From: Minisyncoccales bacterium
GTDB lineage: Bacteria > Patescibacteriota > Minisyncoccia > Minisyncoccales > JAGMDC01
Length of the DNA stretch: 64,000 bases
Assembly: GCA_049642725.1 (NCBI GenBank)
Contig: JBARPC010000016.1
Location: 14,838-78,837, forward strand
Direction of reading: 5' to 3'
Part shown: one piece after another, positions 1 to 64,000 of the stretch
Numbering within the stretch: the stretch's first letter is position 1
Layout of the letters: each line of letters opens with the position of its first letter
Made by a program: the position numbers and the translations under genes
Notes under the pieces: generated by a model
What the model was told of the DNA's origin: nothing
The model's input: only the letters and a program-made list of their open reading frames with translations
Database searches by the model: none

Positions 1-116
1 CCCGCCGTAGGCGAGGCTCGGCCTTTTTTCTTAAGCTTCACAATCCTTATAGACGAATCAGATATGTCTATACCAAATGCTTCTGGATTTAAATTTAGAT
101 AATCTAATATTTTCAT
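1..116 (-). CDS. pilM: PilM-like type IV pilus assembly protein, N-terminal fragment (gene continues past window start)
   Basis: Hand translation of the minus strand from ATG 116..114 gives MKILDYLNLNPEAFGIDISDSSIRIVKLKKKGRASPTAG. The GIDI-xx-SIR/K-IV pattern is typical of the PilM N-terminus. It lies directly downstream of the pseudopilin genes. Too short for the ORF track. Confidence 0.45.
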   Translation of the reverse strand, partial: MKILDYLNLNPEAFGIDISDSSIRIVKLKKKGRASPTA

Positions 117-120
117 ATAT

Positions 121-1416
121 TTATTCTATTTCCTTCCAATCAGCTATTTTCCAAGAACCTGACGGCCCGCTGGAAAAGCTAATATTTTGAAGGCCTACTT
201 CATATTCAATTTCAGCATTATTATAAAGATAAAGCTTATATCCAGTTGCTTCTCTAATTTTCATATTATTACGTAAACTGATTAAGCCGTTAGATGTATA
301 AAAAACTGCTCCTTCAGCATTGTTGCCTACATCAATAGCTGGATTGGCAGAATCTAAAGAAGAATTAGTGGAAAGAAGCATAGTATAGCTTCCCTCTATT
401 CCTGAACCCTGAATAGTGCTGCCGTTTTTAACATCAATAACCCCGTCAGCAATAATCACTCCACTGGTTGCACCATATCCAGCATCCAGTTTAACAACAG
501 TATTGTTGTTAGTTATAATATCTTGAACTACATAAATTGTTCCAGTGACTGTTAATGTAGCATTATTTTCTATCTCTAAATTGCCAATAATTTTTATAGG
601 ACCAAGAGATTCGGCCTCTCCTCCGCCAACTATATAATCTCCGTTAAAAATATTAACACTAGCTTCATTTTTCCAGCTATCAATTTGCGCATCAGGAATT
701 GGTAAAGGAAGAGGGTCTATATCATTGGGCCGAGTTTTTGTTTCAATTCCAGCATTACAATTATCATTAATGCCGTCAGAAACATATATTAAGGTCCCCC
801 CAATATCAGAATCTTTACAGGTATGGACTGTTGCGTCGCCTGTATTTTCAGTTAAATCGCCAACAACTAAGCCCTCAATCCTATTTCCATTGCCAGCTAC
901 TATAATACTGTCAGTTATGTAACCCTTCCCACTGGCAATAACATTTGCATTTGAAAAAACATTACCGTGAATTTTACTATTGTTTTCCATTATCATCCCT
1001 CCATCGCCGACTTGAGCGCCATAATGAAAAGAGATGCCCGTAGTAGAAATAGTCATAACAACTCTTACTTTTCTGATTTTATCGTCAATATTCCCCTCTG
1101 AAATTATATCCCTGGTCCCGGCAACAATATCTCCAATATCGCGTATAGCTGTTCCCTCCCCAAGGCTCAAAGTACTAGGATTAACAGCGGGTAGCTTTAT
1201 GTTTTTGCTATTTCTTAAAAGAATATCTTCTATTCCTGCTTCTGCCACATAATAACTTTTTAAAGATTTAGTAAAGTTTTTAGTTATCTTTATTTCATTT
1301 ATGGCTAAAGTTCCAAAACCCAAAGTAATAATCAAAGAAACAGACAGGACAATAATAGCTGTTATTAGAGCAGCAAATCCTTTATTTTGAGATTGAGCTT
1401 GAAATATGTATTTCAT
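121..1416 (-). CDS. PilX-like minor pilin/pseudopilin with repetitive beta-helix-like C-terminal region
   Basis: The N-terminus QNKGFAALITAIIVLSVSLIITLGFG is a hydrophobic pilin-like helix lacking Glu5. The body is Gly/Asn/Ile/Val-rich and repetitive. It is last in the pseudopilin operon. Confidence 0.5.
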   Translation of the reverse strand: MKYIFQAQSQNKGFAALITAIIVLSVSLIITLGFGTLAINEIKITKNFTKSLKSYYVAEAGIEDILLRNSKNIKLPAVNPSTLSLGEGTAIRDIGDIVAGTRDIISEGNIDDKIRKVRVVMTISTTGISFHYGAQVGDGGMIMENNSKIHGNVFSNANVIASGKGYITDSIIVAGNGNRIEGLVVGDLTENTGDATVHTCKDSDIGGTLIYVSDGINDNCNAGIETKTRPNDIDPLPLPIPDAQIDSWKNEASVNIFNGDYIVGGGEAESLGPIKIIGNLEIENNATLTVTGTIYVVQDIITNNNTVVKLDAGYGATSGVIIADGVIDVKNGSTIQGSGIEGSYTMLLSTNSSLDSANPAIDVGNNAEGAVFYTSNGLISLRNNMKIREATGYKLYLYNNAEIEYEVGLQNISFSSGPSGSWKIADWKEIE

Positions 1417-1899
1417 TTATCTTAAACTTGAGCTTGAGCTTAAAGTTATTTCTCTTTGATACTTGGTCTTGGAAGAACGATAACGAACAGTGATGTCAGT
1501 TTTTACTGAACCAACTAAATAATCAAAAGTTAAAACAGTAACCTCTACTTTTTCTGAAGTCAACGGCTGTGCAGCTGCACCTTCCCTTTTTACGCATAAT
1601 ATTCCATTATCTAAATAAAAATCAACATAAGTATTTGTTTCTCCAAATGGAGGATTGAGATTAGTTTCTAAGCTAAGCTGATTCATATTACTTGTAGGAG
1701 TATAAATACTGGAAGCATGTCTTGTTTCTAAAAGAATAGTATTTAAACCAGAATGAGCATTAACTAAAACTTCTCTATTAAAACGGCTGATATTATAAAA
1801 TTCAATCAAACCAAGCATAGCTGCAACAATAGCGCCTGCGACCACAGCCAAAATAGCTGAATAAACTAAAATTTCAATAAATGTAAAGCCATTTTTCAT
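1417..1899 (-). CDS. type IV pilin-like protein (prepilin-type N-terminal cleavage/methylation motif)
   Basis: MKNGFTFIEILVYSAILAVVAG matches the G|FTxxE prepilin motif followed by a hydrophobic helix. Confidence 0.7.
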   Translation of the reverse strand: MKNGFTFIEILVYSAILAVVAGAIVAAMLGLIEFYNISRFNREVLVNAHSGLNTILLETRHASSIYTPTSNMNQLSLETNLNPPFGETNTYVDFYLDNGILCVKREGAAAQPLTSEKVEVTVLTFDYLVGSVKTDITVRYRSSKTKYQREITLSSSSSLR

Positions 1900-1900
1900 A

Positions 1901-2401
1901 TTAAAAATTAGTAATAAGAGTCGCTAATATTAAATCTTTTGTTTCGCCTTTTTCCAGCCAGTTGATTTTCGCCTTCACTTTCAGAGAATTATCATCCTTA
2001 TTGGAAACGTTATAGACATCTTCAATGTCTCCTGTATCAGGATCTCGAGAAATATTTTCAAAAATAATTTCTCGGCTAAAGAGGTTATCAATAAGACCAG
2101 GACCAACAGTAGTTATTTCCCAGCTTCCTCCAGAAATAATTAAATAATAAGTATTAGCAGTATCAATTTCTCCAAGACCAGTTTCACCATCAACTGGGTC
2201 ATCCCAATCAACTTGGTCTCTAATACTTCTAACTGCTTCTATATATTCTTCTGCCAAATAATCTGCTTTCATCTCATTTTTTGCTTCTTCTAAAGTTGTG
2301 AAAGAAAAAACAGCAACTTGGTAAAAACCAATAAAAGCCACTACCAGAATAAAAACGGCCATCATTAATTCTATTACACTAAAAGATTTTTGATAAAACA
2401 T
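1901..2401 (-). CDS. pseudopilin (variant prepilin motif)
   Basis: QKSFSVIELMMAVFILVVAF has Ser instead of Gly at -1, with Glu5 and a hydrophobic helix. Start overlaps the upstream stop by 1 nt (TAATG). Confidence 0.55.
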   Translation of the reverse strand: MFYQKSFSVIELMMAVFILVVAFIGFYQVAVFSFTTLEEAKNEMKADYLAEEYIEAVRSIRDQVDWDDPVDGETGLGEIDTANTYYLIISGGSWEITTVGPGLIDNLFSREIIFENISRDPDTGDIEDVYNVSNKDDNSLKVKAKINWLEKGETKDLILATLITNF

Positions 2402-3285
2402 TATTGTAGTTCTAGAGAATTTTCTACTACATAGATAGAATCGCCTTTTTCTACTATTCCATCTGCAGTATAGCTAATCAAAGTACCTGCTTCTCCGCTG
2501 ATGCTAACAGTTAAGCTTTTATTATTATATCTCCTATCGCGATGAATACAAAACATAGTATCAGGATTATTTAGCCAATGAGTATGAATATGAATCAGTT
2601 GATCATCAGTTCCTACTGTAACCGTTCCCTCCCAATCAAATTGTCCTCCTATTATAAAATCACTAATTTTTATGCTTTCAACAGTAGCAGGGTCGCTAAA
2701 AGTTAAAGTTATTATTTCATTAATCGTATCTATATTTCTATCGTAAACAAAATGAATATGCCGCGAATCAGTAATACGGGTGCCTAAAAGAGGGACAGCT
2801 GTTCCTTGAATACTTGCTTCTCCCGATGAAGCTATTACTATAACCCTAAACTGATTAGGATCTTTTTTCAGTTCAAGTTTGACAGTGCCAAATTCAGAAG
2901 TAGTGCCGCTGATTCTATCAAAAATTATTTCTGTACCGCCTCCATTAAAAGATATGTTTGAAATTTCTATTCTAGAAGAAAAATCATACCTTTCATTATT
3001 AGAATCCAAGGCATCATAAACATTTCCCTTGAATAAAACTATTTTATCTTGTTCAAAATGGACTCCGTATTCAGAAGCGCCCTCTGAACTCAAAGTTTTT
3101 GACTGTGATAATCTTAAAGCGCTAAGAATTTTCTCTGAGCTTGTGTTTAATTCGCTATGAGAACGAAAAGAAGAATAAACGTTTGCTGTTATTGCGCACA
3201 GAATAATAATAACAGCTATAATCACCAAAACCTCTATTAAGGTAAAACTCTTACATTTTTTGAAAATTGGAAATTGGAATTTCAT
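2401..3285 (-). CDS. pseudopilin, GspH/FimT-like size class
   Basis: KCKSFTLIEVLVIIAVIIILCAI is a prepilin-like motif with Glu5. Located immediately downstream of pilC. Confidence 0.6.
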   Translation of the reverse strand: MKFQFPIFKKCKSFTLIEVLVIIAVIIILCAITANVYSSFRSHSELNTSSEKILSALRLSQSKTLSSEGASEYGVHFEQDKIVLFKGNVYDALDSNNERYDFSSRIEISNISFNGGGTEIIFDRISGTTSEFGTVKLELKKDPNQFRVIVIASSGEASIQGTAVPLLGTRITDSRHIHFVYDRNIDTINEIITLTFSDPATVESIKISDFIIGGQFDWEGTVTVGTDDQLIHIHTHWLNNPDTMFCIHRDRRYNNKSLTVSISGEAGTLISYTADGIVEKGDSIYVVENSLELQ

Positions 3286-3301
3286 TAAAAATTAAAAATT
3301 T

Positions 3302-4516
3302 TCACATTGCTCCCATCATTGAATACATTGGCTGAATCATAGATACAGCAAAAAAACCAACTGCGCCTCCAATAATGAGCATTAAAACCGGCTCTATAAT
3401 AGAAGATAGATTTTTAGTTGCATTAGAAACTTCTTCTTCGTAAAAATCAGCCATTTTTCCTAAAATTTCTGCTGTCTCACCTGTCTCTTCTCCGACTTTA
3501 ATCATTTGGACAATAGTTAAGGGATAGATGTCTAAATAAGACATTAAAATATCAGACAGTTTTTCTCCTTTTTCAACTTTTTTAGCTGCTTCATTCAAGG
3601 CCTTCTTGTGATAAAAATTAGTTAATGAATTAGCAGTAATTTCTAAACCACGAACAATGGGAATACCGGCAGAAATTAAAGAACTTAAAGTTCTGGATGT
3701 AAAAGCAGTATTTGTCTTTTTAATCAAAGAAGAAATAACTGGAATTTTCAGTAATAGAGCATCAAGTTTTTTCTTTCCTTTTTTGCTTTTTAAGGTCATA
3801 CGGAAAAGAAATGCAAAAGCAATTAAGATTAGAATGAACAAGTACCACTTTTCAGCCATAAAAGTACCAAGAAAAATGACGCATCTTGTGGTAATTGGAA
3901 GTTCCATGCCTAAATCTTTAAAAACAGCCGCTAAATTCGGCACAACGATAACAAGCATTAAAATTCCAATTCCAATCATAGCGCAAAGAATTACTGCCGG
4001 ATAAATCAGCGCTCCTATTATTTTGGATTTCAATTCAACTTCTCTTTCTATTTGGTGGGTAAGTGATTTTAAAACATCTTCCAGTGTTCCTGATTCCTCT
4101 CCTGCTTTTACCATATTGCAAAAAAGTTCGGAAAAGATATTAGGAAATGCTTCTAAAGATTCAGAAAAAGTTTTGCCTTTTATTATCTCGCCTTTTATTT
4201 TTAATAAAGCATCTTTAAATTTCTTGTTTTTAGAAACAGTGGCCAAAGTATCTAACGCGCGCGGCAAAGACATGCCGGTAGTAATCATAATACGCAGGTT
4301 TCTGGTAAAAAATAATTTCTCTTTTGCGCTCACGCCTAAAAAAGGAATGGAAAAATCCATTTTTCCTATTCTTACTTTTCTTTTTACCTCTGCTTTAACT
4401 AAAATATAACCTTGATTGCGCAAATCACGAGCCAATATACGTTCGTCTTTGGCTTCAGCTGTTCCGGAATGAACCTCCCCCTCTAATGATTTAGCTGTGT
4501 AAAAAAATGTTGGCAT
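3302..4516 (-). CDS. pilC: type IV pilus platform protein PilC (GspF family)
   Basis: 404 aa with two GspF-like repeats and three TM segments. C-terminal IEPVLMLIIGGAVGFFAVSMIQPMYSM is typical of PilC/GspF. Confidence 0.9.
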   Translation of the reverse strand: MPTFFYTAKSLEGEVHSGTAEAKDERILARDLRNQGYILVKAEVKRKVRIGKMDFSIPFLGVSAKEKLFFTRNLRIMITTGMSLPRALDTLATVSKNKKFKDALLKIKGEIIKGKTFSESLEAFPNIFSELFCNMVKAGEESGTLEDVLKSLTHQIEREVELKSKIIGALIYPAVILCAMIGIGILMLVIVVPNLAAVFKDLGMELPITTRCVIFLGTFMAEKWYLFILILIAFAFLFRMTLKSKKGKKKLDALLLKIPVISSLIKKTNTAFTSRTLSSLISAGIPIVRGLEITANSLTNFYHKKALNEAAKKVEKGEKLSDILMSYLDIYPLTIVQMIKVGEETGETAEILGKMADFYEEEVSNATKNLSSIIEPVLMLIIGGAVGFFAVSMIQPMYSMMGAM

Positions 4517-4526
4517 AATTAAAAAT

Positions 4527-5102
4527 TTAATGTCCTATTATTTTCAGCGCCTCCTTAACCCTGTTTTCTAATCCTTCCACATTTTTTGGTATCTTAGACA
4601 AAGCGTCTTTTACTGCTGTCTTAGGAAATCCTAAATTGACAAGCGCCTCAAAAGCTGGATCCTCTATCGCCTTTTCTTGTTTTTTTTCTAAAGATTCATC
4701 TTCTCTTATTTTACCAGAAAGCTCTAAAAGAATTTTTTTGGCTTTTTTTCCGCCAATGCCTAAAATTCCTTCAAATATTGTCTCGTTTCCCTGTTTAATT
4801 GATTGTTTTAACTTATCCAAAGGCCCTAACGCAGAAATCTCTAATGCCGCTTTTGGTCCTACTCCGGAAATACTAATTAAAAATTCAAACAATTCACGTT
4901 CCTCCCAGTTTAAAAAACCATATAAATCTAAAACATTTTCCCTCACGTATAGAAAAGAAAAAATCTTGATTATTTCTCCTTCTTTTGGTATGGCGTTGAG
5001 AGTTTTTTTAGAAAGAAAAATCCTATAACCAATATTATTAACGTTCAAAATTATAAACTTTTCTTTCTTTAAAATAATTTTCCCTTGAAGGCAACTAATC
5101 AT
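4527..5102 (-). CDS. ruvA: Holliday junction DNA helicase RuvA
   Basis: MISCLQGKII...GYRIF OB-fold start, then HhH region LISISGVGPKAALEI...GIGGKKAKKILLEL. Confidence 0.9.
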   Translation of the reverse strand: MISCLQGKIILKKEKFIILNVNNIGYRIFLSKKTLNAIPKEGEIIKIFSFLYVRENVLDLYGFLNWEERELFEFLISISGVGPKAALEISALGPLDKLKQSIKQGNETIFEGILGIGGKKAKKILLELSGKIREDESLEKKQEKAIEDPAFEALVNLGFPKTAVKDALSKIPKNVEGLENRVKEALKIIGH

Positions 5103-5156
5103 TATTTTATTATAACAGCTATTGATAAAAAATAAAAATATGATATTATATTAAAT

Positions 5157-5411
5157 ATGGCGATAACTAAATCAGCAAAAAAGGCGATGCGCCAAAATAT
5201 CAAACACAGGAAAAGAAATCTGATTTACAAAAATAAAATAAAAGACCTTATCAAAAAGGCCAAAGCTTTGGTTAAAGAAAAGAAAACAAAAGAGGCAAAA
5301 GAACTTCTGCCACAAATTTATAAAATTTTAGATAAAGCAGCTAAGAAAGGAGTGGTCAAAAAAAACACTGCCTCAAGAAGAAAATCAAGAATCACCAAGA
5401 TGATAAAGTGA
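5157..5411 (+). CDS. rpsT: 30S ribosomal protein S20
   Basis: MAITKSAKKAMRQNIKHRKRN start and basic 84-aa composition typical of S20. Confidence 0.9.
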   Translation: MAITKSAKKAMRQNIKHRKRNLIYKNKIKDLIKKAKALVKEKKTKEAKELLPQIYKILDKAAKKGVVKKNTASRRKSRITKMIK

Positions 5412-5420
5412 ATGAGTATT

Positions 5421-6332
5421 CTATATTTCGGCAACTAACAAATCTAAAGCAATAATTGGTTCTATTTTCCCTGTTTTGATGCCAAGGTCTGCCTCAAATA
5501 GTTTATGGTAGATTTTTTTTAATTCTTCTAATTTAAACTTCTTTGCCTGAAAAAAACTTTTTCTTGCAACATATGGATGGATACCAGTGATTTGAGACAA
5601 GCCATTCTTTACCGCAAGTATATTTCTAAACTGAAAAACAATCATTGAAAAAAGATATAAAGGCGAGTCGCCTTTATCTAAATGCTTATGAATTAAAAAA
5701 AGAGCTGTTTTTTTATCTCTTGAAGCAATAGCATCAATTGTTTTAAAAATATCTGTCTCAATCTTCGGCTTGACTAAAAGACATATATCACTGACGGCCG
5801 TTGATGTTCTATGCCTGGTGTAATTAACTAATTTATTAATTTCATTTGACATCCGCCATAAATCCTGACCAACATAATCAATAAGTAATTCCAATGCTTT
5901 TGGTTCTATTTCTGTTCCATACCCATCAAATTCTTTTTTAATCCAATTTTTTAATTGTAAACCGTTTAATAATTTAAATTCCTGGCAGCGAGCCTCTTTT
6001 TTAAGCAAATTGAACAAACTACTATTCTTATGGATTTCTTTTTCCTCGTAAAATAAAATAATATCTTTTAATTCTTTAATTTTCTTCCTGTTTTTAGAAA
6101 ACTTTTCTTTGAAGTCCTGGTTTGTAAAAGCATTTTTTAAAATAATCAACTTTTTCTCCTGAAACATTGAGCTTATTTGAAAATGATTTTCAAAGTCCTC
6201 AAAGGTCTGTTCTTTTATGTCTAAAAACTTTAAATTTAATCCGCTCTGGTGGATTTTTTTGTAATGTTCAACTATCTCTGTTAGCTTTTGGCGCGACCTG
6301 TATGTATCTGGACCATAAATAAGAATAATCAT
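5421..6332 (-). CDS. holA: DNA polymerase III delta subunit
   Basis: 303 aa. IILIYGPDTYRSRQKL start and overall HolA-like helical pattern. Length fits. Confidence 0.7.
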   Translation of the reverse strand: MIILIYGPDTYRSRQKLTEIVEHYKKIHQSGLNLKFLDIKEQTFEDFENHFQISSMFQEKKLIILKNAFTNQDFKEKFSKNRKKIKELKDIILFYEEKEIHKNSSLFNLLKKEARCQEFKLLNGLQLKNWIKKEFDGYGTEIEPKALELLIDYVGQDLWRMSNEINKLVNYTRHRTSTAVSDICLLVKPKIETDIFKTIDAIASRDKKTALFLIHKHLDKGDSPLYLFSMIVFQFRNILAVKNGLSQITGIHPYVARKSFFQAKKFKLEELKKIYHKLFEADLGIKTGKIEPIIALDLLVAEI

Positions 6333-6338
6333 AGAATT

Positions 6339-8276
6339 CTAATACGGTAAAGTAAAATAGAATTTTGTTCCTTTGTTTTCTTCGGATTTAAACCAAATAC
6401 GGCCTTTATGGGCTTCAATAATATTTTTAGCGATAAAAAGACTAAGTCCTGTGCCTTCGGTTTCCATCCGGACAATATTATCTGCCCTGAAAAATTTACT
6501 AAACACCCTTTCTTGCTGTTCTTTAGGAATGCCCGTTCCAGTGTCTTCAATTGAAAATTCTATTTTGTTTTTAAATTTCTTTAAAGAAACCATTATCTTC
6601 CCTTTAGGCTTTGTGTACCATATAGCATTCTCTAAAAGATTTTCAATAGCCAAGGTAATTTTTTCTTTATCTATATTTATTTTGGGCAGTTTCCCTCTTG
6701 GTTTTTGAAATTTAAATTTAATTCTTTTTTTCTTAATTTCTTTTTCATAAGAATTTATTGAGAATTGAACTATATCTTGAATATCAATTAAACTCTTTTT
6801 GGAAAGATATTTCCCTTCCTCAATAGAAGTGATATTCAAAAGATCGTTAACTAAAAGAATCAGCTTTTCATTTGAATTATAAATTCCCTGAATAAACTTT
6901 TTCTTTTTTTTAGTCATTTTCCCCAAATCTCCTTCTAAAAAAAGTTTTAAACCCCATTTGATTGCTGAAAGAGGGGTTCTCAGCTGATGGGCAGCTAAAG
7001 AGACAAATTCTGTTTTCATTGTTTCAATTCTTTTTTCTCGAGTAATGTCGTGGAAGATGACTAAAATTCCTAACTTTCTTTTCTCGCTTATTATCGGAAG
7101 AACAGTTATTTCTAAAACCAAATCTTTATTAACTTCAAATTTTTTTCTAAAAATTTTCTTATTTCCCCTAATTAATAAAGAATGATCTTTAAAAACTTCT
7201 ACTTCTAAAATACTTTTACCAACAATATTTTTATTTTTTGTATTAAATAGAATTTCAGTTTTAGGATTAATCAGGGAAATTTTATTCTTATTATCAAGAA
7301 TCAGCAATCCATCAGCAAAATTATTAATAATAGCTAATGTTTTATTTTTTTCTTCTTCTAATCGTTTTCTATTAGAGTAAATTTCATTTGCTGTTTTATT
7401 CAGGCTTTGAGACAAGCTAAGTATCTCTTTATCAGAACTGCCGGAAAAAAATATGGCTTTTTCTCCTTTTGCTAAATCTTTAGAAGATTTTTCTATCTCT
7501 ATAAGCTCTGTATAAATAGATAAAAAGACAAAATTATTTAATAAACCAATTATAGTCAAAATAATAGCAGAAAGGACTATAAAAACCAGACTTAATGAAT
7601 GAACAACAATTAAAATTGCCAAAATAGCAAGCCCTATTAAAATAATAAAGAATTTTGATTTGGTTTTTAAATCTATAAAAGGAAATTCTTTAAAATGAAT
7701 GCCCCTATCAGATAAAAGTATTTTACATTCTCTACGAGCTGAAGCAGTTATCAGGTCGTGAAAAACAGCTCCATATATATAAAGTGAACAGGTAGCAATA
7801 TTTAATCCTATAAACACAATGGGGACATTTGTTAATTGGCCGCTAAACAACCATTCTCCCAGAGTAACCGTGATAACTATTATTTGGCCATATAAGATAT
7901 TTTTTCTCTCCTTCTGCCTTGTTATTTTACAAAGAGAACCATAAACCTGTAAAAGTGTCTCATTAGAAATGTCTGGACGAAGATGACCATTTAAAATATT
8001 CTCGTTTAGAATCTTAAATTCCTGTCTCTCACATTTTATCCCAAAAAGCCGCAAAAAACCATATTCTTTGAGAATAAGCAAAGAAGCAATGCCAAACGAT
8101 AAGAAATAAAGTAAAATAAATTCATCTCCCGTGTTTGTAGCCTCAAAATCAGCTCCAATAAAAACTAATAAAAAACCAAAAAAAGCAACTAAACTAGCCC
8201 AAGAAAAACAAACCAAAACAAAAGCAAGGGTGTAAGGAGTTCTCTTAACCAGCCAATTAAATAATCTAAAAAACAT
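6339..8276 (-). CDS. sensor histidine kinase (multi-TM N-terminus, PAS, HisKA, HATPase_c)
   Basis: H-box SLAAHQLRTPLSAIKW. N/G boxes ENLLENAIWYT, IEDTGTGIP, GTGLSLFIAKNIIEAHKGRIW. Several N-terminal TM helices. Confidence 0.85.
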   Translation of the reverse strand: MFFRLFNWLVKRTPYTLAFVLVCFSWASLVAFFGFLLVFIGADFEATNTGDEFILLYFLSFGIASLLILKEYGFLRLFGIKCERQEFKILNENILNGHLRPDISNETLLQVYGSLCKITRQKERKNILYGQIIVITVTLGEWLFSGQLTNVPIVFIGLNIATCSLYIYGAVFHDLITASARRECKILLSDRGIHFKEFPFIDLKTKSKFFIILIGLAILAILIVVHSLSLVFIVLSAIILTIIGLLNNFVFLSIYTELIEIEKSSKDLAKGEKAIFFSGSSDKEILSLSQSLNKTANEIYSNRKRLEEEKNKTLAIINNFADGLLILDNKNKISLINPKTEILFNTKNKNIVGKSILEVEVFKDHSLLIRGNKKIFRKKFEVNKDLVLEITVLPIISEKRKLGILVIFHDITREKRIETMKTEFVSLAAHQLRTPLSAIKWGLKLFLEGDLGKMTKKKKKFIQGIYNSNEKLILLVNDLLNITSIEEGKYLSKKSLIDIQDIVQFSINSYEKEIKKKRIKFKFQKPRGKLPKINIDKEKITLAIENLLENAIWYTKPKGKIMVSLKKFKNKIEFSIEDTGTGIPKEQQERVFSKFFRADNIVRMETEGTGLSLFIAKNIIEAHKGRIWFKSEENKGTKFYFTLPY

Positions 8277-8307
8277 AATTACTTTAAGTCTTTAATTTTA
8301 GAAAACA

Positions 8308-8322
8308 CCCCTTTAACAGGGG
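8308..8322 (-). terminator. weak hairpin between receiver gene and downstream kinase
   Basis: Minus strand reads CCCCT-GTTAA-AGGGG followed by TGTTTTCT. Short 5-bp GC stem. Confidence 0.3.
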
Positions 8323-8360
8323 CGTAATCTTTGCCTCTTTATGATGAAAATATACAATGT

Positions 8361-8729
8361 TTACTCCAGCACCTTCTTCACCTTCTCAATAATCTCATTG
8401 GGAGTGAAATGTGCTTTAATTAAGAAATCAATTGCTCCTAAGTGTAAACCTTTTTCTATATCTTCCTTTTGACCTAAATTGGATAAAATAATAACTGGTA
8501 TTTCAGATAATTCAGAATCCTTTTTAATCTTTGATAAAACTTCAAAACCGTCAATGCCTGGCAGAATTAAATCAAGCAAAACTAAATCGGGTTTATCCTC
8601 TTTGATTTTTTTCACGCCTTCTTCGCCATCAATTGCTGATGGCACCTCATAACCCTCATCACTTAATTTTTTAACAATTAATTCTCTTAAAAACTTATCA
8701 TCTTCTACGATTAAAATTTTTTTAGCCAT
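8361..8729 (-). CDS. single-domain response regulator (CheY-like receiver), type B paralogue
   Basis: KILIVEDD...DLVLLDLILPGIDGF...IPVIILSN...K receiver signature. No output domain. Confidence 0.9.
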   Translation of the reverse strand: MAKKILIVEDDKFLRELIVKKLSDEGYEVPSAIDGEEGVKKIKEDKPDLVLLDLILPGIDGFEVLSKIKKDSELSEIPVIILSNLGQKEDIEKGLHLGAIDFLIKAHFTPNEIIEKVKKVLE

Positions 8730-8756
8730 ATAAATTATTATGTGTTATATAAACTA

Positions 8757-9122
8757 TCAGCCGATTTGTTTCTTAACCTTTTCAACTACCTCCATAGGGT
8801 CAAACTCGGTCTTCACCAACCAATCCTTTGCCCCTAATTCTCTCGCCCTGTCTAATTCCATCTCTTGTCCGGAATTAGAAATTATAACTATTGGAATATT
8901 TTTTAATGCCTCATCATTACACATTTCTTCCATAACTTCAAAGCCGTCTTTTTTGGGCATAACAATATCAAGTAAAACAAGGTCGGGCATTGTCTTCCTC
9001 ATTATTTCAAGTCCTTCTTCACCATTAACAGCAATGGAAACATCATACCCTTCTTCAATTAATTTTTTTTGAAGCAAGTTAAGAAGAATTTCTTCGTCTT
9101 CTATAATTAAAATTTTTTTCAT
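8757..9122 (-). CDS. single-domain response regulator, type A paralogue
   Basis: Receiver signature MKKILIIEDEE...DLVLLDIVMPKKDGF. Start moved to ATG 9122..9120, which forms an ATGA overlap with the upstream kinase stop. This matches the start of paralogue 10984..11349. Confidence 0.85.
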   Translation of the reverse strand: MKKILIIEDEEILLNLLQKKLIEEGYDVSIAVNGEEGLEIMRKTMPDLVLLDIVMPKKDGFEVMEEMCNDEALKNIPIVIISNSGQEMELDRARELGAKDWLVKTEFDPMEVVEKVKKQIG

Positions 9123-10570
9123 ATTGGGAGTGAAAAACAAAAAGTGGATCCTTTCCTTTCCTCGGATTGAAACCAAATCCGACCTTTATGAGCTTCAATA
9201 ATATTTTTAGCGATATAAAGGCCAAGCCCAGTGCCTTCTGTATTTATTCTCAACACATTAGCTCCTCTAAAAAACTTGGAGAACACTCTGTCTAACTGGT
9301 CATTAGGAATTCCTATGCCAGTATCTTTTATACAAAGCTCTATTTTCATATTAGCACTTCTTAGAGAAATTGTCACCTCTCCCTTGGAAGGCGTATACCT
9401 AAGAGCATTTTCAATAAGATTTTGAATAGCTAATGTTATTTTTTCCTTATCTAATTTAATCTTAGGCAATTTCTCTTTTGGTTGTTGAAAAACAAGCTTA
9501 ATATTCTTCTGTTTTGCCATTTCCTGAAAAGAATCAACAACTGTTTCACATATTTCTTGAATATCAAAAAGAAAAACCTTAAAAATATATCTTCCCTCTT
9601 CAATTCTGGTAACATTTAAAAGATCATTAATTAAAGTAATCATTCTTTCATTGCTTTTATATGTTTTTTCTAAAAATTCTTTTTGCTTTTCAGTGACTGC
9701 GCCTAAATCACCATCCAATAACATTCTTAATGTCCATTTAACAGCTGATAAAGGCGTTCTTAATTGATGCGCCGAAATACTTACAAATTCTGTCTTTAAA
9801 TTTTCAATCATTTTTTCCCGAGTAATATTGTGTAAGCTAACCAATCTGCCAGTCCTTTTCCTCCCACGTATAACAATAATAGCAGAAATCTCCAAAACTA
9901 GATTTTTACGCACAATTAATTCTTCTCTAAATATCTCTTTTTCCTCCTCTCCTAAAAGATCTATTAATTTCCCAAAATCCCCAAACTTATAAAGTTCTGC
10001 AATATGTTTATTAATAACTTCCTCGCTTTCAACATTTAAAAATTCTTTAGCTTGCGGATTAATTAAAGTAAGGCGTCTTTCTTTATTAAAAACTAATAAG
10101 CCATCGCTGAAATTATTAATAATATCCAATGTCTTGTTCTTTTCTTCCTCTGTTCTTAATCTTGCTTCATTTAAATAAACATTAAAACGTCTCAAGTTTT
10201 TTATGGTAGCATTAAAGGTTTCTGATAATTCGCCAATTTCTGTGCCGGGAGAAACAGGGATTTTAACATCCAAATTGCCTTTTTTTATTTCCTGGCAGGC
10301 GAAAATAATGTCCTTTAACGGCTTTAAAAACCTAATCAACATAAAAAGCAAAACCGCAACAAAGAATAGCAATATGCTAAAAAGCGTCACAACATCGCGA
10401 ATCCATATCCCCTGAATTGCCTCGTCTATTTCTTTCTCTGCGCCCCCTTGGGAAACAATATTGGTTAATTCAGTTCTGCTTTGGTTTAAAGAAAAAAATA
10501 TTAATGCAGAACTTATAACTGCAAAAATTAAAAGAAATATTAAAACTTTAATATAGATAGAATGCTTCAT
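9119..10570 (-). CDS. sensor histidine kinase (TM-HAMP-PAS-HisKA-HATPase_c)
   Basis: H-box SISAHQLRTPLSAVKW. ATP-binding boxes NLIENALRYT, IKDTGIGIP, GTGLGLYIAKNIIEAHKGRIW. Two TM segments flank a short periplasmic part. Confidence 0.9.
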   Translation of the reverse strand: MKHSIYIKVLIFLLIFAVISSALIFFSLNQSRTELTNIVSQGGAEKEIDEAIQGIWIRDVVTLFSILLFFVAVLLFMLIRFLKPLKDIIFACQEIKKGNLDVKIPVSPGTEIGELSETFNATIKNLRRFNVYLNEARLRTEEEKNKTLDIINNFSDGLLVFNKERRLTLINPQAKEFLNVESEEVINKHIAELYKFGDFGKLIDLLGEEEKEIFREELIVRKNLVLEISAIIVIRGRKRTGRLVSLHNITREKMIENLKTEFVSISAHQLRTPLSAVKWTLRMLLDGDLGAVTEKQKEFLEKTYKSNERMITLINDLLNVTRIEEGRYIFKVFLFDIQEICETVVDSFQEMAKQKNIKLVFQQPKEKLPKIKLDKEKITLAIQNLIENALRYTPSKGEVTISLRSANMKIELCIKDTGIGIPNDQLDRVFSKFFRGANVLRINTEGTGLGLYIAKNIIEAHKGRIWFQSEERKGSTFCFSLPI

Positions 10571-10585
10571 TCTATAAATAAAACC

Positions 10586-10954
10586 TTATTTCAAAATTTT
10601 ATTGATTTTCTCAATAATCTCGTCCGGGGTAAAATGGGCTTTAATCATATAATCATGCGCTCCTAATCTTAACCCTTTTTCTATCTCTTCTCTTTGGCCT
10701 AAATTGGACAAAATAATAATTGGGATATTAGATGTTTCCTGGTCTTTTTTTATATGAGATAAAACTTTAAAACCATTTATCCTTGGTAAAACTAAATCAA
10801 GTAAAACCAATGCTGGTTTTTCTTCTTTTGTTTTTTTCATACCTTCCTCTCCGTCTAATGCCTCTAATGTCTGAAAACCTTCAAGAGTTAGTTTTTTTAC
10901 AATTATCTTTCTCAAAAATCTATCATCTTCTATAATAAGAATTTTTTTAGCCAT
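10586..10954 (-). CDS. single-domain response regulator, type B paralogue
   Basis: Collinear and highly similar to 8361..8729 (MAKKILIIEDDRFLR...HFTPDEIIEKI). Confidence 0.9.
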   Translation of the reverse strand: MAKKILIIEDDRFLRKIIVKKLTLEGFQTLEALDGEEGMKKTKEEKPALVLLDLVLPRINGFKVLSHIKKDQETSNIPIIILSNLGQREEIEKGLRLGAHDYMIKAHFTPDEIIEKINKILK

Positions 10955-10983
10955 ATAATTGTTATGTGTTATGTGAACTATTG

Positions 10984-11349
10984 TTAGATTTGTTTTTTTA
11001 CTTTTTCAATAACTTCCATTGGATCAAATTCTGTCTTTATCAACCAATCCTTGACTCCTAATTTCTTGGCTCTGTCTAATTCAACCGGCTGTCCTGAATT
11101 AGAAATAATAATCACTGGAATTTTTCTTAACTCATTGTCTTCTTTTAACTTCTCCATTACTTCAAATCCTCCCATTTCCGGCATAATAATATCTAACAAA
11201 ATAAGATCAGGTTTTTCTTTCTTTATCATTTCTAATCCTTGTCTTCCATTTTTTGAAGTTGAGACATCATAACCTTCTTGAGTCAATTTCTTCTGTAGAA
11301 GCTTAATCATTATTTCTTCATCTTCTATTAATAAAATTTTCTTTGCCAT
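10984..11349 (-). CDS. single-domain response regulator, type A paralogue
   Basis: Collinear and highly similar to 8757..9122 (...KDWLIKTEFDPMEVIEKVKKQI). Confidence 0.9.
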   Translation of the reverse strand: MAKKILLIEDEEIMIKLLQKKLTQEGYDVSTSKNGRQGLEMIKKEKPDLILLDIIMPEMGGFEVMEKLKEDNELRKIPVIIISNSGQPVELDRAKKLGVKDWLIKTEFDPMEVIEKVKKQI

Positions 11350-11361
11350 ATTAGTAATTAT

Positions 11362-12711
11362 TTATTCTTTTATAGGCAGAACAAAATAAAAAGTTGTTTT
11401 CTTGCCTTTGTTTGACTCAAACCAAATTCGACCTTTATGGGCTTCAATAATATTTTTAGTGATATAAAGACCAAGCCCTGTTCCATCTGTTTCCATTTGA
11501 ATTACATTAGCAGCTCTAAAAAATTTTGAAAAGATTTTCTTTTGCTGTTCTTTAGGAATTCCCACTCCGTTGTCTTCAATTGAAAATTCTATTTTGTTTT
11601 TAAATTTCTTTAAAGAAATTATTATTATGCCTCCGGGCTTTGTGTATATAATAGCATTATCTAAAAGGTTTTGGACGGCCAAGCATATTTTTTCTTTATC
11701 TACTAATACTTTTGGCAATTTATCCTTAGGTTTTTTAAATTTAAATTCAATATTTTTTTGTTTAATCTCTTCTTGGTAATTATTTATTATTGATTGAATT
11801 ATATTTTTCATATCAGCAGGAACTGGTTTGTAAAGATATTTTCCCTCTTCAATCCTAGTCACGTTCAAAAGATCATTGACTAAAGTAATCATTCTTTCAT
11901 TTGAGCCATAGCTTGTTCTAATAAATTCTTCCTGTTCTTTATTCAGTTTTCCTAAATCTCCATCTAAAATCATCTTTAAAGTCCATTTAATTGCTGAAAG
12001 AGGGGTTCTCAATTGATGGGCGGCTAAAGAAACAAATTCTGTTTTTATTGTTTCAATTCTTCTTTCCATAGTAATATCATGTAAGATAAATAGGGTTCCC
12101 GTCTTGCGTCTTGCTTTTTTTATAGAAACTATAATTAATTCTATATTTAAATCCGTTCTTGGTTTAATTTCTTTTTTAAAAACGTTCTTATTTATTTTCT
12201 TGCTTTGTTTAAATGCCTTTAAAAACTCAATTCCGGAGATTTTACTTAATTCTAAAATAGTCCTGCCAATTAAGTTCTTACTTCTTAGATTTAAAAAAGC
12301 TTCAGCCATAGGATTAACAAAAGAAACCTTGTCCTTGCTGTCCAAAACTAATAAGCCGTCTGTAAAATTATTAATAATAGTTAATGTTTTGTTTTTTTCT
12401 AATTCAGTTTGTTTTAATGTATTCATCAACGCCTTCTTTGATTTTTCTAAATCCTTGGTTCTCTCTTTAACTTTTTGGTCCAAGCTCTTTGCCAGCTCCC
12501 TAAGTTCTCTTGTTCTTGCGCTTACTCTTATCTCAAGCGTTGTTTTGGCATCTTCTAATTCTTCTTTAAGTATTTCTAATTCTTTAAATTCTTCCTCCCT
12601 TTTTTCTCTGGTTTTCATCAACTCAAAATCACGTCTCACTAAAAGCTTAGCAATTCTGTCCATCTCTTCTAATTCTTTAATCCTCTTTTCTTGTCCTTTA
12701 GGTTTAAGCAT
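11362..12711 (-). CDS. cytoplasmic histidine kinase (coiled coil, PAS, HisKA, HATPase_c)
   Basis: No TM segment and a charged coiled-coil N-terminus. H-box SLAAHQLRTPLSAIKW. GTGLGLYITKNIIEAHKGRIWF. Confidence 0.85.
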   Translation of the reverse strand: MLKPKGQEKRIKELEEMDRIAKLLVRRDFELMKTREKREEEFKELEILKEELEDAKTTLEIRVSARTRELRELAKSLDQKVKERTKDLEKSKKALMNTLKQTELEKNKTLTIINNFTDGLLVLDSKDKVSFVNPMAEAFLNLRSKNLIGRTILELSKISGIEFLKAFKQSKKINKNVFKKEIKPRTDLNIELIIVSIKKARRKTGTLFILHDITMERRIETIKTEFVSLAAHQLRTPLSAIKWTLKMILDGDLGKLNKEQEEFIRTSYGSNERMITLVNDLLNVTRIEEGKYLYKPVPADMKNIIQSIINNYQEEIKQKNIEFKFKKPKDKLPKVLVDKEKICLAVQNLLDNAIIYTKPGGIIIISLKKFKNKIEFSIEDNGVGIPKEQQKKIFSKFFRAANVIQMETDGTGLGLYITKNIIEAHKGRIWFESNKGKKTTFYFVLPIKE

Positions 12712-12801
12712 TTTTTTTAAAAAATATTTTTAGAAAACAAAAAATCTTAAAGCTGTTTGGAAGCCCTTATCATAATTTTAAAATTTTAATTCCAACCTGC
12801 C

Positions 12802-13983
12802 TTACTCTCCTAAAACCATTAAAGCCATTGTCTCATTATGGAAAACAGAAAAACATTCCGGACCCACACGCCCTCCCAAGGGTGCTTGCTCGCCATAAGT
12901 ATAAAATCCGATTAAAGGAACTTCTTTTCCTAAAACCCCTTGAATGGCTTTAATCTCTTCTCCAATTCTTGAACCTAATAACTTGTTTCTGGCTATACAA
13001 TCAAAGACAAAAATGGCCTTGGGCTTGCTTCCTTTAAGCTGCTTTTTGGCGCTCTCTGCTGCTTCTTTAGCTGCTTGAATGGCCTTGTCTGGATCTCCTA
13101 ACATCAAACGAATTTCAGAACCTTGAGGAATTTCTGCCGCGCAATCAATTCTGCCCTCCTTATCAGCAATAACCACATCTCTAATTAAAAGCTCATCGCT
13201 TCCCTCTACGCTCATTCCTAAAGGATAAGTATAAGCCATTTTAGCAATCGGCTCTTTAATTAGTTCTTCTGCCCTCTTACCGAAATATTCTTCATAAATA
13301 CTCAACGCTGGCTTATTATTAATTTCTATCAACTTTGCTCCTTCTGCTTTGGTTACTTTCATTGGCAAACCAATCGGCTCCCATCCATGTTTTACACCTA
13401 TGCCTAAAGAAAATTTACCCGAAAGCCCTAAACCAACTACCGCTCCGCTTAAAACCTGGTCCTGGTAATATTCATATGTTTTTTTAAATTTGAAATCATC
13501 ACCAGCCGAACCGCCCATAATAGGAAAATTCTTTCCTAATATATCTTGAACCCCTCTAACAAGAGCTGCACCGTTCTCGGCTAAGCCGTCAGGAAGCATT
13601 GTAAATAAAGAAATCTGTTCTTCTGCTTTGTTTTTTATATCTTCTGCCACTTTCCTGCCTGCTTCAAAAGAATTCTTTTGGGCGGCTTCGCCTAATCCAA
13701 TATTAAATTTAATTTGGTCAGAACTTAATGCCATAACCGCCACATGCTTTGAAGACGGCCCTTCGCCAGTTATTTCTCCTGCATCACTGCAGCCGATTAA
13801 TGACGTCTCTTTAGAAACAAATCTCACTCCTTGAAGCATCTTTTTTTGGTCATAGACAACGCTGGAAAAAACAATTATTAAATCAGCTTTACCATCGGCC
13901 TTGCTTAAGGCCTGCTGGCATGCCTCATTTCCAGCTTCAACAGCATCAGAATTATTACTTTTTCCTACGCCAACTTTAATCAT
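12802..13983 (-). CDS. FIST-domain signalling protein
   Basis: 393 aa. N-terminal ADLIIVFSS...LIGCSDAGEI and C-terminal AIFVFDCIARNKLLG...GFYTYGEQAP are FIST_N/FIST_C-like patterns. Lies upstream of the kinase array. Confidence 0.75.
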   Translation of the reverse strand: MIKVGVGKSNNSDAVEAGNEACQQALSKADGKADLIIVFSSVVYDQKKMLQGVRFVSKETSLIGCSDAGEITGEGPSSKHVAVMALSSDQIKFNIGLGEAAQKNSFEAGRKVAEDIKNKAEEQISLFTMLPDGLAENGAALVRGVQDILGKNFPIMGGSAGDDFKFKKTYEYYQDQVLSGAVVGLGLSGKFSLGIGVKHGWEPIGLPMKVTKAEGAKLIEINNKPALSIYEEYFGKRAEELIKEPIAKMAYTYPLGMSVEGSDELLIRDVVIADKEGRIDCAAEIPQGSEIRLMLGDPDKAIQAAKEAAESAKKQLKGSKPKAIFVFDCIARNKLLGSRIGEEIKAIQGVLGKEVPLIGFYTYGEQAPLGGRVGPECFSVFHNETMALMVLGE

Positions 13984-14026
13984 AATATTATATTATTTTT
14001 TACTTTTTTCTTTTCGACCTTTTACT

Positions 14027-14932
14027 TTAAGGTATTCTATTAATTAAGCTATAAAAGCTATATTTTTTCAGAATCTCAACCACCTTTTCCTTATTATAAC
14101 CTTTCCTTTCACATTTTGCCAAATTAAAAACTAAAGGCGCGTCTGTCCGCGCCTTTGCTAAATCATAAGAAAAAAATACCTGCTCCTTGCAGTTCAATAA
14201 GAGCTCCTTGATTTTTGTTTTTAAATCCCATGCCTCGCCTGCTTCTATTGTCTTATAAAGATTTTCAATACTGCCGTATTCTTGAAGCAGTTCAACTGCT
14301 GTTTTCTTTCCAATGCCGGCAGCGCCTGGAATATTATCTGATGGATCGCCGGCTAAGGCCTTAAAATCAACCACTTGCTTTGGCAAAATCCCAAACCGTT
14401 CCTTAATTTTCTCCTCGTCATAAATAACAGTATCTTTAATCCCCTTGCCCAGAGTATAAACTTTAACATTTTGATTAACAAGCTGAAGCGCGTCTAAATC
14501 GCCTGTTAAAATTATGGTTTCAATTTTAGGCCCCCCACCACTTTTAGAATAAAAGTGGTGGGGGGTATTCGCAATAGTGGCAATTAAGTCATCCGCTTCA
14601 AATCCTTGTTCTTCAAAAATAGGGATTTGAAAACAATTCAAAATTTCCTTTATTTTTGGAATTTGCTCGTATAATTCATCCGGCGCTTTTACTCTTTTTG
14701 CTTTGTATTCAGTAAATTTTTTATGCCTGAAATTTGGTGCTGGAAAATCAAAAGTAGCAGCGATATAATCTGGTTTGAGTTCTTTTAAGACCTTTAAAAG
14801 AATAGAAAAATATCCGTAAACAGCATTAACCAGCTCGCCTTTCTTTGTTCTAAAAGGAGGCAGGGCATGGTATGCCCTATGCACCAAAGCATTGCTGTCA
14901 ATAATCACAAGACACTTTTTTTTCTCTTCCAT
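14027..14932 (-). CDS. stand-alone 5'-3' exonuclease (Pol I N-terminal/FEN-like)
   Basis: LVIIDSNALVHRAYHALP...FEADDLIATIA...LTGDLDALQLV...GDPSDNIPGAAGIGKKTA match the 5'-3' exonuclease/H3TH motifs. Confidence 0.85.
   Translation of the reverse strand: MEEKKKCLVIIDSNALVHRAYHALPPFRTKKGELVNAVYGYFSILLKVLKELKPDYIAATFDFPAPNFRHKKFTEYKAKRVKAPDELYEQIPKIKEILNCFQIPIFEEQGFEADDLIATIANTPHHFYSKSGGGPKIETIILTGDLDALQLVNQNVKVYTLGKGIKDTVIYDEEKIKERFGILPKQVVDFKALAGDPSDNIPGAAGIGKKTAVELLQEYGSIENLYKTIEAGEAWDLKTKIKELLLNCKEQVFFSYDLAKARTDAPLVFNLAKCERKGYNKEKVVEILKKYSFYSLINRIP
14531..14565. repeat. perfect 15-bp inverted repeat CCCCCCACCACTTTT-AGAAT-AAAAGTGGTGGGGGG inside the exonuclease CDS
   Basis: Read directly from the sequence. 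Encodes TPHHFYSKSGGGP in frame. Same arm sequence as 35560..35642. Confidence 0.9.
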
Positions 14933-14938
14933 TTTTCA

Positions 14939-14947
14939 ATTATACCA
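14939..14947 (-). promoter_or_regulatory. extended -10 (TGGTATAAT) placed 6 nt before the exonuclease ATG
   Basis: Minus strand reads TGTGTGGTATAATTGAAAAATGG. The spacing implies a leaderless or near-leaderless mRNA. Confidence 0.5.
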
Positions 14948-14961
14948 CACAAAAGCTATCA
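14941..14961. repeat. 21-mer TATACCACACAAAAGCTATCA, copy 1 (copy 2 at 19743..19763)
   Basis: Identical 21-mer found by eye at both sites. Here it carries an intact extended -10. Confidence 0.7.
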
Positions 14962-15029
14962 ATGCGTAAAATAACCAATGGAGTGAATAAAGCCGCAACC
15001 AATCCGCCTTGAATCATAAAGAATTAAAG

Positions 15030-15389
15030 TTAGACAATGCTTTCATAATGCTGAATACGGTTTAATTTATGGCTTTGGTCTAAAACTACGCAAACAGCGT
15101 CTATGCGACATTGTCCTTTCCATCTTTTTCTGGCGCTGTAAGCATTAGCGCTTCTTACTAATTTTCTGATTTTCTCTTTATTAATGGTTTCTTCGGGAGA
15201 ACCAAACTTTTCACTGGTTTTTGTTCTTACTTCTACAAAAACAAGAACATCATTTTTTTTAGCAATTAAATCAATCTCTGAATATCTGGTTTGGCAGTTC
15301 TGTTCCATTATATTATAATCCTTGTCTTCTAAATATTCTTTAGCAATCTCTTCTCCTATCCGCCCTATTTGAAGATTATGCTCTGTCAT
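15030..15389 (-). CDS. yraN: YraN family (UPF0102) endonuclease-like protein
   Basis: GRIGEEIAKEYLEDKDYNIMEQN...SEIDLIAKK...LVFVEVRTKT is the YraN pattern. Start moved to the internal Met (MTEHN) to remove a long overlap with comM. Confidence 0.75.
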   Translation of the reverse strand: MTEHNLQIGRIGEEIAKEYLEDKDYNIMEQNCQTRYSEIDLIAKKNDVLVFVEVRTKTSEKFGSPEETINKEKIRKLVRSANAYSARKRWKGQCRIDAVCVVLDQSHKLNRIQHYESIV

Positions 15390-16914
15390 ATATCTTTGGC
15401 GGTAAAGCATATTGCAAGGCCTCTGCCATATGGCTTGCCTGAATATCCTGAGAATTTTCCAAATCAGCAATAGTTCTGGCTGTTTTAATCATTTTGTAAT
15501 AAGAACGGGCAGAAATTTGAAGCATTATTCCAGCCTGATGCAGTATTTTTTCCACTTCTCCTGATAAAGCACAGAATTTTTTTATCTGCTTGTTTTTCAT
15601 TTCAGAATTAGTGTAAACACTTTCACCCTGAAATCTTTGCTCCTGAATTTTTCTTGCCTTTTCCACTCTCTTTCTTATATCTTCTGATGTTTCAAGATTC
15701 GGTTTGTCTTGGGAAAGCTCTTCAATATCAACTGCTGGAACCTCAATATAAATATCAATTCTATCTAAAATTGGGCCTGATATCCGTTTTTTGTACTTTA
15801 AAATTTCTCGAGGGCTGCAAATGCAGGCCTTTTTCGGATGGTTTAAATATCCGCAAGGGCAGGAGTTACTAGATGCAACCAGCATAAACTCAGCAGGATA
15901 ACTCACTCTTGCTTTAGAACGAGCAATAGAAACTACTCCATCTTCTAACGGCTGCCTTAAGGCCTCTAATACAGAACGTGGAAATTCATTAAATTCGTCT
16001 AAAAACAATACTCCGCGATGAGCTAAGCTTATTTCTCCAGGACTGGGATTACTTCCGCCTCCGATAAGACCAACCTGCGAAATAGTGTGATGAGGCGAAC
16101 GAAATGGCGGCATTCTTACCAAAGAACCTTGAGCAGGAATATTACCAGTGACAGAATATATTTTTGTCACTTCTAATGACTCTGGATTTTGAAGAGGCGG
16201 TAAAACTCCTGGCAAAGCCCGGGCAAGCATTGTTTTCCCAGCCCCAGGACTGCCAACCATAAAAATATTATGGCCGCCGGCAGCAGCAATTTCCACTGCC
16301 CGCTTTGCCTGCTCCTGTCCTAAAATCTCTGACATATCAAAATCAACTCTATGCTCATCTAATCCAAAACAAACAGAATTATTATACTTTGCCGGCTCTA
16401 AAAGTTTTTTGTTAAGTAAATGAGCTAAAAGCTGGGACAAGGTTTCCACAGGATAAACTTTAATTTCTGGAACAATGGCTGCCTCATTGGCTGATGCTTT
16501 AGGAATAAAAATTTGCTTAAACCCTGCCTCTTTGGCAAAAAGAGCTAAAAGCAATGCTCCTCTGGTATGCCTTAAATTCCCGTCCAAAGAGAGTTCGCCA
16601 AAGAAAAGGGATTTTTCTGAAACAGGAAAACCAATTGTTGCACAAAGAATACCTATTGCAATTGGCAAATCATAAAATGAGCCCTCCTTGGGAATATCAG
16701 CCGGAGCCAAATTAACGGTGATTTTTCTGGCCGGAAAATCAATATTTGAATTTATAATAGCTGTCCTCACTCTTTCCTTGCTTTCATCAACTGCCTTGCT
16801 CGGCAAACCGACAATGTCAAAACCAGGCAATCCCCTGCTTGCTATATTTATTTCCACATCCACCGCTATTGTCTTTAATCCTATATTCAATGCTGACCCT
16901 ATTTTAATTAGCAT
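15376..16914 (-). CDS. comM: Mg-chelatase-like AAA ATPase ComM/YifB
   Basis: N-terminal Lon-like fold (GLPGFDIVGLP...), Walker A GSPGAGKTMLA, LFLDEFNEF, C-terminal ChlI/ComM tail. Confidence 0.9.
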   Translation of the reverse strand: MLIKIGSALNIGLKTIAVDVEINIASRGLPGFDIVGLPSKAVDESKERVRTAIINSNIDFPARKITVNLAPADIPKEGSFYDLPIAIGILCATIGFPVSEKSLFFGELSLDGNLRHTRGALLLALFAKEAGFKQIFIPKASANEAAIVPEIKVYPVETLSQLLAHLLNKKLLEPAKYNNSVCFGLDEHRVDFDMSEILGQEQAKRAVEIAAAGGHNIFMVGSPGAGKTMLARALPGVLPPLQNPESLEVTKIYSVTGNIPAQGSLVRMPPFRSPHHTISQVGLIGGGSNPSPGEISLAHRGVLFLDEFNEFPRSVLEALRQPLEDGVVSIARSKARVSYPAEFMLVASSNSCPCGYLNHPKKACICSPREILKYKKRISGPILDRIDIYIEVPAVDIEELSQDKPNLETSEDIRKRVEKARKIQEQRFQGESVYTNSEMKNKQIKKFCALSGEVEKILHQAGIMLQISARSYYKMIKTARTIADLENSQDIQASHMAEALQYALPPKIYDRA

Positions 16915-16937
16915 AATACTAAAATTTCTAATTTTTA

Positions 16938-16946
16938 TGGTATAAT
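16938..16946 (+). promoter_or_regulatory. extended -10 promoter (TGGTATAAT) for the downstream small RNA
   Basis: TG-G-TATAAT at 16938..16946. It lies 7-12 nt upstream of the start of the paired region. Confidence 0.5.
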
Positions 16947-16953
16947 TTTAATT

Positions 16954-17030
16954 GTGGTGGGGATGGCGTAGTGCGAAGTCGGGCTTATCATCCATGGCCT
17001 TCGGGGTGCAAATCCCCGCATCTCCACTAC
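16954..17030 (+). ncRNA. tRNA-like structured RNA (alanine-type acceptor stem and T-arm, non-canonical core)
   Basis: 5' GGGGATG (16959..16965) pairs with CATCTCC (17019..17025), including G3:U70. A17026 is at the discriminator position. The adjacent hairpin is CGGGG-TGCAAAT-CCCCG. The helix extends to 12 bp (16954..16965 / 17019..17030), with two G:U pairs that would be A:C on the other strand. I could not fold a D or anticodon arm. Confidence 0.4.
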
Positions 17031-17037
17031 CTTAAAA

Positions 17038-17051
17038 TTATCCACAGTTTC
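17038..17051 (+). promoter_or_regulatory. perfect DnaA box TTATCCACA within the 14-mer TTATCCACAGTTTC, 10 nt upstream of a -35
   Basis: Exact consensus 9-mer at 17038..17046. The identical 14-mer recurs on the minus strand at 32785..32798. Confidence 0.4.
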
Positions 17052-17056
17052 TTCTA

Positions 17057-17084
17057 TTGACAAAATGTTTTGATTTGCTATACT
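17057..17084 (+). promoter_or_regulatory. near-consensus promoter TTGACA-16 nt-TGcTATACT
   Basis: TTGACA 17057..17062 and TATACT 17079..17084, preceded by TG (extended -10). Confidence 0.5.
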
Positions 17085-17090
17085 TATATT

Positions 17091-17157
17091 GGATGATAGG
17101 CCTGGATCTCGTATTACGTTAAGATCAGCGAAAAATTCTGCGAAAGCAGGATTTTTT
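17091..17157 (+). ncRNA. possible short transcript between promoter and terminator, converging on the dprA 3' end
   Basis: Defined only by the flanking promoter and terminator. Contains hairpin GATCT-N12-AGATC. No coding potential. Confidence 0.25.
17134..17157. terminator. bidirectional rho-independent terminator (dprA 3' end / plus-strand RNA)
   Basis: AATTCTGC-GAAA-GCAGGATT followed by TTTTGTTT. On the minus strand the same stem is followed by TTTTT right after the dprA stop. Confidence 0.6.
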
Positions 17158-17166
17158 GTTTGAAAA

Positions 17167-18108
17167 TTATTTATCATCAACATAATATTTATTTCCTTGT
17201 TTGGAAACAATGCCATGGATTTGCATTAAAGAAAGAACAGTGCCTAATTTACTGACTGGAACATTTAAACTTCTGGAAATAGCATCAATTTCCAATGGCT
17301 CTCTCTGTAAATAAGCGATTATTTTCTCTTCAAGCGGAGAAAATGAACTTTTCAAATCAAAGGGTTTGGGCTCGCCTCGCTGAAGCCATGGCGAAGCGGG
17401 CGAGGTAAGCCCCGCAGGGGCGAAAAGGGGTCTTGATTTGAAAAGTTTATTTTCAGAGCTTTCACGATAAAATCTCAAAATATCCTTAGCTGAAATTGCC
17501 ATCTCTGCTCCATCCTTAATAAGCTGTAATGTGCCTTTTGAATTTTCACTTGTTATTGGCCCAGGCACAGCAAAAAGTTTTCGTTTATATTTATTGGCAT
17601 ATCCCGCAGTAATTAAAGAACCGCTTTTTTCTCCTGCCTCTATTACTAAACAAGCTTTAGACAAGCCGGCAATAATCCTGTTTCTTTTTGGATAAGTCCA
17701 AAAAGCTGGGGCTAAATCTTTTTCAAATTCAGAAATAATCAAGCAGTTATTATTTAAAATTTCAAAGTACAAATCTTTTTGATATTCTGGATGAATAATG
17801 TCTATTCCACAGGGCATTACTGCGATTGTCCTGCCGCCGGCCATTAAAGCAGCTTTGTGAGAAACAGCATCTATTCCATACATAAAGCCAGAAACAATAG
17901 TAATGCCAGCCATAGCAATTTCTGTAATAAATCTTTCAACAACCTGTTTACCATAAGTTGTCATTCTTCTGGAGCCGACAACTGCCAAGCAGTTTTCAAA
18001 AATTTCTGAATCCCATTTTCCTTTATGATACAGCCATTTCGGCGCATCGCTTACTTCTTTTAATAATCTTGGATATACTTTATCTTGTTTTGCAACAACA
18101 CCATTCAT
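17167..18108 (-). CDS. dprA: DNA processing protein DprA (Smf)
   Basis: VVGSRRMTTYGKQV...GITIVSGFMYGIDAVSHKAAL...GRTIAVMPCGID is the DprA Rossmann core. C-terminal winged-helix-like tail. Confidence 0.9.
   Translation of the reverse strand: MNGVVAKQDKVYPRLLKEVSDAPKWLYHKGKWDSEIFENCLAVVGSRRMTTYGKQVVERFITEIAMAGITIVSGFMYGIDAVSHKAALMAGGRTIAVMPCGIDIIHPEYQKDLYFEILNNNCLIISEFEKDLAPAFWTYPKRNRIIAGLSKACLVIEAGEKSGSLITAGYANKYKRKLFAVPGPITSENSKGTLQLIKDGAEMAISAKDILRFYRESSENKLFKSRPLFAPAGLTSPASPWLQRGEPKPFDLKSSFSPLEEKIIAYLQREPLEIDAISRSLNVPVSKLGTVLSLMQIHGIVSKQGNKYYVDDK
17368..17430. repeat. GC-rich double-hairpin patch inside the dprA linker
   Basis: CTCGCC/GGCGAG plus TCGC/GCGA stems, then GCCCC-GCA-GGGGC. Encodes RPLFAPAGLTSPASPWLQRGEPKPF. 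Strongly GC-rich against AT-rich flanks. Confidence 0.6.
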
Positions 18109-18132
18109 TTAATTTTTAAAATTTAATATTAA

Positions 18133-19443
18133 TCATTTTTTCGTTATTCCTGCTTCGGATTTAGTTATTATATCTTGGTGATTGGTATTTCTAAAAGGTG
18201 AAATCACTTCATAAAAAGGAATAAAATGAATTCTTGTTTTATTAAGCTTAATCTCTTTTTTAAGCCCCAAATTGACTAAAAAAGCGTTCCGGGGTTGATA
18301 TTTCAGGATAAAATTTTTTAAGGAACGGGGAACTTCCGGTTCTTTTAATTCTTGACATTTTACTTCAATTGGGATAATTTCCTTTCCTGTATCAACTATA
18401 AAATCAACTTCGGCTCCATCTTTGGTCCGCCAAAAATGAATTCTTGACGGACTGTAATAAATTTTCTCTTTAAGAATATTAAAAATAAAATTTTCAAAAA
18501 GGAAACCAAGATTTTGCGCAATAGTTACATTGCCAAACTCTCCCAGCGAATAATTTTTTAGGCCTAAATCATTGAAATAGAAAATCGGGGTCTTGGTGAT
18601 TTCCTTGCGCACATTTTTGAAATAAGGAACCAGTTTTTCTAAGATAAATGTTTTTTGCAGATACCAAAGATAATTCTTAACTGTTTTTACTGAAATTCCC
18701 AAAGTAGAAGAAAGTTCAGAGAAATTTACTAAATTTCCTATTTGGGATGCCATTATTCTAACTAAATTGGTGAACTCTTCTGTTTTTTGAACCCCTAAAA
18801 AATAAGAAATATCCTTTTCTAAGTAGCTTTGATAAATCTCATCTATAAACTTCTTTTTTTCTTCTAACCTATCCTCTAAAACCACTCTCGGATAGCCGCC
18901 AAAATTAAGATACTCTTCAAAAAGTTCTCTTGTTTTTTCTTTGTCAATTTCAAAAAAATCAGAAAGTTTTTTTTCATATTTATAGTTGGTCCTAAAATTA
19001 ACGAATTCTTCAAAAGATAAAACATTGAGATTAAAAATTCTTTTTCTGCCAACCAATGATTCCTGAATTTTTCCTTTTAACTCAACACTGCCTGAACCGG
19101 AAACAATAAATTTATAAGGAAGATCCATATCATAAATTCCTTTCAAGAAAACGCCGGCGTTTTCTTTTCTTTGAATTTCATCAATAAAAACATATCCCTT
19201 TTCCTTTCCTATTTCTAATTGAATTTTTTTTATTAGTTTTTCCTGAGAAACGACAAATTGCTTATCTCTTTCAATATCAAGATTTAAAAAAATGGTTTTT
19301 TTTCTCTTTCCTTCCAAATGTTCTTTTAAGAAAAGCATCAGAGTAGTTTTCCCTGCTTGTCTGGGGCCAATAATAAAACTAATTTCTTTTTTAGTAAGAT
19401 GTAATTTTAATTGTTCAAATAGAACTCTTTTTATTTTTTTCAT
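18133..19443 (-). CDS. AAA ATPase with DUF4143-type C-terminal domain (paralogue A)
   Basis: Walker A GPRQAGKTTLM, Walker B VFIDEIQ, C-terminal ...RTKDGAEVDFIV... pattern of the AAA_14/DUF4143 family. Confidence 0.8.
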   Translation of the reverse strand: MKKIKRVLFEQLKLHLTKKEISFIIGPRQAGKTTLMLFLKEHLEGKRKKTIFLNLDIERDKQFVVSQEKLIKKIQLEIGKEKGYVFIDEIQRKENAGVFLKGIYDMDLPYKFIVSGSGSVELKGKIQESLVGRKRIFNLNVLSFEEFVNFRTNYKYEKKLSDFFEIDKEKTRELFEEYLNFGGYPRVVLEDRLEEKKKFIDEIYQSYLEKDISYFLGVQKTEEFTNLVRIMASQIGNLVNFSELSSTLGISVKTVKNYLWYLQKTFILEKLVPYFKNVRKEITKTPIFYFNDLGLKNYSLGEFGNVTIAQNLGFLFENFIFNILKEKIYYSPSRIHFWRTKDGAEVDFIVDTGKEIIPIEVKCQELKEPEVPRSLKNFILKYQPRNAFLVNLGLKKEIKLNKTRIHFIPFYEVISPFRNTNHQDIITKSEAGITKK

Positions 19444-19444
19444 A

Positions 19445-19519
19445 TTTTATCCTATACTTCCATTTTAGTCCGATATTTCAGGAAGTCAAGTGCTGAAATT
19501 CTCGCCACATTAGCTATTA
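19445..19519. repeat. 75-bp direct repeat, copy A (72/75 identical to 25590..25664)
   Basis: Aligned by hand, three mismatches. Contains hairpin ATTTCAG-N11-CTGAAAT and, on the minus strand, the promoter and SD of ATPase A. Confidence 0.85.
19462..19489 (-). promoter_or_regulatory. promoter of ATPase A: TTGACT-16 nt-TAAAAT, then AGGA SD
   Basis: Minus strand reads CACTTGACTTCCTGAAATATCGGACTAAAATGGAAGTATAGGATAAAATATG. Confidence 0.5.
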
Positions 19520-19545
19520 TGCAACAACACCTTCATGCATAAATT

Positions 19546-19585
19546 ATTATTGCTTAACTCGGTTAAGTTAACTCGGTTTAGCAAT
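19546..19585 (+). repeat. dispersed intergenic repeat ATTATTGCTTAACTCGGTTAAGTTAACTCGGTTTAGCAAT, copy 1
   Basis: Same 31-40 nt sequence at 47782..47821 (+) and 45985..46015 (reverse). Contains palindrome CTTAAC-TCG-GTTAAG. Confidence 0.8.
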
Positions 19586-19620
19586 GCGTTTAGTAATGCA
19601 GCGTTGTTCATCATAGCTTT

Positions 19621-19660
19621 CGGTTTAACCGAGTTTAGTTTAACCGAGTTTAACCGATTA
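19621..19660 (-). repeat. inverted, degenerate copies of the AACTCGGTT unit
   Basis: CGGTTTAACCGAGTTTAGTTTAACCGAGTTTAACCG is the reverse complement of three AACTCGGTTWA units. It forms a large imperfect inverted repeat with 19546..19585. Confidence 0.6.
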
Positions 19661-19742
19661 TTTAATATAGTCCGGTTTTAATTCTTTTAAGGTTTTTAAA
19701 AAAAACTGTCAAAAAGCCATAAACCGCATTAACCAATTCTCC

Positions 19743-19763
19743 TATACCACACAAAAGCTATCA
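19743..19763. repeat. 21-mer TATACCACACAAAAGCTATCA, copy 2 (decayed promoter copy)
   Basis: Identical to 14941..14961, but the adjoining -10 reads TATAGG instead of TATAAT. Confidence 0.7.
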
Positions 19764-19779
19764 GAAAACAGTTCTCTAT

Positions 19780-21129
19780 TTATGTCTTACGGAGAAGTGT
19801 TCTCCTAAATCCTATCAATAATCCAACTAAAATAATGATTCCTCCTAAAATATATAGCCAAGTTTTTAGGTTCTTAAACCAAATAATCTCTGGCGATGGC
19901 ACTGCTGGCTTTTCTTTTTTTATGATAAGCTTACCAAAAATCTGTTTTAGGGTTTGATTTTTGTAATCAAGAATGGCAAAAGTTATAGGATAAAGACCAG
20001 CTTCCAGAGGCATTATTTTTGCCTCATAATAGGTTTTATCTTTGTTCACTCTTAAAAGAAACGAAAATGACTTTTTCCCCTCGCCTGCCTGACTGCCGTC
20101 AGGCAATCTGGCAGGTTTTTCTAAAGTAATCATTATTATCTTTAAAACTTCTGGAACTTTTTCATATGGGATAGAAATGTTTATTGGCTGTTGAAGTCCG
20201 ACTTCAACAGCTTCTGTTTCGGTAATAAGGAGTTTTTGGTCTTCCTGAAAAAACTCAAAATCTTCAAGGGTTAGTTTTTCAATCTCTGGAAAAATTATTT
20301 CTGGCCACACTTGACAAGCATCATCATACCAATAATAGCCGGCTTCTACACATTCTTCTTCATCGGTTATTTCTTCAGCTGGAGGAGGCGGTGAAGGAGG
20401 AGGTTTTATTTTAAAAGGAACACCTGAAACAATTGCTCCTGAAGCATAGTTTTCTGATTCATCATAAGCAAAGGCAGTGTAATAATATCTTTCTTCGTTA
20501 ATTAAACCAGTATCAGTAAATGAATTTTCTTTGTCATTATAAACTGTAATGCCATGTTCCGGGTTAGCAGGATAAAATTCCGTGCTTCTTTTTATTTTCA
20601 CTGCTTTAAAATCCCACGGATTTTGCCATTTTAAAGTTATTTGGGAATCTCCGGAAATTGCCTCAAAATTACTCACATTGGCCGGGGCAGTGGTATCTAA
20701 AATGATTGAATTAGAGACCTTTTTAGATATTCCACCATCAGAACTTCTAAATTTGGCGTAAACTGTCTTTTTTCCATCTCCTTTGCTCAAAGTCCATTTT
20801 TTGGCAGTTTGATATGGCTCCCAGGAGATTCCCGAGAAATCAAGCCAATTACTGACTGCCATCTGAAAGGCATTTTTAGCTGAAAGAGCTAAAGTAACAT
20901 CTAAAGAATTAGTATAAATATCATCATTATTAATAACTAAAGACCCTGGAATAACTTCAGGAGGAATGGGCGAAATAAAAACACCGCCGCCCGGCTCTTC
21001 CGGCGTTGGCTGTTCTGGCACAGTAGCATCTACATCAATTATTCCTTGCTCATCGGCCTGAATAGATATTGGAAGAATAAGAATTAACCAGAATAAAAAA
21101 ATACTTAAAAAAAATATCTTTTTTTGCAT
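19780..21129 (-). CDS. secreted, C-terminally anchored surface protein (Ig-like plus fibronectin-III-like domains)
   Basis: Signal peptide; LVINNDDIYTNSLDVTLALSA...GDGKKTVYAKFRSSDGGIS Ig-like module; Fn3-like ITLKWQNP...YYYTAFAYDE; PPPSPPPP linker; C-terminal TM plus basic tail. Confidence 0.7.
   Translation of the reverse strand: MQKKIFFLSIFLFWLILILPISIQADEQGIIDVDATVPEQPTPEEPGGGVFISPIPPEVIPGSLVINNDDIYTNSLDVTLALSAKNAFQMAVSNWLDFSGISWEPYQTAKKWTLSKGDGKKTVYAKFRSSDGGISKKVSNSIILDTTAPANVSNFEAISGDSQITLKWQNPWDFKAVKIKRSTEFYPANPEHGITVYNDKENSFTDTGLINEERYYYTAFAYDESENYASGAIVSGVPFKIKPPPSPPPPAEEITDEEECVEAGYYWYDDACQVWPEIIFPEIEKLTLEDFEFFQEDQKLLITETEAVEVGLQQPINISIPYEKVPEVLKIIMITLEKPARLPDGSQAGEGKKSFSFLLRVNKDKTYYEAKIMPLEAGLYPITFAILDYKNQTLKQIFGKLIIKKEKPAVPSPEIIWFKNLKTWLYILGGIIILVGLLIGFRRTLLRKT
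20187..20211. repeat. perfect palindrome GCTGTTGAAGTC-C-GACTTCAACAGC (family copy 1) inside CDS
   Basis: Read directly. Encodes AVEVGLQQP in the gene frame. Confidence 0.9.
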
Positions 21130-21157
21130 TATAAAAAATTCAATAGAGTTTTCCTAA

Positions 21158-22177
21158 TCAGTTTTTTTTAATTCCAATTTTCTGGCTGGCTTTGTTAATA
21201 ATCCATCGGTTATACTTTCTGATACTAAAGATTACAAAAAACAGCAAAATCACAATTCCCGTTCCTATTACTGAAAGTAAGCGCCAGGGAAAAACCCAAA
21301 AACTTAAACTTCCTTGAGCGGTTTTTTTACTCAAACCATATTCTAAACAAAGGTCGGCTTTGTATCTGCCAATGGCAAAATTGTCTTTTTCATATTTTAG
21401 CTTCTCAAAAAATCCTTTAGGCATCTCTTCAACTTCTCTCTTCGTCCAGCTGTTTTCAAACTTCCTTATACTCTGGGGTAAAACATTACTAACCGGCTCT
21501 TCTTTTCCATCAGGCTGAACAGCAATATTGACCAAAATTTCAGATATTTTTTTACCAAAGAGATTCTTAATCTCAATTCTACCAGCCGGCTTTATATGAA
21601 CAGTGCCTGTGTTTTCAAAGCGAACCAAAAAATCAACTGGCGGATATTCATAAAAAGATTTACTCTCTTTTAACCTAAACTCAATTAATCTTCCTTCTTC
21701 TCTGATATCACCTTCTACTCTTAAAAGCACTAATGCTCCAATCTTACTTGCCACCCCTATAGTTTTTTCTCCTTCTTTAGTTGGCGGTAAAGAGCTTAAA
21801 AAAATAGCTGCATAATGGCCCCCGGGGTCAGCGTTTTCCGGCACCTTAATTTTAAAGTCAATGGTTTTCTTTTCTCCCGGGTCTAAAGTAACTGACTCTA
21901 CAGGAAACTCAATCCAGGAAGCCAAGTTTTCTTTTTCTTTCCCAATAAGAAAAAATGGTTCACTTTCTTCATTTTCTTTAGCCCGGAAATTTTGTGCCTC
22001 AAAATAAAAAGTATCAGTTCTCTCGGTCTCGTTAAAAATCTTTAAACCGGTAATTAAAACCTGACCAGGAAAAGCCCCTATTTCGTAAAGAGGAGGCGAA
22101 ATAGTTAAAGCAAAAACTGGCTGAGCTATTAACAGCCCTCCACTAATACAAAGTATCACCAGAATAAATATCTTCAT
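21158..22177 (-). CDS. surface protein resembling DUF916/DUF3324 (CscA-like): signal peptide, Ig-like body, C-terminal TM
   Basis: FALTISPPLYEIGAFPGQVLITGLKIFNETERTDTFYF resembles the chaperone-like start of DUF916 proteins. C-terminal TM GIVILLFFVIFSIRKYNRW. Family assignment is from memory, not a search. Confidence 0.55.
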   Translation of the reverse strand: MKIFILVILCISGGLLIAQPVFALTISPPLYEIGAFPGQVLITGLKIFNETERTDTFYFEAQNFRAKENEESEPFFLIGKEKENLASWIEFPVESVTLDPGEKKTIDFKIKVPENADPGGHYAAIFLSSLPPTKEGEKTIGVASKIGALVLLRVEGDIREEGRLIEFRLKESKSFYEYPPVDFLVRFENTGTVHIKPAGRIEIKNLFGKKISEILVNIAVQPDGKEEPVSNVLPQSIRKFENSWTKREVEEMPKGFFEKLKYEKDNFAIGRYKADLCLEYGLSKKTAQGSLSFWVFPWRLLSVIGTGIVILLFFVIFSIRKYNRWIINKASQKIGIKKN

Positions 22178-22191
22178 AAATTCACTATAAT

Positions 22192-23385
22192 TTAATACTT
22201 TCCTGTTCCGGTAAGAGTTATTACGTCAGAATAAGTGCCGGCCGCTGTAGTTGAAGAAATAGCCGCGTTCAGAGCTACATCAGCAGTGGCATCAACAACA
22301 GCAGAAGCTGAAGCAATGGTCTGGTTGGTCGTGCTAATGGCGAGATCAGTATTGGTGTCGTCGTCAAAGCCCTCGTCAATGTTCAAAGTGCCTGTAATGT
22401 CTGTCACATTCTTCACATAGAGAGCATAGCCCTCGCTGCCGCTGGAAACGGATGAGCTGGCAACCGCGGCAATCAGCTTGGTTGGCGAGCTTGACTTGTA
22501 AAGTCCTGCTGAACCATTGCCTTCAACGCCAGTTCCATTGCCTTTGCTTCGGGCTGAAACAATTGCGCCATTAGGAGCATTAGTAGTAATGGTGATCTCT
22601 GTCGGCTCACCATTGGACGCCGCTGAAGTAGAACCGGTCCCATCAGCAGTGGCAAAGCGCTCGGTCGTAGCGGAAAATGTGCCAAAGCCGATGTCAAGGT
22701 CATCAATAGAAAAAGTAAGCATAGCATCAACCGTAGCGCTTACCGCAACTGTAGAGTCAGAAAGGATAGACAGGGCGTAGCTTCCGCTATCAATTGAAGT
22801 GTCCACGGCACTACAGGTAGATGCAGTGGCAGTGGTATAGGATGTATCCAACCCGGTGGCGACAGTAACCTTAATGTTATCTGCCGCGGTTGTCGCAGTC
22901 CCAAGTTTTGCGGTAGCACCGTCCGCAATCTTCACCCCATACTTGGTACTACCTGTCAGGGACGAACCGTCATCGGCGCAGATATAAATTGTGTCATAAC
23001 TTGAAGCGCCGCTCCCCGCCACACACCGCGCGACTAGTTCTGAACCAGGCAGACCAGTAGCGCTGTCCTCGGTAATAGCTGTGGCGCTTAGATCGTCGCC
23101 CGCTGTCGCGCACCACTGACCATCATGGGCATCAGGGAATTCCAGCTTAATAATCACCGCGTTACCACCGGCACTTCCATCCTCGGTATGAGCGCTGGGA
23201 GGCGTGAAAACAATATAGTGACTCACTCCAGTATCCTTGTTCTCTTCTACATCGCTTAACCGGTCATAAATGTTAGTTAAAGCAGCAGCCCCGGAAAAAT
23301 GAATTGGCGGAAACAACAGAACCGATGTCATTATCACTGTCAACAAGACAATAACCTTAACTAAAAATTTCTTTAATATTATCAT
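22192..23385 (-). CDS. secreted Ala/Thr/Ser/Gly-rich fibre- or pilin-like protein
   Basis: Signal peptide. The C-terminal ~170 aa module (LTFSIDDLDIGFGTF...AGTYSDVITLTGTGKY) is shared with the C-terminus of 23441..25465. The terminal G-x-Y-x-x-x-I/L-T-L pattern resembles WxL-type or fimbrial subunit ends. Confidence 0.6.
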   Translation of the reverse strand: MIILKKFLVKVIVLLTVIMTSVLLFPPIHFSGAAALTNIYDRLSDVEENKDTGVSHYIVFTPPSAHTEDGSAGGNAVIIKLEFPDAHDGQWCATAGDDLSATAITEDSATGLPGSELVARCVAGSGASSYDTIYICADDGSSLTGSTKYGVKIADGATAKLGTATTAADNIKVTVATGLDTSYTTATASTCSAVDTSIDSGSYALSILSDSTVAVSATVDAMLTFSIDDLDIGFGTFSATTERFATADGTGSTSAASNGEPTEITITTNAPNGAIVSARSKGNGTGVEGNGSAGLYKSSSPTKLIAAVASSSVSSGSEGYALYVKNVTDITGTLNIDEGFDDDTNTDLAISTTNQTIASASAVVDATADVALNAAISSTTAAGTYSDVITLTGTGKY

Positions 23386-23440
23386 ATTTTTTTATTCTTT
23401 AATATTTTATCATTTTAAAAGAGAATAAGCTATAATCTAT

Positions 23441-25465
23441 TTAATACTTTCCTGTTGCCACCAAAGTTAAGACATCAGAATAAGAACCGGCTTTCGTTGA
23501 AGCAGAAATAGCGGTCTTCAGAACAATATCAGCAGTATTGTTGGAACTTATCACGCCTGAAGCCGTAAGAATGGTCTGATTAGTTGCACTAATGGCAATA
23601 TCATTGCTGCCATTATTATCAAATCCTGCAGCAGCAGTCAAATTACTTCCAACTTGCTTGACATAAAGACCATAACCTTCAGTCCCGCCGGCAGTAATAG
23701 TTGAACTGGCAACTGCGGCAACCAAATGAGCAGGTGAGCTTGACTTGTAAAGTCCTGCTGAACCATTGCCTTCAACGCCAGTTCCATTGCCTTTGCTTCG
23801 GGCAGAAACAAGTGCGCCATTAGGAGCATTGGTAGAGACGGTTATCTGAATGGGGTCAGCAGCTCCTGGTTCAGAAGCACTACCAGCTTCATTAGAAGTA
23901 GCCCAAAAATCATCTGATGTGGTCAATTCGCCAAAACCAATAGAGGTGTCAGTGATAGAAAAAGTCAAAGCAGGATTAATATAGAATTCACCTGAAATAG
24001 ACGAACTGGCGGCAAAGTTATGGCTGTCGCACACAAAACCATAAAAGTTTTTATTGCCAACGCCGTCAGTATAAGCAATAGCATGAGTGGCTGAAGGATT
24101 AGAAGCGGTTAAAGATGCGCTTGCCCAGGTGCCGGAAGCGCATCCAGCAGAGCAGGAAGTCAAGCTGTCTGTTTTGCAGACAAAAAGCTTGACTGTATCA
24201 GTAGCTGTATCAATATCTGAATCCGAAGCAGTAGAAGAAAAAATCACGGTCTCACCCACATTAACAGCAAGAACAACAAGCGGCAAATCATACTCATTGA
24301 CATTACCTGAATCAATCCCAACTACATACATCTTGGTCCCGTCTGGTTTGAAGAATAGTCCGTATGGACTTGTTTCCTCACCTCCTACATAGAAAGCTTG
24401 AAGCCATACTGCGGTTGATATGTCCCATGGAGTGTCTAAATCATACTCGTTGACATCGTCTCCATTAGAACCCATCACATACATCTTGGTCCCGTCTGGT
24501 TTGAAGAATAGTCCCGTTGGAAATGTTTCCTCACCTCCCACATAGAATAATTGAAGCCATACTGCGGTAGATACATCCCATGGAGTGTCTAAATCATACT
24601 CGTTGACATCGTCTCCACTATAACCGATAATATACATCTTGGTCCCGTCTGGTTTGAAAAATATCTCTGTTGGAAATGTTTCCTCACCTCCTACATAGAA
24701 AGCTTGAAGCCATTCTGCTGATGAAACATCCCAAGCCGCCCACTCTAAAATTTCAAAACCTTGTATTTTTGGTATCCATTCAATATGTTCATTAACTTCT
24801 GTTTTTGTAAAAATTCCAATTTTAATGTTTTTATGGGGCAGTTCGTTCAAGCCCTGAAATTCAGTCCATTCTGTATAGCTATGGCATTCTATTTCATCGC
24901 ATTTTTCTTTTTCAATTCCATATTTGAATTTTAAAATTTTTTCTACTTCCTGATAATTATTTTTAATATCATAAAATTTAACTTCTTCAAATAAATTAGT
25001 ATTTTTATAATCCTTTAAAATAAGTTCCGCCACTTTTGTATCGTCGGAAGCAATCAAGACGGAAACCAAATAAGAAGAATTTAATTTTAATTCTATCCGC
25101 CTGTCTAAATTTTTATTCTCAATAGACAGCTTCTTTTCAAAAGCGTTATATGTTTTTGTTATATTCCCTCTTTTAATCACGCTGTTATTTGTCCTTAAAT
25201 CATTTATAAACTCTCTATCTTTTATTAGGGCTATATCTTGTTTTATTTCTAATTCTTCAAGATCAGAGTTTCCTGAATCAGTATCAGCTTGAACTTCCTG
25301 AATTAACGGCATTGGGGAAAACAAAAACACGCTGCCTACTATCTCCAAAAGCATTATCAAAATCAACCCACCAATGGAAACCCTGTTCGAGGTACCCCGT
25401 CTCCTCCGCACCCTTCCAAAATTCAGAGCTTTTTCGCCTTTAAGATTTTTCTTATTTTTCTTCAT
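23441..25465 (-). CDS. large surface protein: N-terminal anchor, three ~48-aa propeller-like repeats, Cys-containing Ig-like module, shared fibre module
   Basis: Repeats FFKPDGTKMY..G...D.VNEYDLDTPWD.STAV. C-terminal module nearly identical in part to 22192..23385. Confidence 0.7.
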   Translation of the reverse strand: MKKNKKNLKGEKALNFGRVRRRRGTSNRVSIGGLILIMLLEIVGSVFLFSPMPLIQEVQADTDSGNSDLEELEIKQDIALIKDREFINDLRTNNSVIKRGNITKTYNAFEKKLSIENKNLDRRIELKLNSSYLVSVLIASDDTKVAELILKDYKNTNLFEEVKFYDIKNNYQEVEKILKFKYGIEKEKCDEIECHSYTEWTEFQGLNELPHKNIKIGIFTKTEVNEHIEWIPKIQGFEILEWAAWDVSSAEWLQAFYVGGEETFPTEIFFKPDGTKMYIIGYSGDDVNEYDLDTPWDVSTAVWLQLFYVGGEETFPTGLFFKPDGTKMYVMGSNGDDVNEYDLDTPWDISTAVWLQAFYVGGEETSPYGLFFKPDGTKMYVVGIDSGNVNEYDLPLVVLAVNVGETVIFSSTASDSDIDTATDTVKLFVCKTDSLTSCSAGCASGTWASASLTASNPSATHAIAYTDGVGNKNFYGFVCDSHNFAASSSISGEFYINPALTFSITDTSIGFGELTTSDDFWATSNEAGSASEPGAADPIQITVSTNAPNGALVSARSKGNGTGVEGNGSAGLYKSSSPAHLVAAVASSTITAGGTEGYGLYVKQVGSNLTAAAGFDNNGSNDIAISATNQTILTASGVISSNNTADIVLKTAISASTKAGSYSDVLTLVATGKY
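24285..24745 (-). repeat. three tandem ~144-bp coding repeats (propeller-blade-like)
   Basis: Repeated DNA catcttggtcccgtctggtttgaagaa... and repeated peptide units. Confidence 0.7.
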
Positions 25466-25589
25466 ATTTGGACCCGTATAAATGTAATCTAACTTATTTT
25501 TGTACCTGTCAAATGTGAGGCGTAGATGTCAGGCATCTACGCTCATCTTGCTCTAATCTATTGTTAATTTATTTAAAACTTCTCTAATG

Positions 25590-25664
25590 TTTTATCCTAT
25601 ACTTCCGTTTTAGTCCGATATTTCAGGAAGCCAAGTGCTGAAATTCTCGCCATATTAGCTATTA
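25590..25664. repeat. 75-bp direct repeat, copy B (decayed promoter copy)
   Basis: Relative to copy A, the -35 is TTGGCT, the -10 is TAAAAC and the ATG is lost (ACATT). Confidence 0.85.
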
Positions 25665-25699
25665 ATTTTAGCAGAGTTACATTTCCATTATCAGGCATA

Positions 25700-26842
25700 T
25701 TATTGAATAAACTTCAGATAATTAGCTTGATGAACTACTGAAAATTCGGAATTCGGATAAGTTGTACTCCAATCAGCAGGAGGGACAACTTTATTTTGTT
25801 TCCACTTTATTTCGTAACCATATAATTTACCTCGTCTTTCTTCAATAAAATCAATTTCTTTCTTGTCGTAAGTGCGCCAGAAATAATTATTTGAAAAAAC
25901 TCCTGAATACTCCTGCTTTTTTATTCTCTCCGCAATAATATAGTTTTCCCAAAGCATTCCAATGTCATCTCTAATGCTCAAGGGATTAAAATTACTGATT
26001 AAAGCATTGCGAATGCCATTGTCATAAAAATAATAACGTGGATTTTTGCTTATCTCTTTGCGCAAATTTCTGCTGAAACCGCTAATCTTAAAAATAACAA
26101 AACTTTTCTCTAATAAATCCAGATATTTTTCTACTGTATTTTTACTCATGCTAAGTTGGGCCCCCATCTCAGTGAAAGACACTTCTTTTCCGATTTGAAA
26201 ACACAACAATTGCAAAAGACGGACAATTTTGCCAGAATATTTAATTCCATTCATTTCTAAAATATCTTTGTATAAATAAGAACTAATTATCTCTCTCAGG
26301 TATTGCTCCTTTTCCTGATTATTATCAGCTAATACTATTTCTGGATAAGATCCATAGATAAGACGAATTGCTAAATTTGCTTTAGTTTCAAATTTTTGTT
26401 CAATCCCGCTTATTTCCAATTGAGCCAGAGGAAAAATTCTCAAAATATGCTTTCTTCCAGTCAAGGGCTCTCCAGCGTCTTTTGCCAAATTAAAAGAAGA
26501 AGAACCAGTAGCAATTATTTTAATATTTTTCAAATGGTCAACGATAAGTTTCAAATTCAAACCGATATTATTAATTCTTTGAGCTTCATCAACTGCTAAA
26601 AGCTTATTCTCCCCAACCAAATTTTTAAGTTTGGAAATTGACTGGCTGCTTAAATACTCCTGAATACCGACATCATCTCCACTCACAAGCAAATATCTTT
26701 CTTTAGTTTGCTCTAAAAATTTATTCAAAAGCGTGGTTTTGCCGCAACGGCGCGGACCATAAATTATCACTGCTCTATTAGGCCGAATACTTTTCTTTAA
26801 ATTTTGTAATTGTTTTTGGGGAATATAAATGTTTGTTTCCAT
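25700..26842 (-). CDS. AAA ATPase with DUF4143-type C-terminal domain (paralogue B)
   Basis: Walker A GPRRCGKTTLL, Walker B LAVDEAQ, C-terminal WRTYDKKEIDFI pattern. Confidence 0.8.
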   Translation of the reverse strand: METNIYIPQKQLQNLKKSIRPNRAVIIYGPRRCGKTTLLNKFLEQTKERYLLVSGDDVGIQEYLSSQSISKLKNLVGENKLLAVDEAQRINNIGLNLKLIVDHLKNIKIIATGSSSFNLAKDAGEPLTGRKHILRIFPLAQLEISGIEQKFETKANLAIRLIYGSYPEIVLADNNQEKEQYLREIISSYLYKDILEMNGIKYSGKIVRLLQLLCFQIGKEVSFTEMGAQLSMSKNTVEKYLDLLEKSFVIFKISGFSRNLRKEISKNPRYYFYDNGIRNALISNFNPLSIRDDIGMLWENYIIAERIKKQEYSGVFSNNYFWRTYDKKEIDFIEERRGKLYGYEIKWKQNKVVPPADWSTTYPNSEFSVVHQANYLKFIQ

Positions 26843-26911
26843 ATAAAATTTTGATATAAATTTCGGTCACTCAACTGACTGAATTTTATCAAATTCGGGC
26901 AGTTTAGTCAA

Positions 26912-29900
26912 CTATTCCTTACTGATATCTAAAGCTGCAAAATTAGGCCGGTGGTTGACTTTGAAAGGAGATTCTGTGCCGCCGTTAGCCGCGCCTTGGG
27001 AAGAGGAAGAACACAAAGAGCTGGTATTGTGGTCGCAGACAAAAGCATGCCAGACATTGGATTCGCTATCACCCACTAAAGCTGTATAATTACAGCCGGC
27101 TTCAGACCCGGATGACGTAGAAGAAGATATACACCAATTACCATCGTCACAAGTTGGAGCAGCTTCGTTATTAGCGGTGATATTATTTCCCTTACAAATG
27201 GCTAAATAATAATTATCACTATCACCATCGGTGCCAGTCGCAGTAAAACTAACATTTGAATCCACATCAGTGGGCGAGGTTCCTGAAGACCCGCCATCCG
27301 AAGGACCCGCAGTAAAACTCGGCGCCGTTGCATAGGTGCAGTAGATGGAGTATTTATAATTATTAACATTTGTAGCATCTGTTGGATGACTAGGAGAATC
27401 ATAACTATTAGTACTATCTACATATGCTTGATTAGCATCTCCAGTATCATAATACATACCAGTTGCTACATCTTGAACTATCATCAAAACATAATCAGTT
27501 GAAGCGGTTAGAGTTGGTTCTGTGGAATAACTCGCTGTTTCAAGGGAATCAGTTGACATTGATATATCATATTCATTGACCTCATCGCCCCAAACCCCTA
27601 CAACATACATCTTAGTACCGTCTGAGCTGAAGAATATTCCACGAGGACCTGCTTCCTCCTCTGCCACAGAAAAGCACTGAAGATACACTGCGGTCGAGAC
27701 GTTCCAGGGGGTAGATAAATCATACTCGTTGACGTCAACTCCAAAATTCCCAATAACATACATCTTGGTCCCATCTGGCTTGAAGAATACTGCGTGTGGA
27801 GATTGTTCCTCCTCTGCCACAGAAAAGCACTGAAGATACACTGCGGTAGCAACATTCCAGGGGGTAGATAAATCATACTCGTTGACGTTATCTCCAGAAT
27901 CCCCAATAACGTACATCTTGGTCCCATCTGGCTTGAAGAATACTCCCCTTGGGACTCCTTCTTCATTAGATACAGAAAAGTTCTGAAGATACACTGCGGT
28001 AGCAACATTCCAGGGGGTAGATAAATCATACTCGTTGACGTCAACTCCTATGCGCCCGACAACGTACATCTTGGTCCCATCTGGCTTGAAGAATACTGCC
28101 TGTGGATATGTGTCCTGCCCTGCCACAGAAAAGTTCTGAAGATACACTGCGGTTGATATGTCCCAGGCAAAAGATGGGTCATAAACACTATCACTTATAC
28201 CATTTGTTACTATATTAAGATTACTTGCCAATGCTATAATCCCTTTTATATTTATACCTGAGGAAGGAACTGAATAATGAAATTTTATATTCTGAATAGT
28301 CCCCACATCAGATGGGCTGGTGAATTTAGAACCATACATATAATCAGCGCCTTGAGCATCGTCTAAGGTGCCTCCTTTTGTTTCATACCCAAAAGTCGGG
28401 TCAACACTCACGGGATAAATGGCGTTGTCCAGCCAATTCTGATCAATGGTAATAGTTAGCGTCTTTGTTTGCTCGTCTATATTCAATTCGCCCCAAACTT
28501 CTGTTCCAGCACTATCAATTATTTTCGGTCGGTAAATATGAAACGCTTTGCCTGCTCTGTAATTCTTTCCATTCGGAAATGCCTCGTAGTTTCCTGCCTT
28601 ACTTTCGTGATAAACAGCGTAAGAGTCAACTACATTTTCAGGTTGAAACACACCTTTTTCACTTCTCATATCTGGCTGATAATAAAACTTTAATCCTTTC
28701 GTTTCTATGTCTAAACTAATTATATTACTCGCTGGCTTCTCTTTTAAGATAACCTCAAATTCAAATCCCTCTGCGTGTTCTTCTGTTTTCTCTAACGGAT
28801 AGAAATGGGCTTCTTTTTTCTCTTCTATCCACTTCAGCTTGTTTCCTTGTAATTGGAGATTGCTATCTGTATCTGTGGAGACGGCTGTTGGCAAACTTAC
28901 AGAGACAAAACACTCCTCGTCCCATCTATGAAGTTTAACATAGGGAGCTAGGGGCGAATGTCTTTTGACACCTATTTCAATAACCTCGCCACTTGAAGAT
29001 TTAAGGGTATAAGTTCCATCTTCCATTTCTATAATTGCTTGAGGAGTTATTTCAGTATTATAATTTGGGTCAATGGTTTTTGTTTCACCAGCCCGAAGAA
29101 AAACATTTAAAGATAAAATCAAAAGAGCTTGCCCGTTCTTTCTTTCAATCCACAATTCCGGCTCAAATTCATTAGGAATATCTGAATAATCATAAAAAGA
29201 GAGATATTTCATATTTTGGCTATAGAAAGAAATCTTGCCGGGGCTTTCCAATTTTTGAGGATTTTCAGAAAGAGAAAAAATGCGATTATCCCAGTGTATT
29301 CTTTCTGCATTGATTTTATGTTTCAGGAGAAGGGATAAATTTAAATCCTGCTCGTTGTTATTAGTAAAAGTTAAAGTTTGCTTAATTCTTGATTCATTAT
29401 TCTCAATTCCTAATTCCTTGTAATGCGTAGTTAGGGAAATTTGGGAAAGGTCAACCTCGGTTTTTATGCTATGGCTTTTGTCAACCCCCACACCAAAATC
29501 TTTGGTGTGGGGGTCAATTTGTTTCGTGATTCTATATTCAGGAAGAGATTGAATTTCCATTCCTAAAAAGGATTTTATACTGTTTCCAGATTTTTCCCAA
29601 AAAGAAGGCGGCTGATAAAAATCCTGTTTATTGAAAATCGGCTCATTGGCTTCAATTGACAAACTTAAATCCTGAAATCCTGGTTTTAAATCAGGATATT
29701 CGTCTAAAAACTCATTTTCCAACAAATCAGAAATCAAATACTCATCAATAATTTTTGCGCTGCCAACTATTTCTTCCTTGTTATTTTCTTTTTTAGTTAA
29801 AGGAATATTCTGCGGATAAGAAGTTTCCTGAATTTCTAAATAAGAAGTTCTTAGTTTATAAAAAGGATTTTCTCCTTGTGCAGAAACAACCTGAAAAAAA

Positions 29901-29950
29901 GCAATAATGCCTATGGCTATAATAATAACGCCTAAAAAGTTTTTTTTCAT
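26912..29950 (-). CDS. 1012-aa secreted surface protein with four propeller-like repeats and a Cys-rich C-terminal module
   Basis: Signal peptide. Repeats FFKPDGTKMYV.G..G..VNEYDLSTPWNV.TAVYLQ.FSV. The C-terminal FVCD...S motif module is shared with 23441..25465. Confidence 0.75.
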   Translation of the reverse strand: MKKNFLGVIIIAIGIIAFFQVVSAQGENPFYKLRTSYLEIQETSYPQNIPLTKKENNKEEIVGSAKIIDEYLISDLLENEFLDEYPDLKPGFQDLSLSIEANEPIFNKQDFYQPPSFWEKSGNSIKSFLGMEIQSLPEYRITKQIDPHTKDFGVGVDKSHSIKTEVDLSQISLTTHYKELGIENNESRIKQTLTFTNNNEQDLNLSLLLKHKINAERIHWDNRIFSLSENPQKLESPGKISFYSQNMKYLSFYDYSDIPNEFEPELWIERKNGQALLILSLNVFLRAGETKTIDPNYNTEITPQAIIEMEDGTYTLKSSSGEVIEIGVKRHSPLAPYVKLHRWDEECFVSVSLPTAVSTDTDSNLQLQGNKLKWIEEKKEAHFYPLEKTEEHAEGFEFEVILKEKPASNIISLDIETKGLKFYYQPDMRSEKGVFQPENVVDSYAVYHESKAGNYEAFPNGKNYRAGKAFHIYRPKIIDSAGTEVWGELNIDEQTKTLTITIDQNWLDNAIYPVSVDPTFGYETKGGTLDDAQGADYMYGSKFTSPSDVGTIQNIKFHYSVPSSGINIKGIIALASNLNIVTNGISDSVYDPSFAWDISTAVYLQNFSVAGQDTYPQAVFFKPDGTKMYVVGRIGVDVNEYDLSTPWNVATAVYLQNFSVSNEEGVPRGVFFKPDGTKMYVIGDSGDNVNEYDLSTPWNVATAVYLQCFSVAEEEQSPHAVFFKPDGTKMYVIGNFGVDVNEYDLSTPWNVSTAVYLQCFSVAEEEAGPRGIFFSSDGTKMYVVGVWGDEVNEYDISMSTDSLETASYSTEPTLTASTDYVLMIVQDVATGMYYDTGDANQAYVDSTNSYDSPSHPTDATNVNNYKYSIYCTYATAPSFTAGPSDGGSSGTSPTDVDSNVSFTATGTDGDSDNYYLAICKGNNITANNEAAPTCDDGNWCISSSTSSGSEAGCNYTALVGDSESNVWHAFVCDHNTSSLCSSSSQGAANGGTESPFKVNHRPNFAALDISKE
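27556..28170 (-). repeat. four tandem ~144-bp coding repeats, related to 24285..24745
   Basis: Repeated DNA acatcttggtcccatctggcttgaagaatac... every ~144 bp. Confidence 0.7.
29485..29513. repeat. perfect 13-bp inverted repeat CCCCCACACCAAA-ATC-TTTGGTGTGGGGG inside CDS, flanked by TCAA on both sides
   Basis: Read directly. Encodes DPHTKDFGVGVD in frame. G/C-capped like the 14531 and 35560 elements. Confidence 0.8.
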
Positions 29951-29977
29951 ATAATAAACTTTTCTTCAAGAAAGTTA

Positions 29978-31372
29978 TTAATAATTTGTCTCTATTTCTC
30001 CTTGATTTTTTTCTTCCAGTAATTGTTCTTCTTCTAACTGAACATCTTCTTCAATTAGCTCCTCCATGCCCTCTTGTATGTCTTCTTTTTGGTTTTCCTG
30101 AACATTTCCTTCTTCCGATAATTCTTCTTCATTCTCTGTTTCTGATTCTTGGTTCAAAATTTCTGATTCATTATTTTCTTCCTCTATTTCTTGCTCGTTC
30201 TTGTCTTCCTCATCTAATTCTTCTTTTCCTGCGCCTAAATCTTCATTCTCTGTTTCTTCATTCTCTGTTTCAATTTCTTGATTCGCTTCAACTACCTCGT
30301 CTTCTATTTCTGATTTTTCTTCGCTTCTGTCCATAATCCAATATTCAAAACTTAAATCTTGTTCAGCCGGATTTTCCAAAATAACGCTAAAGGATTTTTC
30401 AGAAACATCTTTTGAAGCTTTCCAAAGAATATTTTCTTCATCAGAAAAAGCAATAAAAACCAAAGAATTCTCTTTTATAGAACTATTTACTATTTTAATC
30501 ACTTTTGCTCCTTGAGAAATAACTGCCTTGCCAGTAATTTGATAATCACTGGCCGGCTCCTCTGGGACCAAACCCTGTTTAACAACTAAAACATCATACA
30601 GAATATCAATCTTGCTTTTCATATTAGCTAAGTTATAAATTATATCTTCCAATTTAGAAAGAATAATATCAATCTTTTCTCCTATATTTGCTAATGCCTG
30701 TTCAATATTGCCAATTTTTTCAGACAAAAAATTTGTCAAATCTTGGAAAATATTAAATAAGCGGGAATCTATTTTAGAGATTTCTCCATCTTCTGAATAA
30801 TTTATATTTTCCAATTGTTCTATATCAAATAAAATTACTACATTAGTTTCATCGCCTAACCTTTCCTTAATCAACTTGGAAAGGTTTTCCCATTGCTCCG
30901 GGGTCAATTCTTCTTCCCCTAAAACCTCTGAAAGTGTGGTTATTTTTTTTCTTGGACACATTTCCTCCTGCCAAACAATTTGATTATCCTCACTCGTATC
31001 GCCTATTGAAATACTAAGCCAAAACGGAACTTGGCTTAAGTCAAGATTAATAAGATTATTACGGCCTAAAAGTATTTTTAAGTTTCCGTTCTTGATAAAA
31101 ATAGCATTATAAAAAACGTGTTCTTCTTCCCAAAGAATATTTCCTTCTTCATGCTGGTCATAAATTCTAAATCTTATATTGTATTTTCCGTCTTCAATTG
31201 GATTTCCTTGAGAATCAGACAAAATACCCTGATACAAAATCCTTAATTTCTTAATTTGTCCAACATCTTCTTCTTGGGCTTTTACCAACTTTCCAAAACT
31301 AAAACTTCCTCCCAATATAAACGAGATAAGAATAATCACTATAACGAACTTTTCAATATTACATCTATTCAT
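29978..31372 (-). CDS. secreted/anchored protein with extremely acidic Glu-rich C-terminal tail
   Basis: N-terminal hydrophobic segment. The C-terminal ~110 aa are dominated by E/N/Q/D. No recognisable family. Confidence 0.55.
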   Translation of the reverse strand: MNRCNIEKFVIVIILISFILGGSFSFGKLVKAQEEDVGQIKKLRILYQGILSDSQGNPIEDGKYNIRFRIYDQHEEGNILWEEEHVFYNAIFIKNGNLKILLGRNNLINLDLSQVPFWLSISIGDTSEDNQIVWQEEMCPRKKITTLSEVLGEEELTPEQWENLSKLIKERLGDETNVVILFDIEQLENINYSEDGEISKIDSRLFNIFQDLTNFLSEKIGNIEQALANIGEKIDIILSKLEDIIYNLANMKSKIDILYDVLVVKQGLVPEEPASDYQITGKAVISQGAKVIKIVNSSIKENSLVFIAFSDEENILWKASKDVSEKSFSVILENPAEQDLSFEYWIMDRSEEKSEIEDEVVEANQEIETENEETENEDLGAGKEELDEEDKNEQEIEEENNESEILNQESETENEEELSEEGNVQENQKEDIQEGMEELIEEDVQLEEEQLLEEKNQGEIETNY

Positions 31373-31391
31373 AATTATAATTCATAATTCC

Positions 31392-32705
31392 TTATTCACT
31401 CTCAATTATCGGCGCTAATATATATATGTATTCCTGATCTTTTGTTTCTTTAAAAATTGGCTTGATAATTCCTGATTTTTTATCTTCATGTAATTCTACT
31501 ATCACTTCATCTGAAAAAGCCCTTTCTATTTTCTTTTTTGTCTCCTCATCTGTTTCAGGAGGAATTACTACTATGCCTTGTTTTGCCGGCTTGGAAGTTT
31601 CTGGACGCGTAACATAGGACCAGATTTTTTGAGCGCCATTAAAAATATAATCTCCTGCAAAACAAACTGAATCTTTTATTTCCTGCCAAGCCAGGAAAAT
31701 TTTATTTTTAACAAAGTCGTTTGTGTTTTGATAACCCTGTCTAAAAACAATACCCGTATTAACTATTTTTTGACCCACAACAAGGGCTTGCTCTCCATAC
31801 CATTGCGTGAATCTCTGAAAAATACTTACACTATACTTAAGGTCGTCCCCTGCTTTAACACCTGCTTCAGCTAAAAAAGAATAAGTGTTTTTGCCTGTCA
31901 GTAAAACACTTGCTCCTAAGTTATAGAAATAGCCTTTTGTTTCTTTTTCTAATTTATCTGAATTTACTATTTCTCCTTTTCTCCATTTGTATACTGAATT
32001 ATTTATCTCTATTAAAAATTGATTGAGAAATGTTGTTGAATTTGCTAAAGAGGTATCTAATACTGCTTTTGAGTTTATTACAGAACTGCCTATTATTGTT
32101 GTTAGTTTATCTAATGAATTATTTGCTTTTTGAGAAATAATTGACAGTCCCTTAGAACCAGTGCCCGCCACAAAACTCATAGTGTTTTTAAAATCTTGGA
32201 CCGGATGCAAATCAATTTCAGGAATTGATATGTTTGGTATTGATAATTCAGGTAATTCAGGAAGCGACGGTTTTTTATTGGAAACTATACCAGATAATTC
32301 TTGGCTGGTTTTTGTTAGACCATCCTTGACTGACCAAATAGCATCTTTACTAAAGACAATACCAGTGAAGATTAAACAAAAAACCAAAACTCCTGCTATT
32401 GCGTATCGCATAGCATATCGGAATTTTGGCTGGTTAAATAGATTTGCCATGGTTTCTACTATACCAAGCTTTGGAAAGTTTATCTCTTTATTCAGGGCTT
32501 TTTTAAAATCTGCTTTTTCGGCTTCATGCTTTTTGGAATTGTGCTTTAAATAATCATCAAGCCATTCTTTCTTTGTTACCCAATTTCTGCCGAATTTAAT
32601 CGCCTTTAGTTTTCCTTGCCTCGCTCTCAATGACAAATACTCCTGTGAATAATCACAGTACCTTGTTGCTTTCATTAATGATATATAACCGTTCTTTTCG
32701 CTCAT
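31392..32705 (-). CDS. membrane protein with N-terminal excisionase/MerR-like helix-turn-helix
   Basis: SLMKATRYCDYSQEYLSLRARQGKLKAIKFGRNWVTKKEWLDDYL is an HTH_17-like motif, followed by a TM segment. Start set to ATG 32705..32703 rather than the TTG at 32723. Confidence 0.6.
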   Translation of the reverse strand: MSEKNGYISLMKATRYCDYSQEYLSLRARQGKLKAIKFGRNWVTKKEWLDDYLKHNSKKHEAEKADFKKALNKEINFPKLGIVETMANLFNQPKFRYAMRYAIAGVLVFCLIFTGIVFSKDAIWSVKDGLTKTSQELSGIVSNKKPSLPELPELSIPNISIPEIDLHPVQDFKNTMSFVAGTGSKGLSIISQKANNSLDKLTTIIGSSVINSKAVLDTSLANSTTFLNQFLIEINNSVYKWRKGEIVNSDKLEKETKGYFYNLGASVLLTGKNTYSFLAEAGVKAGDDLKYSVSIFQRFTQWYGEQALVVGQKIVNTGIVFRQGYQNTNDFVKNKIFLAWQEIKDSVCFAGDYIFNGAQKIWSYVTRPETSKPAKQGIVVIPPETDEETKKKIERAFSDEVIVELHEDKKSGIIKPIFKETKDQEYIYILAPIIESE

Positions 32706-32784
32706 AAATTTAATAATATTCAATATTGTCCGATATTTAAATTATTACTTTATTTTCTTATATTAAAAAGTCCTTGTCAATCAG

Positions 32785-32798
32785 GAAACTGTGGATAA
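32785..32798 (-). promoter_or_regulatory. perfect DnaA box within the 14-mer TTATCCACAGTTTC, 9 nt upstream of TTGACA (32780..32775)
   Basis: Minus strand reads TTATCCACAGTTTCCTGATTGACAAGG. Same 14-mer as 17038..17051. Confidence 0.4.
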
Positions 32799-32813
32799 CT
32801 ATCGGACATAAAA

Positions 32814-32837
32814 AACCTTGTTTTAACAAGCAAGGTT
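32814..32837 (-). terminator. rho-independent terminator after the AbiEii-like gene
   Basis: Minus strand reads AACCTTG-CTTGTTAAAA-CAAGGTT followed by TTTTTAT. Confidence 0.6.
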
Positions 32838-32863
32838 TGGGAATAAAATATTAAGCACTGACA

Positions 32864-33484
32864 TTAACTATCAACTATCTTTTTTACTTCTTCTTTGAGT
32901 TTATTTTTAATTCCTGACCAAGAAGCTTTTTTTATCATTTCGGGTATCGGCTCTACGTCGGCTGGCTCAAAATAAATTAAACTCTTTAAAATGTGAAATC
33001 GATTATATTGAATGCCTTGATATTTTTTATCGAATAAATTAAGAAGCTTTTCAAGGGAATATTTTTCAAGTAAAAAATATAAATCTATAAAATCTTTTTT
33101 AGCTCCCCTACTAGAAATAGCATCTATCTTCATACATATAATATCACGTTCATCGGCTAACTCAATTTTTTTAAATTCAATAAAAGGAAATAATAGTTTG
33201 TATGGATAAATAAAAAAACTAACCTTGACTCCATCCAACTGGCAATTTAGCGTGTTATCATCTTCTGATTCTATTTTAAAATTATTAAAAGCAAAAAGTT
33301 TTCTTTTCAAAGAAATTAAAGAAACTTTTTTTTGTGAAAACCAATCCAAATCAATTGACTTTCGATGTCCTAACTGTAAAGCCAAGGCAGTGCCACCTGC
33401 TAAATAAAAATTTTGGACTTCTTTGATATTGCTTAACGCTTCCAAAACGCGTTTGGTTTTAATGTTGATAACTTCTTGATGCAT
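32864..33484 (-). CDS. nucleotidyltransferase AbiEii/AbiGii-like toxin family protein
   Basis: FYLAGGTALALQLGHRKSIDLDWFS and the later D-rich motifs resemble the AbiEii nucleotidyltransferase fold signature. Confidence 0.65.
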   Translation of the reverse strand: MHQEVINIKTKRVLEALSNIKEVQNFYLAGGTALALQLGHRKSIDLDWFSQKKVSLISLKRKLFAFNNFKIESEDDNTLNCQLDGVKVSFFIYPYKLLFPFIEFKKIELADERDIICMKIDAISSRGAKKDFIDLYFLLEKYSLEKLLNLFDKKYQGIQYNRFHILKSLIYFEPADVEPIPEMIKKASWSGIKNKLKEEVKKIVDS

Positions 33485-33744
33485 AAAAATGAATTAATGG
33501 GGATATTAAATATTAAACTCCAAAAATTTATTGTTTTTTTATTAGTATAATTTATCTTAACAGCTGTTTTTTTTATTTTTTTAAAACCATATATTTCCTG
33601 AAGAATTTTATAATCTTTTTCATCGCCAAAAGACAGGACTCTTTCAATAATAAAATCAGCGTTTTTTTTGTAATCTAAATCTTTAAAATGAATATCCCAA
33701 AAAAGAGTTTTATTCAGCTGTTTTAGCTTTTTTTGTAATATCAT
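33433..33744 (-). CDS. small partner ORF upstream of the AbiEii-like gene (candidate antitoxin)
   Basis: LFWDIHFKDLDYKKNADFIIERVLSFGDEKDYKILQEIYG is a pattern I recall seeing upstream of AbiEii-like genes. Overlaps the downstream gene by 52 nt. Confidence 0.4.
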   Translation of the reverse strand: MILQKKLKQLNKTLFWDIHFKDLDYKKNADFIIERVLSFGDEKDYKILQEIYGFKKIKKTAVKINYTNKKTINFWSLIFNIPINSFLCIKKLSTLKPNAFWKR

Positions 33745-33768
33745 ATTTATACTATCATAACATAGTTA

Positions 33769-34203
33769 TTAGTTCTTGTCATATAAAGTTATCTTTCTAA
33801 TATTTTTATTAATGAACTTGAATTTTATTTTGATAATGTTTTTAGGCAGGATTTTTTCTATTTTCTCTGGCCATTCTATAACAATAATGCTTTTTGGCTG
33901 GGAAATAATTTCTTTAAATCCGATATCTAAAATTTCCTCTGGTGTCTGGATACGGTAGCAATCAATATGGAAAAAATTTTCGTATCTTCGCATTATTACA
34001 AAGGTCGGGCTTGTAATTCTTTCCTTAAAGCCAAGCCCCTTGGCGAAACCCTGGACAAAGGTTGTTTTGCCTGCGCCTAAATCGCCGCTTAAAGCGATTA
34101 CTAAAGCATCTTTCTTTTGAGGAAGTTTTAGAATTTTTTTTGCCAAGCTCTCTCCAAGTTTTTTTGTCTGCCGGGTACTTATTGTGATATATTTTTTTTC
34201 CAC
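33769..34203 (-). CDS. tsaE: tRNA t6A biosynthesis ATPase TsaE
   Basis: ALSGDLGAGKTTFVQGFAKGLG...SPTF...HIDCYR is the TsaE/YjeE signature. Confidence 0.85.
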   Translation of the reverse strand: MEKKYITISTRQTKKLGESLAKKILKLPQKKDALVIALSGDLGAGKTTFVQGFAKGLGFKERITSPTFVIMRRYENFFHIDCYRIQTPEEILDIGFKEIISQPKSIIVIEWPEKIEKILPKNIIKIKFKFINKNIRKITLYDKN

Positions 34204-34260
34204 ATTGACGAGATTGTTTATTTAAGTTAATTTGAAATAATACTTACTCATTTCTATAAT

Positions 34261-35559
34261 ATGAATAAAAAAATAACTGGTCAAATCTTTATTTCAGATG
34301 AAGCACTTTCTGAGATAGAAAAGAAAGTAAAAAATCTTTCTGATTTCAAAAAAAACATTGAATCAGTTTTACAAGAAAATATTACTGAAGTTTTAGAAAA
34401 TATTTTAGCAGGCGCCATAAATCTAAATGCTTCAGATATTCATATTGAACCAAGAAAAAAAGAAACAAAAATCAGAATAAGAATTGACGGCATACTCCAA
34501 GAGGTTGTCTCTTTAGATAAAAAAATATTTGAATCCATTCTTTCTAGAATCAAACTTTTAAGCGCTCTGAAGCTTAATGTTTCTGACCGGCCGCAAGACG
34601 GCAGATTTTCTATTATTTCCAAACAGGAAATAATAGAAATTAGAGTCTCTTCCCTGCCCTCTGAATACGGAGAGTCAATTGTTTTAAGAATTTTAAATCC
34701 TAAATCATTAATTGAGATTGAAAGTTTAGGACTAAGGAAAGATCTGCTTGAACTTTTCTTAAAAGAAATAAAAAAGCCAAATGGAATGATTATTGTTACC
34801 GGACCTACCGGCTCTGGAAAAACAACTACTCTCTATGCTTTTCTTAAAAGGATTAAAAGCCCGGAAGTTAAAGTTATAACAATTGAAGACCCTATTGAAT
34901 ACCATCTCAAAGGTATTTCCCAGACACAAGTAAGACCGGAAAAAGGATACGACTTTGCTAACGGCCTCCGTTCTATTATGAGGCAGGACCCAGACGCAAT
35001 TCTGGTTGGAGAAATCAGGGATTTAGAAACAACTAAAATTGCCATCCAATCAGCGCTTACCGGCCATTTAGTTTTGACTACCTTACATACAAATGACGCT
35101 GCCGGCACTATTGCCCGTTTAATAAATTTAGGCGCGAAGCCGGCAAATATTGGACCAGCAGTAAATATGATTATTGCGCAAAGATTGGTGAGAAAAATCT
35201 GTCCAAAATGCGCTAAATTAGAAAAAGCCCCGCCCTCAATTTTAAATAAATTAAAAAGAGAATTGAAAGGAATTCCCAAAGAGATAAAAATTCCTAAAAT
35301 TGGTGATGGGTTGAAAATTCTAAAACCAAAGGGCTGTGAAGATTGTCATAACTCTGGATATAAAGGAAGGGCTGGTATTTTTGAAGCCATTTTGATTGAT
35401 GATGAAATGGAAAACTTTATTTTTAAAAACCCTTCAATCGCTGCTTTAAGAAAAAAAGCATTTAAAAAAGGAATGACAACTATGAAGCAAGATGGTTTTT
35501 TAAAAGTTTTAAATCAAGAAACAAACATAGAGGAAATAGAAAGGGTGGCTGGCGAGTAA
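34261..35559 (+). CDS. pilB: type IV pilus/type II secretion ATPase (PilB/GspE family, short N-terminus)
   Basis: Walker A GPTGSGKTTTLY, Asp and His boxes (RQDPDAILVGEIRD, GHLVLTTLHTN), tetracysteine CPKC...CEDC motif. Confidence 0.85.
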   Translation: MNKKITGQIFISDEALSEIEKKVKNLSDFKKNIESVLQENITEVLENILAGAINLNASDIHIEPRKKETKIRIRIDGILQEVVSLDKKIFESILSRIKLLSALKLNVSDRPQDGRFSIISKQEIIEIRVSSLPSEYGESIVLRILNPKSLIEIESLGLRKDLLELFLKEIKKPNGMIIVTGPTGSGKTTTLYAFLKRIKSPEVKVITIEDPIEYHLKGISQTQVRPEKGYDFANGLRSIMRQDPDAILVGEIRDLETTKIAIQSALTGHLVLTTLHTNDAAGTIARLINLGAKPANIGPAVNMIIAQRLVRKICPKCAKLEKAPPSILNKLKRELKGIPKEIKIPKIGDGLKILKPKGCEDCHNSGYKGRAGIFEAILIDDEMENFIFKNPSIAALRKKAFKKGMTTMKQDGFLKVLNQETNIEEIERVAGE

Positions 35560-35642
35560 CCCCCCACCACTTTGTAAAACGCCATCTGAAATTTCCTAAA
35601 TATTTTTTTATCTATTTTGACTTTTGGCAAAGTGGTGGGGGG
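35560..35642. repeat. 15-bp perfect inverted repeat CCCCCCACCACTTTG ... CAAAGTGGTGGGGGG separated by 53 nt
   Basis: Arms at 35560..35574 and 35628..35642, starting the base after the pilB stop. The arm is the same as in the intragenic palindrome 14531..14565. Confidence 0.8.
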
Positions 35643-35645
35643 TGA

Positions 35646-35778
35646 GATAGCCTGGAGCCGGGGACAGGACTTCAGCTTGAGAACTTAAAGTTCAGAATTT
35701 CTTTGAGGAATAAGCCAGCATTACCTGAATTATCCATTAACTAAAAGAAATTCCTGTGTCCCCAGCTCCAGGCTATCT
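35646..35778. mobile_element. 133-bp MITE-like element with 22-bp terminal inverted repeats (1 mismatch) and an internal 10-bp stem
   Basis: AGATAGCCTGGAGCCGGGGACA (35646..35667) versus TGTCCCCAGCTCCAGGCTATCT (35757..35778). Inner pair GAATTTCTTT/AAAGAAATTC. No ORF. Confidence 0.5.
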
Positions 35779-35802
35779 TTGCCTTTAATTATAATAAATA
35801 AT

Positions 35803-36810
35803 ATGAATTTGTCAACCCCTATACCCTCTAAAGAGGACGAAGTTTTAGATAACGCTTTACGGCCTAAAAACTGGAAAGAATATGTTGGTCAGGAAAAATT
35901 AAAGAAAAATCTAAGGATAATTATTGAAGCAGCTAAACAAAGAAATGAAGCGCCTGACCACTTGCTTTTCTACGGAAACCCTGGCTTAGGAAAAAGCACT
36001 ATCTCACATCTTATTGCTAAAGAGATGAAAACTGATATTAAAACTACCTCTGGCCCGGCTATTGAAAAAGCTGGTGATTTAGTTTCTATTTTAACTAATC
36101 TTAGTGATGGTGATGTTCTTTTTATTGACGAAATTCATCGTTTAAACAAGGTTTGTGAAGAAATATTTTATCCAGCAATGGAGGATTTTAAGTTAAATCT
36201 TATTTTAGGAAAAGGCCCAATGGCGCGAACAATGGAAATGAAACTGCCCAGATTTACTTTAATAGGAGCGACAACCCGTTTAGCTCTTTTGTCGTCGCCT
36301 TTAAGAAACCGTTTTGGAGCTATTTTCCAAATTAATTTTTATAACTCCAAAGATATTGAAAAAATTATTGAGTATTCCGGTAAGACTTTAAATATAGCAA
36401 TAGAGCCAAAAGCGATAACAATAATTTCTAAACGCTCACGTTTTACTCCGCGAGTAGCTAACCGCTTATTGAAAAGAATTAGAGATTTCGCTCAAGTAGA
36501 AGGCGACGGAATTATTGATGAAAAAATCACCAAATCAGCTATGAAATTTTTAGAAATTGATGGGTTTGGATTAGAGCCAGGAGACAGAAAAATTATTAAA
36601 ACAATTATTAAAAAATTTGAAGGAGGACCGGTTGGCTTAAAAACTCTGTCAGCCGCTACTTCTGAAGAAGAAGATACTATTTTAGATATCTATGAACCTT
36701 ACTTAATGCAATTAGGATTTATAGAAAGAACTCCCAAAGGAAGAATGGCTACTTTGAATGCTTATAAATATTTTGGAATAAAATATAAAAAGGAACAGAA
36801 TCTGCTTTAG
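35803..36810 (+). CDS. ruvB: Holliday junction helicase RuvB
   Basis: LRPKNWKEYVGQEK...LLFYGNPGLGKSTISHLIA...LFIDEIHRL. Start set at ATG 35803 rather than the TTG at 35779. Confidence 0.9.
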   Translation: MNLSTPIPSKEDEVLDNALRPKNWKEYVGQEKLKKNLRIIIEAAKQRNEAPDHLLFYGNPGLGKSTISHLIAKEMKTDIKTTSGPAIEKAGDLVSILTNLSDGDVLFIDEIHRLNKVCEEIFYPAMEDFKLNLILGKGPMARTMEMKLPRFTLIGATTRLALLSSPLRNRFGAIFQINFYNSKDIEKIIEYSGKTLNIAIEPKAITIISKRSRFTPRVANRLLKRIRDFAQVEGDGIIDEKITKSAMKFLEIDGFGLEPGDRKIIKTIIKKFEGGPVGLKTLSAATSEEEDTILDIYEPYLMQLGFIERTPKGRMATLNAYKYFGIKYKKEQNLL

Positions 36811-36877
36811 TTTTAAACAATTTCTAAACATTTTCTGGACAGTTTTTAAACAGTTTTTTTGATAGTTGATAGATAAG

Positions 36878-38065
36878 ATGAAAAAAACTTGGAAAATTTG
36901 TTTTTGTTCTTTATTATATGTTGTTTGTTCTTTGTTCTTTATGCTTGGCTTAGCTAAGCATAATTTTGTCTCAGCCTATAAATCGCTTGATGTAGTAATC
37001 AATGAAGTTTGCTGGATGGGCACAAAGGCCTCACATAGTGACGAATGGATTGAGTTGTATAATAATAGCGATGCTGATATAAATCTTGATGGCTGGGTAT
37101 TAAAAGCTAATGACAAAAGCCCGGAAATTGAACTAATGGGTATTATTTTAGGTAAAAGTTTTTATATTTTAGAAAGAACTGATGATGATAGTGCGGCTGA
37201 AATTTCTGCTGATATAATTTATAAAGGAGCTTTAAATAATAAAGGAGAAATTTTAGAACTTTTTGATGGCGATAAAAATCTGATAGATAAAGTGGATTGC
37301 GGCAAAGGATGGTTTGCCGGTGACAATAAAACAAAACAAACAATGGAAAAGCTTGTTGAAGTCGGACTTCAACAAGCTCATTGGCAGACAAGCCAAAAAC
37401 CAGGCGGAACACCAAAAACTAAAAACAGTGATGGAAATGCTATGGAGGCCGAAACTCCTATGGAGGTTCGGCCTCAAAGCGAGCCGCCTCAAAACGAGCA
37501 TTATCCTTCTGGAATAATTATCAATGAAATACTGGCCTCGCCAGAGGGCCCTGACGCGGAAAATGAATGGATAGAAATTTTTAATGAAAATAATTTTGAT
37601 ACTGATATCTCTGGCTGGAAAATTTCTGACACTGTTGGTGGTATTAAGAGTTATACTTTTCCAATAGGAACAAAAATCCCAGGAAAAGAATTTTTGGTTT
37701 TAGAGCGTCCGGAAACAAAAATTACTTTAAATAACAATGGTGATGGATTAAAAATCTTTAATCCTAATGGAAAAATCGTTGATGAAATAAACTTTGAAAA
37801 AGCGACCTTAGGACAATCATATAATAAATTTGAATCTGAATGGCAATGGTCAGAAAATTTAACGCCTGGCGCTGTTAATAGTTCAGGAAAACATACGGAG
37901 AGCGAGTTTCTATTAGATGGTTCCAGCGAAGCAAGAATCAGCCAAGGATTTAAACAACTCTACGAGAACAGTTCTCGTAGAATGGCTGTTGTAATTGCTC
38001 TAATAATTGCTTTTTGTTCAGCTATTATTATTTTAATTTTAAAAAAGAATTTGAAAAGTAATTAA
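36878..38065 (+). CDS. membrane-anchored protein with two lamin-tail (LTD) domains
   Basis: VVINEVCWMGTKASHSDEWIELYNNSDADINLDGWVL and IIINEILASPEGPDAENEWIEIFNENNFDTDISGWKI are LTD signatures. N- and C-terminal hydrophobic segments. Confidence 0.75.
   Translation: MKKTWKICFCSLLYVVCSLFFMLGLAKHNFVSAYKSLDVVINEVCWMGTKASHSDEWIELYNNSDADINLDGWVLKANDKSPEIELMGIILGKSFYILERTDDDSAAEISADIIYKGALNNKGEILELFDGDKNLIDKVDCGKGWFAGDNKTKQTMEKLVEVGLQQAHWQTSQKPGGTPKTKNSDGNAMEAETPMEVRPQSEPPQNEHYPSGIIINEILASPEGPDAENEWIEIFNENNFDTDISGWKISDTVGGIKSYTFPIGTKIPGKEFLVLERPETKITLNNNGDGLKIFNPNGKIVDEINFEKATLGQSYNKFESEWQWSENLTPGAVNSSGKHTESEFLLDGSSEARISQGFKQLYENSSRRMAVVIALIIAFCSAIIILILKKNLKSN
37350..37378. repeat. perfect palindrome AGCTTGTTGAAGTC-G-GACTTCAACAAGCT (family copy 2, longest) inside CDS
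   Basis: Read directly. Encodes KLVEVGLQQA. Confidence 0.9.
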
Positions 38066-38093
38066 AAATTTAGTAAGATAAAATTATAATAAC

Positions 38094-38816
38094 ATGAGCG
38101 GACATTCTCATTTTAGTTCAATAAAACATAAAAAAGCAATTACCGATGCCAAGCGCGGCAAAATTTTCTCTAAAATAGCTCGGCAGATTTTGATTGCCGT
38201 AAAAGAAAAAGGAAACGACCCAGAAACCAACTCTAGTTTGCGTTTAGTTATTGAAAAAGCCAGGTCAGTAAATATGCCGAAAGATAATATAGAAAAAGCT
38301 ATTAAAAGAGGAACTGGAAGCACAGAAGGAGAAAAACTAGAAGAAGTAATTTTTGAAGCATATGGACCTGCTGGAACAGCTATCATTATTGAAGGAATTA
38401 CTGACAATAAAAACAGAACCCTGGGAGAGATCAGGCAGGTTTTAAATCAGGCAGGCGGTAAAATGGCTGGAGAAGGTTCGGTTAAGTGGATGTTTGAAAG
38501 AAAAGGAGCTATAACAGTCAACAATGAACAAAAAACAATAAACAAAGAAGATTTAGAGATGAAAGTGATTGAAGCGGGGGCAGATGATACTTATTGGCAT
38601 AATGGCATATTAGATGTCTATACTAAGCCAGAGGGACTGGAAAAAGTTAAAAAAAATCTTGAAGCGCAAAATATTGAAATTGAATCTGCATCGTTGGATT
38701 GGGTCGCTAAAGATATGATTGAATTAGAAGAAAAAGACAAGCAAAAAATAGAAAAATTATTTGAATTATTAGATGAAAACGAAGCGGTACAGGAAATATA
38801 CTCAAACATCTCGTAA
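38094..38816 (+). CDS. yebC: YebC/PmpR family DNA-binding regulator
   Basis: MSGHSHFSSIKHKKAITDAKRGKIFSKIARQI is the family's hallmark N-terminus. Confidence 0.9.
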   Translation: MSGHSHFSSIKHKKAITDAKRGKIFSKIARQILIAVKEKGNDPETNSSLRLVIEKARSVNMPKDNIEKAIKRGTGSTEGEKLEEVIFEAYGPAGTAIIIEGITDNKNRTLGEIRQVLNQAGGKMAGEGSVKWMFERKGAITVNNEQKTINKEDLEMKVIEAGADDTYWHNGILDVYTKPEGLEKVKKNLEAQNIEIESASLDWVAKDMIELEEKDKQKIEKLFELLDENEAVQEIYSNIS

Positions 38817-38833
38817 TTTTAACATTTGTTAGT

Positions 38834-39343
38834 ATGATTATACTCGGCATTGACCCAGGAACAGCCAACACGGGGTTTGGCGTGGTTAGTAATATAAAAT
38901 CTAAAAACCAAAATAGACTTAGGTGTTTGGATTACGGTTGCATTAAAACATCACCGAAATTGACTGACGGGGCGCGGCTTGAAAAAATAAACACAGAACT
39001 TAAAAAAATAATTAAGAAATATCAACCAAAAGTGATGGCCGTAGAAAATGTGTATTTCTTTAAAAACTTAAAAACTGCTTTTCCAGTAAGCCAGGCAAAA
39101 GGAGTAATATTATTTACAGCTGCCAAGAAAAAAATTCCGGTTTATGAATTCACTCCTCTTCAAGTTAAAATGGCGATTACGGGTTATGGAAAAGCAGATA
39201 AAAAACAAATCCAAAAAATGATAAAGGTTATTCTTAATCTAAAAGAACCACCAAGACCAGATGACGCTGCTGATGCTTTAGCAATAGCAGTTTGTTCTAT
39301 TAATTTTATAAAAACCCTTAAAGGGGTTGACAAACTTGCTTAA
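38834..39343 (+). CDS. ruvC: Holliday junction resolvase RuvC
   Basis: IILGIDPGTANTGFGVV...VENVYF...DAADALAIAVC catalytic motifs. Confidence 0.9.
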   Translation: MIILGIDPGTANTGFGVVSNIKSKNQNRLRCLDYGCIKTSPKLTDGARLEKINTELKKIIKKYQPKVMAVENVYFFKNLKTAFPVSQAKGVILFTAAKKKIPVYEFTPLQVKMAITGYGKADKKQIQKMIKVILNLKEPPRPDDAADALAIAVCSINFIKTLKGVDKLA

Positions 39344-39451
39344 AAAAATATAATAGAAACTGTAGATGGAAAGGTCGATGATAATAGAGTAGAAATTAAA
39401 AATCACTCTTTTTTTATTTAATATAAAGAGAGTGATATTCTTTAAAAAATT

Positions 39452-39703
39452 ATGATTTACGAATTTATTAATCAAGATACAGAAGAAGGAGGAGAAAAAA
39501 CCACTGAAGAGGAAACTCCTGCTTCTACTGAAAAAGAAACTGGTTCTGAAGAAGTAACTAGCCAGGATACAGGAGAAGGAACTCCTGAAGAAGGAGCCAC
39601 TGAAGCTCCTGCTGAGGGAGAAAAAACTCCTGAAGCTCCTGCTGAAGGAGAAGAAAAAGAAGGTGAAGAACAGAAAAGCGAAGAAGAAACTCCGGTTGTA
39701 TAG
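39452..39703 (+). CDS. small highly acidic Glu/Thr/Pro-rich protein of unknown function
   Basis: 83-aa ORF with repeated EAPAEGE units, followed by a strong terminator. Low-complexity, so coding status is uncertain. Confidence 0.45.
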   Translation: MIYEFINQDTEEGGEKTTEEETPASTEKETGSEEVTSQDTGEGTPEEGATEAPAEGEKTPEAPAEGEEKEGEEQKSEEETPVV

Positions 39704-39706
39704 TTT

Positions 39707-39732
39707 AAAAATCCCGCCTCTGCGGGATTTTT
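39707..39732. terminator. bidirectional rho-independent terminator between convergent genes
   Basis: AAAAATCCCGC-CTCT-GCGGGATTTTT. Confidence 0.8.
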
Positions 39733-39738
39733 AAATAT

Positions 39739-40923
39739 TTAAGTATAACTAATAATTTTAACAAATTTTCTTTTCCCTACTTGAATTATCATATCTTTCT
39801 TTGTTTTAATTTTTGCCTGCCAGTCATTTTGAATTTTATTATCTATTCTAACTCCTTTTTGCAAAACCAATCTCTTGGCTTCTGATTTTGAGGAAGTTAG
39901 TTTTATTTTCACCAACAAGTCCAAAATATTCCAATTGCCAAGCTTTAATTTTATCACAGGAATTTTTAAAGGTATTTTTTTTTCTTTAAAAATTCTATTA
40001 AATTCTTTTTCTGCCTTTTCTGCTATTTTTTTACTATAAAGAAGCAAGATAATTTCTTTAGCCAATTTTGCCTTTGCATCTCTTGGATTTATTATTTTTT
40101 TAAGTTCGGACATCGGAACATTTGTACAAAGTTCAAAGGCAGTATTTATTAATTCATCCGGCCAGTTCATTATCCTCCCATATATTTCCTTCGGTTTTTC
40201 GTTTAAGTTAATTATATTTCCCTCGGTTTTTCCCATTTTCTCCCCTTTAAAACTAACTAAAAGTTTTGTCGCCAAAACAAATTTTTCCTTATTCTTTAGT
40301 TTCTTAGCTAATGTCCTTCCGGCCAGCATATTAAAGGTTTGGTCGTTCCCCCCAATTTCTAAATCAACATCCATTGAAACGCTATCGTAGGCCTGAAATA
40401 TTGGATACAAAAACTCATGTACGCGAATATCTCTACCTGCTTTGATTCGTCTCTGAAACATATCTCTCTCCAATAATCTGGCAACTGTAAAATTGGAGGA
40501 CAGTTCAAGCATGTCTTTAGGTTTTAATTTGTTAGTCCATTCTTCATTGTGTAAAAATCTAACATTTGCCTTCTTAAGGTCTAAAATTTTGCCAATCTGT
40601 TTTTTATAATCTTTAGCATTTACTAAAACCTGTTCTCGAGTTAATATTTTTCTTGTCGCATTCTTATCAGTCGGATCACCAATAGTGGCTGTGAAGTCCC
40701 CTATTAAAACAATCGTTTCATGCCCCAAATCCTGAAATTGACGTAGCTTTCTTAAAACCGCCAAATGGCCTATATGAAGCCTACCTGTTGGGTCTATACC
40801 ATTATAAACCCTGAGTTTTTTACCGGATTTTAAAACTTTTTCTAACGCCTTGCGGTTAGGATAAATTGTTTCCACACCACGCACTAAAATCTCTTCAATT
40901 TTTTTAGAGTTAGTGTTTATCAT
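39739..40923 (-). CDS. tyrS: tyrosyl-tRNA synthetase
   Basis: HIGH motif (GRLHIGHL), KMGKT (KMSKS), C-terminal S4-like domain. Start moved to internal Met MINTNSKK. Confidence 0.9.
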   Translation of the reverse strand: MINTNSKKIEEILVRGVETIYPNRKALEKVLKSGKKLRVYNGIDPTGRLHIGHLAVLRKLRQFQDLGHETIVLIGDFTATIGDPTDKNATRKILTREQVLVNAKDYKKQIGKILDLKKANVRFLHNEEWTNKLKPKDMLELSSNFTVARLLERDMFQRRIKAGRDIRVHEFLYPIFQAYDSVSMDVDLEIGGNDQTFNMLAGRTLAKKLKNKEKFVLATKLLVSFKGEKMGKTEGNIINLNEKPKEIYGRIMNWPDELINTAFELCTNVPMSELKKIINPRDAKAKLAKEIILLLYSKKIAEKAEKEFNRIFKEKKIPLKIPVIKLKLGNWNILDLLVKIKLTSSKSEAKRLVLQKGVRIDNKIQNDWQAKIKTKKDMIIQVGKRKFVKIISYT

Positions 40924-40989
40924 TTTCTTATCATAGCAAAAGTATTTTAATTTGCCAAATAGAACATAATCTATTAAAGTTAAAAGTAT

Positions 40990-42972
40990 ATGGCTAAAAG
41001 AGTATATCATCGGAGAATATTTGGAGAAAATAAAAAAATAAGGCGAATTAAAAAATTGGCAAAATTTTTAGTTTTTTGTTTTAGTTTTTTGTTTTTTGTT
41101 TTTTGTTTTTTGTTTTTTTATTATGCCAAAGACCTGCCCAGGCCGGAAAACTTTATGGAAAAGCAATTTATTGAATCAACGAAAATATATGACCGGACTG
41201 GCGAAGTTCTTTTATATAATATCTATGGAGAAGAAAAAAGAACCATTATAGCTTTGGACGCAGTGCCAGAACAATTAATCCAAGCTATCATCACAGCTGA
41301 AGACAGAAATTTTTACAAACATCATGGCATTGATTACAGAGGCGTTATGCGGGCGATATTAGTAAATCTTAAATTAAAAAAACCGGCTCAGGGCGGCTCT
41401 ACTATTACACAGCAATTAATCAGGTCCAGTTTTTTAACTCTCAGTAAAACAGCTGAAAGAAAAATAAGGGAAATTATTTTAACCATAGAATTAGAAAGAA
41501 AATATACTAAGGACCAAATAATGGAATGGTATTTAAATCAGGTTCCTTTTGGCTCTAATGCTTACGGCGTAGAAGCGGCCAGCCAGACCTATTTTAAAAA
41601 ATCGGTTCAGGACTTATCTTTGGAAGAATCAGCTATTCTTGCCTCGCTCGTCTGCGGGCCGAGCCGTCTCTCTCCTTATGGTCAAAATGAAGACAGGTTA
41701 TTAGGGAGAAAAGATTATGTTTTAAAAGGAATGGCAGAGGAGGGATATATATCAAAAGAAGAAGCAGAAGAGGCAAAGAAAAGAGAAATATCCTTTGCTC
41801 CTAAACTTGTGGAAATCAAAGCTCCTCATTTTACCCTTTATGTTAAAAGCCAATTAGAAAGAGAATACGAAAGAGAAGATGATAGTAATTTTTTAAAAGA
41901 AAACGGATTAAAGGTTTATACTTCTTTGGATTGGGAGCTTCAGCATTTAGCAGAAACAGCAGTAGAAGATAGAGCAAAAATTAATGAAGGCTATCAGGCC
42001 CATAATGCTTCCTTGGTTGCCTTAAATCCGAAAAACGGCGAGGTTTTAGCAATGGTTGGCTCAAAAAATTATTTTGGCGAATCTTTTCCTGAAGGATGTA
42101 ATCCGGAAAAGGACTGTCTGTTTACACCCAAAGTGAATATTGCTATTTACGGCATTGGCAGACAACCCGGTTCTGCTTTTAAACCATTTGTTTATGTTAC
42201 TGCTTTTCAAAACGGCTATGACGGTGAAACCACAGTAATAGATGAAGAAACAAACTTTGGTCTTTGGGGAGATAAAGAATATATTCCCCAAAACTATGAT
42301 AATAAATTTAGAGGAGAAGTAACCTTAAGAGAGGCATTGGCGCAATCAATTAATGTGCCATCAGTAAAAGTTTTAGTTAATTTTTGCGGCTCTACGGTGC
42401 AGGAAAGTATTGAAAATAGCGTTAAAACCGCTCAAAAGCTGGGGATTACTACTTTAAGACCTTCTTACGGACCAGCCATTGTTTTGGGCGGCTGGGAGGT
42501 AAGATTGTTAGAAATGACTTCTGCTTATGGCGTTTTTGCTACCGAAGGATTAAAGGTACCGCCAGTAACTATTTTAAGAATTGAAGACGCGCAGGGTAAT
42601 ATAATAAAAGAAAATAAAAAAACTCCTCAAAGAGTTTTAGGTATTCAAGAGACACGACTCCTCAATAATATTCTTTCAGACAATGAAGCCAGGGCCCCTC
42701 TTTTTGGATATAATTCGTCTCTATATATTAAAGATTTTAATACAGCTGCTAAAACAGGAACAACCGAGGAGTATAAAGACGCCTGGACTATCGGCTACAG
42801 CCCTTCCATTGTATGCGGCGTTTGGGCCGGAAACAATGATAATTCTCCAACAAATAAAAAACCAGGTGTTACCCTGTCTGCGCCTATTTGGAAGGCATTT
42901 ATGTCAGAAGCTCTTAAAAAATTCCCTAAAGAAAATTTTACTCCTCCGGAATTTTTAGAAAAACAATTTTAA
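40990..42972 (+). CDS. class A penicillin-binding protein (glycosyltransferase 51 plus transpeptidase)
   Basis: EDRNFYKHHGID, GGSTITQQL (GT51). SAFKPF (SxxK), SINVPS (SxN), KTGTT. Confidence 0.9.
   Translation: MAKRVYHRRIFGENKKIRRIKKLAKFLVFCFSFLFFVFCFLFFYYAKDLPRPENFMEKQFIESTKIYDRTGEVLLYNIYGEEKRTIIALDAVPEQLIQAIITAEDRNFYKHHGIDYRGVMRAILVNLKLKKPAQGGSTITQQLIRSSFLTLSKTAERKIREIILTIELERKYTKDQIMEWYLNQVPFGSNAYGVEAASQTYFKKSVQDLSLEESAILASLVCGPSRLSPYGQNEDRLLGRKDYVLKGMAEEGYISKEEAEEAKKREISFAPKLVEIKAPHFTLYVKSQLEREYEREDDSNFLKENGLKVYTSLDWELQHLAETAVEDRAKINEGYQAHNASLVALNPKNGEVLAMVGSKNYFGESFPEGCNPEKDCLFTPKVNIAIYGIGRQPGSAFKPFVYVTAFQNGYDGETTVIDEETNFGLWGDKEYIPQNYDNKFRGEVTLREALAQSINVPSVKVLVNFCGSTVQESIENSVKTAQKLGITTLRPSYGPAIVLGGWEVRLLEMTSAYGVFATEGLKVPPVTILRIEDAQGNIIKENKKTPQRVLGIQETRLLNNILSDNEARAPLFGYNSSLYIKDFNTAAKTGTTEEYKDAWTIGYSPSIVCGVWAGNNDNSPTNKKPGVTLSAPIWKAFMSEALKKFPKENFTPPEFLEKQF
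41071..41119 (+). repeat. heptanucleotide tandem repeat (GTTTTTT)x5, preceded by two degenerate units, inside the PBP signal-anchor codons
   Basis: G at 41084, 41091, 41098, 41105 and 41112, each followed by six T. Confidence 0.85.
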
Positions 42973-44138
42973 GTGGATTTGATTGGCATTACAACATAAA
43001 GGTAACTTTCATCACCTACTGGTTTTAAAACAGAAGGACCATCTTCTTTATTTATTTCAAAAATTACTTCTGAACTTTTTATATTAACTAATCCTTCAAT
43101 TAAGAATTTCCAATTAAAAGAAACTTTTATTTCATTACCTGTGATTTTACATGGAATAACTGATTTATTTTCACCAAGATCTGCGCTTTGAGAAGAAATT
43201 TCTAATTGTTTCTTTTCTGGTACTGTTTTTAATTTAACCTCATTAACTTTACCGCTAAACAGAGAAGCGGTTTTTATTTTATTTAAAAATTCATTTTTAT
43301 CTAAAATAGCCCGTGTCTCATATTTTTTAGGGATAATCTCCTGATAATTAGGGTAGTCGCCTTCAATTAAGCGAGAAATAAGTTGAATTTGTGGTTTAGT
43401 AATTTCTGGAAATAATATCTCAAATAACACCTGATTGGAAGAAAAATAAATCCTGATTTTTTTAGAATCCATTTTTCTAACAACATCACTATCTTTTTCA
43501 GAAAAAATATTAAGGAGTTCCCTGCTTGTTTTTAATGGAAGTATAAAAGAATATCCTTGTTCTGGAATTAAATCGCTGTCTAATTTATTTTTAAAATAAA
43601 GCGTTTTTTCAGCTAATCTAAAACTATCAGTACTTGTTATTTTTAGTTGGTTTTTTTGAAAATTAAAATATATCCCAGATAATTCTACTCTTGTTTGACT
43701 AGGGCTGGTAAAGTTAATTACTTGAGAAATTCCTTCATAAAAAGGAGTGATATTAATTTCTAAAAATTTTTTATTCTCAATTTTTGGGATAATTGGAAAT
43801 TCTTCTATATCCTGACCTTTAATCTGCGCTTTTTGATTTTTACATTCAATATGTAAAACATTATTTTTTACATCTAATATTATTTTTTCATTTGGAAGAA
43901 AATTAACAAAGATAGATAAAAATTTAGCTGGAATAGTTATTTTTCCTTGTTTTTCTATTTTAGCTAAAACCCAGTATTTTATACCCATTTCAAGATCAGT
44001 TGTGGCAAGATTTAAAAGATTAGCTTCAGTAGAAATTAAAACATTATTTAAAATTGGAAGAGTGAAATTTTTACCAGTTATTTTTTCTACAATATCTAAT
44101 CCCTTTTTTAAATTTTCTTTTAAAGTTATTATTTTCAT
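42969..44138 (-). CDS. dnaN: DNA polymerase III beta sliding clamp
   Basis: 389 aa immediately downstream of dnaA. Three-domain clamp pattern with MKIITLKENLKKGL start and C-terminal YLYVVMPI. Confidence 0.9.
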   Translation of the reverse strand: MKIITLKENLKKGLDIVEKITGKNFTLPILNNVLISTEANLLNLATTDLEMGIKYWVLAKIEKQGKITIPAKFLSIFVNFLPNEKIILDVKNNVLHIECKNQKAQIKGQDIEEFPIIPKIENKKFLEINITPFYEGISQVINFTSPSQTRVELSGIYFNFQKNQLKITSTDSFRLAEKTLYFKNKLDSDLIPEQGYSFILPLKTSRELLNIFSEKDSDVVRKMDSKKIRIYFSSNQVLFEILFPEITKPQIQLISRLIEGDYPNYQEIIPKKYETRAILDKNEFLNKIKTASLFSGKVNEVKLKTVPEKKQLEISSQSADLGENKSVIPCKITGNEIKVSFNWKFLIEGLVNIKSSEVIFEINKEDGPSVLKPVGDESYLYVVMPIKST

Positions 44139-44306
44139 ATTATTAATATTAATTAAATAAATTTTATTATTGTTATTATATATGTGTATATCTTTATTTT
44201 TAATTTAATTCTTCTATAAATAACTTGTGTAAAATTTGTTTATTAAAAATGGTTTAAAATTTCTTTTTTTATAATTCAGATTTTCTTCACTTTTTCTTCA
44301 CTTTTT

Positions 44307-45665
44307 TTAGACAGAATATATCCTTTGTTTAATTAAATTAATCTCCTCAAAAAGTTTTTCGTTTTCTTTTACTTCTCTGGAAATTTTTTCAAAAGCGTAA
44401 ATAGCAGTGGTATGATCTTTACCTCCAAATTTATTACCTATGAAAGGAAATGAGCAATTTAGGGATTCTCTTAAAATATACATTGCTATTTGACGCGGCA
44501 TAACAATTTCTTTTTTTCTTGAAGCAGCAATAATTTCTTTCTCTTTTAAATCGTAAAATTCAGCTACTGTTTGGATGATTTTTTTAGGGCTTACTATTTT
44601 CGCTGGAGTAGAGATAATATGTTTTAAAAGTGTTTTAGCCGCTTCAAAATTAGGGGTTTCGTTATTTAATTTTTGATAAGCGATTAACCTATTTAAGCCG
44701 CCTTCTAATTCTCTAATATTTTCTTTGATGTTTGAACTAACATATTCTAAAACATCATCAGAAAGATTTATCCCTTTTTCTTGTGATTTAACTTTTAGAA
44801 TAGCCATTCTGGTTTCAAAGTCAGGAAAACCAATATCAGCGATCATTCCTCCTTCAAAACGGGAACGTAGACGTTCTTCTAAGTTAGAGATAGCTTTTGG
44901 CGGACAGTCTGAAGAAATAATTATCTGTTTGTTGTTTTCGTATAAAGTATTAAAAATATGAAAAAATTCTTCTTGAGTTTTTTCTTTTCCAGCTAAAAAT
45001 TGTATATCGTCAATAATTAAAACATCAATTTTTTTGTGGTTGTTTTTAAACTCCTCAATACTGTGATTCTTGATTGAAGAAACAATGCCGGAAGTGAATT
45101 TTTCGGTAGTAATATATTTTATTTTTTTGTCTTGAAAATTTTTTTTAGTTTTGTTACCAATGGCTTGAATAAGATGAGTCTTGCCTAATCCTACCCCACC
45201 GTAGATAAAAAAAGGATTATAGGTTAGTCCAGGATTTTTAGAAATAGCCCAGGAAGCAGCATGGGAAAGTTCATTAAAAGGCCCTACTACAAAATTTTCA
45301 AATAAATAACGTGGATTTAAATTAGTAGCCTTATCAATTTTGAATTCTTGGAATTGAAGCTGTTCTTCGTCTATATAGGAATCTACAATATTAGATAACT
45401 CTTTTTTTATTTTTAATCCAGTTCTAGGAACTTCGTATGTTACTTCTTTTACTTCTTCATTTAAACTGTGGGCGATTTTTAAAATAGTTTTACTATACTT
45501 ATTATCCAACCATTCTTTAGAAAAATGATTAGGGACAGAAACTACGAGTTTCCCTTCTTTTTTTAAAAGAATTTTCGTGTTTTTAAACCAGGTAGCAAAA
45601 TTAGCTGGAGAAGTATTAAACTGAATTTGGGCAAGTATTGCCTGCCAGAGTTCTTCTTTAGTCAT
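44307..45665 (-). CDS. dnaA: chromosomal replication initiator DnaA
   Basis: Walker A GGVGLGKTHLIQAIG, box VII, C-terminal DNA-binding helix FGGKDHTTAIYA. Confidence 0.95.
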   Translation of the reverse strand: MTKEELWQAILAQIQFNTSPANFATWFKNTKILLKKEGKLVVSVPNHFSKEWLDNKYSKTILKIAHSLNEEVKEVTYEVPRTGLKIKKELSNIVDSYIDEEQLQFQEFKIDKATNLNPRYLFENFVVGPFNELSHAASWAISKNPGLTYNPFFIYGGVGLGKTHLIQAIGNKTKKNFQDKKIKYITTEKFTSGIVSSIKNHSIEEFKNNHKKIDVLIIDDIQFLAGKEKTQEEFFHIFNTLYENNKQIIISSDCPPKAISNLEERLRSRFEGGMIADIGFPDFETRMAILKVKSQEKGINLSDDVLEYVSSNIKENIRELEGGLNRLIAYQKLNNETPNFEAAKTLLKHIISTPAKIVSPKKIIQTVAEFYDLKEKEIIAASRKKEIVMPRQIAMYILRESLNCSFPFIGNKFGGKDHTTAIYAFEKISREVKENEKLFEEINLIKQRIYSV

Positions 45666-45842
45666 ATTATTGCGTTTTTATCATATCACATTGTCAAATA
45701 AAGACAAATTAAGTTTAAATAAATTAAAAAGCAAAGGCATAGCTAAAATTTGTTGATAAACTGGGGAAAAAGTGTGGGAAAGAACATACTAATATACCGT
45801 GTTGTTTTTTTAATTAGAATATGATAATGTTAAAATATTATT

Positions 45843-45980
45843 ATGAGTATTACTTATAAGCCTAAAAAAAGAAAAAGAAAAAAAACACATGGGTTTTTAG
45901 ATAGAAAAAGAACCAAGGGTGGAAAAAGGATTTTAGCGCAAAGGAGAAGAAAGGGGAGAAGGAAATTAAGCGTCGTATAG
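45843..45980 (+). CDS. rpmH: 50S ribosomal protein L34
   Basis: Hand translation gives [45 protein letters not shown]. Lies upstream of rnpA as in most bacteria. Below the ORF-track size cut-off. Confidence 0.9.
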
Positions 45981-45984
45981 AATT

Positions 45985-46015
45985 CCGAGTTAACTTAACC
46001 GAGTTAAGCAATAAT
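45985..46015 (-). repeat. dispersed intergenic repeat (CTTAACTCGGTTAAG family), copy 2, reverse orientation
   Basis: The reverse complement ATTATTGCTTAACTCGGTTAAGTTAACTCGG is identical to 19546..19576. Confidence 0.8.
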
Positions 46016-46043
46016 TAATTTCGGATTTCGGATTTTTGAGTTT

Positions 46044-46382
46044 ATGTTTAGTCAAAAAAATCGTTTAAGAAAGAAAAATGACTTTGATAGAGTTTTTAAA
46101 CAAGGAAGAGGATATAGGCACGGCTTTTTATTTTTAAAAGTTTTAGATAATGATTTGGGATTTACTAGATTTGGTGTTGTTGTTAGTAAAAAAATTTCAA
46201 ATAAGGCAGTGGTTCGCAATAAAATAAAAAGGCAGTTAAGAGAGATATTAAAGAAAAAAACAGACACGGTAAAAAAAGGTTTAGATATTGTTTTTTTAAC
46301 TAATAGCGGTATAGAAAAAGAAAACTTTAAGGATATAGAGCAAGAAGTTGAAGAAATTTTAAAAAAAGCAGGAATAATATGA
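46044..46382 (+). CDS. rnpA: RNase P protein component
   Basis: RLRKKNDFDRVFKQGR...VVVSKKISNKAVVRNKIKRQLRE is the RnpA motif. Confidence 0.85.
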   Translation: MFSQKNRLRKKNDFDRVFKQGRGYRHGFLFLKVLDNDLGFTRFGVVVSKKISNKAVVRNKIKRQLREILKKKTDTVKKGLDIVFLTNSGIEKENFKDIEQEVEEILKKAGII

Positions 46383-46588
46383 TAAAAAATTTATTCTTAA
46401 AGATAATTAAGTTTTACCAGGGGTTTATTTCTCCTGGGTTAGGAAAACATTGCCGTTTTTATCCCAGTTGTTCTGAATATTGTTATTTATCTATCCAAAA
46501 ATATGGTATACTTAAAGGGTTGTTTTTCGGAATAAAAAGAATTTTAAGATGCCATCCTTTTAATAAGGGAGGGGTAGACCTACCATAA
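46379..46588 (+). CDS. yidD: membrane protein insertion efficiency factor YidD
   Basis: YQGFISPGLGKHCRFYPSCSEYCYLSIQKYG...RCHPF. Confidence 0.9.
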   Translation: MIKNLFLKIIKFYQGFISPGLGKHCRFYPSCSEYCYLSIQKYGILKGLFFGIKRILRCHPFNKGGVDLP

Positions 46589-46591
46589 AAG

Positions 46592-47323
46592 ATGTTTGAA
46601 TTATTTATTTCATTTTTTTATACGGTTCTTCAACAGCCATTATTTAATGGTTTAGTTTTATTATATAAATATATCCCAGGCCATGATTTTGGCATTGCTG
46701 TGATTGTCTTAACTATCTTAATAAGATTAGCGATATATCCTTTGAGCGCTAAAGGCATTAGGGCGCAAAAAGAGCTTTCTGAATTGCAGCCGAAAATGAA
46801 AGAGATTCAGAACAACTTTAAAAACGATAAAGAAAAACAGGCCAAAGCAATGATGGAGCTTTACCAAAAAGAAAAAGTTAATCCCCTTTCCGGCTGCCTG
46901 CCATTATTAATCCAGCTTCCTATTATTATTGCTCTTTATAGAGTATTTTGGACATTTGACTCTAACGGGCTTCAGGGATTATATCCTTTTATTCATTTTT
47001 CTAATCATATTAATACTTCTTTTTTAGGTATGGTAGAGCTTACAGAAGCATTTTGGCCTTTTGCTATTTTAGTTGGTATTTTGCAGTTTTTCCAAACAAA
47101 AATGATTATTCCTCAATCAGGCAAAGCTAAGTCTGGTTCTAAAGATTCAATGGCGCAGTTTTCAAATATAATGCAGAAACAAATGCTTTATTTCTTTCCT
47201 GTTTTCATTGTTTTAATCCTTTGGACATTGCCTTCAGTTTTAGCTTTATATTTAATAGTGTTCACCTTATTTAGTATTGTCCAGCAATATCTCACATTAA
47301 AAACATCCAAGCAACATGATTAG
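46592..47323 (+). CDS. yidC: membrane insertase YidC (short Oxa1-type)
   Basis: Five TM pattern. MKEIQNNFKNDKEKQAKAMMELYQKEKVNPLSGCLPLLIQLPI is the conserved YidC C1 region. Confidence 0.85.
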   Translation: MFELFISFFYTVLQQPLFNGLVLLYKYIPGHDFGIAVIVLTILIRLAIYPLSAKGIRAQKELSELQPKMKEIQNNFKNDKEKQAKAMMELYQKEKVNPLSGCLPLLIQLPIIIALYRVFWTFDSNGLQGLYPFIHFSNHINTSFLGMVELTEAFWPFAILVGILQFFQTKMIIPQSGKAKSGSKDSMAQFSNIMQKQMLYFFPVFIVLILWTLPSVLALYLIVFTLFSIVQQYLTLKTSKQHD

Positions 47324-47780
47324 CAAGCAAGATTTAGAAAAAATTAAAAAAATTACACAAGAGTTTTTTAAGAAAATGTCTTTTGAAACAGAGATTGAAG
47401 TAAAATCCTTACCTGACGAGGAGACAATTTCTATTGCTCTAAAAATGGAAGAGCCGCAGGTTTTAATTGGAGAAAACGGGCGCACTTTGGCTGAAATTCA
47501 GCATCTATTAAAAATAATATTAAGAAGAGCAATAGAAGAGCAATTCTATATTAATGTTGATATTAATGATTATAAAGAGAGAAAAACAGAGTATTTAAAA
47601 GAAATGGCTCGTTCAGTGGCTGAAGAAGTGGCTTTATCTAAAAAAGAGAGAGTGCTTGCTCCAATGACCGGCTTTGAAAGGCGCATTATTCATTTAGAAT
47701 TAGCTGATAAAAAAAACATTGTTTCAGAAAGTATTGGTCAGGAGCCGGAAAGAAGAATAGTTGTAAAACCACACCCTTAA
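47316..47780 (+). CDS. jag: Jag/KhpB RNA-binding protein (KH plus R3H)
   Basis: C-terminal R3H motif ERRIIHLELAD. Position after yidC. Confidence 0.8.
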   Translation: MISKQDLEKIKKITQEFFKKMSFETEIEVKSLPDEETISIALKMEEPQVLIGENGRTLAEIQHLLKIILRRAIEEQFYINVDINDYKERKTEYLKEMARSVAEEVALSKKERVLAPMTGFERRIIHLELADKKNIVSESIGQEPERRIVVKPHP

Positions 47781-47781
47781 T

Positions 47782-47821
47782 ATTATTACTTAACTCGGTT
47801 AAGTTAACTCGGTTTAGCAAT
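47782..47821 (+). repeat. dispersed intergenic repeat, copy 3, followed by GCAATATTCAAA x2
   Basis: ATTATTACTTAACTCGGTTAAGTTAACTCGGTTTAGCAAT has one mismatch to copy 1. Confidence 0.8.
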
Positions 47822-47860
47822 ATTCAAATTAAGCAATATTCAAACAAAACTCAAAACAAA

Positions 47861-47882
47861 AACCGCTGAGAAGCGGTTTTTT
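47861..47882. terminator. bidirectional rho-independent terminator
   Basis: AAAAACCGCT-GAGA-AGCGGTTTTTT. Confidence 0.8.
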
Positions 47883-47910
47883 AAATCAATTTATTGTTTA
47901 ATTTATTCTA

Positions 47911-49701
47911 TTACTCTATTACTTGGATGCAAGAGGCCTTTTGAGATATTGAGTTTATAGGATTACAGGCAGGACAGGGGTTGGCAAAAGTAGTAGCAAG
48001 AGGAGTGCCTGGACAGCAGTTTCCGGTAGCATAATAATCGCAACTTAATTCAGAAAAAGTATATTTATATTTTGTACAATTACTCCTTTGTGTCAAGCAG
48101 TCATTAAAACCATCAGGAGGAATATCACAATCAAATCCTGCACCCCCTGCAAAATCACAAGCGCCACTAGTAGCAGGAAGATCCAACAAGGCATTAGAAG
48201 GTCCTGGAGTGTCCCAGGAATCTGGATGCGGTGAAAGCCATTCTCGTCCGCAACAACTATCATCTGTTTCGCAGTCAATACCATAAGCATTATCAGGATT
48301 GTCATACTTGCCAGCAGACACATTTAAAGAACCACAGTCGCATTTTCCAGCGGCATCCGGTTCCCTGCATTGAGCGCCGGTTCCGCCATTTTCCCAAATT
48401 TTTATTTTACAGCCGCCTTTATATTGATAAACTTCTGTTACAGAGTTGCTTGGCACAATACTATCTTTTCCTAATTGATATATTTCACCTCTGGGAATAA
48501 AATCAGTTTTTCCAGCTCCTTTGATAAGAACGCCGCCGCACACGCCAAATTTAATTACGCATATCTTGCTTACAGCGTTATCACCGACATCGTTATTAGC
48601 AACTAAAGCGCCGTCTGCTGGATTATTTGAAATAAAAGTATCGCCATAACCGGTGTTTTCCGGAAAATTGTCATATACAATACCTGAACCTTTCCATCCA
48701 CAATCTCCATTAGGTTCTCTACATAAAACTGTCCAATAACCAGGTCCTACTTCTAAGGAAGAAGCTCGGTTTTCGCCGATGCGAGATAATTCAGAACCGC
48801 TTTTACAATCATAACCGTTTATGCCGGCCGGGAACTCCTGATAAATCCCGCCAAAGTTTTTTTCTTCATACAAACGTGCTCCTTGAGGAATATCAGATAT
48901 CTCAATTGAAGAAAGAGCTCCTAATCCGTCTTCACCTAAAAATACACCAGTAATATCATTTCTTAAAACACTTATATCTATACATTGTTTTGGGGTTGTT
49001 AAAATCTTGCATTCTTTAAGGTCGCTGTCAGCGCATACTCTGACTCTTTTGTCATCACCATAAAAAATAAGCGATATTGCTATGTCATTCCAGTCATCAG
49101 ATTCGTTATATTGATGCCTTTTTAGGTTTTCACTCAAGGAAAGATTTAACATTTGTCCGCCAATACATTCTTTATTGTCATCTTTGTCAATATCAAGCCA
49201 TTCTTTTCCTGCGTTTTTGCAATCCTCTTCTGTAATAATACCGACATCAATATTACAATTCAATTCGTCAAATAGAGTAACAGTGCCAGATGTGCCTTGA
49301 TAAAAACTTATATCTTCTAAATCAATAGGATAGAAAATAGTTAATTGGGGATTGATTGTGTTTAGAATCAGCCAGGAGCAGAGCAGAAGGACTAAGCCGA
49401 TTAAAGCCCCAAATATTCTATCTTTAGCGTCAGATAAAGCAGCCGGATTGCCGGCAGAAATTAAATAAAGAAAGCCGCCGATAACCAGAGCGGCAAAAGC
49501 AATTAAACCGACAATAATTAAAGAAAAATTAAATAAATATTTTATATACTCTGGCAAAAGGGTTTCCTGGACAGTAGTAGGTTTTTCACCGGCAATTTCA
49601 GGATAATCAACTTCCAGGGGTCTTTCAACAGCAAAAACATTCTGGCAGCAGATAAAAAGAAAGATAATTAATATTATAGATAAAAAAAATTTATATTTCA
49701 T
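47911..49701 (-). CDS. T4SS-pilin-like N-terminal domain fused to a ~470-aa Cys-rich extracellular region
   Basis: Signal peptide plus two TM helices with LYLISAGNPAALSDAKDRIFGALIGLVLLL, as in TrbC/VirB2-type pilins of CPR clusters (from memory). I count about 28 Cys downstream. LYEEKNFGG...SSLEVGPGYW resembles a beta-gamma-crystallin Greek-key motif. Confidence 0.6.
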   Translation of the reverse strand: MKYKFFLSIILIIFLFICCQNVFAVERPLEVDYPEIAGEKPTTVQETLLPEYIKYLFNFSLIIVGLIAFAALVIGGFLYLISAGNPAALSDAKDRIFGALIGLVLLLCSWLILNTINPQLTIFYPIDLEDISFYQGTSGTVTLFDELNCNIDVGIITEEDCKNAGKEWLDIDKDDNKECIGGQMLNLSLSENLKRHQYNESDDWNDIAISLIFYGDDKRVRVCADSDLKECKILTTPKQCIDISVLRNDITGVFLGEDGLGALSSIEISDIPQGARLYEEKNFGGIYQEFPAGINGYDCKSGSELSRIGENRASSLEVGPGYWTVLCREPNGDCGWKGSGIVYDNFPENTGYGDTFISNNPADGALVANNDVGDNAVSKICVIKFGVCGGVLIKGAGKTDFIPRGEIYQLGKDSIVPSNSVTEVYQYKGGCKIKIWENGGTGAQCREPDAAGKCDCGSLNVSAGKYDNPDNAYGIDCETDDSCCGREWLSPHPDSWDTPGPSNALLDLPATSGACDFAGGAGFDCDIPPDGFNDCLTQRSNCTKYKYTFSELSCDYYATGNCCPGTPLATTFANPCPACNPINSISQKASCIQVIE

Positions 49702-49713
49702 TATTTTATTTTA

Positions 49714-50127
49714 TCAACTTTTTAGTTCAGAGTAAACAAAGATAGTCCAAAAGGGCAGGGCGCCAATAACAGGAATTAATTCTCCAAGAGCAGCTAAGCC
49801 AAATCTTAGTCCTCTTTTTGCTCCTTTTTTTACTGTTTTTTTTGCTTTCTTTTTCATTCTTTTCTTTTTCATTTCTTCTATCTTTTTTTGTCTTTCAGCT
49901 ACTTTTTCGCCCATTTCTTCTTTTACTTCTTCTTTTGATTTTTCGCCTTGAGAACGCATAAGTGTCCAGGCGCCGAAAAAGAGAATGCCGATTCCATCAG
50001 GGATATAAGAAAGAACTTCGCCTATTCCAAAAACAAGATCTAATAATAAACAGATTACTCCAATTAAATCAAGTAAACCTGCCAAGAATAACATTAAGAT
50101 TGCTTCTGGACTAAATAAAGAAGACAT
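49714..50127 (-). CDS. small membrane protein with Lys-rich cytoplasmic loop
   Basis: Hydrophobic N- and C-terminal segments flank a KKKRMKKKAKK stretch. Tightly packed between the pilin fusion and the VirB4-like gene. Confidence 0.5.
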   Translation of the reverse strand: MSSLFSPEAILMLFLAGLLDLIGVICLLLDLVFGIGEVLSYIPDGIGILFFGAWTLMRSQGEKSKEEVKEEMGEKVAERQKKIEEMKKKRMKKKAKKTVKKGAKRGLRFGLAALGELIPVIGALPFWTIFVYSELKS

Positions 50128-50128
50128 A

Positions 50129-51916
50129 TTACTCGCTTAGTTTTGCTTTTGCTTGTTTAATTTTCATTATTTCTTCAGGAGAAGTGGTAATAATCTGTTC
50201 TTCAGCATAAGATGCAACAATTCTTATTGCCACATGTTTTTGGCCGGCAAAGAATAATCCCTCCCCTACAGCTGACTCTAAAAGCATAAATTTTTCTTCT
50301 TCTGTTAAATTAAATGTTTTCTGCACTACATCAATAGTGGCCGGGCTTTGCTTCATTAAAAGCTGAAGGGAAGAGTTGGTAATAATTGGTTTGCCGTATT
50401 CAGATTTCATAAAGTCGGCTACATCCTGGGTAATAGTGGTTACTCCTAACCAGTATTTTCTGGCTCTTTTGCAGATGCCAAACAAGAATGAAGCGCCGTC
50501 TTCTGACTGCATGAGCCACCATGCCTCATCTACTACTAATATCCTTTTTTTTATTTGAGAACGGACAGCATTCCAGATATGCCTCATAATAATATACATT
50601 GCCATTGGTTTGAGCGCTTCTTCCATATCTCTAAGACCAAAAACAACAAGCTTATTGTCCATTGTGATATTTGACGGTTGATTAAAAAACTGGGAAAAAG
50701 TCCCTTTTGTAAACTTTCTTAATCGTTTTACCAATGAATCAGCTCCTTCCATTGTTTCTAAAACAGATTCCAAATCTTCCATCAAAGGAAGATTTTCATT
50801 CCATGTAGATGGGTCTCTTTCAGTTGTAATATCTTTTGCTGCGTATGTTTCAGTTAAAGCCCGGTCAATAATAGCATCTTCTTCTGCTGTTAAGCCGCCA
50901 AGCATAATTCTTAGTAATCCTACCAAGTTTATAATATTTGAACGGAGAATGTCTTCCGGCCTTTCATCTTCCCTGGGCATGGGCAGTTCAAAAGGGTTAA
51001 TGTGATTTGGAGAAGATAAAGAAACGTCAATATAGGAGCCGCCCACGCTTTCAGAAAGCGTCTTATACTCATTTTCCGGGTCAATAATTATACAATCAGT
51101 GCCAAGCATTAAGGAACGGAGAATTTCCAATTTCACGAAAAACGACTTTCCTGCTCCAGACTTGGCAAAAATAACTGAATTTGCATTTTCTAAACTGAAT
51201 CGGTCAAAAAGAATTAAAGAGTTATTGTGCTGGTTTACTCCATAAAGGATTCCTTCGTTTGAAGACAAGTCAAAAGAAATAAAAGGGAAAATACTGGATA
51301 AAGGGCTGGTGTTCATTGAGGCGTGGATGCCAAGCTGGTCTAATTCGTATGGAGAAGAAGAAATAAATCCTTGTTTTTGGCGGTAGAGGGCTGGTTTAAT
51401 ATAAATAAGACGGGACTCTAACACAGAACGTAGTTCGGTTTCAATGCTTCTTAATTCTTTTATATCTTCTCCATAAATAGTGACATAAAGCCCGAATTTA
51501 AACATTCTTTCCTGGGCTGTTTGGAGAAGGTCTCTTAATTCTTCAATATCTTTGTAAGCAGTTTCTATGGCTGGGTCCCGGATTAATCCTTTTTCTTCTC
51601 TTTCTATGATTTCTGCCTGAATTTCAGTTACTTTTTTCCTTAAGTTTTTTAAAACCATTCCAGTTGCAATAGGATGAACAAAAAAGGAAATATCCATTGG
51701 CGTGTCTAAATTAATAATCGGCGAGAGCCAGCCAGTGCTTAAATATCTTGGATAGGAAAAAACAAAAAATGACTTGGCTAACTTTTCGCCCAATTTGAGA
51801 TAATCAGAATTAATTTCAATAGATGAGGGGGAGATAATATCCCCTACTCTAAGAATTTCCGGCTTAGTAAATCCTTGAAATTCTTTTTTCTTTTTTTTGA
51901 AAAAATTTATTTTCAT
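50129..51916 (-). CDS. VirB4/TrbE-like type IV secretion ATPase
   Basis: Walker A AKSGAGKSFFVK, Walker B ILVVDEAWWLM, conserved GVTTITQ motif. Start moved to MKINFF (ATG 51916), 1 nt after the upstream stop. Confidence 0.8.
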   Translation of the reverse strand: MKINFFKKKKKEFQGFTKPEILRVGDIISPSSIEINSDYLKLGEKLAKSFFVFSYPRYLSTGWLSPIINLDTPMDISFFVHPIATGMVLKNLRKKVTEIQAEIIEREEKGLIRDPAIETAYKDIEELRDLLQTAQERMFKFGLYVTIYGEDIKELRSIETELRSVLESRLIYIKPALYRQKQGFISSSPYELDQLGIHASMNTSPLSSIFPFISFDLSSNEGILYGVNQHNNSLILFDRFSLENANSVIFAKSGAGKSFFVKLEILRSLMLGTDCIIIDPENEYKTLSESVGGSYIDVSLSSPNHINPFELPMPREDERPEDILRSNIINLVGLLRIMLGGLTAEEDAIIDRALTETYAAKDITTERDPSTWNENLPLMEDLESVLETMEGADSLVKRLRKFTKGTFSQFFNQPSNITMDNKLVVFGLRDMEEALKPMAMYIIMRHIWNAVRSQIKKRILVVDEAWWLMQSEDGASFLFGICKRARKYWLGVTTITQDVADFMKSEYGKPIITNSSLQLLMKQSPATIDVVQKTFNLTEEEKFMLLESAVGEGLFFAGQKHVAIRIVASYAEEQIITTSPEEIMKIKQAKAKLSE

Positions 51917-51917
51917 C

Positions 51918-52556
51918 TTATTTTTGCAGTTCTGGCGGTATTTCCGGATAATAACCGACCTCTGCCTGGTTTGGATGATGCAGTCCCCAAAAAAGCTCAA
52001 TGATTTCCGGGGTTGTAAGAGGAACAGCTTTTAAACCGCATCTTCTTAAGCCAAGAATTATAAATTCCATTCTTTGCTGGAGCTGGATTTTAGACCTTTG
52101 AAATTCTTCTTCAGTTAATTTGGGAATTTTCGGCGCTTTAAAAATTCCTTTCTTTTCATTTTGCTTTGTTTCCAACAAGCTAAAAGGCACAATTATAAAA
52201 AAGTTTTTATTCATTATTGTCCCTGCCTTTACCAAACTTTCTATAAATTCTCTGTAACCAGATGTTTGAATTTGTAACAGTTCGTCTGTTTGCTCTTTTT
52301 CCAGCTTTTTTAATTTATCAATATAGCCAGTGATATTGATGCGCCGTGATTGGACAAGAATTTGGCAGGAAAAATCCAGAGAATTTAAAAAGTTTTGGAA
52401 CTGGTAAATAATGGCTGATTGCTCATCGTCAGATTTTAAAGCAAAATTCAAAGAAGAAACCATAAGAATGCCTCTTAATAATTTATTTTTTAATATAACA
52501 GTTCCTTCCCTAATTTGCTCTATTTGCAGGAAATCCTGCGTAGATGATTTAGCCAT
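51918..52556 (-). CDS. 212-aa protein resembling a detached VirB4 N-terminal region
   Basis: DFLQIEQIREGTVILKN...LNFALKSDDEQSAIIYQFQNFLNSLDF resembles the N-terminal part of conjugative VirB4/TraC ATPases. Assigned from memory. Confidence 0.45.
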   Translation of the reverse strand: MAKSSTQDFLQIEQIREGTVILKNKLLRGILMVSSLNFALKSDDEQSAIIYQFQNFLNSLDFSCQILVQSRRINITGYIDKLKKLEKEQTDELLQIQTSGYREFIESLVKAGTIMNKNFFIIVPFSLLETKQNEKKGIFKAPKIPKLTEEEFQRSKIQLQQRMEFIILGLRRCGLKAVPLTTPEIIELFWGLHHPNQAEVGYYPEIPPELQK

Positions 52557-52561
52557 ACTTT

Positions 52562-52978
52562 TTACTTTGTTTTAGTTTCTAATTGGCTGGACAATTGCCC
52601 GAGCTTGCTTCCTGTAATAGTTAAATTAGAAGCTTTTTCTTTTTTACCCTCTGCGGTTTTAGTAGAAAAAGGTTCCTTTTCAAGAAATTTAGGCGGTAAT
52701 CCTTTTTTCTTCCAAATATATAATTTAGGAGACGAGGAAAACATAAAGAAATCTTTTATTATAGTAGGCAGGGAACGGCCTTCAATTTTTACAAAAGCTA
52801 ACACCAAAGCGCCTCCCATAAGAATAACAGCAGCAATTAAGCATTGGGCAAGAGGAATAGTGAAATATAAAACAAAAGAAATTCCGCCGGCAATGCCGAC
52901 ATAAATAAACTGCTTAAAAGTTAATGGTCCGACAATTTTTGCTTCATGCTCAATAAATTTTGGAACAGTAAATCGCAT
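52562..52978 (-). CDS. PrgI/VirB3-like small membrane protein
   Basis: MRFTVPKFIEHEAKIVGPLTFKQFIYVGIAGG followed by two TM helices matches the PrgI family pattern. Confidence 0.6.
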   Translation of the reverse strand: MRFTVPKFIEHEAKIVGPLTFKQFIYVGIAGGISFVLYFTIPLAQCLIAAVILMGGALVLAFVKIEGRSLPTIIKDFFMFSSSPKLYIWKKKGLPPKFLEKEPFSTKTAEGKKEKASNLTITGSKLGQLSSQLETKTK

Positions 52979-53086
52979 TTAATAAGTTAAAAGTTTAAAG
53001 TGAAAACTTTGACTTTTGACTTTTCGCTTGCTCTATTTTACCACAGTTTTATTTTATCACAAAAAGGAAAATAAGAGAAATAGGGA

Positions 53087-53115
53087 TTGACAACACTTTT
53101 TTAAAATGCTATTCT
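53087..53115 (+). promoter_or_regulatory. promoter TTGACA-17 nt-TGcTATTCT
   Basis: TTGACA 53087..53092, TATTCT 53110..53115 with an upstream TG. AAGGAGGT SD lies before ATG 53183. Confidence 0.5.
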
Positions 53116-53182
53116 AATATAGAGGTCATTTAAAAAATAAATAATGGCCGATAGAGAAAAGAAAAGGAGGTAAAAAGAAGAA

Positions 53183-53467
53183 ATGAGAGGAAAAAAAGTT
53201 TTGTTTGCCGTTTTGATTACAATGTCGCTGATGATATCTGGAATATCAGTAGCAGCATCTGAGGAATACGATTCATGGGATTCCTACAACAAAAATAGAG
53301 AAGCAATGTATGGGTCTTTTGAAGCATTAGGGGGACCGGATTACGGACAATTGTTTATTATTGTTGGAGTGGCAATAGCTTTGGTAATAGCTTTCCTGGC
53401 TCTGGCTCTGGCTCTGGCAAAAAATAAAGAGGCAGAAAGGTTGTATTTAAAGCAACCACACCAATAA
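53183..53467 (+). CDS. small secreted protein with C-terminal TM anchor
   Basis: Signal peptide VLFAVLITMSLMISGISVAAS, C-terminal LFIIVGVAIALVIAFLALALALA. Strong SD and terminator. Confidence 0.55.
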   Translation: MRGKKVLFAVLITMSLMISGISVAASEEYDSWDSYNKNREAMYGSFEALGGPDYGQLFIIVGVAIALVIAFLALALALAKNKEAERLYLKQPHQ

Positions 53468-53469
53468 AA

Positions 53470-53498
53470 AGAGGGTTCTATCACCCTCTGTTTTTTTT
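53470..53498 (+). terminator. rho-independent terminator
   Basis: AGAGGGT-TCTATC-ACCCTCT then G plus T8. Confidence 0.8.
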
Positions 53499-53555
53499 AT
53501 TATTTCCTGTTTTTATAAAAAATTGCGTTTCGTAATAAAATATATGGCCAAAAAT

Positions 53556-53597
53556 TTGACAAAATTGAAACAAGTGCTATAATTATAATAGCACTTG
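53556..53597 (+). promoter_or_regulatory. consensus promoter TTGACA-16 nt-TGcTATAAT overlapped by 10-bp perfect inverted repeat CAAGTGCTAT/ATAGCACTTG
   Basis: TTGACA 53556..53561, TATAAT 53578..53583, palindrome 53571..53597. GGAGGTG SD lies before ATG 53667. Confidence 0.6.
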
Positions 53598-53666
53598 AAC
53601 AATAAAATATGTGATGAAAGTGTTGAAGAGAAGTAAAAGATGTAAAAAACAGGAGGTGAAAAAAAA

Positions 53667-54797
53667 ATGGAAGAAGAAAAGGAAGAAGAGAAGAAAAAAG
53701 CTTTAACTCCGGAAGGTGTCCAGAAATTAATCAAAGCAGTAAAAATAGTGTCAGGAGTTTTAGCAATGACTGGAATAGTATTGCTTGTTTCCGGACTTTG
53801 GTTAGAAAATATCTCTTTACAGTTGAGCGGAGCAATTCTCTTGATAGCCATAGCAGGATATTTTTTGGCTGGAATTAGAATTATCAAAAGACCAAAGATG
53901 TGGGTGATGCAAGTACTCGGTCAGTTTTATGATGTATTTTACGAAGGACCTCATTTGTTTTTACCCTTTTTGGTTAGAAGAGAAGCGGAACGTACCCAGG
54001 CGATATTTAAGATAGAGTTATTTACAGACAAGCCAGTGGTTAATTTCAAAGGCGGGGGTTCAGCTGTTTTAGTTGAACCAATTGGCTGGTTTCAGATTGA
54101 TGACGCGGAAGTAACGGTCTATAACATAGAGGATTATATCGGCGCATCAAAAGAAGCTACAGAGGATGCTGTAAGAACAGTAATAAATAATACGCGGGTA
54201 GAAAATGTAGTGGGTTCATTAGCAAAAGAAAAAACAGAAACCGCAGAAACTTTTAAAGGGTTTAAAAAAGCTGTAAGTGAGGTTTTTAACAGCCAACTCA
54301 GAGACATAGTAGGGAGTATGTTGGAAGAAACATTAAAAGAGTACGGGCTTAAAATGGCTGGAAGGAAATTGACTATCACCGATTATAACTGGAGCGAGGA
54401 AGTGCTGGCAACAATGAGAGCTATTTACGAACAAAGACAGCAGAAAGTCATAAGTGAACATACAGCAGAAGCAAGAAGAATTGAAATTGGAGAGGCAATC
54501 GGGAAGATTAAGGAAACTTTACAAAAAGTTTTTGAGTTTCCAAAAGATAAAGCCGAAGAAGTAGCGCCAGAAATTTTTAAGCACATAACAGCAAGCGATA
54601 AAGGCCAGTTGAAACTGATTAAGTGGGAAAGCAAAGGAGGAGGCATTTCTTTACCGGAGATAACAGCTAAAGTAATGACAGCGATGGATATGTTTAGAGA
54701 AACAAAGAAAGGAGAAGAGGGAGAGAAAAAAGCGAAAAAACCAGAAGATATGACCGATAGAGAGATAATAGATGCAGTAAAAAAGGGAGAAATTTAA
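53667..54797 (+). CDS. membrane-anchored SPFH/band-7-like protein
   Basis: N-terminal TM segments, then VMQVLGQFYDVFYEGPHLFLPFLV resembling the SPFH core start. Charged coiled C-terminus. Confidence 0.55.
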   Translation: MEEEKEEEKKKALTPEGVQKLIKAVKIVSGVLAMTGIVLLVSGLWLENISLQLSGAILLIAIAGYFLAGIRIIKRPKMWVMQVLGQFYDVFYEGPHLFLPFLVRREAERTQAIFKIELFTDKPVVNFKGGGSAVLVEPIGWFQIDDAEVTVYNIEDYIGASKEATEDAVRTVINNTRVENVVGSLAKEKTETAETFKGFKKAVSEVFNSQLRDIVGSMLEETLKEYGLKMAGRKLTITDYNWSEEVLATMRAIYEQRQQKVISEHTAEARRIEIGEAIGKIKETLQKVFEFPKDKAEEVAPEIFKHITASDKGQLKLIKWESKGGGISLPEITAKVMTAMDMFRETKKGEEGEKKAKKPEDMTDREIIDAVKKGEI

Positions 54798-54804
54798 ATT
54801 AAAA

Positions 54805-54831
54805 AGGGGCAAGATAATCCCCTCTTTTTTT
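54805..54831. terminator. bidirectional rho-independent terminator
   Basis: AAAAAGGGG-CAAGATAAT-CCCCT then CTTTTTTT. Confidence 0.75.
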
Positions 54832-54839
54832 ATTCTTTT

Positions 54840-55280
54840 TTATTCTATTGGTTCTCGATAAGTATCTCTTCGTAAGGGTACAGATGATTCGCTTGTCAAT
54901 TCTTTAGTTTTTTTTAGATAAACAGTTTCTTTTTTTATCGAGGGCATCTGTGCTAAAATTAGAACTTTTTCTTTAAGGTCTTTTGCTAATTTTTTTGCTT
55001 TTTCTTGAGGAATTTCTAACCGTTTTTGAAGAACAGAAACAAATTCTTTAGATGAAATTTTGCTTTCTGCTATTTCTTTTACTGTTCTGGATATTTGACA
55101 GGTAGGTAGATTTTCAAAAATCTTTCCTCTTTCCGCAGGAATTTCAGTTTGGCTTATTTTTTCTTCCATTTCTTTCTCAATTTTTTCTAATTCGTATTTT
55201 TTTACTAATTCTCTGATAATATCAGTTGTTTTATCTGGAAAAATTATTTCTTGTTTTTTGTTTAATTTAGGATTTGTCAT
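54840..55280 (-). CDS. hypothetical charged protein in the T4SS-like cluster
   Basis: 146-aa ORF packed 20 nt downstream of the VirB6-like gene. No recognisable motif. Confidence 0.45.
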   Translation of the reverse strand: MTNPKLNKKQEIIFPDKTTDIIRELVKKYELEKIEKEMEEKISQTEIPAERGKIFENLPTCQISRTVKEIAESKISSKEFVSVLQKRLEIPQEKAKKLAKDLKEKVLILAQMPSIKKETVYLKKTKELTSESSVPLRRDTYREPIE

Positions 55281-55300
55281 AATTTTGTTTCATTATTAGC

Positions 55301-57271
55301 TTAATATTCATCTAATTTTGTTTGTTTTCCTTTTATTGGTTGTCTTTTTTCAGAAAATTTTATTCTAAATCCTGGACCCTTGAGTACTGCTTTTTTACGA
55401 GAGAGTTCTGCTGCTTCTTTTTCTTTTCCTTTCTCGTCTAACTCTATTATTTCTTCTTTTATATCTATTTGAGACACTGTTTCAAGAATAGCTTTTTTTG
55501 TTTTACTTTTTCCCTTTTTTCCTATTTCGATAAGTTGGCGATCATCTAATGCGTGGAATATATCTAATTTCGTCTTAATTACTATTTTTTCTTCTTTAGT
55601 GAGTTCTTGCCCTTCTTCTTGTTTCTTTAATATTTCGTCTGGAATTTTGAAAGTTTCTCCTTGAACCTTTCTTAATTCTTCAGGTTCCATTCCTTGTACT
55701 TTTTCAAAGATGACTTCTCTTTCTGCTTCTTCTCTATTTATTCCTGGTTTCTTTTTTATTATTTCATCAACTTTTTCAGGATTTAACTTAGCTGCAAGGT
55801 CAGGTCGTTTTTTTCCAGCGTCAATTATATCTTTTTGGGTTCCATATCTTTTAACAATATCTATATTTTTTTCATCTTTATCACCAAGATGGTCTTCTTT
55901 GGTAGCCAACCTAAATGCAACTAATTTTTCAGTAGGAGTCTTGACATATTTCTCTCTGTCTTTTACAGACATAGGTTCTAAAAGTTTTTGTGTTTTTTCT
56001 GCTTCTTTTTCTCTCTCTATCTGATGTTTTGCTATAGCCTCTGCTTTCATTCTCCCTGTTCCTACTGTTTCTGGTATTTTTTCTAATCTTCCTCGCCATT
56101 TTTCTGATTGCCCTTTTACAAGAGCTGTTTCTTTTATTTTTCCTCCTGTCCATTTTGCTGCTTTTGTGCCACCGGTTTTCGCAAAACCAATTACTTTGTC
56201 AGCTCCGATGGCGCCGGTGCGGACAGAGGCAAAAAATCCGATTATAAGAAAAACAAGAGGTATAACATACATTATTAAATCAGCAAAGCCGCTTGTTCCT
56301 GATGGAAGCCCTGCCATTTCTTTTGAAGGGCGTCTAATTAATCCTCCAGTGTCGGACATATTCTTTATCATAACGTTTGTTAGATAAATAAAGAAAGCGG
56401 CCGGTATTCCGATAATACACCACTGGATAAACTGGTTCCACCACTTTGACCAGACTTCTTTTGTTTGAGGCAAGATATAGCAAAAGAAAGCAATTGGCGA
56501 GAAAATTACCAAAATCCAAAGAGCGAGATATCTTACGGCAAATAAAAAAGCGAAAAGCAAAAAGATAATTCCTCCTATAATATTGAAAGCAGAAAGGGCT
56601 ATTCCTATTGCAAGCCGTTCAGATGGTTCTTTAATGTTTTTTATTTCAGCAACTTGTTCACCGGCTGTTTCAATAAAACCAGTGCTTGTTATTCCCCCTT
56701 TTAGAAAAGTGTTCATTACGACATTTGAACCGTCAATAACAAAACCGCAGATTACCGGAGTAAAGTTAATTAAAAGAGCGATTCCGATTAAAACAGGCAA
56801 AAGTTTTTTAACTTCATACTCTTTGAGCCGTAGAGCGCTTCCCAGGGCAATTACCACCAAGACCAAAATAAACAGCATATTAGTAAAATCCCTGACAGTG
56901 GTCCAGCCAAGATTAACAACAGGATTATTTGTAAAAGGAACACTTATAAAGTCAGGGCTGATTACCCATTGAAGAGTTGCATGAGAAAAGTAAAGAAAAA
57001 AAGAAGTAAGACCAGCAATAGCTCCAAAAAGTACATAGACAATACCATTGGCAAAAGATTTTGCCATAATACCAAGAGTATCAAAATCTCCGGTTACAGC
57101 TTTATAGCCCAACCATGTGGCCCAATGAGGTGGTATGAGAAATCCATGAGAAAAGAAAATAGGGACACCTAATCCTAAAACAACAGAAAATAAAAGAATC
57201 CATCCCACTGTTTTTTTAAGAATTATGAAATCAAAAAGAAATTTTTTGATTTTATGGACTATTGCCATCAT
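55301..57271 (-). CDS. polytopic membrane protein, VirB6/TrbL-like, with long Lys/Glu-rich C-terminal tail
   Basis: About 8 TM segments in the first ~370 aa. Size and position fit a T4SS channel component. Assigned by architecture only. Confidence 0.55.
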   Translation of the reverse strand: MMAIVHKIKKFLFDFIILKKTVGWILLFSVVLGLGVPIFFSHGFLIPPHWATWLGYKAVTGDFDTLGIMAKSFANGIVYVLFGAIAGLTSFFLYFSHATLQWVISPDFISVPFTNNPVVNLGWTTVRDFTNMLFILVLVVIALGSALRLKEYEVKKLLPVLIGIALLINFTPVICGFVIDGSNVVMNTFLKGGITSTGFIETAGEQVAEIKNIKEPSERLAIGIALSAFNIIGGIIFLLFAFLFAVRYLALWILVIFSPIAFFCYILPQTKEVWSKWWNQFIQWCIIGIPAAFFIYLTNVMIKNMSDTGGLIRRPSKEMAGLPSGTSGFADLIMYVIPLVFLIIGFFASVRTGAIGADKVIGFAKTGGTKAAKWTGGKIKETALVKGQSEKWRGRLEKIPETVGTGRMKAEAIAKHQIEREKEAEKTQKLLEPMSVKDREKYVKTPTEKLVAFRLATKEDHLGDKDEKNIDIVKRYGTQKDIIDAGKKRPDLAAKLNPEKVDEIIKKKPGINREEAEREVIFEKVQGMEPEELRKVQGETFKIPDEILKKQEEGQELTKEEKIVIKTKLDIFHALDDRQLIEIGKKGKSKTKKAILETVSQIDIKEEIIELDEKGKEKEAAELSRKKAVLKGPGFRIKFSEKRQPIKGKQTKLDEY

Positions 57272-57275
57272 TTTA

Positions 57276-58118
57276 TTATTTTAACATTTTAGCAAGATTA
57301 AGCCAATCAGTAATGCTTAGGGTTTCGGCTCGTTGGGAGGGTTTGATATTATTTTTGAGAAGATATTTTTGAACATTGTTCTTTTTTAATTGTAGCCCAT
57401 TTGCTAAATTATTCAAAATCTGTTTTCTGGGATGTGAAAATCCTGCTTTTACGATTTTGAAGAATCGTTTATAGAACTCTGCTGAATAATACGCAGAACT
57501 ACGCGGAATAATTTTTATAATTGCTGCGTCAACTTTTGGTTCAGGCCAAAATGAGCTTTTAGAGATATAGTCAATAATTATTGGCTTGGCATAGAATTGA
57601 ACCGAAACAGCTAAAAGATTCATTTTAGGCGGCTTGGCGTAAATTCTTTGCCCCACTTCTTTTTGAACGACTAAAACCATCTGTTGAAGTCCGACTTCAA
57701 CATTCTCAAGAAATTTTCTGATGACTGGAGCTGTAAGATAAAACGGCAAATTAGCAACAATTTTATAATCTTTTGGAAATTTATTAAACTTGAGTATATC
57801 TTTTTGGATAACCTTAATATTGCGAGGTTGAACCTCCTTTGGAGGTTTGACCTCAAGTGTTTCTCTAAGAATTTCACACATTTTAGGATCTTTTTCTATG
57901 GCAATTACCTTTTTTGCTTTCTTCGCTATTTCCTGGGTTAGGGTTCCAATGCCAGGACCGATTTCCAAAACAGTATCTAATGGTTTTAATTCAGCTGTTT
58001 TTATAATTTTTCTAATTACCTGCTTGTCAATTAGAAAATTCTGGCCAAATTTTTTTGATGGCCTAATATTATATTTTTTCAATATTTCTTTAACAGTTTT
58101 TCTTGATGCCAGATTCAT
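57276..58118 (-). CDS. rsmA: 16S rRNA (adenine1518/1519-N6)-dimethyltransferase RsmA/KsgA
   Basis: KKFGQNFLIDKQVIRKII...VLEIGPGIGTLTQEI...NLPFYLTAP. Confidence 0.9.
   Translation of the reverse strand: MNLASRKTVKEILKKYNIRPSKKFGQNFLIDKQVIRKIIKTAELKPLDTVLEIGPGIGTLTQEIAKKAKKVIAIEKDPKMCEILRETLEVKPPKEVQPRNIKVIQKDILKFNKFPKDYKIVANLPFYLTAPVIRKFLENVEVGLQQMVLVVQKEVGQRIYAKPPKMNLLAVSVQFYAKPIIIDYISKSSFWPEPKVDAAIIKIIPRSSAYYSAEFYKRFFKIVKAGFSHPRKQILNNLANGLQLKKNNVQKYLLKNNIKPSQRAETLSITDWLNLAKMLK
57682..57702. repeat. perfect palindrome TGTTGAAGTC-C-GACTTCAACA (family copy 3) inside rsmA
   Basis: Read directly. Encodes NVEVGLQQM. Confidence 0.9.
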
Positions 58119-58153
58119 TATGATAATCGCAGAACTACGCGAAAAACTTAGGT

Positions 58154-58197
58154 TGTGGATAATTAAGGGTTGACTTAATCTCTTGCTTTGATACTAT
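58154..58197 (+). promoter_or_regulatory. perfect DnaA box TGTGGATAA, 7 nt upstream of promoter TTGACT-16 nt-TGaTACTAT
   Basis: Box 58154..58162, -35 58170..58175, -10 58192..58197. ATG at 58211 gives a very short leader. Confidence 0.5.
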
Positions 58198-58210
58198 AAG
58201 AAAATAGTTT

Positions 58211-59221
58211 ATGAGTAATAATTTTTTCAGATTAATCGGCTTAATGCTATCGCTGATTATTTTATTTGGAGCGCTTTTTTGTGAGCTTGGAGATAGTTCA
58301 AAAAATACAGCTTCTTTAATTTTTCAACAATCCCAACAGAAAGAAGGGTTTTTTGTTGATTCAAGAAAGAATCCAGTTCTGGAATCGCCGGACTTATATT
58401 TAATTCAAGATAATAGTTTAATAGCCACTTGTCCGCCCATTACAATTAATCCTCAAGTTTTAGGGTCATTTTTATCCCAGGAAGTTGCAACAGAAAAGAG
58501 GCAGGAAATTACTGAATATATCGTAGAATCAGGCGACATTCTATCTTCTATCGCTGAAAAGTTTGATATTTCCTTAAATACTGTTTTATGGGCTAATGAT
58601 TTGACCAAGAGTTCTAAAATCAAGCCAGGCCAAAAACTAATTATTTTACCGGTTTCCGGAGCTTTACATCTTGTTAGATCAGGCGACACATTAAGTGAAA
58701 TAGCTGAAACCTATCAGTCAAAAACAAGCGAAATAGCTGATTTTAACAAGCTTTCTGAAAACAAAGAAATATTTATTGGTGATGTTTTAATTATCCCTAA
58801 TGCTACGATGCCTGCTAAGAAAACTTATTACGCTAATATTCCATTAACTGGTTCTTATTTTATTTTATCCACCCAAGGCATAATTACGCAAGGTCCTCAT
58901 TGGTATAACGCCATAGATGTAGCCAATAAATGCGGAACGCCTATTTTAGCTGCAGCTGGAGGTGTTGTTCAAAAAGTTGGTTATAATACATGGCCAGCAG
59001 GCAACTATGTAAGGATATTACATCCTAATGGGGTGGTAACCCTTTATGGCCACCTGTCAAAGATTTCCGTGGAAAATGGCGAGCAAGTGGCTCAAGGTCA
59101 AGTAATCGGTAATATGGGCAGAACAGGATTAACTACTGGCTGCCACTTGCATTTTGATGTAAGGGGAGCTAAAAACCCGTTAGCCAAGTATCCAGTAGGA
59201 TCTACTGTAAGTTGGAAGTAA
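58211..59221 (+). CDS. LysM-domain M23 family peptidoglycan endopeptidase
   Basis: Two LysM repeats (YIVESGDILSSIAEKF..., HLVRSGDTLSEIAETY...). M23 motifs YGHLSKI...GRTGLTTGCHLHFDV. Confidence 0.85.
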   Translation: MSNNFFRLIGLMLSLIILFGALFCELGDSSKNTASLIFQQSQQKEGFFVDSRKNPVLESPDLYLIQDNSLIATCPPITINPQVLGSFLSQEVATEKRQEITEYIVESGDILSSIAEKFDISLNTVLWANDLTKSSKIKPGQKLIILPVSGALHLVRSGDTLSEIAETYQSKTSEIADFNKLSENKEIFIGDVLIIPNATMPAKKTYYANIPLTGSYFILSTQGIITQGPHWYNAIDVANKCGTPILAAAGGVVQKVGYNTWPAGNYVRILHPNGVVTLYGHLSKISVENGEQVAQGQVIGNMGRTGLTTGCHLHFDVRGAKNPLAKYPVGSTVSWK

Positions 59222-59319
59222 TAAAAATCCAAAGTTTAAAACCTAAAACAAAAAAATAAAAGTCAAAATCAAAAAGTTTTATTAAATTGGTTTTGGCTTT
59301 TTGCTTTAAGTTTTGGGTT

Positions 59320-59676
59320 TTATTTATGGCATTTGTTGCATGTTCTTGCTTCGGGATAAATTTCTAAACGTTCTTTAGAAATTAGCTTTCCACAATTTTC
59401 ACATTTTCCATATACTCTTTTTTTTATCTTCTCAAGGGCTGAATTAATATCTTTTAATTTTAATTCCATTGTAAATTCAATAGGAAGACGGGTTGAATAT
59501 TCTTCAACTTCATCTGCTGCTTCTTCTAAATCGCCGCCATTAAACTTAGGAAACAAGCTGTCCCAATCCCCTTTTAACTTCGGGTCTTTTTTGGCAAACG
59601 TTTCAAGCTCTTTTTCTATAGCGGTTTTTTCTTTTTCTAACTTTTCTTTAATCTCTTGGAGAAATTTTTTGTCCAT
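59320..59676 (-). CDS. DksA/TraR C4-type zinc-finger protein
   Basis: Coiled-coil N-terminus and CENCGKLISKERLEIYPEARTCNKC. Start moved to MDKKFLQEIKEKL. Confidence 0.75.
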   Translation of the reverse strand: MDKKFLQEIKEKLEKEKTAIEKELETFAKKDPKLKGDWDSLFPKFNGGDLEEAADEVEEYSTRLPIEFTMELKLKDINSALEKIKKRVYGKCENCGKLISKERLEIYPEARTCNKCHK

Positions 59677-59726
59677 ATTTAGGTCTAAGATTCTAAAATT
59701 TTGTTTTCGTAGTAGGAAATTTATTT

Positions 59727-61610
59727 TTACTTTGCGTATATATATAAATACCAATACCAAAAAGTAAAAAGAATTCCAAAAAGCGCAATCACGAATCCTA
59801 AAAGCAAAGCCCTTATCCAGATTTTTTCTTTAAAGCTTGGTTTTTGAGGGAGCGGCCTGAATATTATTTTTTCTTCGCCTAATTTTTCTTTTTCTTTAAA
59901 TATCTCTGATGGTTCTTCTCTAATTCTCTTTAAAATTTCTTCCCTATTTTCCTCTTTTTGCATTTCTTTCTCTTTTTCTATTTTTGTTACAGCTGATTGA
60001 TAAATTATTTCAATCTCATCTATTTTTTTCTGTAATTGTGCTTTTTGCTCTTCTATGTCCCATCTTTCATTTTCAATCAATTCCCTCCTTTTTTCGGCTT
60101 CTCTTCTGTCTCTTTCTATTTGTCTTCTCTGTTTTTCATTTATTACCTTTTTTTCTTTTGATTCAATTATTTCTATTTGTTTTTCTATTATTTTTTCTTT
60201 TTCCAAAATATCATTGTATTTCTGCTCTAAAATTTTTATTTCTTGCTCAAGTTCAATTTTTTCTTCTCTCAATTGTTTGATTTTCTCAATCAAAGCAAAA
60301 TGAGAAAGTTGTGATGTTTTCATCTTTTCATCTAATATTTTAGCCCTTTTTTCTAAGTGATTATTTTCTTCATCAATAATTCTTATTTCCTCTTTAGAGG
60401 CCTCTTTTTCTTTTAAAGCAAGTTCCTCTTTTACTATTTTTTCTTTTATTTTAAGAGAAGGGTCTTTTTCTTTTTCCAACAACTCAACTTTTTTCCGGAG
60501 TTTTTCTTTTTCCTTATTCATTATAGACAGCTCTTTTTCTACAGCTCCCTTTTTTCTCCATAAAGAAAACATTATTTTAAACCGCATTCTCGCTCTTATT
60601 TTTTTTATTTCCCGCCTTAAAGCATTTGTTTCTCCTTCCAATTCAATTTTTTCTTCTCTCAATTTATCTATTCTTCGGTCTAATTGTTTTTTTTCTATAA
60701 ACAGCTCTTCTCTTTCTTCTTTTAATGTTTTTAAGTTTTGCTGAAGTTTTTCTTTTTCTTTTTCTTTAAGTACGCATTCTTGTTTTAAAGAGCCTTCTCT
60801 TACTACAAAAGAAGATATTTTCTCTGCCGTTGCTTTTGCTTTTTCTTCTAATTGAGATTTTTCCTGCTTTAAAATATTTTCTTCTTGTTCTGTGTCTTCC
60901 AGGCTTTCCTGCAGAGTTTTGAGTTTTTCATTTAAATTATTTATTTTTCCATCTGTTTCTTTTTTTTCTGCGGATAAACTATCTTTTTCTTCTTTTAACA
61001 ATCTAATATTCTCTTTAAACCTCTCTTTCTCTTTTTCTTTGATTGTTAATTCTTTTTGCCAAGCATCTTCCCTTATTGTGCAAGAAGATATTTTCTCTGC
61101 CATTGCTTTTGCTTTTTCTTCTAATTCATTTTTCTCTTTTTCACTAACCTCTCTTTCTTCTTCTGATTTTTTAAAATTTTCTTCTAATCCGATTATTTTT
61201 TCCTCCAATTCTTTTTTCTTTTTTCTCAACTCTTCTCTTTTTAAAAAAAGGTCTTTTTTTTCTTGAACTAAAACCACCACTTCTTCTTCTAAAAAATTAA
61301 TTCTTTTTCTCAGTTTTTCTTTTTCATCTTTACTATTTTCCAGGCTAATCTCTTTTGGTTTTTCTGGCTCTATTGGTTTTTGTTTAATTTCTGAAGTTAT
61401 TAATGTTTCTTTTTTATGGATTTCAGGAATTTTTTCTTTTTCTAAAGGAAGTAATGTTTCAAGCCCTTCAATGTCTTGTTTCATTGTTTTTGCTTTTGCC
61501 TTTTTTAAAATTTTTAGAGGTTTGCCTTTTAAAGAAGAAGAAAGATCAGGACCATGAAGGTCTTTCTTCATTGTTTTAATTTTTTTAAAAAGATATTTTT
61601 TCCCTGCCAT
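59727..61610 (-). CDS. 627-aa Lys/Glu-rich coiled-coil protein with C-terminal TM anchor
   Basis: Heptad-like EK-rich sequence throughout. Internal ~91-aa duplication. C-terminal IRALLLGFVIALFGILFTFWYWYLYIY. Confidence 0.65.
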   Translation of the reverse strand: MAGKKYLFKKIKTMKKDLHGPDLSSSLKGKPLKILKKAKAKTMKQDIEGLETLLPLEKEKIPEIHKKETLITSEIKQKPIEPEKPKEISLENSKDEKEKLRKRINFLEEEVVVLVQEKKDLFLKREELRKKKKELEEKIIGLEENFKKSEEEREVSEKEKNELEEKAKAMAEKISSCTIREDAWQKELTIKEKEKERFKENIRLLKEEKDSLSAEKKETDGKINNLNEKLKTLQESLEDTEQEENILKQEKSQLEEKAKATAEKISSFVVREGSLKQECVLKEKEKEKLQQNLKTLKEEREELFIEKKQLDRRIDKLREEKIELEGETNALRREIKKIRARMRFKIMFSLWRKKGAVEKELSIMNKEKEKLRKKVELLEKEKDPSLKIKEKIVKEELALKEKEASKEEIRIIDEENNHLEKRAKILDEKMKTSQLSHFALIEKIKQLREEKIELEQEIKILEQKYNDILEKEKIIEKQIEIIESKEKKVINEKQRRQIERDRREAEKRRELIENERWDIEEQKAQLQKKIDEIEIIYQSAVTKIEKEKEMQKEENREEILKRIREEPSEIFKEKEKLGEEKIIFRPLPQKPSFKEKIWIRALLLGFVIALFGILFTFWYWYLYIYAK

Positions 61611-61639
61611 ATAAAAATATAGTTTATTATATCAAAACT

Positions 61640-63769
61640 TTATTTTTGATTTTCTAGAGATAAGTTAATTCTGCCTTGTTCGTCAATTAAGATTACTTTT
61701 ACTGGCACAATGTCTCCTATTTTTACCACATCTTCAACTTTTTCTACTCTTTCTTTGGCAAGCTTAGAAATATGGACCAATCCTTCCTGTCCCGGCAGGA
61801 TTTCAACAAAGGCGCCAAAATTCATAATTCTTTTTACTTTTCCCTGGAAAACTTCTCCAACCTTAACTTCTCTAGTAATATTTTTTATCCAGGCAACTGC
61901 TTTTTCAGCAGCATCTTCTTTTTCTGCTGTAATAAATATTCTGCCGTCATCTTCAATATCAATAGAAACCTCGCATTTCTCAATAATTTCATTGATTACT
62001 TTTCCGCCAGGTCCAATAACTTCTCTAATTTTTTCTGGCTTAATTTGTATAGTGTAAATTCTCGGAGCCCAAGGAGAGAGTTTTTCTCTTGGTTTGGCTA
62101 AAACTTTTTCCATTTGACTTAGAATGTATTCCCTTGCTTCCTTGGCTTTTACTAAGGCATCTTCTAAGATTTTTTCTGTAACGCCGGTGATTTTAACATC
62201 CATCTGAAGAGCAGTTATTCCATTTTTAGTGCCAGCTACTTTTAAATCCATATCTCCATAATGATCTTCAGGTCCCTGAATATCAGTTAAAATTTTGTAG
62301 TTTGTTATTTCTCCCTGTTTATTGATTTCTGTTATTAAACCCATGGCAATGCCAGTAGCCAAGGATTTTAAAGGAACACCAGCATCCATTAAAGCCATAG
62401 AAGAACTGGAGATTGAAGCCATTGATGTAGAACCATTTGAGGAAAGTATCTCTGAAACAATTCTGATAGTATAAGGAAATGTGTCAGAATCAGGGATTAA
62501 AGACAGGAGAGCTTTTTCAGCTAGCATTCCATGTCCTACTTCTCTTCTACCCGGACCGCGCATAGGCCTTACTTCTCCAACAGAATAAGGAGGAAAATTA
62601 TAATGGTGCATAAATCTCTTTTTTCCCACAATTTCCATTCCCTCTAATAATCGTTGGTCGCTTGGCGCTCCCAAGGTGAGGATAGAAAGCGATTTTGTTT
62701 CACCCCTAACAAACAATCCAGAACCATGTGTTCTTGGCAAAAGGCCAACTTCTGTATAAATATTTCTTATTTCATCCAGTTTTCTTCCATCAGGCCTTGA
62801 TTCTTTTTCCAGGATATTTTTATGGATTATCCTTTCTGTTTCTTCTTCAAAAAAATCTTTAGCATACCTGATTTTTTTTCCGTCCTGTGCCTGTTCTTTA
62901 ATAAAAAAGATTAGATCTTCCCTTAATTCATTTAATGCTTTGTTCTTCTCTTTTTTTGTTTCCTTGCTATTATCGGAAAAAGTTAAAGTTTTCTCTAATT
63001 TATTTCCTAAAAATTCTTTGATTTCTTTTTCCCATTCCAATTCAACGGCAAGTCTCTCTATTACAACCTTTTCTTCAGCGTTCTCTTTTATAATTTTTTG
63101 TTGAAATTCAATAAGCTTTTTTAATTCTGATATAGCAACCTTATACGCTTCCATAAAAGTTTTTTCTTTTGTTTCTTTTGCTTCGCCCTCAATCATATCA
63201 ATTAAAATCTGCTCACCTTTTATTCCTCCGGCTAAAAAAAAGTCAATATCGCTTTGTTCCCTTTGCTTATAAGTTGGATTTAAAATGAATTTTTGTCCGT
63301 TTTTGCCGATTCTTAAATTAGCAATTGGTCCTGCCCAAGGAATATCAGAAATAGATAAGGCCAAAGAAGCGCCTAAAAGTCCAAGAATATCAGGGTCATT
63401 TTCGCTGTCCCAGGACAGGCAGGTAATAACTACCTGGACTTCTCTTTTGAGATTTTTTGGAAACTTAGGTCTAATAGCTCTGTCAATCAAGCGGGCGGTT
63501 AGAATTGCTTCGTCAGAAGGCCGGCTTTCTCTTCTGATATAACGGGAGCCATAAATTTTTCCAGCAGCATAATATCTTTCTTCGTAATCAACAGTGAGCG
63601 GGAAAAAATCAATACCCTCTCTTTCTTGTTCAGACATTACCGCAGTAGCCAAAACCATGGTATCGCCATAACGAACTAAAACTGAGCCATTTGCCTGCTC
63701 AGCTAAATCTCTGATTTCCACAATTAGGTCTTTACCGCCAGTATTTATTTTATAAGTTTTACTATCCAT
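61640..63769 (-). CDS. pnp: polyribonucleotide nucleotidyltransferase (PNPase)
   Basis: Two RNase PH domains, then KH (IREVIGPGGKVINEI) and S1 (VGEVFQGKVKRIMNFGAFVEI). Confidence 0.95.
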   Translation of the reverse strand: MDSKTYKINTGGKDLIVEIRDLAEQANGSVLVRYGDTMVLATAVMSEQEREGIDFFPLTVDYEERYYAAGKIYGSRYIRRESRPSDEAILTARLIDRAIRPKFPKNLKREVQVVITCLSWDSENDPDILGLLGASLALSISDIPWAGPIANLRIGKNGQKFILNPTYKQREQSDIDFFLAGGIKGEQILIDMIEGEAKETKEKTFMEAYKVAISELKKLIEFQQKIIKENAEEKVVIERLAVELEWEKEIKEFLGNKLEKTLTFSDNSKETKKEKNKALNELREDLIFFIKEQAQDGKKIRYAKDFFEEETERIIHKNILEKESRPDGRKLDEIRNIYTEVGLLPRTHGSGLFVRGETKSLSILTLGAPSDQRLLEGMEIVGKKRFMHHYNFPPYSVGEVRPMRGPGRREVGHGMLAEKALLSLIPDSDTFPYTIRIVSEILSSNGSTSMASISSSSMALMDAGVPLKSLATGIAMGLITEINKQGEITNYKILTDIQGPEDHYGDMDLKVAGTKNGITALQMDVKITGVTEKILEDALVKAKEAREYILSQMEKVLAKPREKLSPWAPRIYTIQIKPEKIREVIGPGGKVINEIIEKCEVSIDIEDDGRIFITAEKEDAAEKAVAWIKNITREVKVGEVFQGKVKRIMNFGAFVEILPGQEGLVHISKLAKERVEKVEDVVKIGDIVPVKVILIDEQGRINLSLENQK

Positions 63770-63780
63770 GAGATAAATTT

Positions 63781-64000
63781 TTATTTTTTAAGCAGGTATT
63801 TTTCAGGGCTGGTTTCTAAATCAAGAAATTCATCAGCTGTTTCTTTTAACTTGCTGGATGTAGAGCGGCCAAAAGCAATAACTTCCACTCTCTTGCCCTG
63901 GTTTTTTAAGTATTCTGCCAATGGGATAAAATCGCCGTCTCCTGAAACCAAAGAAATTACATCTACTCCGGGAGCAGTTTTAACAGCATCAATAACTAAT
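63781..64000 (-). CDS. NYN/LabA-like domain protein, C-terminal part (gene starts beyond window end)
   Basis: Hand translation gives LVIDAVKTAPGVDVISLVSGDGDFIPLAEYLKNQGKRVEVIAFGRSTSSKLKETADEFLDLE. The SGDGDF motif is typical of LabA/NYN. Confidence 0.6.
   Translation of the reverse strand, partial: LVIDAVKTAPGVDVISLVSGDGDFIPLAEYLKNQGKRVEVIAFGRSTSSKLKETADEFLDLETSPEKYLLKK

Follow-up and report, generated by a model that had tools for sequence, protein, structure and literature searches.

A short palindromic element read in frame in a 5'-3' exonuclease gene is probably one copy of a dispersed selfish repeat of Patescibacteria and Omnitrophota

Introduction

Rickettsia palindromic elements (RPEs) occur in RNA genes as well as in protein-coding genes. 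They are selfish palindromic repeats found in frame in unrelated housekeeping genes, and it has been reported or predicted that the proteins can still fold and function with them (PMC10969869). The GC clusters of yeast mitochondria are short and palindromic, and include in-frame insertions in var1, nesting of copies within loops, short terminal repeats interpreted as target duplications, and many subfamilies (PMC8811140). The hairpin described here is situated within an exonuclease gene in a 64-kb stretch of DNA (hereafter the window; GC content of ~33 %), and is probably a copy of a comparable element. Should this be correct, palindromic selfish DNA in the coding regions of reduced, AT-rich genomes would be known from a third independent case besides Rickettsia and yeast mitochondria, with hosts in the two best-known ultra-small bacterial phyla and an unusually small unit. 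No description of the element was found in the literature, whether searched by topic or by sequence string; the sequence matches were unrelated primers and aptamers, and none of the papers listed joins MITEs with Patescibacteria or Omnitrophota.

The hairpin and its host gene

The palindrome (CCCCCCACCACTTTTAGAATAAAAGTGGTGGGGGG; Table 1) is located in an ORF matching the Pfam families 5_3_exonuc_N (170.9 bits) and 5_3_exonuc (101.3 bits). An inverted-repeat search resolved it into sixteen perfect pairs closed by a 3-nt loop; the initial annotation had the letters right, but gave the stem as 15 bp. The RNA of the coding (minus) strand folds at -29.7 kcal/mol, against a mean of -12.4 for shuffled sequences (z = -6.2), with none of 200 shuffles as stable. 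The two-arm pattern has two matches in the window (0.00 in 100 shuffles), while the 9-mer GTGGTGGGG has five (0.07 expected). An Rfam 15 scan of the window gave no match at gathering score, and an ARAGORN scan for tRNA and tmRNA identified no gene anywhere in it. An intrinsic (Rho-independent) terminator was considered and rejected, as the terminator scan calls none at either window copy, the T-tract lies within the stem beside the loop, and the exonuclease copy is mid-gene.

Table 1. Coordinates of the exonuclease gene and the palindromic features of the window
Feature	Position	Strand	Description and evidence
5'-3' exonuclease	14027..14932	-	Stand-alone (FEN-like), intact, 301 aa; Pfam, PDB alignments
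Palindromic element	14531..14565	.	35 nt; arms CCCCCCACCACTTTT(A) / (T)AAAAGTGGTGGGGGG; loop GAA
Third GC-clamped perfect hairpin	29484..29514	.	Different subfamily; ACCCCCACACCAAA ATC TTTGGTGTGGGGGT
91-nt block	35556..35646	.	GTAA + 83 nt + TGAG; absent from sister JAGLYZ01 (pairwise alignment)
Second copy	35560..35642	.	83 nt; identical 14-nt termini; unique 55-nt core

Together with the coding-strand A that precedes it, the element makes up 36 nt or twelve codons (TPHHFYSKSGGG), read in frame as TPHHFYSKSGGGP. These codons correspond to residues 123-134 of the exonuclease, flanked by a helix (113-122) and a strand (137-142), and the translated ORF agrees with the proposed location between the EADD (residues 112-115) and LTGD (142-145) motifs. 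In an AlphaFold2 model (mean pLDDT of 89) the region is coil, with residues 126-130 scoring below 50, and the insert is a low-confidence surface loop on an otherwise confident structure. The initial annotation took the segment to be some eight residues longer than in Taq, and HMMER alignments indeed place eight gap positions opposite it in both Taq Pol I and the Pol I structure 6vde. Relative to the closest orthologues, among which the length of this loop is variable, the excess is smaller, amounting to one residue over the longer allele of the sister and four over the common short form.

A dispersed family with conserved arms

A scan restricted to one genome per species identified further loci with these arms, at least 117 in number and mostly in Patescibacteria and Omnitrophota. 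Most matches also carry a TTT(T)/AAA(A) tract, which the search pattern did not demand; matches in high-GC genomes are without this tract and have the look of chance matches. The element consists of an outer C6/G6 clamp, followed by ACCAC/GTGGT, the T/A tract and a variable centre of 3 to ~285 nt. Identical 14-15-nt termini are shared by the two window copies and about 100 further copies, and some copies are nested (L034 and L029). The Omnitrophota form combines outer inverted repeats with conserved cores that group into families, and the longer Patescibacteria copies all have unique cores. Subfamily variants show symmetric changes in both arms, their palindromes remaining perfect, while decayed copies with asymmetric mismatches also exist, as is expected of neutral insertion. 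Copy number is low, with two copies in the window and five seen in each of two other genomes. The proposal of a palindromic family able to sit in frame in genes is thus supported by the number of loci, the in-frame copies and their presence or absence between close relatives. It would have been refuted had only the window copies existed and had orthologues shared the peptide without the palindrome; copies are many, 118 of the 120 listed orthologues are without the peptide, and the single independent orthologue that bears it (P0004) is also palindromic.

The second window copy begins directly after the TAA stop codon of a GspE/PilB-like ATPase gene (34261..35559). Its 14-nt termini (CCCCCCACCACTTT / AAAGTGGTGGGGGG) are identical to those of the exonuclease hairpin, as the initial annotation had stated, while its core clusters with none of the others in a set of 59. 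The sister genome, in which this copy is missing, reads GGCGA directly followed by ATAGCC at the corresponding site. The third hairpin is read in frame as DPHTKDFGVGV within a 1012-aa ORF (26912..29950, minus strand), and its 11-nt arms recur in L054 and L103. The annotated occurrence of the 9-mer at the 5' end of a tRNA-like fold (16954-16962) was also found, but its suggested link to the element could not be upheld. The similarity ends at 9 nt, the 5' end of this RNA is retained in L006, whose only observed hairpin has other arms (L126), and no co-variation of this RNA with the arms was observed in the one genome where it could be checked. The tRNA-like RNA was accordingly rejected as source of the arms, the one extra 9-mer match (0.07 expected) being only weakly significant. 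By sequence alone, the GTGGTGG of the arms resembles Chi-type GNTGGTGG motifs.

Copies in protein-coding and RNA genes

About sixteen copies form an in-frame part of about fifteen different proteins, all three frames being used and giving the peptides PPTTF..KVVGG, xPHHF..KSGGG and PPPLL..KWWG. The hosts confirmed by Pfam are UvrA, GltX, MiaA, L2, a GatB-domain protein, a RecG-like helicase, trigger factor, TsaD, MnmA and MurB, while a FtsZ-like protein, a pilin leader and a solute-binding protein were recognised by eye only. In L2, for example, the predicted peptide spanning the insert reads ...YQDKPPTTFQGK. No frame of the 15-nt arms holds a stop codon, and as both strands read alike this is so in either orientation; the arms start with Pro-type codons and finish with Gly-type codons. 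From its sequence, the element is tolerated since stops are lacking in the arms and a Pro...Gly loop is encoded. Each element was deleted in silico and it was determined whether a broken ORF was restored; the frame-breaking candidates inspected proved to be artefacts, where the hairpin lay just past a stop codon or the ORF was spurious and antisense. The 12- and 13-residue Pro...Gly inserts in L2, MurB, TsaD, UvrA and the FtsZ-like protein should be regarded as repeat copies and not as lineage-specific adaptations.

Further copies are found where helices end in 23S, 5S and RNase P RNA, in group I introns and directly after a stop codon (the intergenic window copy, L008 and L096). The repeat is consequently part of some expansion segments of Patescibacteria 23S, 5S and RNase P RNA. 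No Rfam family covers the element in the eighteen Omnitrophota loci scanned. The copies in 23S and RNase P RNA occupy sites at which a C-run/G-run hairpin is already part of the Rfam consensus (cccccccccuu..aaaaggggggggGAGGAAAGUCC for P3 of RNase P; gCccccccgggc..gcccggggggGcc for the 23S helix, at about positions 1750-1785 of the Rfam LSU model). All five of the 23S genes examined, which were from Patescibacteria only and among which L102 was not selected for this site, carry C5-6ACCAC...GTGGTG5-6 at this helix. Some of the RNA copies may thus be native helices and not invaders. The variable core of the Omnitrophota P3 copy is common to seven dispersed copies, which indicates that the RNA gene was the recipient there. 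The shared arms may mislead alignment, binning and recombination analyses.

Filled and empty sites

The exonuclease insert is present in two of the 120 orthologues listed (W/P0001 and P0004). These copies belong to different sister pairs (W and L004, 86 % DNA identity; L002 and L006, 87 %), with W and L002 only 75 % identical, and the sequences around each copy agree with its own clade. Between the two copies, 35 of 36 nt and all twelve third codon positions are identical (76 and 55 %, respectively, gene-wide), while 32 of 32 stem positions are identical in the MurB copies (61 % for the gene); the arms are thus identical where the host genes are only 61-76 % identical. In both genes the copies replace sequence instead of being simply added, those of the exonuclease taking the place of 24 or 33 nt, with a common right-hand boundary and no duplication. 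A clean insertion is seen in L2, where a filled (L045) and an empty allele (L130) of 90 % nucleotide identity read GAT AAA, then 35 nt plus T AAA, then GAA, and GAC AAA GAA, respectively. The difference of 39 nt equals the hairpin plus a (T)AAA duplication. A seemingly insert-less L2 (P0241; 276 aa, 100 % identical) was discarded, being the same protein with a later start codon and the insert still present. TAAA repeats also flank L099 and L062, and direct repeats of at least 3 nt occur around 19 of 100 copies (8.1 in shuffled pairings), with a flank consensus of T/T/A/A. Target-site duplication is absent in most copies, including both in the window. Two metagenome scans for filled or empty alleles, using the clade-conserved flanks of the exonuclease loop, returned no matches, and neither did a scan of viral contigs, which thus gave no sign of a phage vector. 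Among arm pairs in 8-kb loci the longest span was 285 nt, with no transposase or full-length element bounded by the arms.

Origin and spread of the element

The hairpin is probably one copy of a dispersed, short, non-autonomous and selfish palindromic DNA element. Spread within and between genomes is shown by the presence/absence differences, the nested copies and the shared cores and loops; the copying step is inferred and has not been shown, and neither a mobilising enzyme nor a template for the arms has been identified. In the L2 pair, the clearest of those compared, insertion was simple and left a 3-4-nt (T)AAA duplication, such as a staggered-cut transposase would produce. In the exonuclease gene, insertion is inferred to have happened in the DNA itself, where it encodes a permissive loop of the protein surface. 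The lack of duplication and replacement of part of the loop would follow since a TAAA after the element would, in the frame used here, give an in-frame TAA stop, and the replacement implies a secondary deletion. The insert would share the transcript of the gene, and its translation without interruption would yield a flexible Pro...Gly loop, presumably useless to the enzyme, although this translation is inferred from the frame and stop-codon statistics and was not observed.

Some observations fit poorly with such an element. A classical cut-and-paste transposase would have difficulty with a unit of 35 nt whose arms are adjacent, and identical 15-nt arms in two phyla are hard to explain for a decaying non-autonomous element. 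Their identity would need very recent activity everywhere, horizontal exchange, or re-templating from a conserved source. A dedicated writing process that, in place of ordinary transposition, keeps the arms identical, by means of an RNA-helix master template copied fold-back or an unrecognised hairpin-inserting enzyme acting at (T)AAA, is a speculation that we hold to be unlikely. In its master-template form, the 23S helix or RNase P P3 would be copied into breaks or C-run/G-run sites. If true, either form would constitute a new route for sequence into essential protein genes, and would overwrite native helices of the ribosome and RNase P.

Alternatively, the arms could be native to the 23S helix and/or RNase P P3 and be copied ectopically without a transposase, through template switching or short-patch gene conversion seeded by the rare C- and G-runs of AT-rich genomes. 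A conserved RNA gene that re-supplies the arms would explain their identity across lineages, and the consensus hairpins at both RNA sites, the motif in all five 23S genes examined, the replacement without duplication in the exonuclease gene (24 or 33 nt, with one right boundary) and the symmetric two-arm changes in still perfect palindromes all agree with this. Template switching is furthermore documented to create and maintain perfect hairpins (PMC8794818). However, considering the clean insertion with (T)AAA duplication in L2, at a site without a C-run or G-run, the Omnitrophota RNase P gene that acted as recipient of a core common to seven dispersed copies, and the relatives without pre-existing C6...G6 at the intergenic and exonuclease sites, this origin remains possible but unlikely. 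Selection for a functional hairpin, such as a protein-binding or processing module (e.g. an RNase III-type site), a translational pause site or an mRNA stabiliser, might account for arms that are invariant while loops and host genes diverge, for sites filled in distant lineages (MurB, RNase P P3 and the 23S helix), for the very stable stem and for the three copies directly after stop codons. Yet no single function suits about fifteen unrelated proteins, four kinds of RNA and intergenic DNA, and with only two of the 120 listed orthologues having the insert, a sister genome lacking the intergenic copy, decayed asymmetric copies, no intrinsic terminator, and no Rfam match in the window or the tested Omnitrophota loci, such a role is improbable.

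The very stable stem also raises the question of whether the insert is translated at all, as GC-rich hairpin inserts in coding regions are bypassed by the ribosome in one known system, the 'byp' inserts of Magnusiomyces mitochondria (PMC8811140), and removal from the mRNA would have the same outcome. Neither bypass nor excision requires a copy to keep the frame, whereas all in-gene copies do so, in three frames and without stop codons even where the core is long, the frame-breaking candidates inspected being artefacts. Matching take-off and landing codons are also lacking at the exonuclease copy (AAT/ACC on one side, GGG/CCT on the other), which leaves very little room for an untranslated insert. 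It can further be asked whether the hairpin is an assembly or sequencing artefact or a chance palindrome, given that all sequences derive from metagenome assemblies and that two-colour sequencing chemistry is known to generate artefactual G-runs. The element is, however, present in assemblies from many unrelated studies, including AH-259-L07, whose record does not bear the label of a metagenome-assembled genome; the copies are embedded in long contigs and their reading frames stay open; and the exonuclease copy occurs in several separately deposited or assembled NCBI, ENA and Logan records. With a chance expectation of 0.00, both explanations can practically be set aside.

Comparison with known systems

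A selfish palindromic element, as favoured here, shares features with several described classes of repeats and hairpins. Hairpins formed by template switching are alike in their perfect stems, local replacement without duplication and symmetric arm differences (PMC8794818). Local template switching, however, produces site-specific sequences, and a 15-nt arm at ~100 unrelated loci is left unexplained unless the template is ectopic. The bacterial MITEs and REP/BIME sequences (Correia, ERIC and REP with RAYT) are also short, non-autonomous and multicopy, with terminal inverted repeats or hairpins, and are sometimes co-transcribed. The Omnitrophota version, with its outer inverted repeats and conserved cores, resembles an ordinary MITE family. 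The expected terminal inverted repeats are present, but a target duplication is found in only a minority of copies and no related insertion sequence was found in the arm search, which extended only to the 8-kb loci. REPs differ in being extragenic by definition, with a GTAG/CGTC head and hundreds of copies per genome, while the present element is often intragenic and has no such head.

The RPEs are alike in their palindromic in-frame insertion into unrelated ORFs, and in both cases the host genomes are reduced and AT-rich. They differ in their size of about 100-150 bp, a conserved peptide of tens of residues, about ten families and restriction to Rickettsia, whereas the unit described here may be as short as 35 nt (12-13 codons), has only its 15-nt arms conserved and occurs in two phyla; this comparison does not extend to sequence homology. 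In the Magnusiomyces inserts translation is bypassed, whereas the conservation of frame in the present element argues for read-through. The yeast mitochondrial GC clusters differ in being mitochondrial and in having AG/TAG terminal repeats instead of (T)AAA or nothing, and no arm sequence is known to be common to both. The two agree in the GC-rich palindrome in an AT-rich genome, the in-frame insertion, the nesting of copies (L034 and L029), the many subfamilies and the short terminal repeats, here seen in a minority of copies, and by analogy, with no homology claimed, the GC clusters are the closest functional analogue of the element.

An in-frame palindrome in the exonuclease gene

The palindromic element in the 5'-3' exonuclease gene (CCCCCCACCACTTTTAGAATAAAAGTGGTGGGGGG) is a perfect inverted repeat, as the initial annotation had it, although its stem spans 16 bp, one pair more than the 15 bp described, around a 3 nt loop. 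The coding strand folds at -29.7 kcal/mol, compared with -12.4 +/- 2.8 kcal/mol for shuffled sequences (equally good shuffles, 0/200), and zero occurrences of the two-arm pattern are expected in shuffles of the window (GC content of roughly 33 %). The host ORF encodes a full-length exonuclease with both Pfam domains, in which the element is read as TPHHFYSKSGGG, with EADD on one side and LTGD on the other, in agreement with the placement proposed earlier. The segment had also been thought to be about eight residues longer than in Taq, and eight gap positions were indeed opened exactly there against Taq Pol I and the Pol I structure 6vde. An AlphaFold2 model with 25 orthologues in the input is confident overall (pLDDT 89; pTM 0.88) and renders the insert as coil, with residues 126-130 below pLDDT 50, flanked by a helix (113-122) and a strand (137-142). 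The insert is thus predicted by the model to be a surface loop after the helix that begins at the EADD metal-binding motif, and nothing suggests either loss or gain of exonuclease function.

Palindromic elements and neighbouring features of the window
Feature	Position	Strand	Remarks
Exonuclease host ORF	14027..14932	minus	301 aa
Exonuclease hairpin	14531-14565
Promoter-like TATAAT	about 16938-16943	+	Upstream of the tRNA-like RNA
tRNA-like RNA	16954-17030	+
DprA-like ORF	17167..18108	-
130-nt inverted repeat	17332-17461		Inside the DprA-like ORF
Third GC-clamped perfect hairpin	29484-29514		ACCCCCACACCAAA ATC TTTGGTGTGGGGGT; related subfamily
Copy B	35560-35642
135-nt element	35645-35779		Closed by 22-bp stem AGATAGCCTGGAGCCGGGGACA...
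Sigma-70 promoter	35815-35788	minus	Perfect 12/12 consensus; directed into the 135-nt element

Mobility of the hairpin in the exonuclease loop

The closest proteins are labelled Minisyncoccales, Parcubacteria or Patescibacteria by their sources, which places the window's organism, with its AT-rich DNA, in the Candidate Phyla Radiation. Only two of the 120 listed exonuclease orthologues contain the peptide: P0001, which is the protein of the window itself, and P0004 of the Parcubacteria MAG JAGMAD01, which is 76 % identical and whose DNA palindrome matches apart from one substitution in the loop. On this sample, the hairpin is not a feature of the exonuclease family. The exonuclease genes of the window and locus L004 share 86 % DNA identity and those of L002 and L006 87 %, with only 75 % between the window and L002, and therefore one member of each sister pair (the window and L002, respectively) carries the hairpin. 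Three allelic forms of the loop occur: most orthologues have a short one (KEQVL, 15 nt), L004 and L006 a GC-rich one of 24 nt (QFxQLAE), and the window and L002 the 36-nt hairpin. The distributions of both derived forms, the 24-nt one and the hairpin, conflict with the gene tree, and the flanks of each hairpin copy group with its own clade. The two hairpins are identical at 35/36 nt and 12/12 third codon positions, as opposed to 76 % across the whole gene and 55 % at its third positions. The 36-nt unit was either acquired twice at one spot or transferred between lineages without flanks; by whichever route, it is mobile relative to the gene. Replacement concentrates at this loop, which is a hot spot.

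The 24-nt segment of L004 and L006 (CAGTTCCKCCAGCTGGCRGAG) follows codons ...ATIAK at the hairpin's site and includes a palindrome with a CAGCTG core (CCAGCTGG), extended in L006 to GCCAGCTGGC. In relatives, 23S_rRNA_IVP-family proteins (PF05635) are encoded a few kilobases away from the exonuclease (L001/L002 3338-3802; L006 3953-4261). This family of four-helix bundles has, in addition, a link to diversity-generating retroelements.

Distribution and anatomy of the family

A scan for CCCCCCACCAC and GTGGTGGGGGG separated by 1-61 nt, with each species represented by one genome, recovered at least 117 loci with at least 119 copies, many of them read through in unrelated proteins, which supports the suggestion of a family of palindromes able to sit in frame in genes. 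Most copies listed carry a further match, TTT(T)/AAA(A), beyond what the pattern demanded. Among the matches listed, copies with this T/A tract occur in the Omnitrophota and the Patescibacteria, the latter including Saccharibacteria, Parcubacteria/Paceibacterota, Zambryski-, Nomura-, Magasanik-, Nealson-, Yonath-, Wildermuth- and Gribaldobacteria. The few matches in high-GC genomes have no such tract and resemble chance occurrences or ordinary stem-loops.

Outside the Omnitrophota, copies are 32 to 83 nt long (mode 35 nt; 18/61 copies). Those of the Omnitrophota have additional outer inverted repeats (GAATTNAA...TTAAATTC, and still further out ACGTAAGTTGT...), and their cores of roughly 20 nt group into families, which is ordinary MITE-like behaviour. 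The Patescibacteria copies have the arms alone in common, every long core being unique, including that of copy B, whose 14-nt termini are identical to those of the exonuclease hairpin, the common arm sequence having been noted previously. Further, related subfamilies differ in their arm sequences but consist of perfect palindromes throughout and are shared among genomes, and nested copies (L034 and L029) and decayed copies with asymmetric arms are also present. The third hairpin of the window is in frame as DPHTKDFGVGV in a 1012-aa ORF (secreted or repeat protein); its 11-nt arms recur in L103 (Wildermuthbacteria) and L054, an unclassified MAG whose other copies have Omnitrophota-type flanks.

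The inverted repeat in the DprA-like ORF has 29-nt arms (86 % complementary) enclosing a GC-rich core and is read in frame as ...ENKLFKSRPLFAPAGLTSPASPWLQRGEPKPFDLKSSFSP...; it probably represents the RPE-sized in-frame palindromic family, distinct from the present one, to which the initial annotation alluded.

Host proteins and RNA genes

Pfam-confirmed proteins read through in frame are UvrA, GltX, MiaA (a nested pair), ribosomal protein L2, a GatB-domain protein, a RecG-like helicase, trigger factor, TsaD, MnmA and MurB, while an FtsZ-like protein, a type IV pilin leader and a solute-binding protein were recognised by eye only. Copies occur in each of the three frames (PPTTF...KVVGG, xPHHF...KSGGG and PPPLL...KWWG). 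Direct reading finds the arms stop-free in every frame, and since both strands carry identical arms, orientation is irrelevant. The C-terminal disordered linker of the FtsZ-like protein (L099, about 6250-6281 and nearby) contains three in-frame members of different subtypes (CCCCCCACCACTTTT, CCCCCCACCTTTT and CCCCCACTTT), and such linkers may thus accumulate copies.

RNA genes with copies include 23S rRNA (two sites), 5S rRNA, RNase P RNA and group I introns. The element stands in place of P3 of RNase P in three lineages (L014, L087 and L037), of the 23S rRNA hairpin at Rfam LSU positions about 1750-1785, and, in the Rfam 5S model, of the tip of its second hairpin arm. At P3 and at this 23S position, a C-run...G-run hairpin is already part of the Rfam consensus, and C5-6ACCAC...GTGGTG5-6 occurs at the 23S position in all five Patescibacteria 23S genes examined. 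The Omnitrophota P3 copy has its variable core in common with seven dispersed copies, and at least this copy is therefore an invader. A Saccharibacteria 5S rRNA (L102 2435-2606, minus strand) is 172 nt long through two insertions, a family hairpin at the second hairpin arm tip and an unrelated 35-nt GC-rich insert in the first hairpin arm loop.

Insertion signatures

The cleanest filled gene, L2 of JAGMAD01, reads GAT AAA (CCCCCC...GGGGGG T AAA) GAA, and its empty orthologue (90 % DNA identity) GAC AAA GAA, a difference of exactly +39 nt, comprising the 35-nt hairpin and a 3-4-nt (T)AAA direct repeat. The same TAAA repeats flank the pilin copy (L062) and the FtsZ-like copy; the latter in addition matches the L2 copy in its GATAAA left flank and, nearly, in its loop. 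Direct repeats of at least 3 nt flank 19/100 copies (8.1 in shuffled pairings), with none at most copies. Copy B is part of a 91-nt block missing from the sister genome, which reads GGCGA/ATAGCC against GGCGA-GTAA-83 nt-TGAG-ATAGCC in the window; a third relative has an element of a different subfamily at this spot. Three copies directly follow a stop codon, each in the context GAG TAA/CCCCCC (window 35557-35565; L008 about 3125-3136; L096 about 555-565). The T/A/A consensus of the flanks may indicate that TAA is supplied or targeted by the element.

In the xPHHF...SGGG frame, a following TAAA would give an in-frame TAA stop; it is inferred that the exonuclease and MurB copies may for this reason lack the repeat and replace loop sequence. 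MurB carries a copy at the same codon in two very different genomes (54 % amino acid and 61 % nucleotide identity); the two copies are identical at 32/32 stem positions, differing only in the 3-nt loop, and the loop of the Saccharibacteria copy is that of two other copies in its genome. Such identity points towards copying within genomes and towards sites that are preferred or strongly filtered.

Small RNA candidates

The tRNA-like RNA folds into an extended stem and a T-arm-like hairpin (GGGGUGCAAAUCCCC). By our reading its acceptor-like stem has seven inner pairs (GGGGAUG/CAUCUCC) with a G3:U70-type wobble, lengthened by leader-trailer pairing (GUGGU/ACUAC). It was not called by ARAGORN or Rfam, giving only weak sub-threshold matches to tmRNA and mascRNA models (E about 0.02-0.1), resembles the tRNA-like domain of a tmRNA that lacks its mRNA part, and is kept at 89 % in a related genome (L006 5041-5171). 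Its proposed tie to the hairpin family was not supported: the common 9-mer covers the leader and first four acceptor bases, with no evidence of a connection. The 135-nt element, without an Rfam match, shows very high conservation in the sister genome (L125) and also occurs in L126; it probably represents a small RNA gene, so far undescribed, that lies between gspE and ruvB.

Nature of the element

The element is most simply explained as a selfish, non-autonomous palindromic repeat that is translated through. A template-switch or source-sink model is retained as the main rival, since three points lack an explanation: what mobilises the repeat, why the arms are invariant across two phyla, and why copies coincide with native C/G-run helices of rRNA and RNase P RNA. 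The element fails the criteria for REPs and for terminators. No description of it was found by sequence or topic in the open-access full-text literature.

Taken as a selfish repeat, the element works like the Rickettsia RPEs, which form in-frame fusions in many metabolic genes (PMC10969869), though by size, host or known sequence it belongs neither to these nor to the yeast mitochondrial GC clusters. The likeness to the GC clusters is even closer, as these include in-frame var1 insertions, insertion into each other's loops, short terminal repeats and many subfamilies (PMC8811140).

Follow-up and report, generated by a model that had tools for sequence, protein, structure and literature searches.

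tmRNA works together with SmpB, whose gene (smpB) often adjoins its own, and the identity elements by which AlaRS recognises its substrates are G3:U70, A73 and G2:C71. tmRNAs that have no coding sequence (CDS-less tmRNAs) have been described from mycobacteriophage DS6A, jakobid and oomycete mitochondria, two Mallomonadaceae plastids and Nasuia and, within the Patescibacteria, from '9FT-COMBO-53-11 sp001772805' (PMC11915505, PMC4131195). Conserved in some organelles, one phage and a few bacteria, these molecules are a long-standing puzzle, for which the sole functional clue is an inhibition of normal tmRNA: a molecule reduced to the tRNA-like domain (TLD) strongly inhibits tmRNA, perhaps through titration of SmpB (PMC4131195, PMC11915505). 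A different departure from the standard form is the two-piece permuted tmRNA of Alphaproteobacteria, some Betaproteobacteria and Cyanobacteria (RF04321, RF01849-51). Here the acceptor 3′ strand is encoded upstream of the 5′ strand, both pieces are released from one precursor, and the tag open reading frame (ORF) and the pseudoknots belong to the coding piece.

Among toxin-antitoxin modules of type I, the antitoxin is trans-encoded in tisB/istR-1 and zor/orz. In those of type VIII the toxin is itself an RNA, as in CreT/CreA (PMC10097628, PMC10767807).

Here we describe a unit of two RNA genes, ~260 bp in all, from a Minisyncoccales (Patescibacteria) genome, in which it separates dprA from comM and runs antisense to both; it was analysed within a 64-kb stretch of DNA (the window). 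The initial annotation of this DNA had reported a tRNA-like RNA between the two genes, on the opposite strand to both, a placement borne out by the coordinates of ComM (15376-16914, minus strand) and DprA (17167-18108, minus strand); YraN and a DUF4143 ATPase are also among the neighbouring proteins. Our analysis confirms that this RNA, at 16959-17026 on the plus strand (RNA 1), is real and conserved. The sequence further points to a second small RNA gene downstream, overlooked in the initial annotation, whose product (RNA 2) appears built to pair with RNA 1. The plus-strand assignment holds as well: an alignment of homologues contains 29 G.U cells when read on the plus strand versus 3 on the minus strand, and a U.G pair in the terminator of the unit would become a C-A mismatch if read on the minus strand. 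RNA 1 and its promoter comprise the following parts.

16938-16946, plus strand: P1, extended -10 promoter TGGTATAAT for RNA 1; TGnTA...T lies 11-12 nt upstream of G1 in five homologues
16954-16958, plus strand: 5′ leader GUGGU of RNA 1, approximately at the predicted transcription start; pairs with the trailer, 17026-17030
16959-17026, plus strand: RNA 1, a tRNA-like RNA of tmRNA-type acceptor/T-arm form, from G1 to discriminator A73
16959-16965, plus strand: acceptor 5′ strand GGGGAUG, including G3; G1, G2 and G3 invariant, positions 4-7 covarying with 66-69
16975-17001, plus strand: hairpin internal to RNA 1, 16975-16983 with 16992-17001, loop CUUAUCAU; in the place of the tmRNA H2a helix
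17002-17018, plus strand: T-arm CGGGG-UGCAAAU-CCCCG, abutting the acceptor 3′ strand; GGGTGCAAWTCCC invariant
17019-17030, plus strand: acceptor 3′ strand CAUCUCC, A73, C74 and trailer; UCCAC invariant, CCA not encoded

The acceptor stem has 7 bp, including G3:U70 (3′ strand CATCTCC, 17019-17025), and is followed by A73 at 17026; the leader and trailer prolong it to a helix of 12 bp in total. Both the acceptor stem with its abutting T-arm and the 12-bp extension had been proposed from this single sequence, and both are corroborated by homologues. These occur in seven other Patescibacteria contigs, were sought by regex, blastn and a covariance model (R1), and are ~70% identical; the sample consists of 6 full and 2 partial copies. 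Assemblies with the unit include JACOYH01, MHMD01 and the MAGs from which L039 and L072 come (CAYZHR01, CAYNHB01), whereas L092, L156 and L188 are metagenome contigs that belong to no bin. On alignment A4 the acceptor plus leader/trailer is 95.8% paired, with both sides changed in 7 of 12 pairs. The leader/trailer pairs covary (pair 5:80, for example, occurs as UA, AU, CG and GC), the T-arm is 100% paired, and G1:C72, G2:C71, G3:U70, A73 and C74 are unchanged throughout. Covariation in relatives, which the initial annotation had suggested looking for, is found in every helix. It is these comparative data that place RNA 1 beyond chance, since a single-sequence fold of 79 nt (z = -1.14) is not convincing alone; a crude motif scan for a G3:U70 acceptor plus T-arm also gave three AT-rich junk matches in the window. 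Applied to 80 comM loci, model R1 found no copies beyond the blastn set, a weak match in L053 being an unrelated small RNA behind a promoter of the same type, and a custom scan of all comM loci for a G3:U70 acceptor and T-arm returned only the known copies and AT-rich noise.

The extended -10 element that had been noted ahead of the RNA is likewise conserved, TGnTA...T being kept in L056, L060, L072, L092 and L188; P1 is absent from a simple promoter scan because it has no good -35. No terminator follows RNA 1. In L060 the gap between RNA 1 and the next promoter, P2, is just 3 nt, and the 3′ end of RNA 1 must therefore arise by processing. The host's own tRNA genes, like RNA 1, do not encode CCA.

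Only 36 nt lie between the acceptor 5′ strand and the T-arm. The earlier statement that this segment forms neither a D arm nor an anticodon arm stands. The segment nevertheless has structure, in the form of an internal hairpin, and it is complementary to RNA 2. The hairpin is 81.7% paired, with both sides changed in 5 of 9 pairs, and 5 of 6 homologues show it when the MFE fold is computed for RNA 1 by itself. It is weaker than the inter-RNA helices described below, and in L060 and L039 it is displaced in register.

What kind of RNA is this? ARAGORN finds no tRNA, tmRNA or tag peptide in the window, and no Rfam family reaches its gathering score there, so that these two checks, both named in the initial annotation, assign no canonical family; Rfam runs at relaxed settings add nothing but tRNA-like matches below threshold. 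RNA 1 is not a tRNA-Ala cloverleaf with an NGC anticodon (none by ARAGORN; 14.2 bits for RF00005, tRNA, versus a cut-off of 29). Like tRNA-Ala or an alanine minihelix it has invariant identity nucleotides and an intact acceptor and T-stem, but unlike tRNA-Ala it lacks the D arm, the anticodon arm and the anticodon itself, and its T-loop, UGCAAAU, has G at position 55, unlike the host tRNAs, whose T-loops are UUCAA and UUCGA. On the whole RNA the top Rfam model is mascRNA (RF01684; 21.3 bits versus 42.5), which matches the generic acceptor/T-arm only; mascRNA, a eukaryotic product cleaved from MALAT1, is similarly tRNA-like, with an acceptor stem and T-arm and no functional anticodon. The initial description, of an RNA that is tRNA-like but not canonical and that has the AlaRS identity set, is thus sustained. 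Its suggestion of a Y-RNA or YrlA mimic is not, no Y-RNA family appearing at E ≤ 10 in relaxed Rfam runs. A Y RNA would have a Ro-binding helix made by its two ends and an rsr gene beside it; the neighbours here are ComM, DprA, YraN and the DUF4143 ATPase.

Among the options then put forward, a tmRNA-derived element fits best. RNA 1 shares with standard tmRNA the 7-bp acceptor, G3:U70, the discriminator A and a T-arm that abuts the 3′ strand, and its T-loop is of a type found mainly in tmRNAs. A metagenome scan for GGGTGCAAWTCCC-N6-TCCAC retrieved 45 tmRNAs recognised by ARAGORN and 9 more full-length tmRNAs recognised by Rfam, most of them with smpB on the same contig. It also gave one-piece CDS-less mini-tmRNAs above the RF00023 cut-off, and the one-piece minis L175, L184 and L200 share the T-arm motif of RNA 1. 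RF00023 (tmRNA) is the best model within the tRNA clan for the 96-nt stretch, though sub-threshold (10.4 bits versus a gathering score of 47; 14 bits on L156), and RF04321 (tmRNA_permuted) gives 21.4 bits versus 47 on the same stretch, covering the T-arm and 3′ strand only. The order of the acceptor strands in RNA 1 is standard, not permuted as in RF04321. Comparison of the homologues shows no conserved tag ORF, with resume codon and in-frame stop, in either RNA or in the spacer between them (a frame AKAGFFV* through the terminator was rejected on this ground), and the pseudoknot body PK1-PK4 is absent from the short segment between the two TLD halves.

As in the CDS-less tmRNAs, RNA 1 joins a G3:U70/A73 acceptor to an adjoining T-arm with no D stem, has one hairpin replacing P2, lacks a tag frame and is of tRNA size; it consists only of the acceptor, an unpaired D-loop analogue, one closed hairpin and the T-arm. 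In contrast to them it lies far under the RF00023 cut-off, and its D-loop-like stretch and pre-T-stem bases are divergent. Where tmRNAs have the motifs UAGAUUCGAC (D-loop analogue) and GGAC (before the T-stem), both carried in full by the one-piece minis L175, L184 and L147, the window has GUAGUGCGAAGUC and GGCCUU, only a loose likeness, and L156 has AAGUGCGAC. Because of the low RF00023 score and this divergent D-loop-like stretch, binding of RNA 1 by SmpB is not assured. Neither smpB nor a standard tmRNA occurs in the 64-kb window or in ~5 kb beyond its start.

The full AlaRS identity set (G1-G2-G3:U70, A73), invariant in the homologues, might also be read as the mark of an RNA dedicated to giving up its alanine away from the ribosome, for instance to the cell wall, to lipids or in Ala-tailing. 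RNA 1 would then serve AlaRS as a minihelix-like substrate kept out of decoding, its supply tuned by RNA 2. An intact acceptor/T minihelix without an anticodon would suit this role. We consider it very improbable, however, since no Fem, MprF or RqcH-type aminoacyl-transferase gene is linked in six contexts, and the T-loop type and architecture indicate a tmRNA rather than a tRNA-Ala isoacceptor.

The predicted RNA 2 gene lies 65 nt downstream of RNA 1. Its parts, and the two arms of RNA 1 with which it is predicted to pair, are as follows.

17057-17084, plus strand: P2, promoter for RNA 2, TTGACA-16 nt-TGcTATACT; consensus matches 11/12 plus TG
17091-17162, plus strand: RNA 2, ~70-nt antisense partner (predicted ends), with a 5′ 31-nt arm, an A-rich linker and a terminator
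17092-17121, plus strand: arm 2 of RNA 2, forming helices A and B with RNA 1; internal loop 17106-17108
17131-17162, plus strand: intrinsic terminator with A-run, UUCUGC-GAAA-GCAGGA and U-run; 88.9% paired, covarying
16979-16992, plus strand: helix A arm of RNA 1, pairing with 17092-17105; 100% paired, both sides changed in 8/14
16964-16976, plus strand: helix B arm of RNA 1, acceptor nt 6-7 and D-loop-like GCGUAGUGCGA, pairing with 17109-17121

The hexamers of P2 are conserved among the homologues and its spacer sequence is variable; the terminator loop GAAA is swapped for UUCG in L072. Outside the arm and terminator, nothing in the sequence of RNA 2 is conserved among the homologues, nor is any ORF. 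The first ~30 nt of RNA 2 are complementary to nt 6-35 of RNA 1, so that two adjacent genes are joined by covarying inter-RNA helices of 14 and 13 bp. Helix B is 93.8% paired, with both sides changed in 8 of 13 pairs. Overall, pairs changed on both sides number 26 of 48, versus 2-9 in slid controls, and the duplexes of the homologues have predicted energies of -42.8 to -55.3 kcal/mol.

This pairing is at odds with the fold of RNA 1 on its own. The RNA 1 hairpin must be broken for RNA 2 to pair, and the duplex extends into acceptor pairs 6-7. Column 31 of the alignment covaries both with column 47, within RNA 1, and with column 157, in RNA 2, which is the signature of two competing pairings. 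RNAcofold also predicts loss of the acceptor stem on RNA 2 binding; we set this aside as evidence, as it is partly an artefact, the acceptor and the duplex together making a pseudoknot that RNAcofold cannot represent.

Our preferred reading, to which we give about even weight, is that RNA 1 is a CDS-less, mini-tmRNA-like alanine acceptor under the control of a dedicated antisense RNA. RNA 2 probably switches RNA 1 off, and the pair may act as an all-RNA toxin-antitoxin. RNA 1 would be transcribed from the extended -10 promoter P1 and would adopt the architecture of the tmRNA TLD minus the message part. The lack of a terminator after RNA 1 and of CCA in host tRNA genes suggests that tRNA processing enzymes mature it, with RNase P, 3′ trimming after A73 and CCA addition as the likely steps, after which AlaRS could charge it via G3:U70 and A73. 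RNA 2, from its own near-consensus promoter P2, would displace the 3′ strand of the RNA 1 hairpin, cover the D-loop-like region and enter acceptor pairs 6-7, and may thus serve as an antisense off-switch that sequesters or unfolds RNA 1; the ~27-bp duplex could be cut by RNase III. Since transcripts from P1 continue into RNA 2, to which P2 contributes further copies, the amount of RNA 2 should be at least that of RNA 1. Free RNA 1, for its part, would be expected to disturb or replace trans-translation, because TLD-only tmRNA is reported to inhibit tmRNA. A dedicated, separately promoted antisense RNA would set RNA 1 apart from the CDS-less tmRNAs of PMC11915505 and PMC4131195, where none is mentioned. 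RNA 2 would then be a natural genetic handle, its complementarity to a mini-tmRNA kept by evolution; because this partner exists, the activity of RNA 1, and its harm or benefit, become directly testable by comparing RNA 1 with and without RNA 2.

Is RNA 2 a separate molecule at all? With no terminator between RNA 1 and RNA 2, transcripts from P1 hold both arms, and a single-chain fold of the 218 nt that span them is very stable (z = -5.41). The two arms might then pair only in cis, as a processing stalk in the read-through precursor, for example an RNase III site by which the transcript is matured or destroyed, P2 being secondary. We think this improbable. The P2 hexamers are conserved around a variable spacer and the predicted start coincides with the first paired base of arm 2, which favours a separate RNA 2, and a cut inside RNA 1 would destroy its conserved tRNA-like fold; cis-only pairing is in any case more a version of the off-switch than a rival to it.

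A productive rather than inhibitory complex is the other way to read the pairing. RNA 2 could supply in trans one strand of a P2-like helix, giving a two-piece, tag-less tmRNA that, with SmpB, donates alanine without tagging and is perhaps the only tmRNA of the lineage. The inter-RNA helices are the best-conserved feature of the unit and begin directly after the acceptor stem, at the site of tmRNA P2, and it also counts in favour of this reading that the window has neither a standard tmRNA nor smpB. Base-paired two-piece tmRNAs and CDS-less tmRNAs are both known, the latter including 3 'Standard NoCDS' instances in Patescibacteria, and there is a resemblance to the two-piece form in the T-loop variant UGCAAWU and in two chains with extended pairing beside a tRNA-like domain. 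The topology, however, fits poorly. Arm 1 heads away from the junction, with 9 nt only to link its far end to the T-stem, and from geometry a duplex of ~27 bp (~75 Å) would be hard to accommodate with the acceptor/T stack. The pairing enters acceptor pairs 6-7 and requires a covarying RNA 1 hairpin to break. The complementarity is at the 5′ end of RNA 2, where tmRNA topology requires the 3′ end, and RNA 2 has no conserved motif outside the arm. Unlike the known two-piece tmRNAs, moreover, the locus has the standard strand order, an acceptor closed within RNA 1, a promoter for RNA 2 alone and no ORF. Nor would one expect close relatives to lack the unit if it made an essential rescue RNA, unless a standard tmRNA has been retained in them. 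We therefore judge a working two-piece particle unlikely; were it real, it would be a fourth independent way of splitting tmRNA.

How the unit came to lie between comM and dprA is suggested by two short repeats at its ends.

16907-16918, unstranded: left flanking direct repeat ATTAGCATAATA, reproducing the ancestral overlap of dprA stop and comM start; includes the start codon of comM
17176-17187, unstranded: right flanking direct repeat ATCAACATAATA, 10/12 identical to the left copy; inside the dprA 3′ end

In the relative L206 this junction occurs once only. Relatives with ComM identities of 88% and 73-74% lack the unit, and their dprA and comM overlap. From these sequences we conclude that the ~260-bp unit is an insertion, with the junction duplicated at both ends. 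Elsewhere its neighbours are nusA, rplJ, murA and a 23S-IVS protein gene, with no conserved protein neighbour. A functional link to competence genes was rejected in view of these other neighbours and because the comM loci were the set searched; the comM-proximal enrichment may partly mirror how the loci were collected.

An insertion between direct repeats to which ARAGORN and Rfam assign nothing might be no more than a decaying tRNA-Ala or tmRNA pseudogene, or a functionless integration scar, with the complementarity as the leftover inverted repeat of a mobile element. The initial annotation had offered such a scar as one option. The covariation effectively refutes it: across genera, each of the five helices shows compensatory changes, with the strand-specific wobble pairs noted above, and homologue identity of only ~70% argues against recent copies. 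Neutral decay would not maintain two promoters and a terminator, and the conservation of these and of both acceptor strands means that the unit is not a partial duplicate of the 3′ end of a tRNA or tmRNA.

In a more specific form of our preferred reading, the pair is a mobile, protein-free toxin-antitoxin. A tmRNA mimic without a tag would act as the toxin and, Ala-charged and/or titrating SmpB, would block ribosome rescue; the antisense antitoxin would unfold it, and the module would spread as an insertion of ~200-270 bp that duplicates its target. This is a tentative proposal that we regard as possible but on balance doubtful. Several features recall antisense-controlled toxin-antitoxin modules: two adjacent small genes, a stronger promoter for the putative antidote RNA, ~30 nt of pairing with no other conserved part in the antidote, and a compact, patchy, insertion-like distribution. 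Unlike those modules, the genes are in tandem on one strand, neither overlapping nor divergent, and the putative toxin, a tRNA-like decoy for SmpB or the ribosome, would have a new mode of action. In such a pair the antidote would be the less stable partner, and the toxin without it would arrest growth; what speaks for this is the published inhibition of tmRNA by TLD-only RNA. An RNA-only toxin-antitoxin of this kind would extend the range of toxin mechanisms and give ultra-small bacteria a new kind of small mobile element; in its mobile form it would be the first case of an RNA toxin that works by mimicking tRNA/tmRNA, and the first module of its sort in CPR bacteria.

Finally, the only matches from a scan of viral contigs for the motif plus TTGACA were a permuted tmRNA and a one-piece mini-tmRNA from a phage, with no two-piece unit among them. 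In L171, as at our locus, a strong promoter and a small transcript come after the mini-tmRNA, here of the one-piece form, but the two RNAs show no convincing complementarity. As for existing annotation, gene callers place a spurious protein gene over the RNA unit, and tRNA and tmRNA finders overlook the class.

The ~260-bp intergenic unit between comM and dprA begins with a sequence (16938-17030, plus strand) that matches its initial annotation as a promoter-equipped, tRNA-like RNA with alanine identity elements, and its placement on the strand opposite to both neighbouring genes holds. The features of this RNA (RNA 1), and of a second small RNA (RNA 2) predicted downstream of it, are as follows.

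15376-16914, minus strand: ComM/YifB gene, flanking the unit
16938-16946, plus strand: extended -10 element TGGTATAAT of P1, the RNA 1 promoter
16954-16958 and 17026-17030, plus strand: leader (5 nt) and trailer of RNA 1, pairing together
16959-16965 and 17019-17025, plus strand: acceptor strands GGGGAUG and CAUCUCC, pairing with G3:U70
16975-16983 and 16992-17001, plus strand: internal hairpin within RNA 1
17002-17018, plus strand: T-arm CGGGG-UGCAAAU-CCCCG, directly against the acceptor 3' strand
17026, plus strand: A73, the discriminator
17057-17084, plus strand: P2, the RNA 2 promoter; TTGACA (17057-17062), 16-nt spacer, TGcTATACT; 11 of 12 consensus positions plus the TG
From near 17091, plus strand: RNA 2, ~70 nt, from predicted promoter start and terminator
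17131-17162, plus strand: A-rich linker, then hairpin and U-run, the predicted RNA 2 terminator
17167-18108, minus strand: DprA gene, flanking the unit

ARAGORN finds no tRNA or tmRNA in the whole 64 kb and no Rfam family reaches its gathering cut-off for RNA 1, so that neither assigns it to a canonical family. At relaxed Rfam thresholds the tRNA model RF00005 scores 14.2 bits (cut-off 29), and over the whole molecule the generic tRNA-like mascRNA matches best (21.3 bits; cut-off 42.5). Folded as a single sequence, RNA 1 has no statistical excess of stability (z = -1.14), and the case for its structure thus rests on comparative data. The longer stretch 16953-17170, treated as one chain, is very stable (z = -5.41; none of 200 shuffles as good) and pairs 16964-16994 with 17091-17122. 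The segment complementary to RNA 1 opens exactly at the predicted P2 transcription start and is followed by the linker and terminator hairpin, which argues strongly that the locus comprises two tandem RNA genes. The middle 36 nt of RNA 1, described initially as impossible to fold into D and anticodon arms, prove to carry an internal hairpin and to be complementary to RNA 2, for which they are the predicted binding site.

Loci anchored on ComM from 80 species place the source of the window in the Patescibacteria, and an identical ComM is annotated in a Minisyncoccales MAG. Whole-unit homologues came from blastn in L056, L060, L072 and L039; a motif scan of metagenomes added L092, L188 and, at greater distance, L156. 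The family comparison comprised eight sequences. Across the four alignments (A1-A4), no change occurs in GGGTGCAAWTCCC, in UCCAC (U70 to C74), in TTGACA or in most of the P2 -10 element, while the promoter spacers and the spacer between RNA 1 and P2 (3-29 nt) vary freely; no reading frame is conserved among the homologues in any part of the unit. Covariation, which the initial annotation had proposed as a check, is evident in A4 for the following helices.

Leader/trailer plus acceptor: 95.8% of cells paired, 7 of 12 pairs changed on both sides
Inter-RNA helix A (16979-16992 with 17092-17105): 100% paired, 8 of 14 changed on both sides
Inter-RNA helix B (16964-16976 with 17109-17121): 94% paired, 8 of 13 changed on both sides
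T-arm: 100% paired, 2 of 5 changed on both sides
Terminator: 89% paired, 2 of 6 changed on both sides

Over all helices in A4, 26 of 48 pairs are changed on both sides, compared with 2-9 in slid controls and a value reached in 0 of 500 shuffles. Strand-specific wobble pairs (29 G.U cells on the plus strand, 3 on the minus) indicate that both RNAs are plus-strand transcripts, as had been called for RNA 1. A 93-aa ORF without Pfam match (16935-17216, minus strand) runs antisense over the whole unit, and a public gene call likewise puts an 82-aa protein gene across the unit at L205:2393-2641; since the covariation pattern places the constraint on RNA structure, such an antisense ORF is probably spurious.

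What kind of RNA is RNA 1? A metagenome scan for the T-arm/3'-acceptor motif matched at least 120 contigs. Among the matches listed, 45 are tmRNAs by ARAGORN, many of them permuted, and a further nine full-length tmRNAs are recognised by Rfam; the contigs of most of these also carry smpB, and a minority are ordinary tRNAs within tRNA arrays. The matches listed also include one-piece RNAs of ~70 nt, consisting of an acceptor (G3:U70), UAGAUUCGAC, one closed hairpin, GGAC and a T-arm.

L175:7360-7429, minus strand: one-piece tag-less mini-tmRNA, same sequence on viral contigs L203 and L204
L184:467-535 and L200:232-309: one-piece tag-less mini-tmRNAs, from motif scan and Rfam
L147, L097, L103, L130, L142, L168 and L171: further one-piece tag-less mini-tmRNAs, from motif scan

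Those in L175, L184 and L200 all exceed the tmRNA gathering score in Rfam. Some of the one-piece RNAs encode CCA, and all of them go uncalled by ARAGORN. Phages carry at least one of them, as DS6A does in the published case of a CDS-less tmRNA (one without a message part). The tmRNA database paper, where it treats CDS-less forms, places them in mitochondria, two plastids, phage DS6A, Nasuia and one Patescibacteria species, the last with three 'Standard NoCDS' instances, and gives a standard tmRNA for 78% of 6,765 Patescibacteria genomes (PMC11915505); the passages on CDS-less tmRNA there and in PMC4131195 make no mention of a partner RNA. A molecule reduced to the tRNA-like domain is reported to be a strong inhibitor of tmRNA, perhaps through titration of SmpB (PMC4131195, PMC11915505).

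For a 96-nt stretch of the window RNA, tmRNA (RF00023) is the best tRNA-clan member at 10.4 bits (cut-off 47), and tmRNA_permuted reaches 21.4 bits, far below the cut-off of 47; L156 behaves in the same way. The initial options, a minihelix-like alanine acceptor, a degenerate tRNA or tmRNA-derived element, or a Y-RNA-type mimic, are thereby narrowed towards a tmRNA-like RNA, given that the T-arm motif matches mostly tmRNAs, with every score remaining sub-threshold. RNA 1 is best described as a CDS-less, mini-tmRNA-like putative alanine acceptor, not demonstrably within the curated tmRNA family. The host's tRNA genes that lie just beyond the window edge carry T-loops of the ordinary kind, UUCAA and UUCGA, and no encoded CCA. 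Those for tRNA-Arg and tRNA-His (L216:6614-6836, same organism, ~3.5 kb beyond the window start) imply reliance on post-transcriptional CCA addition, so that the missing CCA in RNA 1 is normal and no argument against charging. Rfam also finds, at 88-148 bits, standard tmRNAs that ARAGORN misses (L126:5303-5709, L096:7494-7849, L094:751-1138, and others in L160, L182, L192, L193, L157 and L106), on contigs that carry smpB as well; several of low GC encode tags that are unusually long, such as ANFISKAKATFAQAFAGFSPALA in L126.

Folded alone, RNA 1 in most homologues forms the acceptor stem, an internal 9-bp hairpin (81.7% paired in the family, 5 of 9 pairs changed on both sides; register shifted in L060 and L039) and the T-arm. 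Most of the 3' strand of this hairpin falls beyond the segment that binds RNA 2, and the hairpin's covariation is therefore independent evidence for it. Alignment column 31 covaries with two others, column 47 within RNA 1 and column 157 within RNA 2; one strand is thus kept complementary to two partners, which looks like a strand-displacement switch. Pairing with RNA 2, which must disrupt this hairpin, takes in the unpaired D-loop-like stretch as well and reaches acceptor positions 6-7; in the single lineage with C6:G67, RNA 2 carries the corresponding G. Because only 9 nt join the far end of the complementary arm of RNA 1 to the T-stem, a duplex of ~27 bp would hardly fit comfortably alongside an intact acceptor/T stack. 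RNAcofold loses the acceptor stem when RNA 2 is paired, although this is not independent proof, since the combination is a pseudoknot that the program cannot draw. The geometry counts against the main rival reading, a two-piece, tag-less tmRNA that works as the RNA 1:RNA 2 duplex; we consider it unlikely.

The two adjacent RNA genes, the RNA 1 fold, the competing duplex, both promoters, the terminator and the insertion are shown by the sequence comparisons. In the mechanism proposed here, RNA 2 would act as an off-switch. RNA 1 would be matured like a tRNA, by cleavage after A73 (with no terminator behind it, RNA 1 can get its 3' end only in this way) and then CCA addition as for host tRNAs, and could be alanylated through G3:U70 and A73. 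RNA 2 would have two sources, its own promoter P2 and the P1 transcripts, all of which would include it downstream, and so would be at least equimolar with RNA 1. Its binding would inactivate RNA 1, which when free may interfere with or substitute for trans-translation. We regard the case for an off-switch, our preferred reading, as evenly balanced; a true toxin-antitoxin or selfish-module role within it is, overall, rather doubtful. RNA toxins under RNA-based control are documented in accounts of type VIII toxin-antitoxin systems (PMC10097628, PMC10767807).

P2-type promoters seem to be strong small-RNA promoters of these bacteria. An unrelated small transcript unit (L053:776-866, minus strand) has TTGACA-17-TGCTATACT and ends in GGGAAUUUUUU. 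In L171 (1127-1296, minus strand) the one-piece mini-tmRNA-like RNA is followed after 3 nt by TTGACA-17-TGTGATATAAT and a ~80-nt transcript with terminator, a window-like layout in which no clear complementarity was found between the two RNAs.

Finally, comparison of junctions identifies the unit as an insertion. The order dprA-comM-yraN is kept in nearly all of the 80 loci, and in L206 and L207 (ComM 88% identical) and L208-L215 (73-74%) the genes dprA and comM share an 11-nt overlap and the unit is absent. The overlap sequence occurs twice in the window, at 16907-16918 and 17176-17187 (10 of 12 identical), bracketing the unit. In L056, L060 and L039 the unit lies antisense between comM and yraN with that junction likewise duplicated; in L072 it is flanked by 12-nt repeats, and in L156 by a 42-nt direct repeat (2978-3019 and 3171-3212, 98% identical), which could be a target duplication or the remnant of a tandem copy. 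The L156 repeat is made up of the terminator hairpin of RNA 2. The apparent enrichment near comM stems in part from the comM-anchored collection of loci. Elsewhere the unit neighbours nusA, rplJ together with a GIY-YIG gene, the gene of a 23S-IVS protein, or murA together with TrmB, and no protein gene travels with it across the contexts compared. Just upstream of dprA the window has a DUF4143/AAA_14 ATPase gene (18133-19443, minus strand), and the closest relative, L206, has a different, unannotated gene at that position.

Follow-up and report, generated by a model that had tools for sequence, protein, structure and literature searches.

The 219-bp spacer between pilB and ruvB at this locus is occupied by two long inverted repeats, which raises the question of whether they are mobile elements, parts of a structured RNA, or signals acting on the transcripts of the neighboring genes. 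The window, by which we mean the whole 64,000-nucleotide stretch that was analyzed, belongs to a member of Candidatus Parcubacteria (CPR/Patescibacteria) near Nealsonbacteria, as judged from RuvB homologues. A preliminary description of the spacer had left the choice between nested miniature inverted-repeat elements and a structured RNA or attenuator. We are reasonably confident that the spacer holds two independent features, a minus-strand small RNA gene (element 2) and a recent palindromic insertion (element 1).

The inverted repeats are genuine, and chance does not come near to explaining them: in shuffled sequence the expected number of occurrences of the element 2 22-mer is 0.00, and the z-scores of the element 2 fold against shuffles are -7.3 (plus strand) and -8.3 (minus strand). 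The two units lie at the coordinates first given for them, and the spacer does begin directly after the pilB stop, the TAA itself having been created by the insertion of element 1. The 15-bp arms of element 1 (35560-35574 and 35628-35642, around a 53-nt loop) extend to 16 perfect bp (35559-35574 and 35628-35643) and, at 85% complementarity, to 26 nt. The 22-bp arms of element 2 (35645-35666 and 35757-35778) have the single mismatch reported for them, and they enclose 90 nt rather than 89. Within them, the inner stem 35695-35704/35744-35753 is present and extends to 13 nt at 92%. The palindrome GAACTT-A-AAGTTC also exists but has no covariation support, the conserved third helix being instead minus-strand ACUUUA/UGAAGU. 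The two elements are adjacent and mutually unrelated, not nested as had been suggested. The mismatch in the 22-bp stem is C·A in plus-strand RNA and G·U in minus-strand RNA, as the preliminary description had remarked, and this remark was the key to the right strand for element 2.

Coordinates of the features discussed, counted from the first nucleotide of the window
Feature	Position	Strand	Basis or remark
Second family-A copy, 35-bp perfect palindrome, encodes TPHHFYSKSGGG	14531-14565		In frame in 5'-3' exonuclease ORF (14027-14932, minus strand)
pilB-like type II/IV secretion ATPase (T2SSE)	34261-35559	+	Pfam T2SSE, E=7e-121
pilB stop TAA	35557-35559	+	Supplied by element 1 junction
Element 1, ~91-bp GC-armed palindromic insertion (family A)	35556-35647		Borders ambiguous by 1-2 nt
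Element 1 left arm ACCCCCCACCACTTTG	35559-35574
Element 1 right arm CAAAGTGGTGGGGGGT	35628-35643
Element 2, ~134-135-nt structured small RNA gene, three-way junction	35645-35778	-	Covariance, G·U asymmetry, 16 genomes
P1 3' strand (RNA sense)	35645-35666	-	Fold and covariation
P3, short hairpin ACUUUA/UGAAGU, variable loop	35669-35691	-	Helix 4 covariation
P2, long hairpin: P2a, conserved internal loop (..AAUGG/CCUC..), P2b, variable apical loop (covariation in helices 2 and 3)	35694-35754	-
P1 5' strand (RNA sense)	35757-35778	-	Pairs with 35645-35666
Sigma-70-type promoter of RNA gene	35788-35815	-	TTGACA 35815-35810, TATAAT 35793-35788, 16-nt spacer
ruvB	35803-36810	+	Start codon inside spacer of opposite-strand RNA promoter

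Our reading of element 2 draws on comparison among relatives. The window strain is also present in two Logan assemblies (L001 and L002) at an identity of at least 99.9%, and the closest distinct genome is GCA_023131895.1 (L003), whose RuvB is 91% identical. RuvB homologues at 76-80% identity gave the pilB-spacer-ruvB loci L021, L022, L025, and L027, and a RuvB scan of genome contigs gave 13 loci, all at 69% identity or less, which were used as distant homologues and include L008-L015 and L018 at 64-69%. A metagenome scan for DNA patterns added L031; it yielded two distinct true loci and one chance match (L029). The gene order at the locus is tsaE, pilB, the RNA gene facing pilB on the opposite strand, ruvB, an LTD gene, yebC, and ruvC. 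At L031, where ruvB is absent, the RNA still lies beside pilB, and the start of the LTD gene abuts the RNA promoter.

Element 2 has the same location in each of the 16 CPR loci, with pilB on one side and the following gene on the other; RuvB identity across these loci ranges from 64 to 91%, and the conserved position could reflect conserved synteny alone. A covariance model built from seven sequences matches the window with 140.7 bits over 35641-35780 and gives E-values between 1e-8 and 1e-36, those at distant CPR loci falling between 1e-8 and 1e-21 on the strand antisense to ruvB. The same model found no copy at two non-CPR bacterial RuvB loci or at two archaeal loci with weak RuvB matches. 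Between the window and L003, element 2 is 93% identical, compared with ~87% for the flanking pilB and ruvB coding DNA and ~75% for third codon positions. Because it is present in L003 and more conserved there than its flanks and silent sites, element 2 is old and under purifying selection.

Its fold is conserved through compensatory change. In the alignment of 16 sequences, 91.9% of the cells at modeled pairs can pair, compared with no more than 57% once the partners have been shifted against each other, and 37 of the 50 pairs carry changes on both sides, a count reached in none of 500 shuffles. Compensatory cells number 149, compared with 47±6 in shuffles (0/500 reaching the observed value), and all four helices are supported in this comparison of homologous spacers, which the preliminary description had proposed; in P1 (helix 1) alone, 19 of 20 pairs have changes on both sides. 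This alignment was guided by the model and leans towards the modeled structure, and we therefore used a MAFFT alignment of seven sequences as an unguided control. In the control, 94.3% of cells are paired (at most 57% when slid) and 21 of 50 pairs show double-sided changes versus 10.5±2.1 after shuffling (0/500). When MAFFT alone was applied to the full set of 16, P1 and P3 came out of register and just 19 pairs were recovered, and for this reason the model-guided version was adopted. Two parts of the structure vary in length: P1 has 20-22 bp in close relatives and 13-15 bp in distant ones, and P2, whose asymmetric internal loop is conserved, has 27 additional nt in its apical part in L021.

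These patterns bear on the idea that both elements are MITEs, whether nested or adjacent. Element 2 does have long terminal inverted repeats, its borders coincide with breaks in Logan contigs, and element 1 behaves as a mobile palindrome. However, the 22-bp repeat does not behave as a dispersed element: it is single-copy in the 64-kb window and at each locus, and element 2 keeps a single orthologous location across 16 genomes and is more conserved than silent sites. Its arms also change while remaining complementary, and ends recognized by a transposase would do the opposite. We give this idea hardly any credence for the two elements together. The MITE-like interpretation does suit element 1, which is missing from the orthologous site of the closest relative and recurs both in the window and, nearly identical, in another genome; for element 2 it fails, and the structured-RNA option offered alongside it fits, given the covariation among 16 genomes.

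The strand of element 2 is settled by the distribution of G·U pairs and by its flanking signals. Over the 16 sequences, reading the minus strand makes 96 cells G·U and reading the plus strand 23; the corresponding counts from MAFFT alone are 47 and 9. RNAalifold finds a minus-strand consensus of 51 pairs and -53 kcal/mol, whereas the plus-strand consensus has 33 pairs and -35.6 kcal/mol, a loss of 18 pairs and 17 kcal/mol. A function for the plus strand, whether behind pilB (as a structured terminator, an insulator, or a site of 3'-end processing) or ahead of ruvB (as its leader or an attenuator), might be argued from the plus-strand z-score, from a moderately U-rich sequence that follows the stem on that strand, and from one plus-strand terminator-like site called in L012. 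We nevertheless regard such a function as improbable, in view of the G·U asymmetry and the weaker consensus fold. In addition, the promoter and terminators that are conserved belong to the minus strand, and a terminator would have no need of P2 and P3 inside it. The attenuator that had been suggested, which would act on the plus-strand pilB-ruvB transcript, does not describe element 2: this is a separate gene read from the minus strand, with a promoter of its own and, in distant copies, a terminator.

The promoter in the window matches the consensus at 12 of 12 positions, with the end of its -10 box 9 nt before P1, and L003 has an equally perfect promoter at the same site; only three perfect 12/12 sites exist on the two strands of the window (128 kb). 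A TTGACA-N16-17-TAnnAT sequence precedes the RNA in 16 of 16 loci, five of them with a longer gap to P1 (16-67 nt). None of the 16 loci departs from TTGACA, whether the box falls in coding sequence, as in some genomes, or outside it. In L021, L022, and L025 the promoter-to-P1 distance of 45-67 nt includes a hairpin and U-run, which would terminate transcription ahead of the RNA. In the window, TTGACA-16-TATAAT should direct transcription to start 2-3 nt before the 5' arm, and a promoter so close to consensus predicts strong expression of a ~135-nt RNA.

The other end of the gene is clearest in distant relatives. P1 is followed directly by UUUUU in L011-L014, and an extra GC hairpin with a U-tract lies at the RNA 3' end in L008-L010, L018, and L015; same-strand U-tract terminator hairpins were called in L010, L015, and L012. 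The unit in these relatives would end either with P1 and a U-run or with an additional small terminator hairpin. No terminator was called in the window or in L003, and because the tail after P1 is just CUAUCU or CUAUU, termination in these two genomes is unexplained. Judging from these signals and from the fold, the predicted transcript is ~134-135 nt long and would fold into a three-way junction in which the 22-bp P1 joins the 5' and 3' ends. These ends, like the existence and abundance of the transcript, are predictions from sequence.

Element 2 is non-coding, as no reading frame is conserved. The preliminary statement that the spacer has no ORF was nearly right: there is a minus-strand ORF of 21 codons, MDNSGNAGLFLKEILNFKFSS, that is not conserved among homologues. 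A small protein gene carried on a structured mRNA, for instance one for a type I toxin-like peptide, could appeal to the identity of this ORF in the window and L003, to the two substitutions inside it (one synonymous, one stop-to-stop), and to the AUG found at that position in 14 of 16 copies. Across the 16 copies, however, the ORF that begins at the conserved AUG varies from 3 to >30 codons, with just 3-5 codons in L014, L009, L018, and L008; it is frame-shifted in L027, and L021 and L031 have no AUG. Moreover, substitutions follow base pairs rather than codons, and the peptide is not hydrophobic. The variation among copies largely refutes a small protein gene, which we consider very improbable.

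The strongest alternative to a trans-acting function for element 2 is a role within the pilB-ruvB operon itself, as a cis-antisense or insulating RNA. Cis-encoded antisense RNAs include CopA/RNAI-type plasmid regulators as well as chromosomal intercistronic examples such as GadY. Like these, element 2 lies opposite an operon, between two cistrons, and is a stable stem-loop structure whose promoter overlaps the start of the downstream gene. It might pair with pilB-ruvB read-through mRNA, to whose intercistronic region it is perfectly complementary, through kissing loops followed by RNase III cleavage, or act by interference from convergent transcription, and so control ruvB (or the LTD gene, yebC, or ruvC) separately from pilB. 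The arrangement is suggestive: at every locus the RNA gene runs toward pilB and away from the gene on its other side, whose start codon falls within or beside the RNA promoter, even at L031 where that gene is a different one. In addition, the spacer has no convincing plus-strand promoter for ruvB, so ruvB is probably transcribed through the RNA gene. Yet in contrast to cis-encoded antisense RNAs, element 2 is antisense just to its own gene and overlaps no coding sequence or recognizable ribosome-binding site. Its two ends are sequestered in a closing stem of 20-22 bp, and four helices and an internal loop are conserved over deep divergence, which is more than antisense pairing requires; the constant position, for its part, may be no more than synteny. 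On balance we think it unlikely that the RNA acts in this way. Alongside a trans-acting function, a secondary local effect is probable: as the RNA gene faces pilB and has its promoter over the start codon of the gene that follows, transcription of the RNA would limit or uncouple read-through from pilB into ruvB.

We asked whether element 2 belongs to a known RNA class. At the gathering threshold, Rfam gave zero matches in the window and nine loci, and at E<=10 the spacer and three copies gave generic hairpin matches of the miRNA type that were inconsistent between copies. No tRNA or tmRNA is present in the window, and our literature searches returned no paper describing such an RNA in CPR. Candidates rejected on structure, with no Rfam match, include 5S rRNA, the TPP riboswitch, and hammerhead or twister ribozymes. 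Element 2 is therefore best placed beside the orphan structured bacterial ncRNA "motif" RNAs in Rfam that were found by comparative genomics (Weinberg et al. 2010 and 2017; PMC2864571, PMC5737381). Like them, it is intergenic, lineage-restricted, defined by covariation, and equipped with its own promoter and terminator, the latter called in distant copies only. It differs from them in matching none of 4227 Rfam 15 models, even at E<=10, and in occurring in Parcubacteria/Patescibacteria, a clade that the catalogue papers returned by our literature search do not mention. We conclude that element 2 represents a new and well-supported family of structured small RNAs in Parcubacteria.

Comparison with the housekeeping RNAs is also instructive. 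Element 2 resembles 6S RNA, 4.5S/SRP RNA, and bacterial Y RNA in its size (125-160 nt), strong consensus promoter, terminal stem that pairs the ends, and high conservation in a clade of reduced genomes. Unlike all three, it forms a three-way junction rather than a rod, and it has no Rfam match to them. An identity as 6S RNA was rejected, there being no match to RF00013 or 6S-Flavo and no central bubble. That bubble has ~10 nt or more on its 5' side in 6S RNA and templates pRNA; in element 2 the 5' junction strand has 2-5 nt, and so the RNA cannot mimic an open promoter as 6S RNA does. SRP RNA was likewise rejected, for want of an Rfam match and of the helix-8 motif, with neither a GNRA tetraloop nor the AGCA/GGAA loops.

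What might such an RNA do? A large part of bacterial diversity belongs to the CPR/Patescibacteria, whose genomes are ~1 Mb and most of whose members are uncultured, and to our knowledge their repertoire of non-coding RNAs is essentially uncharted. That the RNA and its promoter are kept at one locus, with compensated helices, in genomes that discard most non-essential DNA suggests an important function. We envisage a stable, abundant, trans-acting RNA of the RNP type, whose conserved shape and internal loop would be recognized by a protein partner. The long P1 may either protect the ends or act as a processing stem for RNase III, for which 20-22 bp is presumably long enough. A bolder proposal, which we advance tentatively and think somewhat likelier to fail than to hold, is that element 2 is the founder of a new class of housekeeping RNP RNA with a dedicated protein partner in Parcubacteria/Patescibacteria and that, separately, these bacteria host an undescribed system of short GC-rich palindromes in frame in essential genes (5'-3' exonuclease, KsgA), like the RPEs of Rickettsia. 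If this were true, element 2 would be the fifth broadly conserved structured RNA of these minimal genomes, beside rRNA/tRNA, RNase P RNA, SRP RNA, and tmRNA. The covariance model makes the RNA searchable in all CPR genomes, and phylogenetic profiling could then find the partner.

Element 1 has a different history. The preliminary description had proposed a comparison with strains lacking the insert, and this separates the two elements: element 1 is missing from the orthologous site, between the pilB stop and element 2, in L003-L006, while element 2 is present in L003. The pilB gene of L003 ends GGC GAA TAG, and the first arm of element 2 contains this TAG. The window has an insertion of ~91 bp between GGCGA(G) and (A)TAGCC, at whose junction pilB acquires a new TAA stop. 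Thus, as judged by its absence from the aligned L003 site, element 1 is a recent insertion, and it would have landed 1-3 nt beyond the RNA 3' end, replacing the pilB stop codon. We found a possible TA duplication at 35557-58 and 35648-49, where the borders are ambiguous by 1-2 nt, and no clear target-site duplication; none is evident at 14531-14565 either. BLAST of the 53-nt AT-rich interior gave AT-rich chance matches only. When folded as part of the minus-strand transcript, element 1 forms a hairpin of its own beside the RNA. It was rejected as an intrinsic terminator, which would have a small loop and a U-tract behind the hairpin: the loop here is 53 nt, the tails are UGAGAU (plus strand) and UUACUC (minus strand), and between 35300 and 36000 neither strand gave a terminator-like site. 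Element 1 is best described as an RPE/MITE-like selfish hairpin that is not part of the RNA.

It is a member of a lineage-restricted family of palindromic insertions, which we call family A. The arm CCCCCCACCACTTT recurs at 14531-14565, where 0.02 matches are expected by chance, and there the palindrome adds eight residues to a variable loop of the exonuclease relative to orthologues, leaving the ORF intact between conserved flanks. The same site is empty in GCA_023131895.1, with the ancestral sequence intact. The more distant GCA_023130975.1 carries a palindrome identical at 35 of 36 positions in the same exonuclease loop, with diverged flanking codons; it shares its right border with the window copy and has a different left border. 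This brings the members of family A seen in total to three, two in the window and one in GCA_023130975.1. A scan of viral contigs for the family-A palindrome gave 0 matches.

Palindromes of this kind are not confined to family A. The window has six perfect palindromes with arms of at least 12 bp and loops of at most 8 nt, against ~0.25 expected, and five of the six lie inside ORFs. Family B, TTGTTGAAGTC-S-GACTTCAACAA, occurs three times, in a secreted protein, an LTD protein, and KsgA, and is always read as VEVGLQQ; the copy in the LTD protein is a 6-residue insertion relative to L003. The arms of families A and B are absent from the loci of all relatives except L033 and L034. As L001 spans 28071-41113 of the window and reproduces the palindromes at 29484, 34607, 35560, and 37350, these four are confirmed in an independent assembly. 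Our literature searches found no paper on such palindromes in CPR.

Known short mobile repeats offer the closest parallels to these palindromes. Rickettsia palindromic elements (RPE) and bacterial MITEs are ~100-150 bp in length, in contrast to the 35-91 bp of the element 1 family. As in the RPEs and in MITEs such as Correia/CREE and RUP (reviewed in PMC10969869), element 1 and its relatives are short non-coding hairpin repeats that sit between genes and in frame in variable protein loops, with empty sites in related genomes. They differ in having GC-rich arms in an AT-rich genome and a CPR host, and in lacking a clear target duplication, a known partner transposase, or any known sequence similarity to RPE. 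The in-frame copies extend the RPE phenomenon, in which selfish hairpins remodel protein loops, to a second group of bacteria with reduced genomes. A more distant and tentative lead comes from the GC clusters of yeast mitochondrial DNA: these mobile palindromes, rich in GC although their compact genome is AT-rich, can sit in frame inside genes, and they are alike to the window palindromes in being GC-rich and palindromic, although they belong to an entirely different genetic system.

Our findings also bear on the annotation of such loci, in that long inverted repeats beside genes can be RNA genes on the opposite strand rather than terminators or MITEs. The N-terminus of RuvB is not conserved between the window and L003, and an exact-protein look-up returned no record of the protein with a TTG start; the ruvB start annotated at this TTG (35779) falls in the RNA promoter.

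The sequence ATGAATTTGTCAACCCCTA is kept in both the window (35779-35830) and its closest distinct relative, L003 (GCA_023131895.1; 9957-10030), because it is the promoter of the minus-strand structured small-RNA gene lying in the pilB-ruvB spacer. The RuvB N-terminus is not conserved between the two genomes. In L003, the ATG corresponding to the one we take as the ruvB start in the window begins just an 11-codon ORF, while the start of RuvB is another 24 nt downstream. It is unlikely that the TTG at 35779, the automatic ORF start, is the true start of ruvB.

The distance from the promoter of the RNA to P1, the closing stem, includes an extra 45-67 nt in three relatives' loci (L021, L022, and L025). 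This extra stretch carries an RNA-sense hairpin and a U-run, with the motif AAGCUUUUUUAUUUU common to the three loci, and could be an attenuator or, alternatively, another inserted hairpin element. Logan contigs of independent samples end exactly at the borders of the RNA gene (element 2) or within it, which may reflect either an effect of the strong hairpin on assembly and coverage or population heterogeneity.

Palindromes also occur within protein-coding genes (see table). The second family of palindromes, (AGC)TTGTTGAAGTC-S-GACTTCAACAA(GCT), has three copies in the window, all of them inside ORFs and sharing one reading frame that yields VEVGLQQ; compared with L003, the copy in the LTD gene, downstream of ruvB, inserts 6 residues. 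The palindrome at 29484-29514 has an arm similar to that of family A, the GC-rich family of element 1 in the spacer, and is hosted by a 1012-aa beta-propeller-like ORF (26912-29950, minus strand) that also contains an ~83-bp direct repeat (27765-27847 and 28071-28153, 90% identity). Because the palindrome at 37959 is kept in L003, whose LTD gene has an additional palindrome of its own (L003 palindromes at 11464-11495 and 12188-12214), such in-ORF palindromes are not confined to the window strain.

Coordinates of palindromes, promoters, and neighboring features (window unless stated)
Feature	Position	Details
Second-family palindrome	20187-20211	In ORF of 449-aa secreted protein
Second-family palindrome	37350-37378	In LTD protein ORF
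Second-family palindrome	57682-57702	In KsgA/RsmA rRNA dimethylase ORF
Perfect GC-rich palindrome, ACCCCCACACCAAA-ATC-TTTGGTGTGGGGGT	29484-29514	In frame, read as DPHTKDFGVGV
Perfect AT-rich palindrome, 33 bp, TTTCTATTATTTCC-AAACA-GGAAATAATAGAAA	34607-34639	Inside pilB, coding for FSIISKQEIIEI
Perfect palindrome	19145-19166	Inside ORF of AAA_14/DUF4143 ATPase
Perfect palindrome	37959-37981	Inside LTD protein ORF
Extra promoter-P1 stretch	L021 353-420; L022 790-835; L025 1628-1683	Plus-strand coordinates, approximate
Logan contig breaks at or in element 2	35645; L007 start; L026 start	
AbiEii/DUF6922 toxin-antitoxin-like gene pair	32864-33744	Adjoins tsaE; in window and L001
Perfect TTGACA-N16-TATAAT promoter	53556-53597	With 10-bp inverted repeat CAAGTGCTAT-N7-ATAGCACTTG overlapping -10 box
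Third perfect promoter and terminator of small gene	39327-39354 and 39704-39735	Promoter directly after ruvC

The AbiEii/DUF6922 pair is missing from the corresponding site in L003 and is thus a strain-specific insertion; its AbiEii gene has a differing gene call in L002, a Logan assembly of the same strain as the window. Near 34 kb, cumulative GC skew reaches its minimum (region ~32000-36000) and gene orientation flips between tsaE (minus strand) and pilB (plus strand). Synteny with L003 places dnaN and dnaA at about 43-45.7 kb (region 40891-45664), and the replication origin is probably in the neighborhood of ~32000-36000/40891-45664. Elsewhere, GC content rises locally to 45% at 22001-24000, forming a GC-rich island in sequence that averages 34%.

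Two perfect TTGACA-N16-TATAAT promoters are present in the window besides that of the RNA gene. The inverted repeat at the one at 53556-53597 looks like an operator. The other is upstream of a small 83-aa gene with a strong terminator at its end, and this terminator is kept in L003 (13917-13954).
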